Below, in pieces: positions 1 to 64,000 of a stretch of 64,000 bases of DNA. The stretch is from Candidatus Latescibacterota bacterium (lineage in GTDB: Bacteria > Latescibacterota > UBA2968 > GCA-2709665). The position numbers were made by a program, and so were the translations under genes. Under the pieces are notes generated by a model that was not told the origin of the DNA, made no database searches, and saw only the letters and a list, made by a program, of their open reading frames with translations. The first letter of the stretch is position 1. Every line of letters starts with the position of its first letter. The stretch spans positions 3,360,001 to 3,424,000 of the forward strand of contig OZ241917.1 in assembly GCA_965203805.1 (NCBI GenBank). Reading direction: 5' to 3'.

Positions 1-928
1 GGCACATCTGCATGCCCGGTCCATCGACCCATCGCCGTTCCCCCTTCCTCGCAGGAAGGGGGATAGGGGGTAGGTTGGCGGAGGCGGGGAGACGGGAGAG
101 GTGAGACGGGAGATGGGGGATGACAACCTGCGTCAACGGGACGACGATATGGCCGGGCGAGACCTCCTCCCTGATGCGCAGACCTATCCCCCCTGCCTGC
201 CGAAAAACCACCGCCAGGCAGGGACCCTTTCCTATAAGGAAAGGGTAACGAACGCCACGCGATAGGATCCGGGGGTCCCCCTTCCGTCGGGAAGGGGGTA
301 GGTCTCGAAAAGGGTAGACGTAAGATGGGGGATGACAACCTGCGTCAACGGGGCGACGATAAGGCCGGGCGAGACCTCCTCCCTGATGCGCAGACCTCTC
401 CCCCCTGCCTGCCGAAAAACCACCGCCAGGCAGGGACCCTCTCCTATAAGGAAAGGGTAACGAACGCCACGCGATAGGATCCGGGGGTCCCCCTTCCGTC
501 GGGAAGGGGGCTAGGGAATGGGTCTCGAAAAGGGTAGACGTGAGATGGGGGATGACAACCTGCGTCAACGGGGCGACGATAAGGCCGGGCGACATGACCT
601 CCCTGATGCGCAGACCTCTCCCCCCTGCCTGCCGAAAAACCACCGCCAGGCAGGGACCCTCTCCTATAAGGAAAGGGTAACGAACGCCACGCGATAGGAT
701 CCGGGGGTCCCCCTTCCGTCGGGAAGGGGGCTAGGGAATGGGTCTCGAAAAGGGTAGACGTGAGATGAATGCCCTATGGTCTTTCTCGTCGTTACCATAG
801 TCGGTAAAGAAACAGGCACGGTTAGCGTGAAAACACTGTGGTAACGTTTTCATCTACCGTCTACCCTCTTACGTCTCACCGCCTTCATCTACCGTCTACC
901 CTCTTACCGCTTTCAGGTTTTCATTCTT
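1..928. repeat. Mosaic palindromic intergenic array (family 1), including three tandem ~212-220 bp units (111-322, 323-542, 543-762)
   Basis: AGATGGGGGATGACAACCTG starts at 111, 323 and 543. Each unit carries the palindromes CCCT(T/C)TCCTATAAGGAAAGGG, CCCCCTTCCGTCGGGAAGGGGG and CCTGCCTG..CAGGCAGG. The same modules recur at 4.4-6.2 kb and 29.2-30.8 kb. Confidence 0.92.
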
Positions 929-934
929 AATTCT

Positions 935-2757
935 GAGTCCACTCCGAAAAGTCGCATTTACTTATGCTGGTGAAAGTACTAAATTCGAAGTGTGAAAAGT
1001 CAGCAAGGATGAAGTATTGAGAATTACAATTGTAGAGAGCGTGGGAGAGGACAGATGTATAAGCCGAGTGCGTCGTGCAGTCAACCGGATCTGTTTTCGA
1101 ATTTCGAGTCGCATTTCACACAGCGGAAGCAGGCGCAGTTGAATGATCCGAAGTCGTGGCATAATCTGTTTTACCAGCACATCACGTCAGAGATCGACGA
1201 GGATGTGTTTTCCGTGTTGTTTGATCCCGACATAGGCCGTCCCAATGCCCCGATTCGTCAGTTGGCGGCGATGATGGTCTTGAAGGAGGGCTTCGGGTGG
1301 AGCGATGCACAACTGTTCGAGCAATGTCGGTTCAATATCCTGGCGATGCGGGCATTGGGGTTGATGAATCTGTCTGATGAGGCGCCTGTGGAGTCGACGT
1401 ATTATCTGTTCAAACAGTCCTTGTATGCGTATCAACTGAAAACCGGTCGGGATCTGGTTGGCGAGACCTTTAGCAGCTTAACGAAGACGCAGGCCGACGC
1501 CTTTGGTGTGCTGGGTCAGCAAATCCGAATGGACAGTAAGTTAATCGGCTCGAACATTGCGCTATGTTGTCGGTTGCAGTTGGTGGTGGGTTGTTTACAA
1601 CGGTTCTGGGGATCGTTGGACGAGGCCCGGAAGCGGCGATTATCAGGAAAACACCGGCAGGTTCTGGACGGAATGCTCAAGGTGAAGCCCCATCAGGTTG
1701 TCTACCGTCTCACCCGTGCTGAAAAAGGTGAGAAGCTACAGGAATACGGTGTGTTATTGAGCAGGCTTCAAGCGATCTATACCGAGAAAGACAGCGATCA
1801 CTATGGTGTGATGGCGCGTGTTTTTGGAGACCAGTATTCGGTTTTATCCTCCTCCAAACAGGTGCTTCCCAAGCCGCCTGATGAGATCTCCGCATCCTCC
1901 TTGCAGTCCCCCGATGACGAAGATGCGGCCTTTCGTAAGAAAGGGGAAGCGAAGGTGAAAGGATACAGTGTGAACCTCACCGAGACCTGCGGTGAGGAGG
2001 GCCTCAATTTGATCACGGACATTGACGTCAAATCCGCGACAGCGCCCGACAACGCGTTTGTGCAAGCGGCCGTAGGGCGCACACAGCACGTGGTAGGGCA
2101 GGTTCGAGACGTGTCGATGGATGGGGCCTATAATGATCAATCCAACGCCGAGTACGCAAACGAACACGACAAGCAATTCTATTACAGTGGCCTGCAAGGA
2201 ACCCCAGGGCGTTTCATTTATCGACGAACAAGAGAAGGCGTCGAAGTCATGGATCGAAATACCCAAGCCGTGCAGCTTGCCCAAGAATACAAACCGGGGA
2301 AATACAAACTCATCATGGATGGCAAACCCCGATACTTTAAAGAACAGGCCATCGACAACTACATCAAACGCAAACAGAGTGAAGCCCTGCCTGAACACAT
2401 CAGAAACCGACGCAATAACGTCGAAGCCAGCCTCTTCCAGTTGAGCTATTACACCCGAAACGGCAAAACTCGCTATCGTGGATTGATGCCACATCAGCTG
2501 TGGGCGCACTGTCGTGGCTTATGGGTCAATCTCGTTCGGATCCAGAATTACCTCACCTCACCCACGATGCTCCCCGCATAAGATGCGACTTTTTTATGCA
2601 TATCCTTGCCCCAAAACCACGCGAGCAACCTCGTAAACCGCCTCTGTGTTGATGGGCCGCAACCCGATGCACTTTCACCACGCAACGCGACCTCTCAATA
2701 CACAACACTGACACCTACACACGAAATCTTCCTGAACCCCCTTCTCGGAGGGGACTC
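935..2757 (+). mobile_element. Complete insertion sequence, IS5/IS1182-like DDE element (1823 bp)
   Basis: Left end GAGTCCACTCCGAAAAG (935-951) matches the reverse complement of CTTCTCGGAGGGGACTC (2741-2757) at 15/17. A 6-bp direct repeat AATTCT flanks it (929-934, 2758-2763). It encloses one transposase ORF. Confidence 0.9.
1055..2581 (+). CDS. DDE transposase (IS5/IS1182-like; DUF772-type N-terminus)
   Basis: 508 aa. N-terminal GRPNAP...KEGFGWSD motif; RMDSK, MDGAY and RNNVEAS..QL DDE-type motifs; KTRYRGL tail. Lies between the IRs. Confidence 0.9.
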   Translation: MYKPSASCSQPDLFSNFESHFTQRKQAQLNDPKSWHNLFYQHITSEIDEDVFSVLFDPDIGRPNAPIRQLAAMMVLKEGFGWSDAQLFEQCRFNILAMRALGLMNLSDEAPVESTYYLFKQSLYAYQLKTGRDLVGETFSSLTKTQADAFGVLGQQIRMDSKLIGSNIALCCRLQLVVGCLQRFWGSLDEARKRRLSGKHRQVLDGMLKVKPHQVVYRLTRAEKGEKLQEYGVLLSRLQAIYTEKDSDHYGVMARVFGDQYSVLSSSKQVLPKPPDEISASSLQSPDDEDAAFRKKGEAKVKGYSVNLTETCGEEGLNLITDIDVKSATAPDNAFVQAAVGRTQHVVGQVRDVSMDGAYNDQSNAEYANEHDKQFYYSGLQGTPGRFIYRRTREGVEVMDRNTQAVQLAQEYKPGKYKLIMDGKPRYFKEQAIDNYIKRKQSEALPEHIRNRRNNVEASLFQLSYYTRNGKTRYRGLMPHQLWAHCRGLWVNLVRIQNYLTSPTMLPA

Positions 2758-2905
2758 AATTCTCCATTCTTAATTCTTCATTCTACCCTCTTACCGCTTT
2801 TTCGGAACCTTTGCCCCTGCTACCGGGTCTAACACCCGTGAACACGAGAGACAGACGAACGCATCGTCGAGCCACCCAGGAGACCTGAGAAAGGGGATTT
2901 TCCCG

Positions 2906-4345
2906 ATGTCCATCCAATCCATCCGCTATCGACAGCTGACGCTTATTCTGGGCCTGCTTTTCGCCGCCGGCGCATTCACGTCCCCCGCGCACGCGTCCGA
3001 GGACCAGGCCATCGAGCAGCTTCGGAGCCTCAACGAAGCCTTTACGACGATCGCCGGTCGGGTGACGCCCACGGTTGTCACCATCAGCACCAGGCAGTCC
3101 GTATCCCTGGCGGAACAGAGAAGGGGCCCCCGGTTTTATTTCCCGTGGCCCCGGAACCGGCAGGAGGACCGTCCCGGACTCGGGTCCGGCATTATCATGA
3201 CCGCGGATGGATACATACTGACCAACCACCACGTGGTGGGCAAGGCGGACCAGATCACGGTCATCCTCAATGACAACCAGGAGTTCGAAGCCCGCCTGGT
3301 CGGCGCGGATTCACTTACGGACGTGGCGGTGGTCAAGATCGACGCCAGCGACCTTTCCGCCGCGCCCGTGGGCAACTCGGACGAAATCCGGATCGGAGAG
3401 TGGGTGATGGCGGTCGGCGCGCCGCTCCGCCTGCGTTCCACGGTCACGTCCGGGATCGTCAGCGCCCTGGGCCGAAGCCTGAACATCATCCCCAATTCGT
3501 TCGGCGTGGAAGACTTCATCCAGACCGACGCGGCGATCAACCCCGGGAACTCGGGCGGTGCGCTGATCAACCTTGAAGGGGAAGTCATCGGCGTAAACAC
3601 GGCAATCGCAACGGAGGACCGGGGCTTCATCGGGTACGGCTTCGCCATTCCAATCAACCTGGCAAGAAAGGTGATGGACGACATTGTCGCCCACGGCCGG
3701 GTGCGGAGAGGGTTTCTGGGCGTCTCCCTCAAACAGGTCGACGCGGCCCTTGCCGATGCGTTCGGCATGGACCGCCCGCGAGGCGTCCTCATCTCCGATG
3801 TTTTCTCGGACACGCCGGCCGACGCCGCCGGACTGAAGACCGAGGATATCATCCTGAGCATAGACGGCATATCGGTCAACCGTCCCAACCACGTACAAAG
3901 CCTGATTGCCCGCAAGAACCCGGACGACACGGTGACGCTGAGCGTCAAGCGATCGAGCAGGACGATCTCCCTCCAGGTGAAACTGGGTGAAAAACCCGCA
4001 CAGCTCGGCCAGATTGCAGCGGCCGGGCCGGCGTCCGGTCCGGCCGAGCTTCACGGGCTGAGCCTTAGCGACATCACCCCGGACGTCGCGGGAAGATGGG
4101 GGCTGGAAGACTCGGTGGACGGCATTCTGGTGACGGACGTCGAACCCCGAAGCAGGGCCGCGAGAGCCCGCTTTGAGCGGGGAGACATCATCTTCAAGAT
4201 CCGCCAGGGGAATCTCCAGCGGGAAGTGCGGTCCGTCGCCGAATTCAAGACGTCCCTGAACAAACTCGAAAAGGGCCGCAACGCCGCCTTTTACGTGCGG
4301 CGGGGAACGTACCATCTGTTCCTGACCATGAAGATCCCTGAATAG
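2906..4345 (+). CDS. degP: HtrA/DegP(DegQ)-family periplasmic serine protease with two PDZ domains
   Basis: Signal peptide, LTNHHVV (His), TDVAVVK (Asp), IQTDAAINPGNSGG (Ser), then two PDZ-like segments. Confidence 0.93.
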   Translation: MSIQSIRYRQLTLILGLLFAAGAFTSPAHASEDQAIEQLRSLNEAFTTIAGRVTPTVVTISTRQSVSLAEQRRGPRFYFPWPRNRQEDRPGLGSGIIMTADGYILTNHHVVGKADQITVILNDNQEFEARLVGADSLTDVAVVKIDASDLSAAPVGNSDEIRIGEWVMAVGAPLRLRSTVTSGIVSALGRSLNIIPNSFGVEDFIQTDAAINPGNSGGALINLEGEVIGVNTAIATEDRGFIGYGFAIPINLARKVMDDIVAHGRVRRGFLGVSLKQVDAALADAFGMDRPRGVLISDVFSDTPADAAGLKTEDIILSIDGISVNRPNHVQSLIARKNPDDTVTLSVKRSSRTISLQVKLGEKPAQLGQIAAAGPASGPAELHGLSLSDITPDVAGRWGLEDSVDGILVTDVEPRSRAARARFERGDIIFKIRQGNLQREVRSVAEFKTSLNKLEKGRNAAFYVRRGTYHLFLTMKIPE

Positions 4346-4387
4346 AAAAGCGGCAATACGCGGCGCCACATCGCTGATCGCACGCAG

Positions 4388-4422
4388 AGAAGCCCGGCGG
4401 GTATTCCCGCCGGGCTTCTTTG
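4388..4422 (+). terminator. Intrinsic terminator after degP
   Basis: Perfect 14-bp stem AGAAGCCCGGCGGG / CCCGCCGGGCTTCT with a TATT loop and a short T tail, about 40 bp after the stop codon. Confidence 0.75.
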
Positions 4423-4424
4423 TA

Positions 4425-6160
4425 AGCTTTCAGCAGTCAGCTAAAAGCAAAAGCGCCCTCACCCCCAACCCCGCAGACCTCTCCCCCCGGCCCCCTCTCC
4501 CGGGGGGAGAGGGGGAGAAAAGACAGGCATCGCGGGCCGGTCATCTATAGATACTCTGATTGACAGGAAATCGCCAGCCGGCACATTTGCATGCCCGGTC
4601 CATCGACCCATCGCCGTTCCCCCTTCCTCACAGGAAGGGGGATAGGGGGTAGGTCCCGAAAAGGGTAGACGGGAGACGGGAGATGAGGGATGACAACCTG
4701 CTTCAACGGGGCGACGATAAGGCCTGGCGACATGACCTCGCGGATGCGCAGACCTATCCCCCTGCCTGCCGAAAAATCACCGCCAGGCAGGGACCCTTTC
4801 CTATAAGGAAAGGGGGGAGACAACCAGGAGAACGCCTCTACAGACGTCGGCGCGCCAACACCGCGAATCCTCACCATTGTCCTTCACGACATACCTATCA
4901 CGCGTCCGGTGGTGGGGATGGGGTTTTTCCGTGCAAGTCCGTCCGGGAACGCCTGCAACGGTTTCAGGGCAACGTCTCCCGTTGTCTCCACTGAAGCGGT
5001 TCACGGAAAAAATAAAAATTGATGGGAGAGGTTAAGTTTCTGTCCTACCGGAACGCAGGTCCAACGGGTGTCTGTCCGCCGCCAGGCGCCCTTTGGGGAT
5101 GCTATGGATAATCCCCACGAGGACCATCCCGTTTTCATTCTTCATTCTTCATTCTTCATTCCGCCTTCATCTACCGTCTACCCTCTTACGTCTAACCGCT
5201 TTTACGCAGACCTCTCCCCCCGGCCCCCTCTCCCGGGGGGAGAGGGGGAGAGAAGCAGGCATCGCGGGCCGGTCATCTATAGACACTCTGATTGACAGGA
5301 AATCGCCACCCGGCACATCTGCATGCCCGGTCCATCGACCCGTCGCCGTTCCCCCTTCCTCGCAGGAAGGGGGTTAGGGGGTAGGTCCCGAAAAGGGTAG
5401 ACGGGAGATGAGGGATGACAACCTGCTTCAACGGGGCGACGATAAGGCCTGGCGACATGACCTCGCGGATGCGCAGACCTATCCCCCTGCCTGCCGAAAA
5501 ACCACCGCCAGGCAGGGACCCTTTCCTATAAGGAAAGGGGGGAGACAACCAGGAGAACGCCTCTACAGACGTCGGCGCGCCAACACCGCGAATCCTCACC
5601 ATTGTCCTTCACGACATACCTATCACGCGTCCGGTGGTGGGGATGGGGTTTTTCCGTGCAAGTCCGTCCGGGAACGCCTGCAACGGTTTCAGGGCAACGT
5701 CTCCCGTTGTCTCCACTGAAGCGGTTCACGGAAAAAATAAAAATTGATGGGAGAGGTTAAGTTTCTGTCCCCCAGGAGATTAGTTCCAACGGGTGTCTGT
5801 CCGCCGCCAGGCGCCCTTTGGGGATGCTATGGATAATTCCCACGAGGACCATCCCGTTTTCATTCTTCATTCTTCCTTTTTCCTTCTTCCTTCCTCCCTC
5901 TTACGTCTCACCGCTTTCAGGTTTTCATTCTTAATTCTTCATTCTTCATTTTTCATTCCGCCTTCCTCCTCCTTCCCTCTCCCGTCTCCCCTATTTTCTT
6001 GCCCCGTGTTGTTTCATATCTTGCCAGAGGCATAAGGGAAGTACCAATCGGGCAAGGACATCATCTACCGTCTACCCTCTTACGTCTCACCGGTTTTAGG
6101 TTTTCATTCTTAATTCTTCATTCTTAATTCTTAATTATTCTTTCTTCCCGTCTCACCGGT
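4425..6160. repeat. Family-1 mosaic array with a tandem ~730-bp duplication (about 4472-5160 and 5205-5870) plus heptamer tracts (TCATTCT)n
   Basis: CGCAGACCTCTCCCCCCGGCCCCCTCTCCCGGGGGGAGAGGGGG at 4472 and 5205. The two copies are near-identical at offsets 733 then 725. Confidence 0.93.
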
Positions 6161-6161
6161 T

Positions 6162-7916
6162 TTACGGCGCCTTTTTGTTGATCTTGATAACGTAGGTTTC
6201 CGGAGGTTTCGCAATGTGCACGACCGAGAAACGCTCCGGGTAGGCCTTGATGGCCGGCATGATACGTGTCAATTTCTCTTTGAACGCGGGGATGTTCTCC
6301 AGCAGGACGTAGTCGAATTTGTCAAGCGCCTTCATCGCTTCGGCCGGATCCTCGGACCGGGGGTAGCCATCGGTTTCCCGCTTCGACCAGAACCACACCA
6401 GGCCCGGCTTCCGGGTGGAGACACGGCTTTCAGGGGGCGTGTTGTCCCGCATCCAGACGCTGGCCTCGTAATATGGTTTCCAGACCGTGTGATAACCGGA
6501 CATCGTCCGCTGTCCCCTGACAATTGCGAAACCCCCGTACAACGAAGGCAGCAGAAACAGACAGGCCAGGAACACGGGCGCATACCTGATCAGAACAGGG
6601 CGCGCAAGAACAGGCGTGAACCTGCTCAACCGCAGAAAGCGGGCGCGGCGTCCGGCCGGATCTGTCGATTCAGGAAACAGGCCGCAGATCCTCTCCGCGG
6701 CATTGAATACGTAGAGCACGATGAACGGCAGTACCGGCAGCAGGTAACGGGCGGGCGAGCCGGGCAGGGCGAACAGGGTGGCAACGTATCCCATGAAGTA
6801 CCAGTCGTGCACCTCCAGGCTTCGCAGAAGCGAGAGGGGCTTTCGGGCGGGGGACTTTCTCCCGAACACAAACCCGATGCCGATCAGAATGAAAAAGAGC
6901 CAACCCATGGGACGCCACGCCGCGGTAATCGGCAGTTTGTCCAGAAATTGCCTGAAAAGCAGGAGGTATTCCAGGTTCTCCAGGTATCCGCGGGGGTTTT
7001 TGGTGAAGAAATAATAAAAGAAATTATCCCAGAAGGAACCCACTTCGCCCTCCGGGATGTAAACCCCCGCCGAGATCTGGTGGATCATCCCCAGGTACCC
7101 CTGGGTTTCGGGAAAGTTCACCTTCAGATAGAGTACCCACGGCAGAACCCAGACCGAGACGCACGCGGCAAGAAGCGCCGGTTTCCTGAATTGTCCGCGC
7201 AGAACGAGATAGATCGCAGCCGCAATCACCAGGTAGACCGACGGCGACTTGACGTGGTACGCCCACCCCGCGGCGCAGGACGCCGCGATCAGCCATTTCC
7301 ACGAGATACCCGGATGCTTGATGTACTTCAGGATCGCCCAGAGGGCGAGCATTGAGAATGCGGGAAAGGGTACGTCCGCGGTGGCGACGTTGGAATATTC
7401 CATAGACAGCCAGGAGGAACCGGTAATCAGGGCGATCAGAAGCGCCCGGCTGTTGTCGATGAATTCCCGGGCGACCAGGAACGTGAAGAGCGGAAAGAGA
7501 AACCCTGTCAGGGCGATGGTCGCCTTGAGCGCGAGTACGCTATCCGGAAACAGGACGACCGCCGGCATCAGCAGCGTCTTCACGCCCAGGCCGTACTGGC
7601 TGTCCACCACGCCTCTGCCCTGGACCAGGCGCATCGCGTCCCTGATATACACGATATTGTCGCCGATGACGTGCACCCACTCGTTGCAGGTGAGAAGATA
7701 CAGCCCGGTAATCGCGGCGGTACCGATCACGGCCGAGGCCGTAAACCTGTGCTCCGGAATCTGCCGGAATGCCGCCAGACCGGCAACGCAGAGAATCACG
7801 ACCATACAGGCCATCGTGGGCGCCAGGGTCGCAAGGTTGAGAAGGTGCGCACACTGATAGGCCAGCAGGACAACCAGGGAATACGGGAAGACGTAGCTGA
7901 GGTATCGGGCGGTCAT
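6162..7916 (-). CDS. Polytopic membrane glycosyltransferase, GT-C/ArnT-PMT-like
   Basis: Probable ATG at 7916 overlaps the upstream stop (ATGA). Many TM segments, GDNIVY acidic loop, ARYLLPVLPF motif, and a soluble C-terminal domain (WMRDNTPPESRV). Confidence 0.75.
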   Translation of the reverse strand: MTARYLSYVFPYSLVVLLAYQCAHLLNLATLAPTMACMVVILCVAGLAAFRQIPEHRFTASAVIGTAAITGLYLLTCNEWVHVIGDNIVYIRDAMRLVQGRGVVDSQYGLGVKTLLMPAVVLFPDSVLALKATIALTGFLFPLFTFLVAREFIDNSRALLIALITGSSWLSMEYSNVATADVPFPAFSMLALWAILKYIKHPGISWKWLIAASCAAGWAYHVKSPSVYLVIAAAIYLVLRGQFRKPALLAACVSVWVLPWVLYLKVNFPETQGYLGMIHQISAGVYIPEGEVGSFWDNFFYYFFTKNPRGYLENLEYLLLFRQFLDKLPITAAWRPMGWLFFILIGIGFVFGRKSPARKPLSLLRSLEVHDWYFMGYVATLFALPGSPARYLLPVLPFIVLYVFNAAERICGLFPESTDPAGRRARFLRLSRFTPVLARPVLIRYAPVFLACLFLLPSLYGGFAIVRGQRTMSGYHTVWKPYYEASVWMRDNTPPESRVSTRKPGLVWFWSKRETDGYPRSEDPAEAMKALDKFDYVLLENIPAFKEKLTRIMPAIKAYPERFSVVHIAKPPETYVIKINKKAP

Positions 7917-8644
7917 AATCGGGAGAAGCGGTATTTGAGGAGGGTTTTGACGTTGATGAAGAAGTCGGTCCAGCGCACCTTCTTGCCGGCGCTGACGTCG
8001 CGTCCCCGGTAGGTGATCGGAACGTCCACGATCCGGCAACCCTTTTTCAGAAGCTTGGCCGTGAGTTCGTGTTCCAGGTCGAACCCGTCCCGAACCAGCG
8101 GAATGGCGCGCACGATATCGGTCCGGTAGAGCTTGTACCCGGTGCACAGATCGGTAATACGGGAGTTGAAGAGGAGATTCGTAAACCAGGTGAGCAGCTT
8201 GTTCGCAATGAAGTTCGGTAGCATCATGCCCTCGATCCGGCCCTGGAAGCGCGAACCGAAGACCACGGAGATCGACGGGTCCCGCAGAAAGGGGGCGATC
8301 AGAGCGGGGTAGTCTTCAGGCGCGTATTCCAGGTCGGCGTCCTGGATGAGGGCCCATTCGCCGGTTGCGTGTTCCAGGGCCGTGCGCACGGCCGCGCCCT
8401 TGCCCCTGTTTTCGGGATGCCGCACCACCCTGACATCATCGTCGTCGTCCAGGTCGCTCAGAATGGATCCGGTCCCGTCGGTGGAGCCGTCATCCACAAC
8501 GATGATTTCCTTCCGGACGCCTTCCTGCACCGCGACGGCCCGGACGCGGTCGATCACGGCGGCAAGGGTGTTCGCCTCGTTGTAAACGGGAATCATGATG
8601 GAAAGCAGGTACTCCCGCGAGGACGGTTTCGAAGTTGGGCTCAC
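7913..8644 (-). CDS. GT2 glycosyltransferase (polyprenol-phosphate sugar synthase-like)
   Basis: SIMIPVYNE, VDDGSTDGT, NRGKGAA and QDADLEY motifs. Probable GTG start overlapping the upstream stop (GTGA). Confidence 0.88.
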   Translation of the reverse strand: MSPTSKPSSREYLLSIMIPVYNEANTLAAVIDRVRAVAVQEGVRKEIIVVDDGSTDGTGSILSDLDDDDDVRVVRHPENRGKGAAVRTALEHATGEWALIQDADLEYAPEDYPALIAPFLRDPSISVVFGSRFQGRIEGMMLPNFIANKLLTWFTNLLFNSRITDLCTGYKLYRTDIVRAIPLVRDGFDLEHELTAKLLKKGCRIVDVPITYRGRDVSAGKKVRWTDFFINVKTLLKYRFSRL

Positions 8645-9720
8645 GCGGCACATCCCGGCGCAACCTCCGTAACCTCGAGACCCGCGGGTTCGACGGATGC
8701 GGAAAGGAGCCGTGCGGTGGTGACGGGGGCCAGAATTTTCCGCCAGGCGACCGCGAGCTCCGAGACGGCTTCGGGATGCGGCGCCAGCGCCCAGACGCAG
8801 CCGCCGTTGCCGCTGCCCGCCGTGGCGAAACCCGCCCCGACCCCGGCGCATGCGGCCTGCAGCTTCTCTCCGAGCACGGTCATCCGGGCGGGCACGATCG
8901 CGCAGCGAATCCCGGTTTCCTCGTCCAGCAGCCTGCCGGCGGTCTCCCAGTCCGCGCGTTTCAGGGCCACGGCGAATTCGGTGGAGATCTCGTTGATCCG
9001 GAACCAGCGGTTTCGGTGCCGTCCGGCGAGGAAGTCGTCCACCTGCCGGCTGTTGACGTCGTTGGAATCGTGCGGCTTGCCGATATAGGCGACCAGCAGC
9101 CGGTCGCCCAGGGCGCCGAACCGGTCCCGCGAGAGAACCGCCTCCCTGCGGAACTTACCGGCGGTGTCGCCGTAGGTCCAGCGCCACGTGTTGACCCCGC
9201 CGTACGCGGCGGCGCACTGGTCCTGCAGGCCGGTATACGAGAATCGGAGACCGTCTTCGATATTGTAGACGATCTCGATGATTTCCTCCGGCGAGAGCCC
9301 GGGGGCCCCATCCAGCATCCTCGCGCGGGAAAGCGCACCTGCCAGGGCGACCGAGAGCGTGCCGGAGCCGCCCACGCCGCTGCGGGGCGGGCAGCCGTAG
9401 GAGAGCTCGATTTCAACGCCGCCCAGCGCGAAATGAGCGGCAATCGCGAACAGGAGTCCGAAATGGCCCGTCATGTCGGGCGCGTCCGCGGGAAACGTCT
9501 CGTGATGAAATTCGTCCACAATGCGCACGTATCCCGGGCGGTAGGCTTTGAGACGGATGCGGGTGCGCGCGGAGATGGCGATGTTGGTGGTGGCGGGATT
9601 CAGGCGGGCGTAGGGCAGCGCGAAACACTTGAGGTCCCACGTGCCGCCAACGTCCAGCCGGCACGGCGCCGAAGACAGGATTTCGACGGCCTGCAGACGG
9701 GCGCTGAGGTCTGTGGTCAT
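8641..9720 (-). CDS. GHMP-family sugar kinase (HddA/galactokinase-like)
   Basis: SAPCRLDVGGTWD, PPRSGVGGSG (PxxxGLGSS-type), TGLQDQCAAAYGG and AGSGNGG motifs. ATG at 9720. Confidence 0.85.
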   Translation of the reverse strand: MTTDLSARLQAVEILSSAPCRLDVGGTWDLKCFALPYARLNPATTNIAISARTRIRLKAYRPGYVRIVDEFHHETFPADAPDMTGHFGLLFAIAAHFALGGVEIELSYGCPPRSGVGGSGTLSVALAGALSRARMLDGAPGLSPEEIIEIVYNIEDGLRFSYTGLQDQCAAAYGGVNTWRWTYGDTAGKFRREAVLSRDRFGALGDRLLVAYIGKPHDSNDVNSRQVDDFLAGRHRNRWFRINEISTEFAVALKRADWETAGRLLDEETGIRCAIVPARMTVLGEKLQAACAGVGAGFATAGSGNGGCVWALAPHPEAVSELAVAWRKILAPVTTARLLSASVEPAGLEVTEVAPGCAA

Positions 9721-9743
9721 GTGCTTCCTCGAAGGGTGCGCGC

Positions 9744-10670
9744 TCACGCGCGTGGATGAAACGAGCGGTGGACCTCTTTCAGGTATTCCCGATCGACGTG
9801 GGTGTAGATCTGCGTTGTGGAAATGTCCACGTGTCCCAGCATCTCCTGCACGGCGCGGAGGTCGGCGCCGCCCTCCAGCAGATGCGTCGCGAAGGAATGA
9901 CGCATGGTGTGCGGGCTGACCGTCTTCCGGATGCCGGCATCCTGCACGTAGCGCCGCAGGATCTTCCACACGCCCATGCGCGACATGGCCCCGCCCCGGA
10001 AGTTCAGGAAAACCGTGTCTCCCGACGCCAGCCGGCTCAGATCGACTCGCGCGCCCGCCAGATAACGATTGACCCATTCCACGCCTTCCGTCCCGATGGG
10101 CACGATCCGCTCCCGGCTGCCCTTGCCGATCACGCGCACCACCTCCAGGTCGAAGAGGAGGTGCGACCGCTCCAGCCCGGTCAGTTCCGACACCCGGAGA
10201 CCCGCTCCGTACAACATTTCCAGCAATGCGCGGTCGCGCAGCCCCAGAGACGTCTCCACGTCCGGCCCCAACAACAGGCGTTCCACTTCGTAGATATTCA
10301 GCACGTCGGGCAGTTTACGGCCCAGTTTGGGCGACTTCATATGCTCGGTGGGGTCGTTTTCGATCACGCCTTCGGTCTGCAGGAACCGATGAAACATCCG
10401 GACGGCCGTCAGGTTCCGCGCCACGCTGGACGCTTCCAGGCCGAGGTCTCCCAACAGCTGCAATAGCGCGGACACGTCCGCCCGCGACACGTCGACGGGG
10501 GTCCTTACCCCGCGCGCGTCCAGCACGGCGGCGTACCGGTCCAGGTCCCGTGAATAGGCCGATACGGTATTTTCGGCCAGCCCCTGCTCCAGGTGCACGT
10601 AGTCCATGAACCCGCGCAGCGCGTCCCGCCATTCCGCCGACACGCCCCGCTCGCCCGCGTCCGTATCCAT
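9744..10670 (-). CDS. xerD: Tyrosine recombinase XerD
   Basis: GLAENTVSAYSRDL, RDRALLEMLYGAGLRVSEL, GKGSRERIVP, SPHTMRHSFATHLLEGGADLRAVQEMLGHVDISTTQIYTHV, HPRA. Confidence 0.95.
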   Translation of the reverse strand: MDTDAGERGVSAEWRDALRGFMDYVHLEQGLAENTVSAYSRDLDRYAAVLDARGVRTPVDVSRADVSALLQLLGDLGLEASSVARNLTAVRMFHRFLQTEGVIENDPTEHMKSPKLGRKLPDVLNIYEVERLLLGPDVETSLGLRDRALLEMLYGAGLRVSELTGLERSHLLFDLEVVRVIGKGSRERIVPIGTEGVEWVNRYLAGARVDLSRLASGDTVFLNFRGGAMSRMGVWKILRRYVQDAGIRKTVSPHTMRHSFATHLLEGGADLRAVQEMLGHVDISTTQIYTHVDREYLKEVHRSFHPRA

Positions 10671-11212
10671 CACGACCGCCATTCCCGCGAACTCCCGCGT
10701 CCACCGTTCTCTTCCAGCGCCAGCAGGGCGGCTTTCCATTCCCCGCCGTACGCGAAACCCGTGAGCGCCCCGGACGCGCCCACGACCCGATGACACGGCA
10801 CAACGATCACGCAGGGGTTCTTTCCGAGCGCGGCGCCCACAGCGCGGGCGGCCTTCGGGCGTCCGATGGCATTCGCGACGTCGCCGTAGGACCGCCGTAC
10901 CCCATACGGAATCTCCCGGGTCGCCTGCCAGACCATGCCCTGGAACGCCGTATGGCCGGAGAGGTCGGGCCGGTCGTGAAACCGCACGGGTTCGCCGGAA
11001 AAATATCCGGCCAGCGCGTTGATGAGGCGCTGCCCATGCTCGCCGGGGGGCGCGCCTTCCACCAGCCTGGGACGGGCGATATCGACCCGCTCGCAACGCC
11101 CCAGCCGGATCGACGCCAGCCTGCCGTCGTCCCAGGTTATCTCGACCCGCCCCAGTCCGGTCATCAGGACGGCGGACTGCAAGGTCGACGCGGTGTGATT
11201 TGCGTTTTTCAT
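10670..11212 (-). CDS. ogt: Methylated-DNA-[protein]-cysteine S-methyltransferase
   Basis: IPYG..SYG, AARAVG and VPCHRVV active site. Confidence 0.93.
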   Translation of the reverse strand: MKNANHTASTLQSAVLMTGLGRVEITWDDGRLASIRLGRCERVDIARPRLVEGAPPGEHGQRLINALAGYFSGEPVRFHDRPDLSGHTAFQGMVWQATREIPYGVRRSYGDVANAIGRPKAARAVGAALGKNPCVIVVPCHRVVGASGALTGFAYGGEWKAALLALEENGGRGSSREWRS

Positions 11213-13089
11213 CGCCCCTTCTCCGTTTCCAACTGTCCCGCGATCTGTTCCGCGAGCCTGGGACCGATGCCCTCTACCGCCGCGAGCTCCGATGCGCCCG
11301 CCTCCCGGATCTTCTTCATCGACCCGAAGTGCGTCAACAGCGCCTTTCGCCTTGCCGGACCCACGCCGTCGAGCTCATCCAGCCGGGAAGCCAGGGTTCG
11401 TTTCCGCCTCAGCTTCCGGTGATAGGTGACCGCGAACCGGTGCGACTCATCCCGGACGGCCTGCAGCAGCTTGAGCGCCGCCGAGACCTTCGGGATATTC
11501 TGCGGCTCCGGGTGGCCGGGCAGGAAGACGTCCTCCAGCCGCTTCGCCAGGCCGATCACGGGCTGTTCCCGAATCCCCAGCTCCTGCAACGCCGCCACCG
11601 CACTGGAAAGCTGCCCCTTCCCGCCGTCGATCAGCAGCAGATCCGGAAACGCCCGCCCCTCCTCCATCAGGCGTTTGAAGCGCCGCGTCACCACCTGCCG
11701 CATCATCGCGAAATCGTCGGGTCCTTCGATGCCCGTGATCCTGAAGTGCCTGTACTCGGACTTCCGGGGCCGGCCATCCACGAAACACACCAGCGACGCC
11801 ACGGGATCCGAACCCTGGAAATTCGAGATGTCCATGGCCTCGATCCGCTTCGGAGGACGTTCGAGGCGCAGGTCGCGCTGGAGCGCGGCGACGGCGGCAG
11901 GCGCCTGGGACCGCCTGTTTTCCCGCCTCAACCGGCGTTCGCTGAGCAACAGCGCGGCGTTGTTCTCGGCCATCTTCACCAGCCGCGCCTTGTCGCCCCG
12001 CTGCGGCACGCGGATTTCCACAAGACCGCCGGCCCGCCCCCGCAACCAATCGAGTACGGTCTCGCGGGATTCGATGTCGCACGGCAGGCAGATCTCCTCC
12101 GGCACGAACGAGGCGGTCAGATAGAGCAACTGCACGAAGGAGCCGACCACGTCGGCCATGGGCGCATCGAGGACGCCGCCGAGGAAATAATGCTGCCGCC
12201 CGATCAGCCTTCCTTCCCGGACCTCCATCACCACGCAGCAGGCTTCGTCGTCTTCCCTGGCAACCGCGATCGTATCCCAGTCCTTCTGTTCCGGGGACAC
12301 CACCTTCTGGCGGTTGGTCGTCTGCTCGAGGTCCTTCAGGCGGTCCCGGTACACCGCGGCCTCTTCGAAATGCTGCCCGGCCGCCGCCTGCCGCATGCGT
12401 TCCTTCAGCGCGGCGACGACCTGGGTGTGGCGTCCCGTTAAAAAAAGCACCGCCTCCCGCACGATCTCGCGGTACTCCGACGCCGAAATCAGCCCCTCGC
12501 AGGGGCCGTCGCATCGTTTGATCTCGTAGTCCAGGCACAGACGGACGTTGTCCGCCGGAAGCGCGTAGTCGCAGCTGCGGACCCGGAACAGCCGGTGCAT
12601 CGTTTCCAGGGTCCGGCGCAGGGCCTTCACGTCCGTATAGGGGCCCAGGTAACGCGAGCCGTCCTTGACCACGTCGCGCGTGAACACGATCCGGGGAAAC
12701 GGCTCATCGGTGATCCTGATAAAGGGGTACTTCTTGTCGTCCTTCAGATTGATATTGTACCGGGGCTTGTGCTCCTTGACTAGGTTGGCTTCCAGGATCA
12801 GGGCCTCCACCTCGGTATCCGCCACGATATATTCCAGGTCTCTCGTGTTGCGTACGAGCGCCCGGAACTGGCGCCGGCCGTCGTCGGCGTTGGACCGGAT
12901 GTACGACTGCGCGCGGCTTCGAAGGCACTTGGCCTTTCCGATGTAGATGATCCGCCCCTGTTCGTCCTTCAACATATAGACGCCGGGTTCCCGCGGCATA
13001 TGCGCCACAATCTCGTTCAGGCGCCGGCGCACGGCCTTTCGGGTCATCTTCACCGGCGCGCCGCCGCGATTATCGGATACCGAATTCAT
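11209..13089 (-). CDS. uvrC: Excinuclease ABC subunit C (start uncertain: 13047, 13089 or 13092)
   Basis: GIY-YIG (PGVY..IYIGKAK), UVR domain (FEEAAVYRD), RNase H-like domain (DISNFQG, DDFAMM, LIDGGKGQL) and C-terminal HhH motifs. Confidence 0.96.
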   Translation of the reverse strand: MNSVSDNRGGAPVKMTRKAVRRRLNEIVAHMPREPGVYMLKDEQGRIIYIGKAKCLRSRAQSYIRSNADDGRRQFRALVRNTRDLEYIVADTEVEALILEANLVKEHKPRYNINLKDDKKYPFIRITDEPFPRIVFTRDVVKDGSRYLGPYTDVKALRRTLETMHRLFRVRSCDYALPADNVRLCLDYEIKRCDGPCEGLISASEYREIVREAVLFLTGRHTQVVAALKERMRQAAAGQHFEEAAVYRDRLKDLEQTTNRQKVVSPEQKDWDTIAVAREDDEACCVVMEVREGRLIGRQHYFLGGVLDAPMADVVGSFVQLLYLTASFVPEEICLPCDIESRETVLDWLRGRAGGLVEIRVPQRGDKARLVKMAENNAALLLSERRLRRENRRSQAPAAVAALQRDLRLERPPKRIEAMDISNFQGSDPVASLVCFVDGRPRKSEYRHFRITGIEGPDDFAMMRQVVTRRFKRLMEEGRAFPDLLLIDGGKGQLSSAVAALQELGIREQPVIGLAKRLEDVFLPGHPEPQNIPKVSAALKLLQAVRDESHRFAVTYHRKLRRKRTLASRLDELDGVGPARRKALLTHFGSMKKIREAGASELAAVEGIGPRLAEQIAGQLETEKGR

Positions 13090-13099
13090 CATCCATACC

Positions 13100-13330
13100 C
13101 TGGAAACGACGAAACACGCGAAAAAGACGAAAAATCCCTGGCTGAAAGCAATGGCCGCAAGAGGCACGAAAACACAGAATGAGAAACCGGATTCCACGAA
13201 CCGCTGAATGCCTGTGTCTGGCGCCGGACTTCCACAATACCCCGGTTATGTTCTCTTCCTTCTGTGTCTTTTGTGCCTTTTGCGCTTTTTGTGGCCGATT
13301 TGACGGTTGTCTTCTTTTGAATTGAGGTTA
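13100..13330. repeat. Degenerate 9-mer tandem repeats in inverted arrangement (family 3)
   Basis: CACGAAAA/CACAGAA-type units at 13105-13185 face TTCTGTGTC/TTTTGTGCC/TTTTGCGC/TTTTTGTGGC at 13259-13295. Confidence 0.6.
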
Positions 13331-13350
13331 TAACCACCGGTCGGCGTTGG

Positions 13351-13845
13351 TCATAAGTCCAGAATCTCGACCTGCAAGCGCTGCAGATCCAGCAGCCCGA
13401 CCGTGGAACGGCCGGTGACCCAGCCGCCTGCCTCTCCGGGATTCACCACCAGGGTTTCGCCGCGACGGACGTCGATCTCGTGGGTATGGCCGTACACGAT
13501 CACGTCGTAGGCGCCGCTTTCGGCCAGCGCGTCCACTTCATCGGGCTCGTGCATCACCAGCAGCCGCCTGCCCTCGCGGTCGAACGCATAGGGCGCCCGG
13601 TGTATGGGACCCAGCGACTCGAACTGGGCGCGAAGGCCGAACCGCTCGCCGTCGTTATTGCCGAACACGCCCACCATGGGCGCGTTCAGGCCCGCCATCC
13701 ACCTGGCGTTGAAGGGCGCGATGAAGTCCCCGGCGTGCAGCACGAGCCCCACCTCTTTCTCATTGAACAAGGTCACCGATTTCTCCACCGAGGTCCGGTT
13801 GTCGTGCGTGTCCGCGATCAGTCCCACCAGATGCGCGTGTGCCAT
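13351..13845 (-). CDS. Metallophosphoesterase, YfcE/MJ0936 family
   Basis: IADTHDN, HAGDF, GNND, GHTH and NPGE motifs. Confidence 0.9.
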   Translation of the reverse strand: MAHAHLVGLIADTHDNRTSVEKSVTLFNEKEVGLVLHAGDFIAPFNARWMAGLNAPMVGVFGNNDGERFGLRAQFESLGPIHRAPYAFDREGRRLLVMHEPDEVDALAESGAYDVIVYGHTHEIDVRRGETLVVNPGEAGGWVTGRSTVGLLDLQRLQVEILDL

Positions 13846-13994
13846 GGAAACCGTCCGTTGGTTTGCGGGTTGCGAAGACTGTTTTTTGACTCGAAACGGG
13901 CGCGGCGCCGGTGGCCGCGGGAGTCAGGACAAACTTACGTCCGTCCCGCGGTTTTGTCAACCGATGGGCGCGTGTTATGGGTACACCTGGCGGA

Positions 13995-14745
13995 TACAGA
14001 AACACTTCGCCGGTGGCTATTGCAAAACATGTCATTCTGAGCGCAACGAAGAATCTCCCGTCTTCTCTATTGTCCTGTACACAGAAACGCGGTAAACACA
14101 TTGGCGCGGACACATCGCCGGCATCACGCGATGCGGGCAGCACAGCCGTGCAGGCGCAAACGTGCCGCCTCTCAGGTATCGACACGTAAAAGCCGCGAGG
14201 TGATGGTCCCATGCCGCAGTAGATCCTTCGTCGGCCTGCCTGCCGATGAACCGCTGGCAGGCACAGCGGCCTCCTCTGGATGACAGGTTGGGCGAGCGGC
14301 AGACAGGAATGTCTGCCCCACCCTCACACCGACTTCCTCAGCATGGCAGGACTGGCGTAGACTTGACCGGAACACTTCGCTGAACGCTATCGCAAAGCAT
14401 GTCATTCTGAGCGCAGCGAAGAATCTCCCGTCTTCTCTATTGTCCTGTACACAGAAACGCGGCAAACACATTGGCGCGGACACATCGCCGGCATCACGCG
14501 ATGCGGGCAGCACAGCCGTGCAGGCGCAAACGTGCCGCCTCTCAGGTATCGACACGTAAAAGCCGCGAGGTGATGGTCCCATGCCGCAGTAGATCCTTCG
14601 TCGGCCTGCCTGCCGATGAACCGCTGGCAGGCACAGCGGCCTCCTCTGGATGACAGGTTGGGCGAAGGCAGACAGGAATGTCTGCCTGCCTGCGCCTGCC
14701 AGTCACGCTTTGGCAGGCAGGCCCCACCCTCACACCGGCTTCTGC
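13995..14745. repeat. Family-2 palindromic array with two tandem copies at a 370-bp period
   Basis: GTCATTCTGAGCGCA(A/G)CGAAGAATCT at 14031 and 14401, followed by ~260 bp of near identity including AGATCCTTCGTC...CTGGATGAC. CAGACAGGAATGTCTG follows each copy. Confidence 0.92.
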
Positions 14746-14919
14746 AGAGTTCAGCCGCACGTATCAGGGGCGCGTCTCGATGCCCGCTCCCGATCAATCA
14801 TCACGATGTTTATGTTGACAAGCACGATGGATTATGTGAATTTTGAGACCGTCCATAACGTGGGCGGGAGTCGGGGCGGCGCGGAAGTCGTCCCGACCGC
14901 CGTTAATGAGGAAAATTCA

Positions 14920-15843
14920 ATGCCGGTTTTGAAGATCGCGCTGCCGTCCGGCAGCCTCCAGGATGCCACCCTCAATCTGTTCGCGAACGCCGGCTATCGC
15001 ATTCTCGCCAACCACAGGTCCTACACGCCGTCGATCGACGATCCGGACCTGGAGGGCCTGTTCCTGCGCGCGCAGGAAATCGCCTATTACGTGGAGCGCG
15101 GCGTACTCGACGTCGGCCTGACCGGCAAAGACTGGATCCTGGAAAACGACGCCGACGTTGTCGAGGTTGCGGAACTCCCGTACAGCAAATCCACCGCACG
15201 GCCGGCGCGCTGGGTGATCGCCGTACCGGAGGAGTCGCCGGTTCGCACCGTGAACGACCTCCAGGGCAGACGTATCGCGACCGAACTGGTGAACGCGACC
15301 CGGAAATTTCTCGCAGACCGGGGCGTGCAGGCCGAGGTGGAATTCTCCTGGGGGTCCACGGAAGCCAAGGTCCGTACGGCGGGCGGTCCGAGTGGAAACG
15401 CGGAGGACGACAGGGCCTACGAGCCGGGGCTGGTGGACGCCATCGTTGAACTCACGGAAACCGGTTCCTCGATCCGGGCCAACAAACTTCGGATTGTGGA
15501 GGACCTGCTGGAAACCACCCCCCGCTTCATTGCCAACAAGGACGCGTGGGACGATCCCTGGAAACGCGAGAAGGCGGAGAATATCGCCACGCTGCTTGTG
15601 GGCGCCTTTCAGGCCGAAGACAAGGTGGGCCTCAAGATGAACGTCCGCCGGAAAGACCTGGACGCGGTCGTCGGGCTGCTTCCGGCGCTGAACAACCCCA
15701 CCATTTCGAATCTGCTGGACGGCGACTGGGTGGCCGTGGAGGTGGTCGTTGACGAACGCGTCGTGCGCGACACCGTGCCCATGCTGAAGAACAAAGGCGC
15801 TGAAGGCATTATCGAATACCCATTGAACAAAGTGATCTACTGA
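14920..15843 (+). CDS. hisG: ATP phosphoribosyltransferase, long form
   Basis: [37 protein letters not shown] and the C-terminal regulatory domain. GAGGA RBS. Confidence 0.95.
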
Positions 15844-17138
15844 TGATCGACGTTGTCGTCCACGACGTGGAGAATCCGCCCGCGAGACTCCAGGCCATCC
15901 TTTCCCGGACCACCGATTTCGATCCTGAATTGCTGGCCTCGGCGCAGGAGGTCGTCCTGGACGTGAGAGAACGCGGGGACGACGCGGTCCTGGAATACAC
16001 CCGTCAATTCGACGGCGCGGAACTCGACGCGGGCCGGATGCGGGTGCCCCAGCCGGAAATCGAAGCCGCTTACCGCGGCACGGACCCGGACCTCATCAGG
16101 ACCATCACCGCGGCGGCGGACAACATCCGGCGGTTTCACAGCGAGCAGAAACAGACGTCGTGGTTCATCGAAGACGGCGACGGCGTGGTGCTCGGCAGAC
16201 GCGTGCTCCCCATCGAGCAGGTCGGCATTCTCATCCCCGGCGCCAGCGCCCCGCTCTTCTCCACGCTCCTGATGGCCGCCATTCCCGCCGGTATCGCGGG
16301 CGTGACGCGAATCTGCATGGCCACGCCCCCGCGGCCCGACGGGTCCGTGCATCCCGCCGTACTCGCGGCCGCGCATATCGTGGGCGTCAGTGAAATCTAC
16401 CGGGTTTTCGGCGCCCAGGCCGTTGCCGCCCTGGCCTACGGCACCGCCTCCATCCCCAGGGTGGACAAACTCGTGGGCCCCGGCCACCCCTCCGTCCAGA
16501 TCGCCAAAAAACTGGTCTTCGGGACGGTCGACATCGACATGGTTGCCGGCCCCAGCGAAATTGTCGTTCTGGCCGACGAAAGCGCCAACCCGAGACACGT
16601 CGCCGCCGACCTGTTGGCCCAGGCCGAACACGGAAGCGGGTTCGAGGCCGCCGTATGCATCACGCCGAGCCACGACCTCGCCGGACGGGTCGCGGACGAA
16701 GTCGAACGGCAGGCCGCCCGGCTGGACCGCCGCGACGACGTCCGCAGGGCCCTTCGCAATTTCGGCGCGGTGGTGGTGGTAAAGGATCTGGACGAAGGCA
16801 TCGCGCTGGCCAATCGGATCGCCCCGGAACACCTGGAACTCCTGGTGCGCGACCCCTGGGGATGCCTGGACGACGTCCGCCACGCGGGCGCGGTCTTTAT
16901 GGGCGCCGCCTCGTCCGAACCGGTGGGCGATTACTACGCGGGCGTGAACCACATCCTGCCCACCGCCGGCGCCGCGCGCTTCGCCTCGCCGGTGGGCGTG
17001 GATACCTTTCTGAAGAGCGCGAGCATCGTCTCCTACACGGACAGGCGCCTGAAGAAAACGGCCGGCGACATCATCGCGCTGGCCGAAGCCGAGGGACTGG
17101 GCGCGCACGCCAACGCCATCCGTGTCCGGCGGGAATAG
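15843..17138 (+). CDS. hisD: Histidinol dehydrogenase
   Basis: [48 protein letters not shown] and AEAEGLGAH motifs. Confidence 0.96.
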
Positions 17139-17227
17139 ACCCGGAAGCATTCACCACCGCCCGCCCGCGCAACCGCCGCTTTCCGGTGAGGCCGCGGGCG
17201 AGGCGTTCTCGTTTTGAATCCTGCGCC

Positions 17228-18307
17228 ATGATCGATCCGCCCCTGCAACGCATCAAACCGGAAATCCGTTCGGTGGACGGGTACCACCTGACGCACTACG
17301 ACTGTCCGGTAAAGCTGAATCAGAACGAAAGCCCGTTCGACATTCCGGACGATCTGAAAAACGAGATCCTGGAAGCCGTCCGGAAGCGGCCCTGGTTCCG
17401 CTACCCCCAGCCGATGCAGATGGACCTTGTGGAAGCCCTGGCCGGGTACGCCGGCTGGCGCCCTGACGGGATGATCGTGTGCAACGGCTCCAATACCCTG
17501 GTGCAGCTGGTCCTGGCCGTCAGCACCTCTCCCGGCGCGGCCGTGGTGGTCCCCTCCCCCGGTTTCTCGCTGTACGGGCTTTACGCCGGCTTCTTCGGGG
17601 GTCGCGTGGTTCCTGTGGACCTCAGGACGGACCATACGTTCGATCTCCCGGGAGTCCGGGAAGCCGTCAGGCGGGAATCGGCAAACATGGTCGTATTCGG
17701 CTCGCCCAACAACCCCACCGGCTGTGTCGTTTCCAATGCGGACCTGGAAGCCCTGCTCCGGGAAACCGACGCGCTGGTGATGGTGGACGAAGCCTATGCC
17801 GAGTTCAGCGACGAGACCGCGCGCGACCTGATCTCCGAGTACGCCAACCTCATCGTATTGAAGACCTTTTCGAAAGCCCTGGGCGCCGCGGGCATCCGCA
17901 TCGGCTACCTGATGGCGCATCCGGGCATTGCGGGAGAGGTCCTGAAAGCCAAGGTCCCGTTCGACGTCAACGTCTTCTCTCATACGGCGGCGCTGCACAT
18001 TCTGAAACACGACCGCCTGATCCGTGAACGCGTGGGGATCATTCGCAAGGAACGCGAGCGGGTATTCGCGGCGCTGAGGAACATCGACGGCGTACGCCCC
18101 TACGCGTCGCATGCCAACTTCATCCTCTTCGAAGTCGGCAACCCGGTCCGGGTCTTCGAGCGGCTGATCGAAAGCGGCATCCTCATCCGCAACGTGACGT
18201 CCTATCCGCGGCTCGAAAACGCCCTGCGCGTCAGCATCGGCGGCGCCGGGGAAAACACCCTGTTTTTGAACGCGCTCGAACAGACACTCGACGATTCGTG
18301 TGTGTAA
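17228..18307 (+). CDS. hisC: Histidinol-phosphate aminotransferase
   Basis: KLNQNESP, SPNNPTG, VDEAYAEF and KTFSKALGAAGIRIGY (PLP Lys). The true start is ATG 17228. Confidence 0.95.
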   Translation: MIDPPLQRIKPEIRSVDGYHLTHYDCPVKLNQNESPFDIPDDLKNEILEAVRKRPWFRYPQPMQMDLVEALAGYAGWRPDGMIVCNGSNTLVQLVLAVSTSPGAAVVVPSPGFSLYGLYAGFFGGRVVPVDLRTDHTFDLPGVREAVRRESANMVVFGSPNNPTGCVVSNADLEALLRETDALVMVDEAYAEFSDETARDLISEYANLIVLKTFSKALGAAGIRIGYLMAHPGIAGEVLKAKVPFDVNVFSHTAALHILKHDRLIRERVGIIRKERERVFAALRNIDGVRPYASHANFILFEVGNPVRVFERLIESGILIRNVTSYPRLENALRVSIGGAGENTLFLNALEQTLDDSCV

Positions 18308-18327
18308 CCGGTTCAATTGTTGTAAAC

Positions 18328-18414
18328 TCGTTTTCTCGCGCTTTTTCGTCTTCTCGTCTTCTCGTGCTTTCTCGTCTTCTCGTTTTCTCGCATTTTTTCG
18401 TCTTCTCGTTTTCG
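18328..18414 (+). repeat. Tandem 8/9-mer (T(C/T)TTCTCG-like) tract between hisC and hisB
   Basis: About ten degenerate units of TCTTCTCG/TTTTCTCG/TTTTTCG. Confidence 0.7.
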
Positions 18415-18446
18415 AAGTGTGTCACGATTCAGGAAGGTAGATCCCC

Positions 18447-19040
18447 ATGCCGGTTCTTCGCACCGCCCGCATCCAGCGCAAGACGTCGGAAACCGACATC
18501 GATCTCAGGCTGAACCTGGACGGTTCGGGCGAGAGCCGGCTGGAAACGGGCATCGGTTTTTTCGACCACATGCTCAACGCCTTCGCCCGGCATGGCGGTT
18601 TCGACCTGGACGTGGCCTGCCGGGGCGACCTGGACGTGGACGCGCACCATACCGTTGAAGACGTAGGCATCTGTCTCGGGCAGGCGTTCCTGGAGGCGCT
18701 GGGCGACAAGGCCGGCATTACGCGCTTCGGACACAGTTTCGTCCCCATGGACGAAGCCCTGGCGCGCGCGGCCGTCGACCTTTCGGGCCGGCCCTTCCTG
18801 GTCTTCAACGCGGACCTGCCCGACGAGATGGTCGGCGCGTATCCGACGGCGATGAGCCCGGAGTTCTTCCGGTCCCTCGCGGACCACGGGCGCCTGAACG
18901 CGCACATCGACCTGATTCGCGGGACAAACGCCCACCACGCCACAGAAGCCGTTTTCAAGGCCGTCGGCCGGGCGCTCCGCCAGGCATGCGGGCAGGACCC
19001 CGGCGTTGTGGGAATTCCTTCGACCAAGGGCGTGTTGTAG
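18447..19040 (+). CDS. hisB: Imidazoleglycerol-phosphate dehydratase
   Basis: TGIGFFDHML, DAHHTVEDVG, PMDEAL, NAHHATEAVFK and PSTKGVL motifs. Confidence 0.96.
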   Translation: MPVLRTARIQRKTSETDIDLRLNLDGSGESRLETGIGFFDHMLNAFARHGGFDLDVACRGDLDVDAHHTVEDVGICLGQAFLEALGDKAGITRFGHSFVPMDEALARAAVDLSGRPFLVFNADLPDEMVGAYPTAMSPEFFRSLADHGRLNAHIDLIRGTNAHHATEAVFKAVGRALRQACGQDPGVVGIPSTKGVL

Positions 19041-19066
19041 GTCTCCCCGCCCGAACCGGGTTCAGC

Positions 19067-19609
19067 ATGACTGTTGACAAGGCGTCGCCCGCGACCTCCC
19101 GATTCGATCCTGATGCCGCGGGCCGGAAGGTCCTTACCCTGGAACAGGCCCGACGGGTCCGGCAGCGCCTGAAGCGGCGCCGCGCCAGGCTGGTTTTCAC
19201 GAACGGCTGCTTCGACCTGATCCATCCCGGCCACGTCGCTTTCCTGCAGCGGGCCCGCTCGCTTGGCGACGCGCTCCTCCTGGGCCTCAACAGCGACGAC
19301 TCCGTCCGGCGCATCAAGGGCCGGGGCCGCCCGATTCTCTCGGTCGAGGAACGGATCGGCGTGCTCTCGGGCCTGGAAGCCGTGGATTATATCTGCGTGT
19401 TCGCCGAGGACACACCGCACCATATCGTCCGGGAACTCCTGCCCGACGTCCTCGTCAAGGGCGGGGACTATTCGCCGGACCAGATCGTCGCCCGCGAGGT
19501 GGTCGAAGACGCCGGCGGCCGCGCGGCCACCGTGTCCACCGCGTTCAACACCTCCACCACCGTCCTCATCGAACGCGTCCTGAAGGCCGTCCAGACGGGT
19601 TCGCAATGA
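19067..19609 (+). CDS. rfaE2: D-glycero-beta-D-manno-heptose 1-phosphate adenylyltransferase (RfaE domain II)
   Basis: VFTNGCFDLIHPGH, GLNSDDSVRRIKG, PDVLVKGGDY and STT motifs. Confidence 0.9.
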   Translation: MTVDKASPATSRFDPDAAGRKVLTLEQARRVRQRLKRRRARLVFTNGCFDLIHPGHVAFLQRARSLGDALLLGLNSDDSVRRIKGRGRPILSVEERIGVLSGLEAVDYICVFAEDTPHHIVRELLPDVLVKGGDYSPDQIVAREVVEDAGGRAATVSTAFNTSTTVLIERVLKAVQTGSQ

Positions 19610-20715
19610 AAATCCTCCACACGATATACGACGACGTGGAGAATCCCTGGTGCGGTGGCGGCGGCGCGGTCCGGGCCATGGAAATCAACCGCCGCCTCGC
19701 CGCCAAACACGACATCACGCTCCTGACGGGGAACTTTCCCGGGGCCGCACGGGAGGAAGACCGCGACGGGATCCGGATACGCCGGGTGGGGACGAGCCGG
19801 AACTATTGGCTCAGCCGCCTGAGCTTTTCGGCGCTGGCGCCGCGGGTGCTGGCGGCAAGGCCCTTCGACCTCTGGGTGTACGACTTTTCCGCATTCTCGC
19901 CCGTATGCGCCCTTCCCTCCCGTCAGGCGCGGTCGGTGATGGTCTTTCACCATCCCATATCCGACCACGCCACGCGGAAATATCCCGGCATCGGCATGGC
20001 GGCGGCCGCCGCCGAAGGCCTTCACACCCGGCTGCACCGCCGGATCATCGCGGTTTCTCCAAGCACGGCCCTGCACCTGAAAGCGCGCGCGCGTCCGAAC
20101 ACTCCCGTCCATACGATTTGCAACGGCGTGAACCGACCGGCGGCGCCGGAAACGCGCGAAGAGGACTATATCCTCTTTTTCGGGCGTCTGGACGTCTACA
20201 ATAAGGGCATCGACGTCCTGCTTGCCGCGTTCGCCAGGCTCATGCCCTCGCATCCCGACATCCGCCTGGTCATCGCGGGACGGGGTACCGAAGCGCGACG
20301 GGGCGAGCTGTCGGACGTCTCCCGGTCTCTGGGCGCATCGGACCGCGTGGAACTGACGGGGCCTGTCACGGAAGCGGAAAAATGGAACCTCTACGGGGGC
20401 GCGTTGTTCACCTGTCAGCCCTCCCGTTTCGAGGGCTGGGGCATCGCCGCCATCGAGTCCGGCGCCGCGGGGAAAGCGGTGATCGGCACACGGATCCCGG
20501 GGCTCGTCGACGCGATCCAACACGACCGGACCGGCCTGCTCGTGCCCGCGGAGGACCCGGACGCCCTCGCGGAGGCCATGACACACCTCCTGGAGAATCC
20601 CCGGTGCCGCGCGGAAATGGGCCGCCGCGGCAGCGCATGGGCCGCCAACTTTTCCTGGGACCGGATCGCCGCCGAACAGGAGCGGGTCTACGTTCAGTCG
20701 CTCCAGGGACGGTGA
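19606..20715 (+). CDS. GT4 glycosyltransferase
   Basis: GRLDVYNKGID and PSRFEGWGIAAIE motifs. ATGA overlap with rfaE2. Confidence 0.9.
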   Translation: MKILHTIYDDVENPWCGGGGAVRAMEINRRLAAKHDITLLTGNFPGAAREEDRDGIRIRRVGTSRNYWLSRLSFSALAPRVLAARPFDLWVYDFSAFSPVCALPSRQARSVMVFHHPISDHATRKYPGIGMAAAAAEGLHTRLHRRIIAVSPSTALHLKARARPNTPVHTICNGVNRPAAPETREEDYILFFGRLDVYNKGIDVLLAAFARLMPSHPDIRLVIAGRGTEARRGELSDVSRSLGASDRVELTGPVTEAEKWNLYGGALFTCQPSRFEGWGIAAIESGAAGKAVIGTRIPGLVDAIQHDRTGLLVPAEDPDALAEAMTHLLENPRCRAEMGRRGSAWAANFSWDRIAAEQERVYVQSLQGR

Positions 20716-20716
20716 G

Positions 20717-20769
20717 CAGACCTATCCCGGCTGCCAGGGGCAGCCACCCTTTCCTGAAGGAAAGGGTAA
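20717..20769. repeat. Single short family-1 REP-like module
   Basis: GCAGACCTATCCC..GGCTGCC..GGCAGCC..CCCTTTCCTGAAGGAAAGGG, a variant of the module in the 1-928 array. Confidence 0.7.
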
Positions 20770-20824
20770 AAGCGGATTGCTTTAAGGTATTTTCGTGAAT
20801 GCGCGAGAATGAAGTCTGACTGAC

Positions 20825-22024
20825 ATGACTCCCGAAAACTCAAATGACATCTGCATCGTCGGCGGGGCCGGACGCGTGGGCCTGCCCCTGGCGCTGACCT
20901 TCGCCGACGAGGGTTTTCGCGTTGTCATCTGCGACATCAACGAGGCATCCCTGAGGATGATCCGCGACGGACGGATGCCGTTCGCCGAAAAGGGCGCGGG
21001 CGATCTGCTCGGCCGGGCGCTCGCCGAAGGCCGGCTGGGTGTGTCGTCGGACCCGGCGTCCGTGGCCGGCGCGGCCACCGTGATCGTCACCATCGGCACG
21101 CCGGCGGACGAGTTGACGAAACCGATTCTCTCCACCTTCAAGAGCCTGGCGGACGACTTGCTGCCGCACCTGTCGGACGATCAGCTTGTCGTCCTCCGGT
21201 CCACGGTTTCCCCCGGAACCACGGACTGGCTGTACGACTACCTGCGCGCCAACGGCAGAAACCCGAAGGTCTCCTTCTGCCCCGAACGCATCGTCCAGGG
21301 CAAGGCCATCGAGGAAATCCGGTTGCTGACCCAGATCGTCAGCGGCGCCACGCCGGAAGCGGAATGGAAAGCGGCGGCCCTGTTCGAGCGGATCTCCCCG
21401 CGGATTGTCCGCCTGACGCCCATCGAAGCCGAATTCGCGAAGCTGTTCAGCAACGCGTACCGGTATATCCAGTTTGCAACCGCAAACCAGTTCTATATGA
21501 TCGCGAACGCCGCGGGCGTGGACTACAGCCGGGTGCTCGAAGGCATGAAAAGAGATTATCCCCGGGCGCGGGACATCCCCCCGGCGGGGTTCGCGGCGGG
21601 CCCGTGCCTGCTGAAGGACACCATGCAGCTGGCCGCGTTCGCCAGCGACGGTTTCACCCTGGGACAGGCGGCCATGAACGTCAACCAGGGCCTGGTGAAC
21701 TACCTCGTCGAGGAGGTGCGGAACCGTTACGGCGACCTGCGCCGCCTCCGCGTCGGCCTGCTTGGCATGGCCTTCAAGGCGGACAGCGACGACACCCGGT
21801 TTTCGCTGAGCTACAAATTGAAGGACATCCTGGCCTTCCGCGCCAGGGAAGTGCTGACCACGGACCCGTACGTGACCTCCGATCCGAACCTTCTGCCCAT
21901 CGGGGAGGTGATGGAAAGAAGCGATCTGCTGGTCCTCTGCGTGCCTCACGCCGCGTACCGGCGCCTGGACCTGAAAAACAAGCCGGTCCTGGATATCTGG
22001 GGGTTTCTTAACCTTGATTCGTAA
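20825..22024 (+). CDS. UDP-glucose/GDP-mannose/UDP-ManNAc dehydrogenase-family protein
   Basis: GGAGRVGLP Rossmann motif, LRSTVSPGTT, CPERI, AGPCLLKD (catalytic Cys) and GMAFKADSDDTR. Confidence 0.92.
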   Translation: MTPENSNDICIVGGAGRVGLPLALTFADEGFRVVICDINEASLRMIRDGRMPFAEKGAGDLLGRALAEGRLGVSSDPASVAGAATVIVTIGTPADELTKPILSTFKSLADDLLPHLSDDQLVVLRSTVSPGTTDWLYDYLRANGRNPKVSFCPERIVQGKAIEEIRLLTQIVSGATPEAEWKAAALFERISPRIVRLTPIEAEFAKLFSNAYRYIQFATANQFYMIANAAGVDYSRVLEGMKRDYPRARDIPPAGFAAGPCLLKDTMQLAAFASDGFTLGQAAMNVNQGLVNYLVEEVRNRYGDLRRLRVGLLGMAFKADSDDTRFSLSYKLKDILAFRAREVLTTDPYVTSDPNLLPIGEVMERSDLLVLCVPHAAYRRLDLKNKPVLDIWGFLNLDS

Positions 22025-22206
22025 GTCTTCGGGGACGTTAATTCGTACATGTGCAAGTTGATAAAGGCGATTAAACTGCGGATTACCAGGATACACCAGG
22101 TCACTGGACGTGAAGGGAAAAAACGTCCTTCCTTACGTCGATAACGCCCCGTTTCGGAGGGTTTTATCGCGTCCCCGCGTTGCTGTTTTATTCGGATTGA
22201 GGTCAA
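22008..22206 (+). mobile_element. 199-bp element with terminal inverted repeats (MITE-like), divergent copy
   Basis: Aligns end to end with the reverse complement of 48957-49155 (shared CAGGTCACTGGACGTGAA.GGAAAAAA and GCGTTGCTG). Ends TTAACCTTGATTCG ... CGGATTGAGGTCAA. Confidence 0.75.
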
Positions 22207-22208
22207 CC

Positions 22209-23171
22209 TTGAGTAAGCTCTACCTGGTCACGGGCGGCGCGGGATTCATCGGTTCCTCCCTGGTACGGCGTCTGCTCCGGGACGGCCACAACGTCCGGGT
22301 TCTCGACGACCAGTCCCGGGGTCGCGCCGGCCGGCTGGCGGACGTCCGGGACCACGTGGAATTCATCGCGGCGGACGTTCGGGACGCGGACGCCGTCCGG
22401 AAGGCCGCCCGGGGCGCGGACAGCCTGTGCCACCTGGCCTCGGTCAACGGCACCGAATGGTTCTACAGCAAGCCGGAAATCGTCCTCGACGTGGGTGTGA
22501 AGGGCATTGTGAATACCATCGACGCATGCCTGAAACACAACGTTCCGGAATTCGTCCTGGCTTCCAGTTCCGAGGTGTACCAGACGCCCCCCGCCGTTCC
22601 CACGGACGAAACCGCGCCCCTGTGCGTCCCCGACCCGCTGAATCCCCGCTATTCCTACGGCGGCGGCAAGATCATCAGCGAACTCATCGCCCTGAATTAC
22701 GGCCGCCGCCACCTGGAGCGCGTGCTTGTTTTCCGCCCGCACAACGTGTACGGCCCCGACATGGGCCGGGAGCACGTGATCCCTCAGTTGGTGCTCCGGG
22801 CAGGCGCGCTCGCGGCGGAACATCCGGACGGCGTGATCCGGTTTCCCATACAGGGCGACGGTTCGCAGACCCGCGCCTTCGTGCACATCGACGATTTCAC
22901 CGACGGGCTGGCCGCCGTCCTGGAAAAGGGCGCGCACCTCAACATCTACCACATCGGCAGCGACGTCGAAGTCACCATCCGGCGGCTGGCAGCGCTGATT
23001 TTCAGCCACCTCGGCCGGGAATTCGAAATCGTCCCCGGGCCGTCGCCGGAGGGCGGTCCGCGGAGAAGGCGTCCCGACATCCGCAAACTCAGGGCCCTCG
23101 GGTACCGGCCCCGCGTGACACTCCGCGACGGGTTGGCCGCCACCATCGACTGGTACCTGGCGCGCCGGTAA
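22209..23171 (+). CDS. NAD-dependent nucleotide-sugar epimerase/dehydratase
   Basis: LVTGGAGFIGS, ASSSEVY, YGGGK (YxxxK), HNVYGP and GDGSQTRAF motifs. Probable TTG start immediately after the 199-bp element. Confidence 0.92.
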   Translation: MSKLYLVTGGAGFIGSSLVRRLLRDGHNVRVLDDQSRGRAGRLADVRDHVEFIAADVRDADAVRKAARGADSLCHLASVNGTEWFYSKPEIVLDVGVKGIVNTIDACLKHNVPEFVLASSSEVYQTPPAVPTDETAPLCVPDPLNPRYSYGGGKIISELIALNYGRRHLERVLVFRPHNVYGPDMGREHVIPQLVLRAGALAAEHPDGVIRFPIQGDGSQTRAFVHIDDFTDGLAAVLEKGAHLNIYHIGSDVEVTIRRLAALIFSHLGREFEIVPGPSPEGGPRRRRPDIRKLRALGYRPRVTLRDGLAATIDWYLARR

Positions 23172-23209
23172 GACTGTCCGTCCGGCGCCGGCGACGAGAA
23201 GGAGCAGGC

Positions 23210-24460
23210 GTGCCGCCCGCGACCTCACGAAACATCACGCGATGCCAGATCAGCAACTCCGCGAACCTCGAGTCCGTGCTCTTTCTGGGCTTCGTCCCTC
23301 CGGTGAACGACATGCAACCGGTCGGCGGACGGCCCGAAGCACGTTCGATGTACCCGCTGGAACTGCTCTATTGTCCGGATTCGCACCTGGCGCAGATCGG
23401 CTGCGAGGTGGACCCGGAAATCCTGTTTCCTCCGGAGTATCCCTACACCAGCGGCACGACGCGCATTCTCCGTGACAATTTCGCGGACCTGTTCGAACAA
23501 TGCATGGGCCTGCCGGGCATCGACGCATCGTCGTTCGTTATCGACGTCGGCTCCAACGACGGGACGCTGCTGGCGAACTTCAGGGACGGGGGCTGCCGGG
23601 TTCTGGGCATCGACCCCACGGACCGGGCCCGGCTTGCGAACGAGAGAGGCATCCGCAGCCTCCGGACGTTCTTCTCGAGGGAAACCGCGCGGGCCGTGGC
23701 CGGGGAATACGGCGCCGCCGATCTCGTGACCGCAACGAATGTGTTCGCGCACATGCCCGAGGTTGACGCGGTCGTCGCCGGGATCCTGGACATCTTGGAC
23801 GAACGGGGCGTTTTCGTCTCCGAGTCCCACTACCTGCTGGACCTGATCGGCGCGCTGCAATACGATACCGTCTATCACGAGCACCTCAGGTACTACTCGC
23901 TGCACAGCCTGAAATTCCTCCTGGAAAAACACGGGCTGGAGATTTTCCACGTCAAGCGCATCCCCACGCACGGGGGCTCCATCCGTGTCTTCGCCGCGCG
24001 GAAAGGACAATGCGCCGTGGACCCGTCCGTCTCGAATCAGCTGAAAGCCGAACGACGGGCCGGCCTGCTCGACCGTGAGACCTACCGCCGCTTCGCCGCG
24101 GACGTGATGCAGAGCAAACTCGACCTCATGGGCCTGCTACGGGACGTCAAGGCCGGCGGCGGCCGCATCTACGGCATCGGCGCTCCCTCCCGCGCGAGCA
24201 CCCTTATCGCGTATACCGGGCTCGACCACGATATCATCGACTGCGTCCTGGAAATCCGGGGCTCGCACAAGATCGGGAAATATATGCCGGGCACCCGGAT
24301 CCCCGTCCTGGAAGAGTCCGCACTGTTCAGCGACCAGCCCGAATTCGCGCTGCTCTTCTCGTGGCATATCGCCGGTGAACTCATGCCCAAACTCACCAGC
24401 AAGGGGTACCGGGGCGAATACATCGTCCCGCTGCCGTCCCCCGAAATTGCGGCGGGATGA
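23210..24460 (+). CDS. NDP-hexose C-methyltransferase-like SAM-dependent enzyme
   Basis: DVGSNDGTLL, TNVFAH, YDTVYHEHLRYYS, THGGSIR, GAPSRASTL and KIGKYMPG motifs. GTG start with AAGGAG RBS. Confidence 0.88.
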   Translation: MPPATSRNITRCQISNSANLESVLFLGFVPPVNDMQPVGGRPEARSMYPLELLYCPDSHLAQIGCEVDPEILFPPEYPYTSGTTRILRDNFADLFEQCMGLPGIDASSFVIDVGSNDGTLLANFRDGGCRVLGIDPTDRARLANERGIRSLRTFFSRETARAVAGEYGAADLVTATNVFAHMPEVDAVVAGILDILDERGVFVSESHYLLDLIGALQYDTVYHEHLRYYSLHSLKFLLEKHGLEIFHVKRIPTHGGSIRVFAARKGQCAVDPSVSNQLKAERRAGLLDRETYRRFAADVMQSKLDLMGLLRDVKAGGGRIYGIGAPSRASTLIAYTGLDHDIIDCVLEIRGSHKIGKYMPGTRIPVLEESALFSDQPEFALLFSWHIAGELMPKLTSKGYRGEYIVPLPSPEIAAG

Positions 24461-24501
24461 ATCGCGTTTCCACTGCAGCACCCAAAGCGTGAACCCGGAC
24501 C

Positions 24502-25251
24502 ATGCCCGACCTCGACATCGTCATCCCCGTGTACAACGAGGGCGCCAACATCCTGAACGTTCTCAACGCGTTGTGCGATGCAACGAAAACGCCCTTCAGG
24601 GTCCTGATCTGCTACGACGATGACGCCGACGACACCCTTGACGCCCTGAAGGATTTCGACCCTGCCCGGTGCGAGATCGTCAGGGTCCGGAACCGCGGCC
24701 GGGGGGCGCACGGGGCCGTCGTGACGGGTTTCCGCACGGGCGACGCGCCCGCGGCCATCATGTGGCCGGCCGACGATACCTTCAACGCCGGCATCATCGA
24801 TGCGATGGTCCGGGAATTCCGGAACGGCTGCCAGGTCGTCGCCGCCGGCCGGTTCATCGAGGGCGGCTGCATGGTGGGCGCGCCATGGCTGAAATCTCTG
24901 CTTGTCAGAAGCTCCGCCTTCACCCTTTATTACCTCGCGCGGCTACCCGCCCGCGACGCCAGCAACGGGCTGCGCCTGTTCTCCCGGCGCCTGCTGGACC
25001 GCGTCAGGATCGAGTCGTCGGTCGGTTTCGCGTACGGAATCGAACTGCTGGTCAAGTGTCACCGGCTGGGCTGGAAGGTCGCCGAGGTCCCCGCGGTGTG
25101 GTACGAGAGGACGACCGGCCGGAGCCGCTTCAGGGTCATCCGCTGGCTTCCGGAATACCTGCGCTGGTATTTCTACGCATTCGCGACCACGTACCTGCGC
25201 CGGGGCCCCGAAACCGTACCCGGTAACGAGACACGCGAATTTCCGACCTGA
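24502..25251 (+). CDS. GT2 glycosyltransferase (polyprenol-phosphate sugar synthase-like)
   Basis: IVIPVYNE, WPADD, DASNGLRLF and EVPAVWYER..GRSRF motifs. Confidence 0.85.
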   Translation: MPDLDIVIPVYNEGANILNVLNALCDATKTPFRVLICYDDDADDTLDALKDFDPARCEIVRVRNRGRGAHGAVVTGFRTGDAPAAIMWPADDTFNAGIIDAMVREFRNGCQVVAAGRFIEGGCMVGAPWLKSLLVRSSAFTLYYLARLPARDASNGLRLFSRRLLDRVRIESSVGFAYGIELLVKCHRLGWKVAEVPAVWYERTTGRSRFRVIRWLPEYLRWYFYAFATTYLRRGPETVPGNETREFPT

Positions 25252-25278
25252 ACTTTGGCAACCCGTTGGAGGCGAAAC

Positions 25279-27723
25279 GTGAGCAAGCGCACAAAAAGAA
25301 CCGCACGACGTCCCGCAACGCCGCGAGCGCAGGCCGCCAAAAGCCTCTCGGACCGTCTCGGTCCCTACGTCGCGTCGCCGTGGGCGCCGGTCGCGTTCTT
25401 TCTGCTCCTGAGCGTGGTCTACTTCGCCGGATTCGTCTTCACCGACCACGTCATTCTCGGCCAGGACACGGGGAATGACTTTCACAAGGGGCGTGAGCCT
25501 TTTCTGGAAAAACTGTCCGACCTGGCCCCGGCCAACTGGACGAGGTACCTCGGCGGCACCCCGGTAACCGGCCAGCGGACGTCGAGTTATTTCCCGCTGG
25601 AAATCATCGCCCTGTTTACCACCCGGCACCGGCTTCTGGGCTGGCGATATTTCTTCGCCATGTTCATGGCCGGCTATTTCATGTACCTCTGCATCCGCGG
25701 CTTCGGCCTGAAGCCGCTCACCGCCTGGCTGACCGGCATCGCGTACGCCTCCGCGCCCGCCCTGCTCACCTTCATCTACGCCGGCCACGAAGCCAAGATG
25801 CTGGTCATCGGCCTGTTTCCACTGATGGTCTGGGGGCTGTACCGCGGCATGGAGACCGGCCGCGTAATCTACTATCTGGTTCTGGGCGTCGCGATCGGCG
25901 CGGGCATCTACACGCCGCATCTCCAGATGCTGTACTACGCCCTCTGCGGGCTGGGCATCCTCTTCGCCGCCAGGCTCATTCACCTCTACTACGGCGACAG
26001 AGACATTTTGGCCGCCCTCCGCCGCAGCCTGCTCAGCGCCGGCGCGATATGCCTGGGCCTGGGCATTGGCGCAATGGGCGTGTTCCCGCAATACTGGTAC
26101 ACGAGGACGGAATCCAGGCGGGCGCTGGGCGACGGGGAGGGCAAAGGCCTGGAATACGCGCAGACGTGGTCGCTGCACCCCGAGGAAATCGCCTCTCTGG
26201 CGGTCCCGGAGTTCGCGCATTTCGACGACCCGGACCGAAGACAGCGAAACTACTGGGGGCGCAATCCCTTTAAACTCAATTCCGAATACTTCGGCATCGC
26301 GGTGCTCTTCTTCGCCGCCGTCGCCCTGGGCGGCATCCGCCGCGACCCCCGAATCGGGATCTTCCTTCTGCTGTTTCTCTTCGCCGTCGCGTTCGCGCTC
26401 GGACCCCATACCTTCCTGCATGGATACGCGTACCGCTACATTCCGGGCATGAAAGTGCTCCGGGCGCCGGGCATGATCGCCTTTCTGTTCGCCTTCCCCG
26501 CCTGCGTTCTGGCCGCCATCGGATTGCAGCGGGTCCTCTATCCGACCGGGGACTCGCCCCGGTTGCGGCGGAATCTCGCCATCGGCGCGGGCGTCGCCGT
26601 GGTCCTGCTCCTGGGCGTCGCCGCAGCGCCGCAGGGCGCGGTCAATGCCTGGACCGGCGTCTTCTGGTCCGATATCCCGGGATCAAACGTCCGGGTCGCG
26701 CAGGCGAACGCGCCCAACCTCAGCCGGGGCGCCATGCTGGCCGCCCTGCTCGTGGCGGTGATGGCCTTCCTGGCGTGGAAGCGCCTGGGCGGCGGCATGT
26801 CCCCCGCGGTCTGCGCGTGCCTTCTGGTTCCCCTCATGCTGTTCGACACCTGGCGGATCGACCGGCAGTTCCTCCGGTATTTCGATCCGGACCTGCAGCC
26901 GCCGCCGGAACGCGTGTACGGCGGCGTTCTGCGACACTTCGAGCAGGACCCGGACCTGTACCGCGTGCTGTTCGTGTCGCGGCACGCCGTGCCTCCGCCG
27001 CATATGGGCGGGGGCAAACGGACGATTATCGACCGGGTGCGCGTGGACTATCACGAACCCTTTGCCATGCTGCGCTACGACCGGATCACCGAACCGCAGA
27101 ACCTCCGGCACTTTCCCATCCTGAGTCTGCTGAACACACGATACGTCGTGACCCGGGAACCGTTCCAGGGCGGTCCCGCGTCCGTGGTGACCGACGGCCT
27201 GCATATCTACAAGAACGACTTCGCGTTGCCATGGTTCTACCTGGCGCCCCGGTACCGGATCGAAACCGACGAGGACGAGATATTGAAGCTTCTGTCGGGC
27301 CCGGAATTCAAGCCCGATGAGACCGTTATCATCGAGGCCGAGCCGGACGGTTTTTCGGCCGGTCCCGCGGACACGCTCGCGCAGGACCGCATCGAAACGG
27401 CCGCGTACGACGATCGAACGGGATATATCGAGCTCAACGTGAAAGCCGGCGGCCCCCGCCTGCTCGTGGTCTCCGAGAACCATCACCCCTTCTGGCGCGC
27501 GTACGTGGACGGCGAAGAGCGTCCGCTGTACAGGGCCAACTACGTCTGGAAGGCGGTTGTCGTGCCCGCGGGCGAACACCGGGTGGAACTCCGCTTTCAC
27601 GACCCCATCGCCGCGGCCTGCCGCTGGATCACCCTCCTCTCCACCCTCTTTGCCATCGCCTTCGCCGCCGCATGGGTTTGGCGGCAGCGCGCCGGGAAGC
27701 CGGCCCCCGCCACCGCGGAGTAG
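25279..27723 (+). CDS. YfhO-like GT-C polytopic membrane protein
   Basis: Many TM helices. C-terminal YfhO-type VVSENHHPFWRAYVDG..RANY..AVVVPAGEHRVEL followed by a TM helix. GGAGG RBS before GTG 25279. Confidence 0.8.
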   Translation: MSKRTKRTARRPATPRAQAAKSLSDRLGPYVASPWAPVAFFLLLSVVYFAGFVFTDHVILGQDTGNDFHKGREPFLEKLSDLAPANWTRYLGGTPVTGQRTSSYFPLEIIALFTTRHRLLGWRYFFAMFMAGYFMYLCIRGFGLKPLTAWLTGIAYASAPALLTFIYAGHEAKMLVIGLFPLMVWGLYRGMETGRVIYYLVLGVAIGAGIYTPHLQMLYYALCGLGILFAARLIHLYYGDRDILAALRRSLLSAGAICLGLGIGAMGVFPQYWYTRTESRRALGDGEGKGLEYAQTWSLHPEEIASLAVPEFAHFDDPDRRQRNYWGRNPFKLNSEYFGIAVLFFAAVALGGIRRDPRIGIFLLLFLFAVAFALGPHTFLHGYAYRYIPGMKVLRAPGMIAFLFAFPACVLAAIGLQRVLYPTGDSPRLRRNLAIGAGVAVVLLLGVAAAPQGAVNAWTGVFWSDIPGSNVRVAQANAPNLSRGAMLAALLVAVMAFLAWKRLGGGMSPAVCACLLVPLMLFDTWRIDRQFLRYFDPDLQPPPERVYGGVLRHFEQDPDLYRVLFVSRHAVPPPHMGGGKRTIIDRVRVDYHEPFAMLRYDRITEPQNLRHFPILSLLNTRYVVTREPFQGGPASVVTDGLHIYKNDFALPWFYLAPRYRIETDEDEILKLLSGPEFKPDETVIIEAEPDGFSAGPADTLAQDRIETAAYDDRTGYIELNVKAGGPRLLVVSENHHPFWRAYVDGEERPLYRANYVWKAVVVPAGEHRVELRFHDPIAAACRWITLLSTLFAIAFAAAWVWRQRAGKPAPATAE

Positions 27724-27726
27724 TCC

Positions 27727-29172
27727 ATGGGCGGAAAGTCACCGGTCAGAAGGATCGCGGGCAACACCGCGGTCCAGGTCTTCGGACGGACCATCGAATT
27801 CGCAATCTTCCTGTTCCTTGCCCATTACCTGGACCTGAAGGCGTTCGGCGCGTATTCGTTCATCCTGGCCAACCTCATGTTGTGGAGCGTCCTCACGGAC
27901 GCGGGCGCGTATAACGTCCTGGTCAGAGAAAGCGCGACGGGCGATGATCCCGATCGACTCCTGGGCAACGCCCTTTCAATCGGACTGATCGGATGCGTTG
28001 CCGCCATTCTGACGTCCAACGCCTATCTCTACCTTTCCGGCCAGGGCCCGGAAACCCTCATCCCCGCGCTCATCGCCTCGCTTACCCTGTTCGTATCGCC
28101 GCGGCTGAACGCGTTTCGCAGGATGCTGCAGGTCCGGTTTCAGGCCGAACTCCAAATGGGATACGTGGTGGCGTGGAATACCGTCTCCCACCTCCTCATG
28201 GCCGGCCTGCTGGTGGCTGTTGTCCTCAATCAGGGCTTTCTGACCGCCATCTTCTGTGCGCTCATCGCCGCCGAGCTTCTGTCATTCGCCGGCCTCTGTC
28301 TCACACACCGGCGTCTTTTCAGTCTTCCCCGTATCCGGTTCGACGCGCGGATCATAAGACCTCTGCTGCGGCAGAGCATTCCGCTCATGCTGGCCTCGGT
28401 CTGTGTCACCGTGTATGACAAGATCGGCGTGATGCTGCTCGAGTCCATCGTGAACAAGGAGGCCGTGGGCCTCTATAACATGGCGGCGCGAATCCCGGAC
28501 AGCCTGCCCTTTCTCGCTTCGATATTCATCGCCAATGTCTTCCCCGTGATGATGAGACACAGGGAGACCGATCCGGTTGCCTTCGAGAGAATCTACCGCC
28601 GCAGCGCGCGGTACCTGATGCTCTTTATCGTCCCCGTCGCCGGCTTCTGCACCGTGGCTTCGGGCGACATCCTGAACCTGCTCTTTCCGGGCCGGATTCC
28701 CGAAGCCATGTTCGGCCACGCCAGCGGGACGCTCGTCCTGCTCATCTGGGCCATGGTCTTCAAATACATGGGCACGGCCCTGAGCTTTCTGGTCGTGGCC
28801 GTGGGCGAGGAAAAACGCCGGCTCTGGTGCCTGGCCACGGCGGCGCTGCTCGGCGTTCTTCTGAACATTGCGCTCATCCCCGGCCACCACGTCCTCGGAT
28901 CGGCGACGGCCGTGCTGATCGGGTCCGTCGCGTATCCCGTTGCGGGGCTGTTCTTCGCACCGCTGCGAAGATACGCGGTCATGGCCGGCGCCGGCGCTGG
29001 CAAACCGCTGCTGGCGACCGCTCTGACGGCGGCCTGCGTCGCGCTCGTCACCGATCACCTCGTTTTCGGCGCCATTGCGGGGGTAATCGTCTACGGCGCG
29101 CTGATCCTGCTCCTCAAAGGCGTCACACGGGAAGACATGGCCCTGCTCAGGGAACTGAAGAAAGCAGGTTAG
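27727..29172 (+). CDS. Wzx-type polysaccharide flippase
   Basis: About 12-14 TM helices. N-terminal RIAGNT, FGAYSF, DAG and EAVGLYNMA motifs. Confidence 0.85.
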   Translation: MGGKSPVRRIAGNTAVQVFGRTIEFAIFLFLAHYLDLKAFGAYSFILANLMLWSVLTDAGAYNVLVRESATGDDPDRLLGNALSIGLIGCVAAILTSNAYLYLSGQGPETLIPALIASLTLFVSPRLNAFRRMLQVRFQAELQMGYVVAWNTVSHLLMAGLLVAVVLNQGFLTAIFCALIAAELLSFAGLCLTHRRLFSLPRIRFDARIIRPLLRQSIPLMLASVCVTVYDKIGVMLLESIVNKEAVGLYNMAARIPDSLPFLASIFIANVFPVMMRHRETDPVAFERIYRRSARYLMLFIVPVAGFCTVASGDILNLLFPGRIPEAMFGHASGTLVLLIWAMVFKYMGTALSFLVVAVGEEKRRLWCLATAALLGVLLNIALIPGHHVLGSATAVLIGSVAYPVAGLFFAPLRRYAVMAGAGAGKPLLATALTAACVALVTDHLVFGAIAGVIVYGALILLLKGVTREDMALLRELKKAG

Positions 29173-29184
29173 ACGGGAGCGAGA

Positions 29185-30790
29185 ACGAAAATCAACTCAC
29201 ACGGAGACACAAAGACACAAAGAAAACCGAACCAGAAACCAGCAGTCAGCGGTCAGCGGTCGGCAGTCAGCCAAGAGCGAACCACCCCCAGCCCCGCAGA
29301 CCTCTCCCCCCTGCCCCCTCTCCCGGGGGGAGAGGGGGAGAAAAAGGCAGCCGTCAGCTTGAAGCGAAAGGCGAAAACCAGCTCACACAAAGACACGAAG
29401 ACACAAAGAAAACCTAACCAGAAACCAGCAGTCAGCATTCGGCTGTCAGCTTGAAGCAAGAGCGCCCTCACCCCCAACTCCGCAGACCTCTCCCCCCTGC
29501 CTGCCGAAAAACCACCGCCAGGCAGGGACCCTCTCCTATAAGGAAAGGGTAACGAACGCCACGCGATAGGATCCTGCTTTCCTTCTTCCTTATAGGAAGG
29601 GGGTAGGGGGAAGGTCTGAAAGGCGGGGAGAGGGGAGACGTAAGACGGGAGATACCGTGAGTGCTCTATGGTCTTTCCAGTCGTTACGATAACGGTAAAT
29701 AAACAGGCACGGTTTATGTAGAATCACTGCTGTGAATGTCTTCATCTACCGTCTACCCTCTTACGTCTACCCGCTTTTACGCAGACCTCTCCCCCCAACC
29801 CCCTCTCCCGGGGGGAGAGGGGGTGAAAAGACAGGCATCGCGTGCCGGTCATCTATAGATACTCTGATGGACAGGAAATCGCCACCCGGCACACTTGCAT
29901 GCCCGGTCCATCGACCCATCGCCGTTCCCCCTTCCTCACAGGAAGGGGGTTAGGGGGAAGGTCTGAAAGGCGGGGAGACGTAAGACGGGAGATACCGTGA
30001 GTGCCTGAAAGGCGGGGAGACGTAAGACGGGAGATATTGTGTGCCCTGTACGGTTTCATCTCTTGCCGCAGGCATAAAGTAAGATCCAATCAGGCAAGGA
30101 CCTCATCTAACGTCTAACCTCTACCCTCTCACCGCTTTTACGCGACCTCTCCCCCCAACCCCCTCTCCCGGGGGGAGAGGGGGAGACAAGACAGGCATCG
30201 CGTGCCGGTCATCTATAGATACTCTGATAGACAGGAATTCGCCAGCCGGCACACTTGCATGCCCGGTCCATCGACCCATCGCCGTTCCCCCTTCCTCACA
30301 GGAAGGGGGTTAGGGGGAAGGTTGGTGGTGAGGAGAGGGGGAGAAAAGACAGGCATCGCGTGCCGGTCATCTATAGATACTCTGATAGACAGGAATTCGC
30401 CAGCCGGCACATTTGCATGCCCGGTCCATCGACCCATCGCCGTTCCCCCTTCCTCACAGGAAGGGGGATAGGGGGTAGGTCTGAAAGGCGGGGAGACGTG
30501 AGATGATATCAGTGCTCTATGGTCTTTCCAGTCGTTACGATAACGGTAAATATACAGGCACGGTTAGCGCGAAAACACTGAGGTAACGCTATCATCTACC
30601 GTCTAACCGCTTTCAGGTTTTCATTTTTCCTTTTTCCTTCTTCATTTTTCCTTTTTCTTCCTCCCGTCTACCCTCTTACGTCTCACCGCTTTTATTGCCC
30701 CGTGAAGTTTCATATCTTGCCAGAGGCATTAAGCGAGAACCAATCGGGCAAGGACGTCATCTACCGTCTACCGGCTCACGTCTCACCGCT
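29185..30790. repeat. Large family-1 mosaic array (plus family-3 9-mers and CAGTCAG-type heptamers)
   Basis: The ~190-bp module (..AAGACAGGCATCGCGTGCCGGTCATCTATAGATACTCTGAT..CCCCCTTCCTCACAGGAAGGGGG) occurs near 29780, 30143 and 30335. ACACAAAGACAC-type 9-mers at 29197-29225 and 29385-29410. Confidence 0.92.
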
Positions 30791-30801
30791 AGGGAGAAAC
30801 C

Positions 30802-31530
30802 ATGGAATCTATTTCATCCGCGCCGCGTGCCGCGGACCCCGTCGCCGACACGTTCAATCGCGACGGGTTCTACATCGCGAAGGGGCTCTATCGCCCTGAG
30901 GAGATGCTGGACTGGAAAGCGCGCGTGATCCGGATCCTCGAAGCGGGCGGTCACATCAGCAAGGACCCGAAGGGAAGCGGCGTCCACGTATTCATGGCGG
31001 ATGTACTGAACCCCTTTTTCAGCGATCGGATGCAGGATTCGTGCGTCGTATCCATTCTCAAACGGATCATTGGTCCGAACGTGGAATTCCTGAGCGTGAA
31101 GTCGGTCTACAAGAACAAATTCACCACGTTCGGATCGCCCTGGCACCAGGACTGGTACTACTGGAAAGGCGCGACCAAGATCTCCGTGTGGATCGCGCTG
31201 GACGACGCCACGCCCGAGAACGGCTGCCTGAAGATGATCGCCGGCAGCCACGTCAAGCGATTCAAGGTGAAACAGGTCAGGGCGGAAAACGGCTTCGGGT
31301 GGCGCATCGGAAATGAAGAGTTCGCGGGGCTCCCCGAGACCACGTTCGCCGTGAACCGGGGCGATGCGGTTTTCTTTCACGACCAGACCCTGCACAGTTC
31401 CTATCCGAACACCACAGGCGCGGACCGCTGGAGCTTTATTTCCACCTACCGGGATGCGTCCGTGCGGGACGAATCCACGGTCTGGAAACATCCGATGGTT
31501 GTCGCCGGCGAGAGCGTGAACGTTGGTTGA
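30802..31530 (+). CDS. Phytanoyl-CoA dioxygenase (PhyH)-family Fe(II)/2OG oxygenase
   Basis: FNRDGF, PWHQD (HxD), WIALDDATPENGCL, GSH and LHSSYPN..DR motifs. Confidence 0.9.
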   Translation: MESISSAPRAADPVADTFNRDGFYIAKGLYRPEEMLDWKARVIRILEAGGHISKDPKGSGVHVFMADVLNPFFSDRMQDSCVVSILKRIIGPNVEFLSVKSVYKNKFTTFGSPWHQDWYYWKGATKISVWIALDDATPENGCLKMIAGSHVKRFKVKQVRAENGFGWRIGNEEFAGLPETTFAVNRGDAVFFHDQTLHSSYPNTTGADRWSFISTYRDASVRDESTVWKHPMVVAGESVNVG

Positions 31531-31544
31531 ACCGGACAGCGGAT

Positions 31545-32050
31545 GAGGACGTCGAGGGCGCAGACGTGCCGCCTCTCAGGTATCGACACGTAAAAGCCGT
31601 GAGGTGATGGTCCGATGCTGCGGTAGATCCTTCGTCAGCCTGCCTGCCGATGAATCTCCGGCAGGCAAGGCGGCTTCCTCTGGATGACAGGTTTGGGCAA
31701 TGGTGTGATTGATACACTTCCTCAATGGTTATTGCTAAACATGTCATTCTGAGCGAAGCGAAGAATCTCCCGTCTTCTGGGCTTGACTTACAGCGAAAGC
31801 CTTCGCCGACCCGTATGCGCGGAGGCATGGTCTCCCTCGCGCCGCCTCAGCATGACAATCAGGGGGAAGGTGTGACGGAACCATTTCGCGGTTCAATAAT
31901 GAGAGACGTTTATTGAACATCTCCACACGTGGTCATTGCTTGTGCTGAGCCTGCCGAAGTAAGCTTGTCGAAATGCCCGTATTCAGGTAGCCCAATTCAC
32001 GCGAAGCGGCAGACAGGAATGTCTGCCCCACCCTCACAGCGGATTCCTGA
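31545..32050. repeat. Family-2 palindromic array
   Basis: AGATCCTTCGTC..CTGGATGAC, GTCATTCTGAGCGAAGCGAAGAATCT..CTCAGCATGAC and CAGACAGGAATGTCTG modules shared with the 14 kb and 35 kb arrays. Confidence 0.9.
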
Positions 32051-34858
32051 ATGCCCGGTCCACGAAATCTCATCGCAATCCTGAAGCGCCATATCGTGCC
32101 GCCGGCTTCACGGTCGTTTCTCGTCGACCTGGGTCTCGCGGCCGGTTTTTTCTGCGCCTGGCTCGTCCTGTGCGGTTTTTCGCCCGTGGTCGCGGCAGCG
32201 GCCGACGAGTTGCGCCTGGCCGTGAGGACCGGCCCATACCGCCTGCATTGGCCTCCCCTCGGACCGGCGGCCATTGGCGTTGCGGGCCTGGTCCTTGCGT
32301 GGGTCCGACATCGCACGCCCTCTTTACGATTGGCCCTCCACGAACGCCTCCAACGCGCAACGTTACTGGCCGCCGCGCTGCTGGCCCTGCGCCTCCTCGC
32401 CCTCTTTGATCCGCTCGTCTACGTATTCCCCTACTTGACCCTCCTCTGGTCCCCCCACGCGCTGTGGGCTATCGCGCTCGTCTTCCTCGGGTACGTACAT
32501 CTGCCTCTCACGCGGGCATCCTGGTCCCCTCGAAAAACTCGTATCGCGGCGGGCGCCCTGTTGGCCGTGTGCCTGCCGATGTACGTACTCTACGCGCTCT
32601 ACTTCTGCCAGGTCACGATGCTCCACAGCGACGAGGGCCAGTACCTGCGGGTGACGCAGAGCCTCGTTCACGACGGGGACATGGACTTGGCCAACAACCT
32701 CGATATCGAACAGATCAAGGAATTCCACGTCACGAACTTCGGCGTCAACAAAGCCCCCGCGTCTCCCGAAGGCAAAGTCCATTCCACACATCCGATCGGC
32801 CTTTCCATCGCCCTTGTGCCCGCGTACTGGTGGGGTCTGGAACAATGGGAGAACCCGCGCCTGGCTACGGCGCTGTTTATCGTATTGTTTGCCAGCATCT
32901 GCGTCCCCCTGCTCTACATCTATCTGATACGGATTGGCGCCGAACCCTGGGCGGCGCTGGCGGCAACGTGCATGGTGGCCATTGTCGGGCCGTATTTTTA
33001 CTATTCCAACCAGACCTACCCGGAAATTCCGGCCATCGCCATCGTCCTGACCACCTTGATCGCCTTTTCTCACTGGCAGACCCCCGGTGGCCGGTACCGT
33101 TCCCTGGGACGATGGGAAAACCCACTGGTGGGACTGCTGACCTTGCTGCTTTGCGTTCTGCCCTTCTTGCATCCGCGCCTTGTTCCGTTGGGACTGTGCT
33201 GTGGCGCGCTCGTGCTTCTACAGGCCTGGCGAAGCCGAAGACGATGGTGCGCGTTCGCGGCAATCGGTCTTGTCGTCGCCGTCGGCCTTTACGCGCTCGT
33301 TGCATTCCATTTTGCTTTCAGCGAGGACTGGCTGGGGCCGCTCCGCCCCGGAAGCGGCGCATGGGACGAGGGCGCTCTCGATATAGGGATCTGGAAGATC
33401 TCCCTCCCCGGCCACTGGTTACACGTTGGCAGAGGCATTCTCAATACGTCACCCGTCTATTTCTTCGCCCTGTCCGGGCTGCTGACCCTGGGCAAATTGC
33501 GAGACCGGCGCGTGGCTATCGCCGTAGCGCTCTATGCGGCTACCGCCGGCATCAACGGCCTGCATGACAATTGGCTCTTCGGACACGACCTTCCCGGCCG
33601 CTTTATGATGACCGCCCTACCGGTGCTTGCCATCGGCCTGGCCTGGGGTCTTCCCCGGTTGATGAGAAGCGCGACGTCAAGTTTTTTCGTGGCGTTAGCC
33701 CTGGCGATCAGCCTTGAAAGCATTTTTCATACCTCCCTGCTTACCGAAGCCGGATATATGGGCGATAACCTGCTCGGACGGTCTATCAACCGCTTCTATC
33801 CGACTCATCTGCATTATTTCGGTCCGGAGCAGAAGGCACTGCCGTTTCTCGACCTTATCTTCTGGGCGGTTCTGGCGTCGGCGCTGTTTCTTCGCAGCCG
33901 TCACACGTGGCTGCGCGCGTCCGCCGTCGCCGTTGCAGCGTTCGCTCCGATTCTGTGGAGCAAGACCGACGTGCAGGCCGCACGCTTTCAAAGAAGCAGA
34001 TTGCCCTATATGCCCCTGCTCGCAGACGAAGTCAAGCCGTTACAGCTCAAATTCAAGGTCCCGTTAAAGCCCGTGGGCGAAAAGGCAGCGGATCCAAAGG
34101 GGGGCCTGCACGCCAGGCAGGGGCACACTCCCGCGGGAAGGGTCGGATACTCGCGAGTGACTTTGCCGATGCTGAACGTCCCGCACCGCGGCATCTGTCA
34201 GTTGAATTTTCATGGCCTGCGGGTCGAAGCGTCCGAAGGGGAGATTTCAGGCTATCTGACCCTTGCGCGCCGGTATACCGTTCCTGCTGTCTCCGGATGG
34301 AATACCAGATCCAATTATCCGCTCACCGGTGGGAAAGTGAAGGGAGACCAGTCCCTCACATTTGAAATCCACCGTCCCCAGATCTATAACATCCACGCCC
34401 TTTACACCGGAACGGGCGATCTGGCGCTCGGTGGCATTCGAGCCACGTTCTTCGCAACTCCCTACCCTCCAGAACCGAGAGTGTCGGAAATTCACCGCCA
34501 GTCGTACGAAACCCATGAGTACCCCATTCTCGCCGTCCGGCGGTTTCGAAACCTGCCCGAAGGGATTTACCGCGTACGTTTCAATCTCACGGGTTCTACG
34601 TTCGCCCGCTTGTTCGAGCGCAACCCCGAACCGATCCGGACTGCGGTCTATACCCTGCCGCCCCCCGCCCTCCCCCTGGTCCTGGGCGCGCATCCCCCCT
34701 GGTGGCTGTCAATCCCCTTCGCCGGCGACGAGGCCTCAGAGTTGCGCTTTATTCTGGACAAGACCCAGGACGTTCACGTGCTGCTCCAGTACGACGGTAA
34801 GTCCGACCTGGAGCTGACGGATATCGTACTGTATCGGGAGACCTACGGACACCGGTGA
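32051..34858 (+). CDS. Large polytopic membrane protein, GT-C-like (DE loop) with soluble C-terminal region
   Basis: 935 aa. SDEGQYL..TQSLVHDGDMDL loop after the N-terminal TMs, YPE and GRFMMTALP motifs, then ~300 aa soluble tail. Confidence 0.7.
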   Translation: MPGPRNLIAILKRHIVPPASRSFLVDLGLAAGFFCAWLVLCGFSPVVAAAADELRLAVRTGPYRLHWPPLGPAAIGVAGLVLAWVRHRTPSLRLALHERLQRATLLAAALLALRLLALFDPLVYVFPYLTLLWSPHALWAIALVFLGYVHLPLTRASWSPRKTRIAAGALLAVCLPMYVLYALYFCQVTMLHSDEGQYLRVTQSLVHDGDMDLANNLDIEQIKEFHVTNFGVNKAPASPEGKVHSTHPIGLSIALVPAYWWGLEQWENPRLATALFIVLFASICVPLLYIYLIRIGAEPWAALAATCMVAIVGPYFYYSNQTYPEIPAIAIVLTTLIAFSHWQTPGGRYRSLGRWENPLVGLLTLLLCVLPFLHPRLVPLGLCCGALVLLQAWRSRRRWCAFAAIGLVVAVGLYALVAFHFAFSEDWLGPLRPGSGAWDEGALDIGIWKISLPGHWLHVGRGILNTSPVYFFALSGLLTLGKLRDRRVAIAVALYAATAGINGLHDNWLFGHDLPGRFMMTALPVLAIGLAWGLPRLMRSATSSFFVALALAISLESIFHTSLLTEAGYMGDNLLGRSINRFYPTHLHYFGPEQKALPFLDLIFWAVLASALFLRSRHTWLRASAVAVAAFAPILWSKTDVQAARFQRSRLPYMPLLADEVKPLQLKFKVPLKPVGEKAADPKGGLHARQGHTPAGRVGYSRVTLPMLNVPHRGICQLNFHGLRVEASEGEISGYLTLARRYTVPAVSGWNTRSNYPLTGGKVKGDQSLTFEIHRPQIYNIHALYTGTGDLALGGIRATFFATPYPPEPRVSEIHRQSYETHEYPILAVRRFRNLPEGIYRVRFNLTGSTFARLFERNPEPIRTAVYTLPPPALPLVLGAHPPWWLSIPFAGDEASELRFILDKTQDVHVLLQYDGKSDLELTDIVLYRETYGHR

Positions 34859-34879
34859 CGCGGCCGGGCGCAGAACGGC

Positions 34880-35590
34880 AATGCAGGCAGGCCCCACCCT
34901 CACAGACCCTAACAGCGGGTTCCTCTGGATGACAGGTTTGGCGAGGGCTCGACCGAAACACTTCGCTTATGACCATTGCAAACCATGTCATTCTGAGCGG
35001 AGCGAAGAATCTCCCGTCTTCAGGGCTTGACGTACAGCGAGAGCCTTCGCCAACCCGTATGCGCGGAGGCATGGTCTCCCTCGCGCCGCCTCAGCATGAC
35101 AGCGAGGGCGAAGACGTGCCGCCTGCCGGGTCACGGCGAATGACAGAACACGCTCAGACATCGAGCGATGCCGCAGTAGATCCTTCGTCAGCCTGCCTGC
35201 CGATGAACCGCTGGCAGGCACAGCGGCTTCCTCTGGATGACAGGTTTGGCGAGGGCTCGACCGAAACACTTTGCTTATGACCACTGCAAAACATGTCATT
35301 CTGAGCGGAGCGAAGAATCTCCCGTCTTCTCGACTTGACGTACAGCGAGAGCGTTTGCCGACCCGTATGCGCGGAGGCATGGTCTCCCTCGCGCCGCCTC
35401 AGGATGACAGCGAGGGCGAAGGCGTGACGGAACCATTTCGCCGTTCAATGACGTTTATTGAACATTTCCATACGTGGTCATTGAGCTTGTCGAAATGCCC
35501 GTATTCAGGAAGCCCAATTCACGCGAGGCAGGCAGACAGGAATGTCTGCCCCACCATCACAGCGGGTTCCTCTGGATGACAGTTCGGGCG
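34880..35590. repeat. Family-2 palindromic array with tandem copies at a 308-bp period
   Basis: TTCCTCTGGATGACAGGTTTGGCGAGGGCTCGACCGAAACACTT at 34920 and 35228. Segment 35420-35560 matches 31865-32040. Confidence 0.9.
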
Positions 35591-35612
35591 AACGTCCGGA
35601 ACAGATAATTCA

Positions 35613-35642
35613 TTGACAAGAGAGCATGTGACGGGGTATTAT
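35613..35642 (+). promoter_or_regulatory. Sigma70-type promoter for the addB/addA-like pair
   Basis: TTGACA (35613-35618), 18-bp spacer, TATTAT (35637-35642), 46 bp upstream of the ATG. Confidence 0.55.
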
Positions 35643-35688
35643 TCGCAGACGCAAAGTTCAGCCGGCCCGCGGAGACGAGAGAGCGGTT

Positions 35689-38394
35689 ATGCCTGCAATG
35701 AAACCTGACGTGAAGCCGCATGCAAAATTGCGAAGGACCGTGGTGGTGGAAGGCCGGTACGCGCGGCGATGGCATCAGACGCAAGCGGCCATTGAAGGTA
35801 AGCAGGGACTGCTGGTCATTTCCATGGAGGAGCTTGCGGCCCGTCTCGCCGGTGGATTCCTCCGGTCCATCCGGCCCGACTCCCTCAAGGCCGGTGTAAA
35901 GAAAGCCACGGCCGCGGGGTCGCTGGGCGCGCTGGACGCCATCAAGGACCTGCCCGGGTTCCAGCGCGCCGCCGTGGCCAGCCTGTCCAAAGTCTGGCGG
36001 GCCGGTCTCGCGCTGGATGGGAGCGGCGCGCCCGCGGCCGGTTCCCTGAAGATCCTTGAACGGGAAGTGCGTTCCAGGCTGCCGAAGAACCAATTGCCGG
36101 CCGGCGAGCTGGCGAATGCCGCGTTGGAGCGCGCGCACTACGCCCCCATCCTGTTCGGCCGTATCGAGATTCATGGGCGCACCGAATTGTCGCCCGTGTG
36201 GCGAAAACTCCTGTTACGGCTCAGCCGGGAGACGGACGTGGTCTGGGAGGCGGGCGCCAGGACGACGCCGGACTGGCTGGCAGGATCGGATGTATCGGTG
36301 ACATGCTCACCGCCGTCGGAACCCTGTCTCCGCGCGGTGTCGTGCGCCACCCCCCGTCACGAAATCCAGGAAGCCCTGCGGTGGGCCCGGAAGCATCTCA
36401 CGGAGGGAGTCCCCGCCCACGAAATCGCGATTGCCGCGGCGTCTCCAACGACGTGGGACGATCACATGGCGGCCCTGGCCGAGGCCGCGGACCTGCCGGT
36501 CCACTTCATCCACGGCCGAACCGTGCTGGGCAGGCCGGAGGGCCAGCTTGCCGCGGCGCTCGCGGAAATCCTCCTGCGCGGATTGTCACGGAGTCGTATG
36601 GTCCGGCTCGTGAGACTGCTCCGCCTCTGCGTCGAGGCCTTCCAGCCCTTGCCGAAAGACTGGCGGGAAGTCCTTCCGGACGATGCCCCTCTACTGTCCG
36701 CCGACCGATGGGACAACGTGTTGAACGCCCTGGCGCCCGGGGACTTCTCCGACGGAAGGGATCATCGGCCGCTTCTGAGGCGTATCATCACGACTCTAAG
36801 ACTGGGTCTGGATCGGGCGCCTGAGATCGGCGAAGCCCTCTTCGAGGAATCGAGTGCGCTGGAGATCTGGGAAAAGGCCCTGGAGGACGGACCTCCGGCC
36901 GCCCTGGACGTGACGCTTGCAGGCCTCCGCGTTCACGACGACGAGGAACCGGGCGGGGCCATCGTCTGGGGGCCGGCATCGGCCATCGCCGCGGCGCCTC
37001 GCCCGTTCACCTGGCTGGTGGGCCTGACGTCGCGCTCCTGGCCCAGACGCGCCAGCGAAGACCCGTTGCTCCCCAATCACGTCATACCGCAGAAACGCCT
37101 GGACCCGTTGCCTATCCACGAATCCGACCGCCGGGACTTCCATTCCATCCGCAGCATGACGGACCGGCAGGTCGTCTGTTCACGGGCGCGGCGCGACAGC
37201 GAGGGACGGCTCAACGGCGTTTCGCCGCTGTATCCTCAGGACGTCGCCGAGAAACGTCTCGGGCAGAGCCGGGTTCCCGAACATGCCGCAAGCTGCAGCG
37301 ATCGTTTGATGGCCAGGCCCGGCGACTTCGCCGCGCTGCCGCTGGCGCGGTCCGCCACCCGGGCCTGGATCGACTGGCGGAGCGAGAACCTCACCGCCCA
37401 CGACGGTCTGATCAGACCGGGCCATCCCGTTCTGCTCAGGGCCCTGTACCGCACGCAGTCCGCCAGTTCGCTGGTCAGGCTGCTTTGCGATCCCCTCGGA
37501 TATCTGTGGACCTATGGGTTCCGGTGGAAGGCCGCCTCGGAAACGGAAGAGCCCATGACGCTGGACGCGCTGGCGTTCGGCAAGTTGCTGCACGAGATCC
37601 TTCAGGAGGCGGTTACCCGAATGGAGGACACCGGATCCGGAGGGATCGCGGGCGCATCCAGGGACAGGATTATACAAGCTGTAGAGAAGGCGGCATTCTC
37701 GGTCGCGCAACGATGGAGCGCCGTGCGCCCGGTGCCGCCGCCCGTCATCTGGCAGAGAAAGTGTGACGAGGCGCGGGAACTGGCCGTAACCGCATTGACG
37801 CGGGACGAAACCCCGCTGCCCGGGCAGCGCACCTGGTCCGAAATTCCGTTCGGCAGCGTTCGCGAGGATGATTCCCCTGAAGCCGCGCGTACCGGTCTGC
37901 CCTGGGACCCGTCCGCGCCGGTTTACATTGACGGTACGCAGATTCGTATCAGGGGTTTCATCGACCGGCTCGATCTGTCGGCGGACGGAGGCCTGGCGCG
38001 CGTTACGGACTACAAATCGGGACGGGCGCCCGGCAAACCGATCCAGATGAACGGCGGCGCGGAATTGCAGCGGTGCCTCTACGGCTTTGCCGTGCAGTCG
38101 CTCATCGAGACGCGGCCGGACGTGGAAGCGCGCCTGGTCTATCCGCGCGGCGGCGGCCAGGCGATGGTCCTCGACGACACGCAGGAAAAACTCAGGGAAC
38201 TCGCGGCGTTTCTTAAAGCGGCCGCCACCCATTTTGTCGAAGGAAAGACGTTATCGGGTCCGGCCGCGGAAGCGCGGTGGTACGACCTTTCCTTCGCGCT
38301 TCCCGCGGGCGCGAAGGAGAGCTATCTGGATACCAAACGACCGTCGGGCGGGCGGGCGCTGGCCCCGCTGCCGATTCTGTGGGAGGCGCCCTGA
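35689..38394 (+). CDS. AddB-like inactive helicase with C-terminal PD-(D/E)XK nuclease
   Basis: SASSL..LLCDPLGY, FGKLLHEIL, EIPFG, RGFIDRLD, VTDYKSG and LQRCLY motifs. Adjacent to a UvrD gene. Confidence 0.82.
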   Translation: MPAMKPDVKPHAKLRRTVVVEGRYARRWHQTQAAIEGKQGLLVISMEELAARLAGGFLRSIRPDSLKAGVKKATAAGSLGALDAIKDLPGFQRAAVASLSKVWRAGLALDGSGAPAAGSLKILEREVRSRLPKNQLPAGELANAALERAHYAPILFGRIEIHGRTELSPVWRKLLLRLSRETDVVWEAGARTTPDWLAGSDVSVTCSPPSEPCLRAVSCATPRHEIQEALRWARKHLTEGVPAHEIAIAAASPTTWDDHMAALAEAADLPVHFIHGRTVLGRPEGQLAAALAEILLRGLSRSRMVRLVRLLRLCVEAFQPLPKDWREVLPDDAPLLSADRWDNVLNALAPGDFSDGRDHRPLLRRIITTLRLGLDRAPEIGEALFEESSALEIWEKALEDGPPAALDVTLAGLRVHDDEEPGGAIVWGPASAIAAAPRPFTWLVGLTSRSWPRRASEDPLLPNHVIPQKRLDPLPIHESDRRDFHSIRSMTDRQVVCSRARRDSEGRLNGVSPLYPQDVAEKRLGQSRVPEHAASCSDRLMARPGDFAALPLARSATRAWIDWRSENLTAHDGLIRPGHPVLLRALYRTQSASSLVRLLCDPLGYLWTYGFRWKAASETEEPMTLDALAFGKLLHEILQEAVTRMEDTGSGGIAGASRDRIIQAVEKAAFSVAQRWSAVRPVPPPVIWQRKCDEARELAVTALTRDETPLPGQRTWSEIPFGSVREDDSPEAARTGLPWDPSAPVYIDGTQIRIRGFIDRLDLSADGGLARVTDYKSGRAPGKPIQMNGGAELQRCLYGFAVQSLIETRPDVEARLVYPRGGGQAMVLDDTQEKLRELAAFLKAAATHFVEGKTLSGPAAEARWYDLSFALPAGAKESYLDTKRPSGGRALAPLPILWEAP

Positions 38395-38395
38395 A

Positions 38396-41300
38396 ATGCG
38401 GTGTGAGAAGCAACAGGCGGCGCCTGCCGACGTGGATGCGCGCATCCAGGCGCTGACCCACCACCACCGAACCCTGCTCGTCGAGGCGGGCGCCGGCAGC
38501 GGCAAGACGGCGCTCATGGCCGGTCGGGCGGCGCTGCTCGTGGCCGGAGGCGTCGCGCCGAAACGCATCGCCGCCATCACCTTTACAGAAGCGGCCGCCG
38601 CCGAGCTCCTGGAACGAATCGAACGCATCGTGAAGGACCTGTTGTCCGGCAAAGAGCTCCCCGAACTCGAACCGGCCCTGCCGGAGGGACTGCGCGAGTC
38701 CCAACGCGCCAACCTGAAAGAAGGCGCCGATTCGCTCGACGAATTGACCTGCACCACCATCCACGGCTTCTGCCAGAAACTGATCGCGCCGTACCCGGTG
38801 GAGTCGGGCCGGGACCCGGGCGCAACCATCCTGGATCCCGGCGCGGCGGACCTCGTCTTCGAGGACCTCGTGAACGCCTGGCTCTCGGCGCGGTTCGGAC
38901 GGGACCCCCGCCGGGACGGCCTGGGACGCACGCCGCCTGTAACGCCCGCGAGCCCGGACGGCGAGGACCTCTTCGCCGCCATGATGCTGAAGTCGCCGGA
39001 CGAAACCCTGAAGCTGATCGGGGAAACCGCGCATTTTCTCAAGGAGCACCGGACGGCCGGGGCGGCCGTTTCAAACGTCGATCGGGAAGCCCACGGGCGG
39101 TTCGTGAGCGCCGTCCGCGATTTCGCCCGGTGGTATCGCGAGTCCGGCATCGAAGAGCCCGGCACCGCTGCAATCGTCGACGATCTCCTGGCCGTTGCGG
39201 AAGCGCTGGGCGAATCCCGCGCCCGTACCGTGTCCGGTGAACGCCTCACCCGTCTGCTGCACCATCGACGGCCGGCGGCCTGCAAGAAGAACGAGACGAA
39301 ATTCAGACGGTGGCGGGCCCTTGGGAAATGGAAGACGGCGGCGAAGACCGCCGGGTTGAGCGCGTCGCTTGGAGGACAACGTTTCGAAAGCGGACTCGGC
39401 CTGTACGACGCGTGCGGCGAGGCGTACGTCGCATTTTGCAACAGTCTCGGCAGTATCGCGTTCGAGCGCTTCGTTGCCGAATTCGACGAGATCAGGAAGC
39501 TGTACCGGAACTTCAAGCGCGACGCAGCCCTGCTCGACTTCGACGATCTGCTGTACCAGGCGCGGGACCTCCTCCGGGACCATGAACCGGTCCGCGCGGC
39601 GCTTGCCGCGCGTTATTCCCACGTTCTGGTCGACGAATTTCAGGACACGGACCCGCTGCAGGCCGAAATCATCTGGCGACTGGGCCGCGAGGGGCCTCCG
39701 CGGGAACCCTGGCAGGACGGTCCCATTCGTCCGGGCGCGCTGTTTCTGGTTGGAGATCCCAAACAGGCCATTTACAGGTTCCGCGGCGCGGACGTACAGA
39801 CCTACCTTGCGGCGAGGCGCGCGCTGTCGACGAGGGATCCCGCCTCGATCCTGAGAATCACGGCCAACTTCCGGTCGCGGGCGCCCATTCTGGACTACGT
39901 CAACACCCACTTCGAGGGCCTGTTGCGATCGTCGGAGGGGCAGCCCGGCTTCACGCCGCTGTCCGCAACGCGCGAGGCCGGCGACGACGCGGCTGTCGCT
40001 GCCTTCGATATTGAACCCGGTGAGGGCCAAAGTACCGGGAATCAACGAGTGTCCGCCCATCGAGTACGCGAACTGGAAGCCGGCGTCGTCGCGGACGTGG
40101 TCGAGAGTTTGATCGGCGCCTTTCCCGTCTTCGACAACGAAGCGGGCGGGTCGAGAACCGCGCGGCCGATAGATATCGCGCTGTTGGCCCCCACGGGTGC
40201 GAGCCTCTGGATCTACGAGCGCGCCCTCGAGGAACGCGGCATTCCCATCGCCACGCAGGCAGGCAAGGGGTTCTTCCGGCGGCAGGAAGTCCAGGACCTG
40301 ATCGCGGTTGCCAGGGCTATCTCGGACGCCAGGGACACGCTGGCGTTCGGCGCGTTGATCCGGGGACCCCTGGTGGGTCTTTCCGACGAGCAGATTGCCG
40401 ACGAAATCCACACGCTGCGCGTCGAATCGGAACGCGCCGTCCATCTGGACGTCAGAACCGATCCATCGACTGTCAGGAGCCCGGTCCTGCGGGACACGCT
40501 GGAGGTCCTGCAGCGCCTGCGCGAGAAACGCCACCGAGCGACGCCCTATCAGATCCTCGCGGAGGCGATCGAGGCGCTTCACGTGCGCCCGATTCTAGGG
40601 GCGCGCCACCGGGGGGGCGCCGAGCGGGCGCTGGCCAACGTCGAACTGACCCTGGAGATGTCGCGGCACTACGCCGGGAGAGGCATCGAAGACTTTGCGC
40701 GGGCGCTCTGGCAGAGGTGGGAAGACGAGGAAGCCCAGGTGGAAGGCCGTCACGACGCCGCGACCGATGCCGTTTCGATCATCACCATGCATTCGGCCAA
40801 GGGCCTGGAATGGCCCATCGTCATTCCGATCAATTCAGCTACCGGCCGCCAACACCCTGAAAAATTCCTGTACCGGCGGCGGGACGACAGCGTACACTTC
40901 AAGATCTTCGGCTACGCCGGCAGCGAGCATGCGGAGGCCAGGCTCGAGGAGCTGGAGGAGCAGGACCGGGAACGCGTGCGGCTGTGGTACGTTGCCCTGA
41001 CCCGGGCGCGGGACCTGCTGCTGCTGCCCAGGCAGCGCGAGCGCAGCCGGTCGGACTGGTGGAGCCTGATCGATATCGACGTGGATTCCCTCCCGGCGTT
41101 CGATACCGGGCGTTACACCGGCTCTGACGTGACTCCCGACGACCCTGAATCCAACCTTCAGGACGGGGCAACGTGGGAACGGGAGCGTGAGGCCATCGCT
41201 GCGCACAGGCGCACGATATCCTGGCACAGGCCCAGCCGGCCTGAGGACACGGGTGCGCGGGAGGATGAACCGGCGACCGTGTCTTCCGGCCACGAATCTG

Positions 41301-41836
41301 TCGACGAGACCACTGACGAATGGGATGGCTGGAGTAACGGACGGGAACGGCTGAAACGCGGCCTGATCCTGCACAAGCTGATGGAGGAAGTGCTCACCGG
41401 TGAAACGCCTGAAGAGGAATGCGCGTTACGGGGCCGCGCCGCGGAACTCATCGACCAGCAGGACCTCGACGACGCCGCGGACCCGTCGTCCGATATTTCG
41501 AGCGTCCGGATGGCGGCCATGGTCGTCCGGACCCTGAATCGCCCGGAGATCGCGTCCCTTCGGCCGAGCCTCGTGCCCGAATGCTGGGTCTACGGCCGCA
41601 CGGTCAACGGGAAGGAGATTTCAATCACGGCGGGCATCGCCGATGCCGTTGCCGTTGACGAGGAAGGCCGCATCGAAGTGGTGGTGGACTGGAAGAGCGA
41701 CACATTTGTCCGGGAGAACCAGGTCTTGCTGTACCGTGAACAGGTCCGGGATTATCTGAAGGCCACCGGCGCGAAAACCGGGCTTATCGTGTTCCTCAAT
41801 TCGGACCGCATCGAGACGGTTGTGCGGGAAAACTGA
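38396..41836 (+). CDS. AddA/UvrD-like SF1 helicase with C-terminal RecB-type nuclease
   Basis: EAGAGSGKT, TFTEAAA, TIHGFC, VDEFQDTD, VGDPKQAIYRFRGAD, TMHSAKGLEW, YVALTRA, and GIADAV..VDWKSD. ATG at 38396. Confidence 0.9.
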   Translation: MRCEKQQAAPADVDARIQALTHHHRTLLVEAGAGSGKTALMAGRAALLVAGGVAPKRIAAITFTEAAAAELLERIERIVKDLLSGKELPELEPALPEGLRESQRANLKEGADSLDELTCTTIHGFCQKLIAPYPVESGRDPGATILDPGAADLVFEDLVNAWLSARFGRDPRRDGLGRTPPVTPASPDGEDLFAAMMLKSPDETLKLIGETAHFLKEHRTAGAAVSNVDREAHGRFVSAVRDFARWYRESGIEEPGTAAIVDDLLAVAEALGESRARTVSGERLTRLLHHRRPAACKKNETKFRRWRALGKWKTAAKTAGLSASLGGQRFESGLGLYDACGEAYVAFCNSLGSIAFERFVAEFDEIRKLYRNFKRDAALLDFDDLLYQARDLLRDHEPVRAALAARYSHVLVDEFQDTDPLQAEIIWRLGREGPPREPWQDGPIRPGALFLVGDPKQAIYRFRGADVQTYLAARRALSTRDPASILRITANFRSRAPILDYVNTHFEGLLRSSEGQPGFTPLSATREAGDDAAVAAFDIEPGEGQSTGNQRVSAHRVRELEAGVVADVVESLIGAFPVFDNEAGGSRTARPIDIALLAPTGASLWIYERALEERGIPIATQAGKGFFRRQEVQDLIAVARAISDARDTLAFGALIRGPLVGLSDEQIADEIHTLRVESERAVHLDVRTDPSTVRSPVLRDTLEVLQRLREKRHRATPYQILAEAIEALHVRPILGARHRGGAERALANVELTLEMSRHYAGRGIEDFARALWQRWEDEEAQVEGRHDAATDAVSIITMHSAKGLEWPIVIPINSATGRQHPEKFLYRRRDDSVHFKIFGYAGSEHAEARLEELEEQDRERVRLWYVALTRARDLLLLPRQRERSRSDWWSLIDIDVDSLPAFDTGRYTGSDVTPDDPESNLQDGATWEREREAIAAHRRTISWHRPSRPEDTGAREDEPATVSSGHESVDETTDEWDGWSNGRERLKRGLILHKLMEEVLTGETPEEECALRGRAAELIDQQDLDDAADPSSDISSVRMAAMVVRTLNRPEIASLRPSLVPECWVYGRTVNGKEISITAGIADAVAVDEEGRIEVVVDWKSDTFVRENQVLLYREQVRDYLKATGAKTGLIVFLNSDRIETVVREN

Positions 41837-41957
41837 ATCGTGGGTCCATTCGTACGCTCCGTAATGTCGTGAAGGTGTCGGAGCGGAACGGTAGAGAAGG
41901 GGTTCCCAGGCGTTTCTCCATCAGTAATTGTTGTTATCCATCCCGTTGAGAAACCAC

Positions 41958-43142
41958 ATGCGAATTGTCCACGTCAATCAATTCTATATCCCGGGATTGA
42001 GCTACCAGGAGAACATCCTGCCGCATGAACAGGCGAAACTTGGACACGAAGTGTGGATCCTCACAAGCGATCGCCTTCCTCACCCGAAGAAATACCCCGA
42101 ATCGAGGGATCGGCTTCCCCAGGGTCTATTCCGGGAAGATTCCGTTCGGATCTGGCGGCTGCCCTCGTTTGTACCCATCAAGAGCCGGGGGCAGGTGTAT
42201 ATCCGGAACCTGAACCGTACCATCTACAGACTCCGTCCAGACGTTGTTAACACCCATGGGTTGAGGTTCTTTCCCGTACTTCAGGTCTTATCCAAACGCC
42301 CGTTTTTCGTCCACGTGGGCGATGACCATTCGGACAACGGCAATCTGCCCGCGGGACCCGGCAACGTCATCCGGTTCGGAATTGGAAGACAGGTGTGCAG
42401 AAAAATCGGCCGCCTCGGCAGCAAGGTCTTTGCGTCCAATCCTTTCGCTGAATGGTTCGTGAAGCAGGTGTACGACGCGAAGCCGGAAAGCGTTCATCTT
42501 CTCCCGCTGGGCGTCAATACGTATACATTCTATCCCGATTCCGTGAAACGCGAGGCATGGCGTGCCAAATTGTCAATCCCGGACGATGCGTGCCTGTTCA
42601 TCACGTCCGGTCGGCTGACGCACGGCAAGGGATTCGAGCTCCTTTTCAGGTCCTTCGCGGAGGCCCACCGCCAATACCCGGCCGCAAGACTCGCGATCGC
42701 GGGATCCGGTACTCAGGAATACGAAGCGCAACTGCGCGCCCTTGCCAAAGCCCTGGGCATTGCGGACGTTGTGACCTTTCTCAAGTGGATGTCGGAAGGC
42801 GATCTCTGCGCCTGTTACAACGCCTCGGACGTGGGGGTGATGCCCGGCAAGCTGGGCGGAATGAAGGAAATCCTCGGCGTCGGCCGCCCCCTCATCGCGC
42901 CCAACCATCTCGCGACAGCCTACCTGGTTGAAAGCAAGAACGGCATTGCTTTCACACCCGACGATCGCGCGAGTCTTGCCAGTGCGATGCTGGACTATGC
43001 CGGGAACCCTGAACTCAGGAATCGGCATGGTAAGGCCTCTCTTCACGTGTCCGGACACCATCTCTCGTGGGCCGAGATTGCGCGAGACAGCATTCGGGTG
43101 TACGAAGAGTTGCTGGGCGGTGCTGAAAACACAGAGCCGTAA
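41958..43142 (+). CDS. GT4 glycosyltransferase
   Basis: GT-B pattern: SGRLTHGKGFE, YNASDVGVMP and LSWAEIA. Confidence 0.85.
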   Translation: MRIVHVNQFYIPGLSYQENILPHEQAKLGHEVWILTSDRLPHPKKYPESRDRLPQGLFREDSVRIWRLPSFVPIKSRGQVYIRNLNRTIYRLRPDVVNTHGLRFFPVLQVLSKRPFFVHVGDDHSDNGNLPAGPGNVIRFGIGRQVCRKIGRLGSKVFASNPFAEWFVKQVYDAKPESVHLLPLGVNTYTFYPDSVKREAWRAKLSIPDDACLFITSGRLTHGKGFELLFRSFAEAHRQYPAARLAIAGSGTQEYEAQLRALAKALGIADVVTFLKWMSEGDLCACYNASDVGVMPGKLGGMKEILGVGRPLIAPNHLATAYLVESKNGIAFTPDDRASLASAMLDYAGNPELRNRHGKASLHVSGHHLSWAEIARDSIRVYEELLGGAENTEP

Positions 43143-43170
43143 GCGGTCATAAGGCGATCTTCGCACCCGA

Positions 43171-44043
43171 ATGCGATGGCAATCCATACCCATTCCACCA
43201 TCCGAGGCGCCGGTTTTGCCCGATAACGCACCATCGCTTTCCGTCATCATCGTCAACGTCGACACCGCGAAGTGGCTGAAGCCATGCCTCGAATCGCTGC
43301 AGGAACAGGATATATCCGAATCGATTGAAGTGGTGGTGGTGGACAATGGATCCGGTGACGGCTCCGCGGACATGGTGCGGCACAATTTCCCGGCCGTCAG
43401 ACTGATACGGCTGGAAAGGACCGTCGGATTCGGTACGGCCAACAATTTTGGCGCGAAGCGCTCCGCGGCGCCGGTGCTTCTGTTTCTGAATCCGGATACC
43501 AGATTGGGTGAAGGCAGCCTGTCAGCGCTGTTGCCGAGGTTCGCGGAACGTACGGACTGTGGAATCGCGGGGGGTGTTGTCTTCGACGGCAAGGGCGTGT
43601 TGGAGCGTTCAACGGGATCGTTCCCGACACTGTGCAGTATGGCATTGGGGCGTTTTCTCAAAACCCTTCCGCCTGCCCGCCCATTGCTGGGACGTCTTAC
43701 GCATCAGCATTGGACCGGCTACGATAAACCCCGCCGGGTGGACTGGGTTACCGGCGCCTATCTCTGGATTCGCCGGGAGGTATTCGAAAAGGCCGGGGGA
43801 TTCGACCCACGGATTTTCATGTACTGTGAAGACGTGGACCTCTGCTATCGGGTCCGGCAGCTTGGGTTCGAGGTCCGGTTTTATCCTGAAGCGTCGATCG
43901 TTCATTACGGCGGCAAATCCCGGGTGCCGCGCCCGCGCAAGAAGATGCTGTACGAAAGCCTTCGCTACTTCGCCGACAAACACTACAGGTCTCCCAGATA
44001 CTGTCTGACACGATGCGCCTTCCGGATATTGTCGAAACGATAG
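43171..44043 (+). CDS. GT2 glycosyltransferase (rhamnosyltransferase-like)
   Basis: VVDNGSGDGS, GFGTANN, FLNPDT, DWVTGA and GFDPRIFMYCEDVDLC motifs. Confidence 0.9.
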   Translation: MRWQSIPIPPSEAPVLPDNAPSLSVIIVNVDTAKWLKPCLESLQEQDISESIEVVVVDNGSGDGSADMVRHNFPAVRLIRLERTVGFGTANNFGAKRSAAPVLLFLNPDTRLGEGSLSALLPRFAERTDCGIAGGVVFDGKGVLERSTGSFPTLCSMALGRFLKTLPPARPLLGRLTHQHWTGYDKPRRVDWVTGAYLWIRREVFEKAGGFDPRIFMYCEDVDLCYRVRQLGFEVRFYPEASIVHYGGKSRVPRPRKKMLYESLRYFADKHYRSPRYCLTRCAFRILSKR

Positions 44044-44047
44044 CGCC

Positions 44048-46324
44048 ATGTCCGATCTCCAAAAGTCTCCTTCAATAGAGCAGTCCCGCCATACGCTCAT
44101 CCGACCCACGATCGTCGCCGCCGTGTTCCTTGCGCTGCATCTCCTGCCGCTTTTCTGGCGGCCCAACCCGTTGTGGGGCGTGGACTTCCTCTTCTATCTG
44201 CCCGCGCCGGTCCAGGCGCTTTTCGTCCTTCTTTCCGTCCTCCTGTTTGTTCCCGGGTTTCGCCGGCAGGTCCGCGCTGCGGCATCCACCCTTCCCTTCT
44301 CGCTATGGGGTCGGGGCCGCAGCGTCCGGATCACGCGGATCCTGCTTCTGTTCGTCGCCCTCGCCGCCTTTGTCGCATTGTCTTCCGCCCGCCATTTTCT
44401 GGGCGACGGGTACCACGTTCTGGAAAAATTGGACGCGGAAACGTGGCACGACGCTTATCGGGCCCCGTTCACAAACACCGTCATAGGTGCGCTGCACGGC
44501 CTGGGCAGCGCTTTGTGGCAAACTCCCGAGAACACCTACCGCGTATACAGCTACGTTTCCGGGATTCTCTACGTCTTTCTTTCCTTCCCGGTTGCCGCTG
44601 TCGTTGGAAAAAACGCCCTGGAGAAATCCATCGTCCTGGCGTTTCTCCTGACTTCGGGATTCATACAACAATTCTTCGGATACGTAGAGAATTACGCACT
44701 GTACATGCCCTGCCTGCTAATCTACCTCTACCTGGGAATACGAACACAGGAATACCGTATACCGCTTTTCGTTCCCGCGCTTGTGATGGGCGTGATGCTT
44801 GCTCTTCACCCGGCTCTCGCTGTGTTCGCACCCTCCCTGCTCTTCCTCGCCTACCGCACCTATCGCCACGGGAAAAACAGCGCCACCCCCTGGAAAAACG
44901 TCGCGAACACCCTGGCCGCGCTCTGCTGCGTTCCTGCCACGACCGCACCGCTTCTGGTGTTAAGCGGCGTGGGATTCAGAGCTTTTCTGTTGAGCATGAG
45001 CAGCGGGGACGTGCTTCCCGTGTTTGCCGAACCCGGCTTCTATGCGCAATACCGCCTCTTCTCTATTGCGCATGTGTTGGACTTTTCCAACCAGCAGCTG
45101 CTGGCGGCCCCTGCGGCATTCATGGTCCTGTTCCTTTGCCGGAAGAGGGATCCGGGCCGCCACGCCTTCCTCGTGTTGTGCGCCATCGTCCCTCTCTTCT
45201 TCACGTTTACTGCAAGAGCCAACATCGGCGCTTTCCGGGACTGGGACGTTCTATCTTTGTCCGCGCTGCCGTTCACGGTGTTGATGGCCGCGGCATTCCT
45301 GGAACGAATACGCAACCGCGAACAACGCTTCCACAGCGCATTTCTTGTCTGTGGGGCGGCCGCTCTCCATACTGTCCTCTGGATTGGTCTAAATGCGAGC
45401 GCCGGACCCGCGGAAGCACGGTTTACCACTCAGTTGGGAAGACTCACCGGCCACGCGAGCGCCACCGGCTGGGTTACCCTTGCGAAATTTCACCGTGGGC
45501 AACAGAATCTTCCAGCAGCCCTCGTTGCATACAAACGCGCGTTGGACGCCGATCCCTCAAATCCCAACCGATCGTTGGCCTATGGCGCGGCTCTTAGAGA
45601 GATGGGCCGGCATACGAGCGCCGTAGAGAACTTTAAAAAAGCCATCGCGCTCCGACCGGATCACGCCGTCCCGTATATGAACCTTGGCGCGGCGTTCAGC
45701 GATCTCGGCCAATTCGATAAAGCCATCGAATACACGAGGAAAGCGATCGCTTTACAGCCGGGCAACGCCACGGCGCACCGGAACCTGGGCGGGATGTACA
45801 GGATGACAGGGCAGGTCGCGAAAGCGATCGAAGCCCTCGAAAGAGCCGCCGCGCTGCGACCTGGCCACGCCGCTACTTTCGGCAATCTCGGCGCCATGTA
45901 CCAGGAGGCCGGGAAATCCGCAGAGGCAATCGAGAATTTCGAAAAATCCATCGCGTTACGACCTCACCATATCGGCACATTGGTGGACCTCTCCGTCGCG
46001 TACAGCGATGCGGGACAGTACACCCGTGCGATCGCGGCTCTCAAGAGAGCAGTCGCGCTCCAGCCAAACCACTTCACGGCGTACCTGAACCTCGGCGCCG
46101 TTCATAACAGAATCGGCGAGTTTGCCACAGGCATAACGTACCTCAAGAAATCCCTTGAAATTCAGCCCGACCATCCGGTCGCTCACGTGAATCTCGGACT
46201 GAACTATCGGGCCCAGGGCCTGTACAAACAGTCGATCGAACATTTCGAGAAAGCGCTGGAACTCGAGCCCAACCATCCACAAGCGGCGCAGATCAAGCAA
46301 TGGATGGAGCAAATCCGCGAATAA
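44048..46324 (+). CDS. Polytopic membrane protein with C-terminal TPR array (paralogue 1)
   Basis: About 12 TM helices (GDGY, GYVENY, RDWD motifs), followed by 34-aa TPR repeats (NLG..Y..A..L.P). Confidence 0.85.
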   Translation: MSDLQKSPSIEQSRHTLIRPTIVAAVFLALHLLPLFWRPNPLWGVDFLFYLPAPVQALFVLLSVLLFVPGFRRQVRAAASTLPFSLWGRGRSVRITRILLLFVALAAFVALSSARHFLGDGYHVLEKLDAETWHDAYRAPFTNTVIGALHGLGSALWQTPENTYRVYSYVSGILYVFLSFPVAAVVGKNALEKSIVLAFLLTSGFIQQFFGYVENYALYMPCLLIYLYLGIRTQEYRIPLFVPALVMGVMLALHPALAVFAPSLLFLAYRTYRHGKNSATPWKNVANTLAALCCVPATTAPLLVLSGVGFRAFLLSMSSGDVLPVFAEPGFYAQYRLFSIAHVLDFSNQQLLAAPAAFMVLFLCRKRDPGRHAFLVLCAIVPLFFTFTARANIGAFRDWDVLSLSALPFTVLMAAAFLERIRNREQRFHSAFLVCGAAALHTVLWIGLNASAGPAEARFTTQLGRLTGHASATGWVTLAKFHRGQQNLPAALVAYKRALDADPSNPNRSLAYGAALREMGRHTSAVENFKKAIALRPDHAVPYMNLGAAFSDLGQFDKAIEYTRKAIALQPGNATAHRNLGGMYRMTGQVAKAIEALERAAALRPGHAATFGNLGAMYQEAGKSAEAIENFEKSIALRPHHIGTLVDLSVAYSDAGQYTRAIAALKRAVALQPNHFTAYLNLGAVHNRIGEFATGITYLKKSLEIQPDHPVAHVNLGLNYRAQGLYKQSIEHFEKALELEPNHPQAAQIKQWMEQIRE

Positions 46325-46465
46325 CAGACCGTCCGATTCCATTTCATCGAGAGCAGGCCGGAGCAATAATCCTAACGTGTTTCAGACCTGGCAGAGTTCA
46401 GCCTCTCCAGGTTCGTCCTCGTCCTCTATCGCCAATACTACGCTCGCGACAAGAAAGACCGCGAC

Positions 46466-48859
46466 ATGAGCATCAATCCCACCGCAGATTCGAGCCAGGA
46501 AACAAGCCCCGTTTCTTTGAAACCCACGGTCATCGCCGCTATTTTCCTCGGGCTCCACGTCCTTCCGCTTTTCTGGCGGCCCAACCCGCTGTGGGGCGTG
46601 GACTTCCTCTTCTACCTGCCCACCACCGTCCAGGCGCTTTTCGTCCTTCTTGCCGTCCTCCTGTTTGTTCCCGGATTTCGCCGGCAAGTCCGCGCCACGG
46701 CGGCCACCCTTCCCTTCTCGCTGTCGGGCCGGAGCCGCCGGGTATTGGTCACGCGGACCCTGCTTCTGTTCATTGCCGTCGCCGCCTTTATCGCATTTTC
46801 CTCCGCCCGCCATTTCCTGGGCGACGGTTATCACGTCCTGGAGAAATTGGATGCGGATACGTGGCACGACGCTTACCGGGCGCCGTTCACCTATGCCGTA
46901 ATTGGTACGCTACACCGCCTGGGCAGCGCCCTGTGGGAAACCGCCGAAAACACGTACCGCGTTTACAGCTACGTTTCCGGAACTCTTTACGTTCTGATTT
47001 CCTTCCCTGTCGCAGCGGTTTTGGGAAAAGACGATTTGGAGAAATCCATCGTCCTGGCGTTCCTCCTGACAACGGGTTACATACAACAATTCTTCGGATA
47101 CGTGGAAAATTATGCCGTCTACCTGCCGGGCTTACTCATTTACATTTTCCTTGGACTACGTAACCTCGAACAACGTATGCCCCTCTTCGTTCCCGCACTG
47201 GCGCTGGGCATGCTCGTCTCATTCCATCGCGTCCTCGCAATTATCGGGCCATCCCTTCTATTTCTGGCCTACGATGATTTTCGTCGCAGACAGGATAGTA
47301 TCTCTACAGGAAGAAACATCCTTGTTACCGCGGCCGCCCTTTGCTGCGTCCCTCTGAGTACCGCGCTTTTCCTGACGTTGAGCGGAGTCGGGTTCGAGGC
47401 CTTTTTCGGCCGAACGGGTAGCGGCGAATTCCTGCCACTCTTCCGGGAACCCGGATTCTATGCGCAGTATCGCATGTTCTCGTTTCCTCATCTTGTTGAC
47501 TTTGTGAATCTGCTACTGCTCTCGGCGCCTGCGGCATGTCTGGCCCTATTCCTTATGCGGAAGGAAATATTGGGCCGCCACGCCTTCCTCGTGTTGTGCG
47601 CCATCGTCCCTCTTTTCTTCACGTTAATTGCAAAAGCCAACATCGGCGCTTTCCGGGATTGGGACGTTCTCTCCCTGCCCGCCCTGCCGTTGACTTTGTT
47701 GGCGGCCGCCGCATTCCTGGAACGAATTCCCAACCGGGAGCAACGCTTTCACAGCGCATTTCTTGTCTGCGGGGCGGCCGGACTCCATACTGTCCTCTGG
47801 ATTGGTCTCAATGCGAGCGCCGGGCCCGCGGAAGCACGGTTTGCCAGTCAGTTGGGCAGACTCACCGGCCACGCCAGCGCCACCGGCTGGACCACCATGG
47901 CGAAGTTCCATCGACAGCAGGGAAATACGTCATCGGCGATCGAGGCATATAAACGAGCGCTGGGCACCGATCGGACCAATCCCTACCGATGGTTGAGTTT
48001 TGGTGCGGCTCTTAGAGAGATGGGCCGGCATACGAGCGCTATTGAGGCCTTCAAGAAAGCCATCGAACTCCGACCGGACATGGCGGCTTCATACATGAAC
48101 CTGGGAGCGGCATACAGCGATCTCGGCCAGGTCGAAAAAGCCATCGAATACACGAGGGAAGCCATCGCTATACAGCCGGGCAACGCCACGGCGCACAGCA
48201 ACCTCGGCGCCATTTACAGCAAGGCCGGGCAAGTCGCGAAGTCGATCAAACACCTCGAAAAAGCCGCCGCGCTGCGACCTGACCACGCGGCCACTCTTGG
48301 AAATCTTGGCGCCATGTACCGTGAAGCTGGTAAATATACAAGAGCGATCACGGCCTTGAAGAAAGCGGTGACGATTCAGCCTGAAGATGCCACCGACTGT
48401 TTGAATCTCGGCGTCGTTTACTGCGACGTCGGGCAGTTCGACAACGCCATCGAATACCTGAATAAGGCCCTCGAAATTGACCCAAGCTACGTGTTGGCGT
48501 ACGTGAACATCGGCTATGCATACAAACGCCAGGGAAAGTATCCTTTGGCCATTGAATACTTTGAGAAAGCGCTCGAACTTCAGACAGGCCGCGCACAATT
48601 TCAGACCTTTCTGGTCATTGGCGACACGTACTACAAGATGAGCGAACTCGAAAAAGCGATACCCTATTTTCAAAAGGCCATTCGACTGAACCCCGGCCAC
48701 GGAAACGCACATCTGCTCCTGGGCCTGGCCTACCGAGACCTGAAACGTGGTGACGAGGCCAGGGTTCATTTCGAGAAGACCCTGCAACTCGAGCCCGAAC
48801 ATCCGCAGGCGGCGCAGATCAAACTGTGGATCGAGGGAGTTGGCGAAGGAAGGATATGA
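46466..48859 (+). CDS. Polytopic membrane protein with C-terminal TPR array (paralogue 2)
   Basis: Colinear paralogue of 44048-46324, 39 aa longer (about one extra TPR). Confidence 0.85.
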   Translation: MSINPTADSSQETSPVSLKPTVIAAIFLGLHVLPLFWRPNPLWGVDFLFYLPTTVQALFVLLAVLLFVPGFRRQVRATAATLPFSLSGRSRRVLVTRTLLLFIAVAAFIAFSSARHFLGDGYHVLEKLDADTWHDAYRAPFTYAVIGTLHRLGSALWETAENTYRVYSYVSGTLYVLISFPVAAVLGKDDLEKSIVLAFLLTTGYIQQFFGYVENYAVYLPGLLIYIFLGLRNLEQRMPLFVPALALGMLVSFHRVLAIIGPSLLFLAYDDFRRRQDSISTGRNILVTAAALCCVPLSTALFLTLSGVGFEAFFGRTGSGEFLPLFREPGFYAQYRMFSFPHLVDFVNLLLLSAPAACLALFLMRKEILGRHAFLVLCAIVPLFFTLIAKANIGAFRDWDVLSLPALPLTLLAAAAFLERIPNREQRFHSAFLVCGAAGLHTVLWIGLNASAGPAEARFASQLGRLTGHASATGWTTMAKFHRQQGNTSSAIEAYKRALGTDRTNPYRWLSFGAALREMGRHTSAIEAFKKAIELRPDMAASYMNLGAAYSDLGQVEKAIEYTREAIAIQPGNATAHSNLGAIYSKAGQVAKSIKHLEKAAALRPDHAATLGNLGAMYREAGKYTRAITALKKAVTIQPEDATDCLNLGVVYCDVGQFDNAIEYLNKALEIDPSYVLAYVNIGYAYKRQGKYPLAIEYFEKALELQTGRAQFQTFLVIGDTYYKMSELEKAIPYFQKAIRLNPGHGNAHLLLGLAYRDLKRGDEARVHFEKTLQLEPEHPQAAQIKLWIEGVGEGRI

Positions 48860-48916
48860 ATGCGTGACGGATCGGGCTTACCGGGATGGGCGCGCGGGCT
48901 ACCGGGTTGGGATCGT

Positions 48917-49228
48917 GCCGGCGACGACCCGCGACCGCGCAAGGTGTGCGGACCTCTTAACCTCAATACGACAAAAGCAGCAACGCTCCACCGCGACAAG
49001 ACCTTCCGAATTGGGCCGAAAAGGTCGTCAGGAAGGGAATTTTTTCCGTTCACGTCCAGTGACCTGAAGGATCATGGAAATCAGCAGTTAAATCACCTTT
49101 AATCACTTGCGTATATTCGATTTAACGTCACCGAAGAATGACGAATCATAGTTAAACACCAGCCCCCAATCGATAACCGACACGCGGCTGGTTGAATATG
49201 TACGTGGGCCTTCTCGCGTCGTCACCCA
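48917..49228 (+). repeat. 312-bp exact direct repeat, copy 1 (copy 2 at 63211-63522)
   Basis: Identical from GCCGGCGACGACCC to GTCGTCACCCA at an offset of 14294 bp. Confidence 0.95.
48957..49155 (-). mobile_element. 199-bp MITE-like element, copy 2
   Basis: TTAACCTCAATACG ... CGAATCATAGTTAA imperfect terminal inverted repeats. Same length as the 22008-22206 copy. Confidence 0.75.
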
Positions 49229-51542
49229 ACTTGTGGCGGAGGGACCTTATCGCCGAGCGCAACGACCTCGTATCGACGCTTCCTCTCCTGCGCCAGACCG
49301 TTCCCAACAGATGTTCGTGCGTCAATATCGTGCCTGCGTTCATTGAAAGTTCGACCAGCAGCCGATACTCGATAACGGTCAACCTTACGTCGCGGCCGCC
49401 AAGGGCAACCCGACGCCGTGCGTAGTCAATGGTCAACTCGCCCAGAACAAGGGGCGTCTTCGGCAGACTCTGGACGGTCACCATCGACTTACGCAGCGCC
49501 ACCCGGATTCGGGACACCAGTTCCGTCGGAGAAAAGGGCTTGATTATGTAGTCCGCGGCGCCTGCCGATAACGCCCGGTCAATGGCTTCTTCGTGAGCGT
49601 ATGCCGAAAGAAAGACGACCGGTATGTCCGCGTCATTGAAGACAGTCCGCATCATCTCAATACCGTCGGTCCCCGGCAGAACCAGACCGAGCAGGACAAG
49701 CGAGGGACGGTGTTGTTCCACGAGCCCCGGTACTTCCTCCGGGTCGCCCGTTGTCACCGGCACGAAGCCCACTTTTTTCAGGGCTTCCCGTACGTTGCGC
49801 AACACCTGCGGGTCGTCGTCCACGACCAGGATGGGCGTTCGCCCCGTGCGGTTTCCGCCGTTCAACGCCTGAGGCCGATTCCGACACATGGCGTGGGCAA
49901 TGTCTCCCGCGTTCTCAGCGATGGGTATGGTAAACGTGACGCTGGTTCCCAGACCCACGCCGTCGCTTTCAACCCATATTCGTCCCCCGTGGGCTTCTAC
50001 GATTCCCTTGCAGATGGCCAGTCCCCACCCTGATCCCTCGGCGTTGCGATGCCCCTCCTCCGTGTTGTAAGGGACAATGTTGCGAAATATGTGCGGCAGG
50101 CGCTCGGCTGAGATTCCTCGTCCCTTGTCAACCACGCAAAAAGCCACGTGCATTCCCTTCTGCGAGGCAGTTATCCGTAGCGGTGAATTCTCAGGTGAAT
50201 GCCTGCCCGCGTTCGAAAGCAGATTCACAAGAACCTGCCTGACACGCATCCGGTCCGCGTTCACCGGCGGGAGTTCGGGCGGCAGCTCAATCAGAATGTC
50301 GTTCTCGCCGCCACTGCTCAAGAACGTGTTACGGGCGCTGTCCACCAGTATGGTAACCGGCATGGGTTCGGGATTGACCTGAAGGGTACCCGTCCTGATA
50401 CGTCCGACGTCCAGCAGGTCGTTGACCATTTCGCTCATCTGATCGGCGTGTTGATTTATGATGCGGAAAAACTGGTCGATCTCGGACCTGCCCAGAGCGA
50501 GACGATCACCCAGCACCATTGCGGCGGATCCCTTGATGGCAGCAAGCGGCGCCATCAACTCGTGGCTCACAATGGCCAGAAAATCGGACCGCTGCCGTTC
50601 CAATTCCTCCAGGAAAGTTGTGTCCTGTACCGTCACGACAATGGATTCCACGCCCCCATCTTCCAATAAGATGGGGGTAAAATTGAGCAGAGCCGTGACC
50701 CGATCCCCGTTCGGACCTTCGACGATGATTTCTTCGGAACGCACTGACGCGGCGCTACCAAGCACTTTGGTTACAGACATCTCCGCGGAAGAAAGCTCAC
50801 GTCCGTCGGCGCGGCGAACCTTTACATTCTTGAGAATTTCTTCAAGCGAACGATTCTGTATCTGCAGGACATGCATGATCCTTGCCGACTCGCGGTTGGA
50901 CGAGATCACGTCTCCGGTCCTGGCGCTGAAGACCGTGACACCGATCGGCGACGTCTTGACCAACGCTTCCAGGTCCGCCCTCGCACGCTGTTCGTCCCGG
51001 TATCGCCGCACGTTGGTAATCATCAACGCCGCATGGGTGGAGAACATCACCAGCATCGTTTCATCTTCAGGAGTGAACGCCCTGCCTCCTTGCTTCTCCG
51101 CAAGAAAGAAAGTACCGACTCGCTCGCCACGGTGGTGCATCGGCACCGCGAGAAACGTCAATGAAGAACTCGCCGGCATTGGCGGACGGAACTCGGGCAG
51201 ACCCAAACACCGAATATGGCTGTTTAAATCCTGCAATCGCAGTGGCTCCTCAATAAAACCGAAGTGTCTGAAGAGTACCTCGTTCTCCCGCGACTTGCAT
51301 ATCTGTTGGGCTTGACTGCGAGACAGTCCGGACACAAGACAGTCCTTAACCCGCCCATCGTCTTCCAACAGTGTCATCATCCCGTACCTGGCGTCAGTCA
51401 AGGATCGGGTGCTGTCCAGAATGGTCTGCAATATGGCCGTGGAGTCGATGTCTTCGTTGATATGGGAGAAGGTCTCGACAATGCGGTCCAAGCGTTCTTG
51501 CAGTTGCTCTACCTCTCGTTCCAGGTCCCTTGGTGCGATCAT
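49152..51542 (-). CDS. Cytoplasmic hybrid sensor-regulator: GAF-PAS-HisKA-HATPase-REC-OmpR wHTH
   Basis: FTPEDE (GAF), PAS, SHELMAPL (H-box), NLLSNA, DKGRG, GWGLAIC, VVDDDP and KPFS (REC), LTVIEYRLL and IRSLRHKLGDD..PRVGYR (wHTH). No TM segment. Confidence 0.92.
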   Translation of the reverse strand: MIAPRDLEREVEQLQERLDRIVETFSHINEDIDSTAILQTILDSTRSLTDARYGMMTLLEDDGRVKDCLVSGLSRSQAQQICKSRENEVLFRHFGFIEEPLRLQDLNSHIRCLGLPEFRPPMPASSSLTFLAVPMHHRGERVGTFFLAEKQGGRAFTPEDETMLVMFSTHAALMITNVRRYRDEQRARADLEALVKTSPIGVTVFSARTGDVISSNRESARIMHVLQIQNRSLEEILKNVKVRRADGRELSSAEMSVTKVLGSAASVRSEEIIVEGPNGDRVTALLNFTPILLEDGGVESIVVTVQDTTFLEELERQRSDFLAIVSHELMAPLAAIKGSAAMVLGDRLALGRSEIDQFFRIINQHADQMSEMVNDLLDVGRIRTGTLQVNPEPMPVTILVDSARNTFLSSGGENDILIELPPELPPVNADRMRVRQVLVNLLSNAGRHSPENSPLRITASQKGMHVAFCVVDKGRGISAERLPHIFRNIVPYNTEEGHRNAEGSGWGLAICKGIVEAHGGRIWVESDGVGLGTSVTFTIPIAENAGDIAHAMCRNRPQALNGGNRTGRTPILVVDDDPQVLRNVREALKKVGFVPVTTGDPEEVPGLVEQHRPSLVLLGLVLPGTDGIEMMRTVFNDADIPVVFLSAYAHEEAIDRALSAGAADYIIKPFSPTELVSRIRVALRKSMVTVQSLPKTPLVLGELTIDYARRRVALGGRDVRLTVIEYRLLVELSMNAGTILTHEHLLGTVWRRRGSVDTRSLRSAIRSLRHKLGDDARRPTYIFNQPRVGYRLGAGV

Positions 51543-51739
51543 CGAATTCTCCTACGACGGTGGCACGGCTCCTGTCTCGCGAGCCTTCAGCAGACAGGTC
51601 ACGAGACCTGCTGCCTCCACCCTTCCGGTTTACAATCATTCCCGCCTGGCGAAATTTCACTCATAAATAACCGTTATCGGCCAACTTTCAACAGATGCAT
51701 CACGCGTTTATGTGTAAGTTTGTTCTTATAGAAATCAAT

Positions 51740-51826
51740 CGCGGCGATTCAGGCGTAAAAGCCTGATCAAGCGTGATGGATCTATTGAAATAATATAGCA
51801 TTGCGGATTCCACATGTCAATTGGAA
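51740..51826 (+). promoter_or_regulatory. Shared upstream element, part 1, copy A (11-bp-periodic direct repeat TATTGAAATAA-TATAGCATTGC)
   Basis: Homologous to 55309-55380 and 61012-61058. Confidence 0.6.
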
Positions 51827-52033
51827 CGCCAGGAAGCGAGTGCTCTCCGGTTTGCCATTTGGATCGTATGGGTGTTCTCGAAATCGTGTCAGCATCAAAC
51901 GATGGATGAAGGAGGGTTTGTATTCTTTAGGGTTGGATTTCTGGTCCTTTGCACTACCCGATGAGAGAGTTCATTTGGCGTTCCACGAACGGTAGAGAAA
52001 TGTCAATAACGTCGTAAGTGGAGGTATCGTTGC

Positions 52034-52276
52034 ATGTTTAAAACGTTGACCCCAAAACCACTTCCCGTAGTACTGCGCACTCAAGCGTGGCCCACGGGAA
52101 CGACCGATCGGCAGAATGTCATTGTGCTGACGTTAGGGACAATTGATCCCGCAAATGAGGAAACTGAAATCAAGGATATCGTAGTTGCGATGACCCTACG
52201 GGAAGCAGCAGGGCTGATTAAAACGCTGGCGGGGGAGATATACGGGGTGGTGAGTCACTACGGGAAAGCAAGGTAG
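52034..52276 (+). CDS. Small hypothetical protein (80 aa)
   Basis: GGAGGT RBS and a globular-looking alpha/beta sequence. No recognisable family. Confidence 0.55.
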   Translation: MFKTLTPKPLPVVLRTQAWPTGTTDRQNVIVLTLGTIDPANEETEIKDIVVAMTLREAAGLIKTLAGEIYGVVSHYGKAR

Positions 52277-52333
52277 CGAATGCACTGGTAGACTCGCTGT
52301 GCATTATTCGCCGACGACACTAAAGCAGGGCAG

Positions 52334-52432
52334 GCAGGTTGACGAACAAGCACGGATTCCTGCTCCGGGGCGGTCAAGCGGTGTGACGCGCATGCAAAGG
52401 GCAGCCGACAGTAACGCATACTTCGGCTACAC
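52334..52432 (+). promoter_or_regulatory. Shared upstream element, part 2, copy A
   Basis: Homologous to 61079-61180, with an exact 24-mer GGGCGGTCAAGCGGTGTGACGCGC (52368 and 61113). Confidence 0.55.
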
Positions 52433-52670
52433 CTGCTTCAACGGCAAGTTGGGGTTGTGATCGTCTTGGAGCTTCCAACTATCGTGCTGAAAGTTCGGGC
52501 GAGCCCTTAGGGTCCATCTCAGGAAGTGGAAAGACGGAATGAGTTTATGGATAAGTCGTATATCAGCATTGGCCGAAAGCCATGGCCAACAATCATCCTT
52601 GTGATTGGTGCGGTTTTAATTCCGATCTCGCGAATTGGAAATCAATCAACTCCGGAGGTAAGGTGGCATT

Positions 52671-53660
52671 GTGTTCTTGTTTTATCTGTTATTGACGCTT
52701 GATGTTCATGCTCAACTCCCCGAAAGGGAACTACCGATTCTTCGATTACCTGATGGTCAACCGATCATGGTCCGCATGGCCGAGGATAAGAGACTCTGGG
52801 TATACAACACGACTACGGGCGCCGCAATTAGCCCCTTGCAGGATTTTCGTGAGCAGGTCGCCGGACGACAACCCGGTGGCACTACCGTGTTGAACGAACG
52901 CCCTCGGGACATGGTTGGAAGGTGGGAGTATAAGCCGCATTCCACCAGGGACACTGTTAGTGTCTTAAAGCTATGGGAGGATGGACGTTATCAAAAATAC
53001 TTCCGAACCGTTTCTACTTTATCGATACGACGTGTTTTAATTGATACGTGGGGGGCTGATTCAATACGAATGGATATTGTGGCTGACTCATTGGCTCTGG
53101 AGGATTCAAAATTCGATGAATTTCTCAGGGGAGAGGGTCAGATATTTACGCTGGAGTCTGTCGGTACCTGGGGTGTTGAAGATGATTCACTTCGTGCTTT
53201 CCCCAAGCGATATGACTTGTCGGTAAATAATCTACAGAAGGCCAAAGTGGGAGAATTCTGGTCTGAAGTTGTTCCACTTGTTATGCCTGAAGATGGTGAA
53301 GACTGGACAGGTTTTGTTGCGCTCTTCTATACGCTGTTGAACCTCAGTTATGAACTGAATGTCCTATTTGAATCCTCAAATAATCTGGGCGCACCTTCCG
53401 TGGGAGAATCTAACAGAACCGTATTGATACTGACAGATGCCGAAGGTGGCGAACAGTGGCTGACACAGACTCATTGGAACCCGGCTTCGGCAGATGTTAA
53501 TGCGGATCGCGAAGTTAATTTCACTGACTTTGTGATATTTGCTCGAGGGTTCGGCCAGGAAATCGAGAACCTGGTATTTGATGAACGTTTGGATCTTGAC
53601 GGAGACGGGAGCATCGCATGGAATGACTTTCTGATTTTCGCTCAACAAATGGGTCGGTAA
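52671..53660 (+). CDS. Secreted protein with C-terminal EF-hand/dockerin-like pair
   Basis: Short signal-like N-terminus (..VHA-Q). C-terminal ADVNADREVNFTDFVIFARGFG and LDLDGDGSIAWNDFLIFAQQMG. Confidence 0.75.
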   Translation: MFLFYLLLTLDVHAQLPERELPILRLPDGQPIMVRMAEDKRLWVYNTTTGAAISPLQDFREQVAGRQPGGTTVLNERPRDMVGRWEYKPHSTRDTVSVLKLWEDGRYQKYFRTVSTLSIRRVLIDTWGADSIRMDIVADSLALEDSKFDEFLRGEGQIFTLESVGTWGVEDDSLRAFPKRYDLSVNNLQKAKVGEFWSEVVPLVMPEDGEDWTGFVALFYTLLNLSYELNVLFESSNNLGAPSVGESNRTVLILTDAEGGEQWLTQTHWNPASADVNADREVNFTDFVIFARGFGQEIENLVFDERLDLDGDGSIAWNDFLIFAQQMGR

Positions 53661-53692
53661 ATGAGGCAGGAAAGACGATTCTGGTTCTTTGA

Positions 53693-54460
53693 GAGAGGAT
53701 CGTCTCTCGAGTCTTCAGCAGGCAGGTAACGAGGTCTTGCCGCGTCCAGCCTTTTGCGGTTCACGAACATTCCCGCCTGGCGATTTTCCACGAACAGGTA
53801 GACCTGAATGGGGATGGGGTTATAGATTTCGCTGATTTTTTGTCCTTTTCAAAGTTATTCGGAACAACGGTTACTGATACCGGCCAGCCGGATTTAACCA
53901 TAACCATGCTCTCGATCGATTTTATAGTTTCCGATCCTGATTCTTCAGCCAGTGTGATTGGTATTGATGTACACAATCGCGGTGACAAAAATTCGCCTCC
54001 CGCCACGGTACGATTTTATCGCTCAAATGATGAAACCATTAATCGAGAAGATACCGAACTCGGAGAAGCCGAAGTTCCTGCTCTAGCGGCTCACGATTCC
54101 ATCTATGTAGGTTTCGATACAAAGCCTCTGGACCCAGGGGAGTATTATTTCGGCGCCTGTGTGGACGCTGTAGACGATGAATCAAATACCGAAAACAACT
54201 GTTCAACCTCATTCAAGATCACCGTATCCAGGAAGACCGATCCCACCGAACCCAGGAGCCTGGGCAAGTGTGAAGCCCGAATGGTAGTAAAACCCAATGA
54301 GGAATGTACGCTTACCAACGGGGTATTTCGCAATATTGGTGGAGGTTGCTATAACTACACACCGTTTGGTTCCGGACGATTCTGCTCTGCCAGTTTTAAC
54401 TTGAATGGGTTCCAGGGTACCCGGGTTGGTGATGATTTTCGAATTGACGTTGTGCCGTAA
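53693..54460 (+). pseudogene. 5'-truncated gene: EF-hand motif, CARDB-like Ig domain and Cys-rich tail
   Basis: The frame is open from 53693 with DLNGDGVIDFADFLSFSKLFG upstream of the first start codon (TTG 53840). It then encodes PDLTI..VHNRGD..YYFGACVD..DESNTENNCS (CARDB-like). No signal peptide. Confidence 0.6.
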
Positions 54461-54790
54461 TTTTGTGCCCGGAAGCGGCAGACAACCGGCGTTCGCTGAT
54501 TTCAAACAAAGGATCACTGCGGCATCTTAAGGTGATACCGCACTCAGATCAGAAATCGGCGCGTTTTTGTTGATGAAAAGGAATTGGCTATAGCCACAGT
54601 TGAAGAACTCACTAATCTGCTAAAGAAACACAAGACAGCACCGATCGTTAACCAAACCCGTTATCTATATAAGCAGACAGTCGTTCGCATTGGGGAATAC
54701 AATGGAGGTTCTGGACAAATACGGAAGTAGTTACAAACACCAATCCACTGACCTTGGTGAACATATCCTTGATTAGCCTTAATTCGATAC

Positions 54791-55275
54791 GTGCGCCGTG
54801 AAAAGGCGCGTAACTCCAGTGGGTGAGAATCCCGCCCGACGAAATTTGCTGCCGCCTACCTCCGCCGGATGCTCGGCAGGCATCTCCGTAACAACCGGAG
54901 AGGGGACGCGGGTAACGACATCTCCGAAGCTTCCGGTGTAGAGGGTCGCAATGCGACTTGACGAGTATGTGCGTCGTCAATGTCGGCTTTTTGGACCTGG
55001 ATACGGGGAAATGAGACCTTTAGCGGCGATTATTGCCAAAAGGGCGGGATCCGGTCGGGCGCTGAAACGAGCAACGGCGCCGGGCGCTTCGCTCCAGGGC
55101 TACCGGACTCCGTGGCCTGGCCGAGATCCCGTCCAGGGCGCGAGGGGCAGACATCCGGGTCAGTATCAAGAACCGCACGGGTCGTCATCCGGAGATTAGC
55201 TGTGGCTCAAACCTGGTTCCGCGGCCTGGGCCGCACTATTCATCGTTCGCCACCGTGACCGTCGTATATGGCTAT
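54791..55275 (+). mobile_element. Degraded group II intron remnant (5' domain I plus possible 3' end of the RT gene)
   Basis: GTGCG start, GCGCC/GGCGC hairpin, GGGTGAGAATCCC and GGTAAC..CGAAGC. Downstream QTWFRGLG..stop followed by GACCGTCGTAT. Confidence 0.5.
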
Positions 55276-55308
55276 TGACGTGTTAATTTGTCTTGAAAAG
55301 AGATGAAA

Positions 55309-55380
55309 CGCGGCATTGCGGGTAGAAACGGCTAATTTAGCGTGATGTATCTGTTGAAATAATGTAGCAATTCTGATTCT
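55309..55380 (+). promoter_or_regulatory. Shared upstream element, part 1, copy B (TGTTGAAATAA-TGTAGCAATTC)
   Basis: AGCGTGATG.ATCT.TTGAAATAAT.TAGCA shared with 51770-51800, and TAGCAATTCTGATTC shared with 61030-61044. Confidence 0.6.
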
Positions 55381-55515
55381 ACGACTTCAGGGATAGTCTA
55401 CCCGGGAACTCAATTCGCCTTTGATCTTCGGGGAAAATTCGATTTCAGGCTGCCGAAGAATGAAGAATCAAATTTGGAGTGTGTTTTATGCCATTTTATA
55501 GTCCAGGAGGGCAAA

Positions 55516-56610
55516 ATGTCCAATAAAATCTCCGCGTTATTCTTTCTTGTCTTCGTCTTTGCCGCTCATACGTACGCGCAATCCGACTATCTGGTCTATA
55601 CCGTTGGGGAAAAAGCGGAAATCCCGCTGCCCGAAAAGATCGATCTTATCGAGACGAAGTATCTGGTGAATTTGAAGTGGGGATCGTATTCTGGGCCGCA
55701 ATCCAGAGTTATGGTGTTGCCGATAAAAAATCTCGCCGCGCGGCGAAGGGTGTCCGTGAACGAAATCGAAGCGATAGTTATAGACGTGATCAATCAGACG
55801 AACCGTTTTCGCCTGGTCGAACGTCAGGTTCTCAACTCGGTCCTCGGTGAGCAGGACCTGGGAGAATCCGGACGCCTCGCCACGCCATCGGCGGCAAAAA
55901 TCGGCAAGGTGCTTGGAGCGCAATATATGATGAAGGTCGTCATCACGGACTATGAAGAGAACGTATCGGGCGGTAGCGGTGGCGGCATCGGTGGCGTATT
56001 AAAAAAAGCGGCGGCGGTGGGTGGCGTCGGGATTTCGAAATCCGAAAGTCGAGTCGGAATGGCATTTCGCCTGATCGATGCAGAGACGAGCGAAGTGTTA
56101 TTCTCGAAACAGATTGAATCGAGAATCAAAAAATCCGGACTGAAAGTCGGTGGCGGCCTTCTATTTGGAAGGCGAGCATTCGGTGGCGCCGTATTCTCCA
56201 AATACGCCAAGACACCCATTGGTCAAGCGGTCATTGCCGGGGTTAACAAGGGCGTCTTTGAGCTGGTCAAACAGATTGGCAGCCTGCCCGCTACCGGTCG
56301 CGTTATCAAGGCCGCAGGCAACAAGGTCTGGATAAACATCGGCAATGAGGTCGTTTCGTCGGGCGACGTGCTCAAGATCGAGTCAAAAGGCGAGGAATTG
56401 ATCGATCCGGATACCGGAATCAGCCTGGGCAGCGACGACACGGAAATTGGCACGATACGTGTGAATATGGCTCAGGAGAAGTTCAGCATCGCCGAAATCG
56501 TCTCCATCAGTGGGACGGTGAATCGCGGAGACAAGGTGATTTCTACGGTACCTCCGCCGCGTATCGAGTTTGCAGATCGGTGGGAGAAACCGAAACGGGG
56601 CCAATTCTGA
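55516..56610 (+). CDS. CsgG/HfaB-family protein with FlgT-like C-terminal domain
   Basis: Signal peptide, RFRLVERQVLNSVLGEQDL..AAKIGKVLGAQY, RLIDAETSEV, and LIDPDTGISLG in the C-terminal domain. AGGAGG RBS. Confidence 0.82.
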   Translation: MSNKISALFFLVFVFAAHTYAQSDYLVYTVGEKAEIPLPEKIDLIETKYLVNLKWGSYSGPQSRVMVLPIKNLAARRRVSVNEIEAIVIDVINQTNRFRLVERQVLNSVLGEQDLGESGRLATPSAAKIGKVLGAQYMMKVVITDYEENVSGGSGGGIGGVLKKAAAVGGVGISKSESRVGMAFRLIDAETSEVLFSKQIESRIKKSGLKVGGGLLFGRRAFGGAVFSKYAKTPIGQAVIAGVNKGVFELVKQIGSLPATGRVIKAAGNKVWINIGNEVVSSGDVLKIESKGEELIDPDTGISLGSDDTEIGTIRVNMAQEKFSIAEIVSISGTVNRGDKVISTVPPPRIEFADRWEKPKRGQF

Positions 56611-56670
56611 GGGCTTATAATCCCTACGACTTCAGTTTCAAAAGCAACCTCCAATTTGCAGTGAATGATT

Positions 56671-56925
56671 GGGCAAGTACTATTTTTAGTTGAAAAACGA
56701 GAGGCGGTTTGGTCGGCGGAGTAGGCCTCTTGAGCGTCATGATCGAGTTGGATCTGAGTGTGGGAAGAAATCGGTATCCTTTGATTCTTCGCAATCGTGG
56801 CTGTATATCCAACAGCGCGGCTGCCAACCACCGATATCGCTGATCGGAGTTGTTCCATCGTTTTACATTCCGTTTGCGCTGTGCGACCATAGCGTTGAGG
56901 GATTCGATACGGGTAGCAATTGGCC
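56671..56925 (-). mobile_element. IS256-family remnant (transposase C-terminus and right end)
   Basis: IESLNAMVAQRKRNVKRWNNSDQRYRWLAAALLDIQPRLRRIKGY, followed by TTTCAACTAAAAATAGTACTTGCCC. Confidence 0.75.
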
Positions 56926-56956
56926 CTCTTGTACGTCCATATTCAATCATTAGCTT

Positions 56957-56997
56957 TATTTCGTCAATGCGGCGTGAAAAGGCGCATTGACGAAATA
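56957..56997. other. Perfect 15-bp-stem hairpin
   Basis: TATTTCGTCAATGCG-GCGTGAAAAGG-CGCATTGACGAAATA. Confidence 0.7.
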
Positions 56998-57113
56998 TGG
57001 TCTGAAGGGAGGTAGTGATGTAGAAGCACAAACAGGACACGTGGCCTTTGGTTTAGCCTGGCTGCCCGATGTTGGCACAGCAGATGCGGATGTTGATAAA
57101 TAAGGAGAATAGT

Positions 57114-57857
57114 ATGCGATGGTTTGTTCTAATAGTGCTGGTGGTGTTTGCATCAGTTTTAATCGCCCAGGAATCGACGGTTGAACACATCCCCGGAGAT
57201 ATAAACCGTGACGGAACGGTTGACTTTCAAGACTTTCTTGAATTGGCGAAGAATTTTGGCAAAACTGGCCCCCCACCAACACCTGTGACGCCTGATACGG
57301 TTACAGTCGAAGTCGAGGTAGAAGTAATTGTACGAGACACAGTTCGTATTCGGGAGACTATCCAAGTCCCCGGTCCGAGCGCACGGGTACAACGGGCTCA
57401 GAAGATGTTTGGTTATTGGACGTTTTATTGGGCCACATTAGAAGATCATTATCTCTTTGGACACACCTTTCAGGAAGATGAAACCGACAAGACAAAAGAA
57501 GTATTATACAGCGGTGTGAGTGATTTAGGGACAGTCGCTTTTGGCCGGTGGAATACGGACAGACAGCAGTATGGTTTTCTGCACCGTATAATTCAAGACG
57601 GGCAAAAGTACTATTATCTGTTTGACTGGGAAACCGGCAATGGTGCTATATACTCGATCGACGGCGATAATTCATACAAGATTAGTGATTTCAAAGCTGG
57701 TAGTGGCCGAAAACCGGCATACGGGGGATTCAAAGAATGGGTCACTGCGGCCAGCAAAGTGGTACCACAGACGAACCATGGACCAGCTCCACCTGAAGTT
57801 ATCGCCGAGGCGATGGATCTTCAGAGAGAACTAGAGGCAATGGGAGTCAATTGGTAG
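57114..57857 (+). CDS. Secreted protein with N-terminal EF-hand/dockerin-like motif
   Basis: AAGGAG RBS, signal peptide, GDINRDGTVDFQDFLELAKNFG, then a Pro/Thr-rich linker. Confidence 0.8.
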   Translation: MRWFVLIVLVVFASVLIAQESTVEHIPGDINRDGTVDFQDFLELAKNFGKTGPPPTPVTPDTVTVEVEVEVIVRDTVRIRETIQVPGPSARVQRAQKMFGYWTFYWATLEDHYLFGHTFQEDETDKTKEVLYSGVSDLGTVAFGRWNTDRQQYGFLHRIIQDGQKYYYLFDWETGNGAIYSIDGDNSYKISDFKAGSGRKPAYGGFKEWVTAASKVVPQTNHGPAPPEVIAEAMDLQRELEAMGVNW

Positions 57858-57888
57858 AATACCAATGGCTATTCAACGGGAGGGTGAG

Positions 57889-58386
57889 ATGAAACGGTTT
57901 CTCGTAGTAATGTTGTTGCTTGCAGGTATTCCGAAATTCGCAATGGCTCAAGAATCAACGGAAGTGGCTATGGGCGCTCGTCTCGGCTTAAGTAATGTCT
58001 CTGGCCTTTTTGCCTTGGAACTACAAGGGGCAAATATAATGGGCAGTGTGGGTTGGATGCCTGCTTTCGGCGATGGAGCAGAGAGTATATTCAGACCGCT
58101 ACGCATTGCTTTGGCTCTGCGTGCTAAAGTGAAGAAAATCGGACACAGTCCGGTTCTGAGTATTTCGTTTATGACAAGGTATGCCGGTTATAATTACGGT
58201 ACCGGGGTCAAGGCCTTTCCTTTCTTATCTGCATCCGTTGGCTATCGAATTCTAATCGGTGATAAGGCAGATCTGATCATTGGCGGGGGACTTGGTTTAA
58301 ATGTGGGTCTTGATGAATTGGGAAAGGTTGCCGGACTAAAACGTCTCTGGCCGGCGATTGACCTGACCGTTGGTATTTTGCCTTGA
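57889..58386 (+). CDS. Probable small outer-membrane beta-barrel protein
   Basis: Signal peptide (AMA-Q), Gly-rich amphipathic strands, and C-terminal LTVGILP. Confidence 0.6.
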   Translation: MKRFLVVMLLLAGIPKFAMAQESTEVAMGARLGLSNVSGLFALELQGANIMGSVGWMPAFGDGAESIFRPLRIALALRAKVKKIGHSPVLSISFMTRYAGYNYGTGVKAFPFLSASVGYRILIGDKADLIIGGGLGLNVGLDELGKVAGLKRLWPAIDLTVGILP

Positions 58387-58403
58387 GTTGAGGAGAACCC
58401 GCA

Positions 58404-59381
58404 ATGCGAATACGCAGTATATCCATCGCGATATTATTGGTGAGTTGCGGACCGGCAACCCATGTCACTTTGTCCATAAAACGACCTGCCGAAATACACC
58501 TTGAAGGGATAGATAACCTGGCGATTGCAGAGATTAAAGGACGTGGTGAAGGCAAACTGGCAACGCTAGGTGATTTATTGCGGATTGGTGCTGGCGGCGA
58601 ATCTAAACGCGCTGGGAAAGAACGGTTGGTCGCGGAATTACGTACCGCTCTTGTTGCGTCTGAACGGTTCAGGTTGTTGAGTCTTCACGCACAATTGGAC
58701 TCAACTGCCAGACAACGAACGGCGGCGATTTACGGCGAAATCGTGCGCTACGATTATGATGAAGATTTAGACTGGAAGGACGAAAAGCGCACAAACAAGA
58801 AAACCAAAGTGACGAGAACTGTGCGAAAGTTTACTCGTACTGGTACTGTAGATGTTGGAATCACACTTCGTGTGTTGGATCTGACTACCTCGCGCATTCT
58901 GGCTGAACGTCATTTCCGTGACCGAAATAGTACCACCAACAAGAGTGAGGACACGAAACCCAATGCAATTCGCTCAGGTCCTCTATTCGATAGAGCCCGT
59001 GCAAAAATTGTCCGAAATTTCGTACGTATGATATCTCCGTATGTAGAATTCGTACGGGTTTCTTTCGAGACGGACAAAGAAATACCCGAATTGGCCCAAG
59101 GGTACGCATTGGCAAAGGTCAATGATTGGGATGGGGCGATCGATATCTTTAGATCGGTAGTAGCGACTCAGCCCCATTCTCCCAAGATTCATACAGCACA
59201 TTACAATTTGGGCCTCTCCTATATGTACACGGATCGGTTCGATGAGGCCAGATCATCTTTTCGCAATGCGCTCCTGGGCAAGTCTTCCGATAAGTACGAA
59301 CGGGCAATGACAGAGTTGACAAAGCGTATTAGTGACAAACAACGGCTCATCGAACAGGGTGAAGTTCCAATCGAACAATAA
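58404..59381 (+). CDS. Lipoprotein, CsgG-like fold with C-terminal TPR
   Basis: Lipobox LVS-C, RVLDLTTSRILAE, and AHYNLGLSY TPR. Confidence 0.72.
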   Translation: MRIRSISIAILLVSCGPATHVTLSIKRPAEIHLEGIDNLAIAEIKGRGEGKLATLGDLLRIGAGGESKRAGKERLVAELRTALVASERFRLLSLHAQLDSTARQRTAAIYGEIVRYDYDEDLDWKDEKRTNKKTKVTRTVRKFTRTGTVDVGITLRVLDLTTSRILAERHFRDRNSTTNKSEDTKPNAIRSGPLFDRARAKIVRNFVRMISPYVEFVRVSFETDKEIPELAQGYALAKVNDWDGAIDIFRSVVATQPHSPKIHTAHYNLGLSYMYTDRFDEARSSFRNALLGKSSDKYERAMTELTKRISDKQRLIEQGEVPIEQ

Positions 59382-59556
59382 GGGGGTGTCACGGATCGCC
59401 CTGCGCGCAATCGGAGAAGGGTAATTTTCATCTTGAACGTGGGTTAGGTAGGCCATGTCTGGCTTGCCGAACTCCCGTCACCTTTACCGGATGCCGCGAC
59501 CATTGCCAGTGATCAAACCCGCAACAACGACGACCGCCCCAGCAGTTTCGGGCGGT

Positions 59557-60018
59557 GGGGAAATACAAACTCATCATGGATGGCAAACCCCGATACTTTA
59601 AAGAACAGGCCATCGACAACTACATCAAACGCAAACAGAGTGAAGCCCTGCCTGAACACATCAGAAACCGACGCAATAACGTCGAAGCCAGCCTCTTCCA
59701 GTTGAGCTATTACACCCGAAACGGCAAAACTCGCTATCGTGGATTGATGCCACATCAGCTGTGGGCGCACTGTCGTGGCTTATGGGTCAATCTCGTTCGG
59801 ATCCAGAATTACCTCACCTCACCCACGATGCTCCCCGCATAAGATGCGACTTTTTTATGCATATCCTTGCCCCAAAACCACGCGAGCAACCTCGTAAACC
59901 GCCTCTGTGTTGATGGGCCGCAACCCGATGCACTTTCACCACGCAACGCGACCTCTCAATACACAACACTGACACCTACACACGAAATCTTCCTGAACCC
60001 CCTTCTCGGAGGGGACTC
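59557..60018 (+). mobile_element. 3' fragment of the IS at 935-2757, including its right IR
   Basis: 462 bp matching 2296-2757 with no difference seen. The left part and left IR are missing. Confidence 0.92.
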
Positions 60019-60268
60019 AAGGGTGGGAAAGAAAGTTGGATAAGGAAGCAAATAAGACTCGAAGGCGAAGAATCGGTAATGCCCACCAAAGAGATTTTAG
60101 ATAGAGTCACGGGCGAATTGGATTGGCATTTCGCCGAAGACCATACAGTAACAGAGAGATTCTCCAAAGCCCATGTCGAGTCGGTTCGCTACTAATCTCG
60201 TGAACATCCAGAATAGTCTTCATTGAAAAGTGCAGGGCCTGTCACATCACATCAAAAGGAGGCTCAAC

Positions 60269-60916
60269 GTGTTGCGATTCCTGGTGTTCTCGCTGTGTTT
60301 ATCGCCTGTCATCGCTCATGCAGGATCCACGGTCTGGCCGCACCTGGGCGTGGCCCGTTCTACGATGACCAATATACCGGATGAGGCTGGTGTAACAGTC
60401 AAAGGTCGGACTGCAGCGTCGCTCGGTCTTGCCATCGAGAATTCGGCGTTGCCAGTGTTATTTGGCATCTCCTACACACAGAAGGGGATGTCTGCCGTGA
60501 GTACTGGCGATGACGATTCCTTATTCGGTGAATTTGGAGGCGGCTGGCGATTGGGTTATCTGGAAATCTCGGCACTTGGGAAGTTAGGCACGCCTTTTGG
60601 AACCCAGGCGGAAGGCTACTTGTTGTTCGGTGGGTATGGAGGATTGCAGACCGATTGTGAGTTAAAGATCACAATCGAGGATGCCACGATTGACCTGCCT
60701 TGCGACTCTCCCGACGTTGAGATGGACCACCGCAACAAGAATCGCTTTGGGTTAGTGGTGGGCGCCGGCGCCTCTCAACAGGTCAGCGGTGTGCGCGTGG
60801 CGCTCGCTCTGACCTACGCGTTCGATCTGACGTCTATGTCTCTCGACGATGAGAAGTCGAAGCATCGGACACTTGGAGCCAAGTTGGGGATAGGGATTCC
60901 GTTCGGGAGTCAGTGA
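60269..60916 (+). CDS. Outer-membrane beta-barrel protein (PorT/OMP_b-brl-2-like)
   Basis: AGGAGG RBS before GTG, signal peptide (AHA-G), YTQKG, LGYLEI, and terminal strand KLGIGIPF. Confidence 0.72.
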   Translation: MLRFLVFSLCLSPVIAHAGSTVWPHLGVARSTMTNIPDEAGVTVKGRTAASLGLAIENSALPVLFGISYTQKGMSAVSTGDDDSLFGEFGGGWRLGYLEISALGKLGTPFGTQAEGYLLFGGYGGLQTDCELKITIEDATIDLPCDSPDVEMDHRNKNRFGLVVGAGASQQVSGVRVALALTYAFDLTSMSLDDEKSKHRTLGAKLGIGIPFGSQ

Positions 60917-61011
60917 AACTCTGGATGTTCAGGTCGGCCTGGTGGTGTCATGCATATAAACCCTTTTCAAGTTGGAGTTTGGCATTGGGGAATGTACCTA
61001 CCTTTAACGCC

Positions 61012-61180
61012 CTTGATGTGGAAACAACATAGCAATTCTGATTCAGATGTCAATTGGACCGACACGAAAGCGCGTCCAGCAGGTTGAAGAACAAGTACAG
61101 ATACCCACTCCTGGGCGGTCAAGCGGTGTGACGCGCGTCCGTAAAGGGCAGCCAATGGCGACGCATACCTTCGTTATTCC
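61012..61180 (+). promoter_or_regulatory. Shared upstream element, uninterrupted copy C (parts 1 and 2 contiguous)
   Basis: TGTGGAAACAA-CATAGCAATTC, ATGTCAATTGGA, then GCAGGTTGA.GAACAAG..GGGCGGTCAAGCGGTGTGACGCGC. Confidence 0.6.
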
Positions 61181-61366
61181 TCCATCGGTCGCCGCTGTCC
61201 TGCCGCCCGGAAAAAACGGGCGTGTGCGGAGCAAACCGGCGAGGTTTTTCGGCCGAGTGATTTTTCCGCCGCTGGCTATGGCTCACCACAGCCGAAGAAG
61301 ATATAAAATCTGCCTGAGAATCAACAGCAGGAAACATCTGCTTTTTTTCAAACGAGGGTTTCTAAG

Positions 61367-63136
61367 TTGGCATCCCAAAACGCAACGACGTTGATCGCCG
61401 CCCTCGCGTTGCTGACATTCGTGTCCCGCGCGGCCATCGGCGCCGGCTCAAACGGTGGTACTTTGACAGCGCAGGCGATCCCCGGTAATGCCATTGCCGA
61501 TGACACTTCGACTCTGCCCGACTTCGATGGCGACGGGACGGTCGGTTTTGGCGACTTCGTAAAGTTCGCGGCGAAGTTCGGCCTGGGTCAGGGCGATGAC
61601 GGATATGACGCGGATTACGATCTGGATAGCGATGGCAGTATCGGGTTTTCAGATTTTCTGATCTTTGCGCGTGCCTTCGGTAAAAAAACGCCGCCCTCAA
61701 ACGGCGGTCCATCGGACGACCCCTTTGCCCGGCGTTGGAACAACATCCCGGCCCAACCGTGGTGGCGGGAGTCTGCGCCGTATTCATGTGCCTCAGAGGC
61801 AAAGACCACGTCTCCGTGGATTGCGAACGGGCTGCAGGACCTCGGCGGGGCCGACTCTCTATCGTTGATCCGGTACTTCGGGAACGGGAGCTATTTGCGG
61901 TATGGCCACATGGGCTTTTCCGGGTGCACACCGCTGGACAAATACCCCGACCGCTTCCACAGGGACCCACCCGCAGACCCGACCTACTACTCCCTGGGTA
62001 ATCTGGACATATGGGTAGACGTTGCCCGGGTGCCGTCGGATGCCTCGGGATGGTCCGATGACGATGGGACTCGTGTCGATATGACTATGAAGAAAGCCGT
62101 CCAACTTTTGAATCAGTACGTCGCTCCCTATTTCAGGAGAATCTCGCAGGACAATCTCCGCATGACCTTTCATGAAGGCAACGAATTCAACGTCGGGGGT
62201 GACGGTGGGCCGGGCAATGCACAACTGCAGCAATTTAAACTGGTCGGAGCCTGTTTGGACGGCTGCGAGTACGGGGCCCCGGGGGGATTGAACCGCATCC
62301 TGCTCAATGACGTAGCCTCCGATTCCGGAGGCGAGGCGTACAATGGTTGGGCTCGCTTTGGGCTCGCAAGCTTCCGGAGCGCCTACATGGAAACGATCGT
62401 CCATGAGATGGGTCACGGGTGGATGGCGTGGCCGCACTCCTATTCGGAGGTGCGATTGCGGGAAAATCCCAGTGATGAAATTGACCCTCCCAACCCCTAT
62501 TCCAACCTGTTCGACATTATGTCGAGCCTGGCCTTGAACCCGATATCGAGCTGGGACCATGAGATGATGCCATCGACCCTGGCCGTCAATCGCTACGCCG
62601 CGGGCTGGATCAAACCTGAAGACGTGGCGTTGCACCTGGTTGAAAACGCCACCTACACCTTGGTCAAACCGCGGGAAAGCGGGTATCAATTCCTGGTTGT
62701 GCATTCCGGGCGTCCCAACGCTTTCACGACGTTGGAGGTTCTGGAAGAACGTCCCTCTAAATTTGCGGCGAATATAGACGTGTACGACCCCTCCATCTCC
62801 GGGTATCGGCCCCGCAGGTACGACGGTGTGCTGGTCAGCCGTTACGATCAGACCGCCGGCACGGGCACCGAAGCCCGGCTCGGTCCGGCGCTCTATCATA
62901 AGGATAATCCGAACTTATTCGAAGACATGCAATTTGGTAAGGATGACTACTCGCTCATCGCGGACGGCGAGAAACGGGACATCGGCGGCGGTGTCACCGT
63001 TTCCGTTAGCAAGAACGGGGACGGCAGCTATGATGTCAACGTGAGCGGAGGAAGAGTAGCGAATTTTGAAGTATGGTGTTCACCCTTCTGGTGGTCGGGC
63101 GAATACGACACCGGATGCTATCTGGACGACGGCTAA
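61367..63136 (+). CDS. Secreted zinc metalloprotease (M6-like metzincin) with N-terminal EF-hand/dockerin-like pair
   Basis: Signal-like N-terminus, DFDGDGTVGFGDF and DLDSDGSIGFSDF, HEMGHGWMAWPH, FDIMS Met-turn, and RYAAGWI. Confidence 0.82.
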   Translation: MASQNATTLIAALALLTFVSRAAIGAGSNGGTLTAQAIPGNAIADDTSTLPDFDGDGTVGFGDFVKFAAKFGLGQGDDGYDADYDLDSDGSIGFSDFLIFARAFGKKTPPSNGGPSDDPFARRWNNIPAQPWWRESAPYSCASEAKTTSPWIANGLQDLGGADSLSLIRYFGNGSYLRYGHMGFSGCTPLDKYPDRFHRDPPADPTYYSLGNLDIWVDVARVPSDASGWSDDDGTRVDMTMKKAVQLLNQYVAPYFRRISQDNLRMTFHEGNEFNVGGDGGPGNAQLQQFKLVGACLDGCEYGAPGGLNRILLNDVASDSGGEAYNGWARFGLASFRSAYMETIVHEMGHGWMAWPHSYSEVRLRENPSDEIDPPNPYSNLFDIMSSLALNPISSWDHEMMPSTLAVNRYAAGWIKPEDVALHLVENATYTLVKPRESGYQFLVVHSGRPNAFTTLEVLEERPSKFAANIDVYDPSISGYRPRRYDGVLVSRYDQTAGTGTEARLGPALYHKDNPNLFEDMQFGKDDYSLIADGEKRDIGGGVTVSVSKNGDGSYDVNVSGGRVANFEVWCSPFWWSGEYDTGCYLDDG

Positions 63137-63210
63137 CCGAGTGTCCTCCCAATCCTTCAGATGAACCGGTTGTCCAATTCCGCGACTTTCTGAAAGGACA
63201 AAGAACAGCC

Positions 63211-63522
63211 GCCGGCGACGACCCGCGACCGCGCAAGGTGTGCGGACCTCTTAACCTCAATACGACAAAAGCAGCAACGCTCCACCGCGACAAGACCTTC
63301 CGAATTGGGCCGAAAAGGTCGTCAGGAAGGGAATTTTTTCCGTTCACGTCCAGTGACCTGAAGGATCATGGAAATCAGCAGTTAAATCACCTTTAATCAC
63401 TTGCGTATATTCGATTTAACGTCACCGAAGAATGACGAATCATAGTTAAACACCAGCCCCCAATCGATAACCGACACGCGGCTGGTTGAATATGTACGTG
63501 GGCCTTCTCGCGTCGTCACCCA
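63211..63522 (+). repeat. 312-bp exact direct repeat, copy 2 (contains 199-bp element copy 3 at 63251-63449)
   Basis: Identical to 48917-49228. Confidence 0.95.
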
Positions 63523-64000
63523 GCTTGCGGCGCAGGGTTTTTATCGCCGAGCGCAAGGGCCGCGTATCGCCGCCTTGCTTGCGCCAGACGGTTCGCAACA
63601 GATAGTCGAGCGTCAGAGTCGCGCCGGCGTTTGCTGAAAGTTCGACCAGCAGCCGGTACTCGGTGTCGGTCAATCTCAAGTCGCGTTTGCCAATGGCAAC
63701 CCGGCGGCGCGCGTAGTCAATGTACAAATCGTCCAGAACAAAGGGTTTCTTCTGCACATCCTGCCGGGTCAGTGTCGCCTTTCGCAGCGCCACCCGGATT
63801 CTGGATACCAGTTCGGTTGGAGAAAAGGGCTTGACCACGTAGTCCGCGGCGCCTGCTGCCAACGCCCGGTCAATGGCCTCTTCGTGGGCGAATGCGGAAA
63901 GAAAGACGACCGGTACGTCCGAGTTTTTGAGGAAATTCCGCATAATCTCGATACCGTCGGTTCCCGGCAGGACCAGATCGAGCAGGACCAGTTGGGGACG
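63446..64000 (-). CDS. Paralogue of the hybrid regulator (REC-wHTH C-terminus; 5' part lies beyond the window)
   Basis: RPQLVLLDLVLPGTDGIE..KPFSPTELVSRIRVALRK..LTDTEYRLL..PRVGYRLGAGV. The frame is open to the window edge. Confidence 0.9.
   Translation of the reverse strand, partial: RPQLVLLDLVLPGTDGIEIMRNFLKNSDVPVVFLSAFAHEEAIDRALAAGAADYVVKPFSPTELVSRIRVALRKATLTRQDVQKKPFVLDDLYIDYARRRVAIGKRDLRLTDTEYRLLVELSANAGATLTLDYLLRTVWRKQGGDTRPLRSAIKTLRRKLGDDARRPTYIFNQPRVGYRLGAGV

Follow-up and report, generated by a model that had tools for sequence, protein, structure and literature searches.

An exact 312-bp repeat at the ends of two paralogous regulator genes in a Latescibacterota bacterium: probable copying of a gene end together with a TTAA-ended MITE

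Described systems and the present locus

Ectopic (interlocus) gene conversion has been described in bacteria for the tuf duplicates, for rRNA operons and for antigenic-variation loci. Among bacterial MITEs, the Correia elements of Neisseria and Nezha of cyanobacteria are known examples. Furthermore, some integrative elements target gene 3' ends and make the interrupted gene whole again with a copy of their own, direct att repeats then flanking the element. Integron cassette arrays and RecA-dependent tandem amplifications, or gene accordions, are further systems to which the locus described here bears some likeness.

In the window analysed (64,000 nucleotides from the chromosome of a Candidatus Latescibacterota bacterium), two copies of a 312-bp direct repeat enclose a regulator gene (A) and a run of plus-strand genes, the second copy lying at the end of another regulator gene (B) (Table 1). 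The locus resembles ectopic gene conversion in that a short identical tract lies within an older, diverged paralogy, with one copy as the template and the other overwritten, and in that no site-specific recombinase is needed; unlike it, one end of the tract has no homology, which gives a one-sided look (homologous invasion, then an illegitimate join), and the tract brings a heterologous insertion, a MITE, into the recipient. This element shares with Correia and Nezha its size of about 200 bp, its non-coding nature, terminal inverted repeats, dozens of dispersed copies in full and internally shortened forms, and insertion at gene ends, whereas it belongs to a different sequence family with TTAA-type ends. 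As in the 3'-end integrative elements, direct repeats holding a gene 3' end flank a lower-GC segment, but here there is no integrase, the repeat contains a MITE, and the order of the flanking genes is unchanged in relatives that lack the repeat, which is therefore not an insertion scar. The run of same-strand accessory genes recalls integron cassette arrays; however, no IntI-type recombinase is adjacent, and the genes carry promoter modules of their own. On the other hand, direct repeats could drive copy-number change of the enclosed segment as in gene accordions, yet contig depth is equal and there are two units only, which are 80% identical instead of near-identical.

Table 1. Features of the locus (window positions).
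Feature	Position	Strand	Remarks
Repeat copy 1, A side	48917..49228	.	Inferred recipient of the patch; in X4, 249 other letters replace 48897-49218
40-bp flank	48917..48956	-	Two loci only; weakly like orthologue 3' flanks, reading AAGGTCAGAGGGCCGCAG
MITE copy 1	48957..49155	+	Terminal inverted repeats TTAACCT(C/T)AAT ... ATCA(T/A)(A/G)GTTAA (alignment of 46 near-full-length copies)
Regulator A, 796 aa	49152..51542	-	GAF-PAS-HisKA-HATPase_c-REC-Trans_reg_C (Pfam)
Upstream (promoter) module of A	51543..51835	+	Homologous to B upstream region; parts recur upstream of CARDB and CsgG genes
12-bp exact repeat ATGTCAATTGGA, left copy	51814..51825	+	2 matches in window vs 0.02 expected by chance
Low-GC cargo	51826..61046	+	GC 0.46-0.53; not at this site in G006
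D6a, conserved leader/promoter segment copy	52315..52425	+	Like the segment upstream of the 589-aa gene
329-aa protein	52671..53660	+	C-terminal dockerin-type calcium-binding repeat (Pfam PF00404, E 4.7e-5)
206-aa protein	53840..54460	+	CARDB domain (Pfam PF07705, E 1e-10)
Group II intron domain 1-4 fragment	54817..54985	+	Rfam RF02003, 38.4 bits (below gathering score 49), E 1.6e-5
CsgG-family lipoprotein or secretion channel, 378 aa	55474..56610	+	Pfam PF03783, E 7.8e-29
Three signal-peptide genes: 262 aa (dockerin-like motif), 173 aa, 325-aa TPR lipoprotein	57069..59381	+	Signal peptides judged by eye
IS, 3'-terminal 464 bp of 1,826 bp	59557..60020	+	100% identical to seven full copies
228-aa protein	60230..60916	+	Signal peptide; no family match
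12-bp repeat, right copy	61047..61058	+	Bounds the 9,233-bp cargo
D6b, partner of D6a	61060..61173	+	80-83% identity; conserved in G006
589-aa secreted protein	61367..63136	+	N-terminal dockerin/EF-hand-like repeats, HEMGH zinc-protease motif; weak M6-family match, E 1e-4
Repeat copy 2, B side	63211..63522	.	Inferred donor; X4 contigs cross both edges
MITE copy 2, end of regulator B	63251..63449	+	Identical to copy 1
Regulator B, 3' part	63446..64000	-	Full gene at genome 3423446-3425875, 809 aa

The 312-bp repeat and the element within it

The two copies of the repeat, 14,294 bp apart, are 100% identical (0 mismatches), as a sequence-only reading of the window had already claimed. They are the sole long repeat at the locus, and the 5.87-Mb chromosome holds no third copy (n = 2). 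The composition given by that reading also held: 40 bp of 3' flank are followed by the 199-bp MITE and the last 24-25 codons of the regulator, with the stop codon at repeat positions 236-238 and the last 24 codons plus 2 nt at 239-312, and the terminal TTAA of the MITE contains the TAA stop. To the left of the repeat, identity drops at once to 16-30%, so that the two loci show no homology there; on the right-hand side about 80% remains, with the edge inside the coding region of the Trans_reg_C (wHTH) domain, so that the claimed abrupt end of identity within diverged paralogues was borne out. Positions 1-40 occur at these two loci only, with no other match in the genome, and are probably the original 3' untranslated flank of the regulator. 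Chance is no explanation for the identity, because its estimated probability is about 7e-8 for the coding part (0.8^74) and about 7e-9 for the element (0.91^199). Since the identity also covers 40 bp and 73 bp of unique flank, transposition cannot be its source.

Three public runs under the same organism label (X11, X12 and X13) yielded contigs that enter the repeat from each of its four edges and stop after about 30 nt, without a single difference, which shows that the two left and the two right flanks truly join the same sequence. Of the runs numbered X1 to X13, these three and X4 (described below) were compared. Contig depth is equal over the island and its flanks (20-27 in X11). A collapsed-repeat misassembly, which the sequence-only reading had named as what could refute it, is contradicted by these contigs.

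Repeat positions 41-239 correspond to a dispersed element with 76 further genomic matches (72-91% identity, 44 of them near full length), for a total of 78 on both strands of the chromosome. The copies closest to those of the repeat are 88.9% (full-length) and 91.2% (short) identical, all others being at least 9% different, and one pair of short-form copies elsewhere reaches 99.3%. In the consensus of 46 copies, the ends of this non-coding element, TTAACCTTAAT and ATCAAGGTTAA, are reverse complements save for one position. In most copies the outermost 4 bp read TTAA or TTAG; the unusual ends of some copies match each other (TGGA/TGGA, TCAG/TCAG), those of others do not, and the interior is well conserved among copies. 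On neither strand is its predicted folding better than that of shuffled controls (z 0.13 and 0.46), and a scan of 44-64 kb against Rfam, with E up to 1, gave no match for the MITE or for the promoter segments described below, the sub-threshold group II intron fragment being its sole match. The 1,826-bp IS, compared as an autonomous partner, has ends that differ from those of the MITE. A new TTAA-ended MITE family is documented in this bacterium.

Regulators, cargo and their counterparts in relatives

Regulator A combines HisKA, HATPase_c, REC and Trans_reg_C domains in one polypeptide, all above Pfam cut-offs, and the part of B within the window carries REC and Trans_reg_C above the Pfam cut-off. 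In a motif comparison with up to 14 relatives, the receiver of A has Gly (LVLLGL) at the position which, from general knowledge of PhoB and CheY, we take to be that of the phospho-acceptor Asp; B and 10 other relatives have Asp there (LVLLDL, or LVVMDL in G003). Furthermore, Met replaces the conserved H-box Arg in A, and B retains both Asp and Arg. A and B are accordingly classed by their domains as predicted OmpR-family two-component regulators fused to a kinase, with the acceptor Asp present in B and apparently absent in A.

The two proteins share 74% amino acid identity over 800 aligned residues, and their genes about 80% nucleotide identity over the 2.6 kb that lie outside the repeat. Along the locus, nucleotide identity runs at 67% in the roughly 290 bp upstream, at 55-88% (mostly 0.7-0.88) over the gene and at 100% in the last 312 bp, after which homology ends. 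In a tree of 15 regulators, B pairs with the second regulator of the congener G006 (support 99/96) and A is sister to that pair (96/93); the A/B duplication therefore predates the species split (G000/G006). On this topology, A and B are ancient paralogues. Sliding-window identity among A, B and orthologues shows a mild excess between A and B in alignment columns 675-1050 (0.79-0.87, vs 0.68-0.83 for cross-species pairs), which may be an older conversion tract and is not decisive. No third adjacent regulator lies within 20 kb, the sole other full-length paralogue being at 0.53 Mb, and regulator A, compared with JGI metagenome contigs, has no relative above 51% identity among them.

Between the repeats, the content described by the sequence-only reading was found again: one minus-strand regulator (A), a lower GC (0.46-0.53 over 51-61 kb vs 0.56-0.69 for the greater part of the window), plus-strand ORFs whose N-termini look, by eye, like signal peptides, and mobile debris in the form of IS and group II intron fragments, with copies related to the latter elsewhere in the genome. 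The proposed unit of a minus-strand regulator and plus-strand secreted-protein genes likewise occurs, twice. Its integrase-free character also held, as neither the island nor its immediate surroundings contain a recombinase of the tyrosine or serine type: the PF00589 match closest by is at window 9789-10289 and two more are at distant sites, PF00239 (serine recombinase) has no match in the genome, and the island ORFs scanned by Pfam match no recombinase family. The cargo is itself a separate 9,233-bp insertion within the promoter module shared by the regulators, with the 12-bp repeat at its bounds. Shared promoter modules lie at 51543-51835, 55260-55473 and 61035-61173, and upstream of B. G006 is continuous across this join, its homologue of the 589-aa gene lying directly upstream of a regulator. 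The contigs of X4, a coral metagenome that contains a near relative, have the joint 51813->61047, and one of them (contig 21) jumps from 52367 to 61113, that is, between D6a and D6b. The comparison of cargo between relatives, proposed by the sequence-only reading, did reveal varying cargo, with junctions in short repeats (51814/61047 and 52367/61113) that are distinct from the 312-bp repeat. Cargo turnover does not involve the latter and proceeds via recombination between short repeated promoter segments and IS activity.

In G006, two regulators are arranged in the same way, 12 kb apart, without MITE and without exact patch, and non-MITE sequence follows the stop codon in the orthologues (G004, G009, G006_reg1, G006_reg2, G013 and G016). 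X4 was compared as assembled metagenome contigs placed at a likeness of at least 90%, with seemingly more than one strain present. The gene order TPR gene - A - 589-aa gene - B is found there without the A-side repeat. In contig 20 of X4, 249 letters of different sequence (known by their length only) separate 48896 from 49219; this contig is 98.5% identical over 49219-49941, and its TPR part only 87-90% identical. On the A side, 20 nt more (48897-48916), outside the repeat, are unlike X4. On the B side, contigs 23 and 24 match 61183-63299 at 95.6% and 63338-63848 at 99%, crossing both repeat edges. An interpretation of the 249 letters as a short-form MITE plus flank was dropped for its length misfit (266 expected).

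Among congeners, BLAST self-comparison showed diverged copies, uniformly 75-87% identical, in the 6 regions with aligned paired copies. With this approach a patch can go unnoticed within a long HSP, which was the case in the present genome, and an exact-match search was hence carried out on 8 other regulator-family regions; the longest direct match was at most 77 bp, excluding an 81-bp-period tandem array in G013. The regulator pair of G002a, absent among the BLAST matches listed, was covered by the exact-match search.

Origin and meaning of the shared gene end

The 312-bp identity is best explained, with a probability of about 0.7, as the outcome of a single recent event in which the 3' end of regulator B was copied, non-reciprocally, onto that of its old paralogue A, 14.3 kb away. 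The patch is younger than the duplication, since the A/B split precedes that of G000 and G006 and X4 has no A-side patch. Compared with X4 (a single metagenome, contigs only), the donor B is unchanged and the recipient A overwritten, and from this we infer the B-to-A polarity. Where the gene of A ends, a break or a stalled fork may have been mended with B as template: strand invasion would have started from the coding side, where the two loci are homologous, and the switch would fall at about 49219-49228; synthesis would have continued past the stop codon and through the MITE into the adjoining 40 bp, and resolution would have followed at 48916/48917 without detectable homology. The patch has 80% paralogy on its right side and no homology on its left, so that the two-sided tract of classical conversion is not demonstrated. 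The event is judged an ordinary product of genome repair and recombination, resembling gene conversion; it does not represent a novel system of gene cassettes.

The opposite polarity (A to B), or an overwriting of both ends from a third, since lost source, is unlikely. The copies are symmetrical within this genome, where nothing marks donor or recipient; X4, on the contrary, has the junctions of the 589-aa gene, flank and MITE, and of MITE and B, as they are here, and not the A-side version, and the genome lacks any further copy of the flanks. Somewhat less probable still is the proposal of the sequence-only reading, by which the repeat would be the site where 14.3-kb circles of regulator and cargo insert and excise without integrase. 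Homologous recombination could well act on perfect direct repeats of 312 bp, regulator B would survive an excision intact, the island lacks a recombinase gene, and relatives do differ in cargo content. Nevertheless, X4 has the gene order without the A-side repeat, G006 has its regulators 12 kb apart without the exact patch, beyond the patch the identity of A and B is only 80%, depth does not change across the island, and the cargo junctions of relatives (51813/61047 and 52367/61113) lie elsewhere; the entry and exit of units at the repeat is thus not upheld. Neither is the array that was expected to continue past 64 kb, as B is completed beyond the window with two plus-strand genes of its own, and the 5.87 Mb contain neither a further copy of the repeat nor a further adjacent regulator.

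Two other explanations are very improbable. One is an assembly artefact, in which a chromosome assembled from a metagenome would contain a repeat that is collapsed or chimeric: the records of the relatives are metagenome-assembled genomes, so this genome may be one too, and its CheckM-type contamination is 9.3%, but the four contigs of X11, X12 and X13 enter the repeat from every flank at similar depth, any long read exceeds 312 bp, and both regulators are in frame. The other is an ancestral duplication that already included the MITE, the 312 bp being held identical by purifying selection (e.g., for an RNA or terminator function). The conserved interior of the element would agree with it; synonymous sites and the 40-bp flank are identical too, however, in a gene otherwise 20% diverged, the orthologues have no MITE, and the element folds like shuffled sequence and matches no Rfam family. 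The copying of the B end onto A stands as the preferred reading.

This reading serves as a warning that a conspicuous exact repeat on both sides of a low-GC "island" can stem from patch repair between old paralogues, and not from mobile cassettes. The MITE, whose family is hosted by an uncultured marine bacterium with relatives recorded as Latescibacterota, spread here by homologous copying instead of transposition. As a by-product, the perfect direct repeat now permits RecA-type deletion or duplication of the 14.3-kb segment, the occurrence or use of which is hypothetical. It is improbable that the patch was selected as a switch, in which RecA excision and re-duplication would toggle or dose the secreted proteins, the CsgG channel and the phosphorylation-blind A in a symbiont population. 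Broadly, the locus reads as paired regulatory modules made of a predicted soluble, fused kinase-receiver-DNA-binding (wHTH) regulator, a shared promoter module and a secretome of putative secreted or surface proteins, whose cargo is reshuffled at short promoter repeats.

An exact repeat at the ends of two regulators

Self-comparison of the window matched the repeat copies at the 3' ends of the paralogous regulators A and B at 312/312 positions, with a spacing of 14,294 bp; left of the copies an ungapped comparison gives 16-30% identity, that is, no homology, and to the right it is ~0.84, then ~80% past a 3-nt indel. The sequence-only reading had described the repeat accurately. A BLAST search of the chromosome (a single 5.87-Mb contig that holds the window at 3360001-3424000) with the 312 bp returned 79 rows, comprising the two copies, one coding-only match (to a fragment of a regulator, 5.08 Mb) and 76 further matches to an element inside the repeat. 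Positions 1-40 of the repeat have no other occurrence anywhere in the genome by this search, and are weakly similar to the orthologues' 3' flank immediately past the stop codon.

Among 46 near-full-length copies of the element, aligned with 30-bp flanks and including both repeat copies, similarity starts and stops sharply, the flanks are unrelated, and the two ends of the consensus (TTAACCTTAAT, ATCAAGGTTAA) form inverted repeats; on these features the element is classed as a predicted MITE. Genome-wide, the family of this 199-bp, TTAA-ended element numbers ~78 copies. These include a shorter form (~143 bp), one pair of which is 99.3% identical, suggesting recent activity. No Rfam family matches the MITE, and its folding is no stronger than that of shuffled sequence. 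Its terminal TTAA contains the TAA stop of the regulator, and none of the orthologues carries the MITE after the stop codon.

Coordinates of features in and beyond the window (window positions unless stated; L031 is the piece of DNA beyond the window around regulator B)
Feature	Position	Strand	Remarks
Full copy of 1,826-bp IS	934-2759		
Tyrosine recombinase domain	9789-10289	minus	in 509-aa open frame, 39 kb from the island
Further 199-bp MITE copy	22008-22206	minus	
Tandem TPR paralogues	44048-46324 and 46466-48859		758 and 797 aa; C-terminal TPR arrays; 86-90% nucleotide identity in parts; N-terminal 470 residues without family match
A-side repeat	48917-49228		
Predicted MITE	repeat positions 41-239		76 further chromosomal matches at 72-91% identity (BLAST)
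Regulator A	49152-51542	minus	796 aa; GAF, PAS, HisKA, HATPase_c, REC, Trans_reg_C
Receiver Gly at conserved Asp position	49722-49724 region		in regulator A
Group II intron fragment	54817-54985		Rfam match under gathering score
IS fragment	59557-60020		last 464 bp (3') of the 1,826-bp IS
B-side repeat	63211-63522		
Regulator B	window 63446 to genome 3425875		809 aa
Second dispersed repeat (~255 bp)	L031 2248-2505 (genome 3426248-3426505)		upstream of regulator B; copies elsewhere at 92-93% identity; 35-nt core occurs dozens of times
600-aa protein beside B	L031 3412-5214	plus	T9SS type A sorting domain, 37.9 bits (cut-off 23); Cache-like domain

Origin of the identity between the copies

A and B share 74% protein identity, 55-88% nucleotide identity per 60-nt window along the gene, and ~290 bp of homologous upstream sequence; besides these, the genome has a fragment and one more full-length paralogue (52% identity, 0.53 Mb). 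A maximum-likelihood tree built from 15 sequences pairs B with the second regulator of G006, a genome of the same genus (support 99/96), and makes A sister to that pair (96/93), so the A/B duplication predates the species split; the first G006 regulator clusters with those of relatives G004 and G009. Paired regulator copies aligned in congeners are uniformly 75-87% identical, and in eight other regulator-family regions (a tandem array in G013 left out) exact direct matches reach 77 bp at most.

Public data were compared as assembled contigs. Those of X11 and X12 (one sample) and X13 (another), which carry the source's organism label, are 100% identical to the window, island included, with no variation seen at the locus; their depth is similar, and they end ~30 nt into the repeat at 4/4 edges. 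In X4, a coral metagenome with a near relative, contig 20 matches 49219-49941 at 98.5%, after which 249 other letters replace 48897-49218 and TPR-gene sequence follows (87-90%), whereas contigs 23 and 24 cover 61183-63299 at 95.6% and 63338-63848 at 99%. X4 thus has the B-side repeat in common with the window, and at A the difference covers exactly the span of the repeat.

A recent copy of a 312-bp patch from B to A would explain why the identity is perfect and breaks off inside a coding region, why both loci carry a MITE with unique flanks, and why the A side differs from X4; the recency and polarity of the copy would follow from contigs of this one metagenome. Since the left junction lacks homology, we infer one-sided homologous repair followed by an illegitimate join there. 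At that junction an imperfect 16-17-nt direct duplication is seen by eye (48874-48912; GGGCTTACCGGGATGGG, GGGCTACCGGGTTGGG), which the join may have left as its footprint.

Cargo and the proposed exchange of cassettes

It had been proposed that units of regulator and secreted cargo are exchanged at the 312-bp repeat, in an array probably continuing past 64 kb. The sequence beyond was inspected: after B come a second MITE family, a 203-aa ORF and the 600-aa protein (both plus-strand) and then unrelated genes, with neither a third regulator nor a third 312-bp copy, and the array consists of two units. Between the repeats, GC is 0.46-0.53 across 51 to 61 kb, and the plus-strand cargo comprises dockerin-repeat, CARDB and CsgG-family proteins, three further proteins with signal peptides (called by eye), a 228-aa protein, and one of 589 aa that has dockerin-like repeats and a HEMGH motif. 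Mobile-element debris is indeed present, as IS and group II intron fragments; the IS has seven full chromosomal copies, all 100% identical, and its truncated presence in the island points to a recent IS-linked truncation.

Pieces of A's upstream region recur 5' of the CARDB, CsgG and 589-aa genes and of B's cargo, suggesting a promoter or operator module in common; within the whole genome, a 20-nt core (≤2 mismatches) lies upstream of A and B only. Two copies of the 12-mer ATGTCAATTGGA, at 51814 and 61047, stand 9,233 bp apart. G006 has two regulators 12 kb apart and a homologue of the 589-aa gene immediately upstream of the first, and its sequence runs unbroken from window 51835 to 61018. This continuity and the flanking 12-mer mark the low-GC cargo as an insertion in its own right, with a short repeat inside the promoter module at its bounds. 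Cargo presence does vary between relatives, as X4 joints at 52367->61113 and 51813->61047 indicate, but these lie at promoter-segment repeats, not at the 312-bp repeat. Cassette exchange fails as an account of the locus, because the arrangement predates the repeat, no further units exist, and the observed cargo junctions lie elsewhere; it may persist as a latent capacity of the repeat.

The regulator family

At the position before the LVLPG motif A alone has Gly, against Asp in 11 other sequences; this Asp we take, going by PhoB and CheY receivers, to be the phospho-acceptor. The H-box of A reads HELMAP (Met), vs HELRAP (Arg) in B and most relatives. Going by the Gly, A is probably blind to phosphorylation; it may be a paralogue in decay or one that acts independently of phosphorylation.

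Full-length proteins of this GAF-PAS-kinase-REC-wHTH architecture are found at 44-51% identity over ~790 residues in MAG records (L057-L076) labeled Caldilineaceae, Acidobacteriota, Spirochaetia, Dehalococcoidia, Acidimicrobiia and others, the next matches being partial and at ≤40% identity. The spread of the architecture across phylum labels may reflect transfer between phyla in a common habitat.
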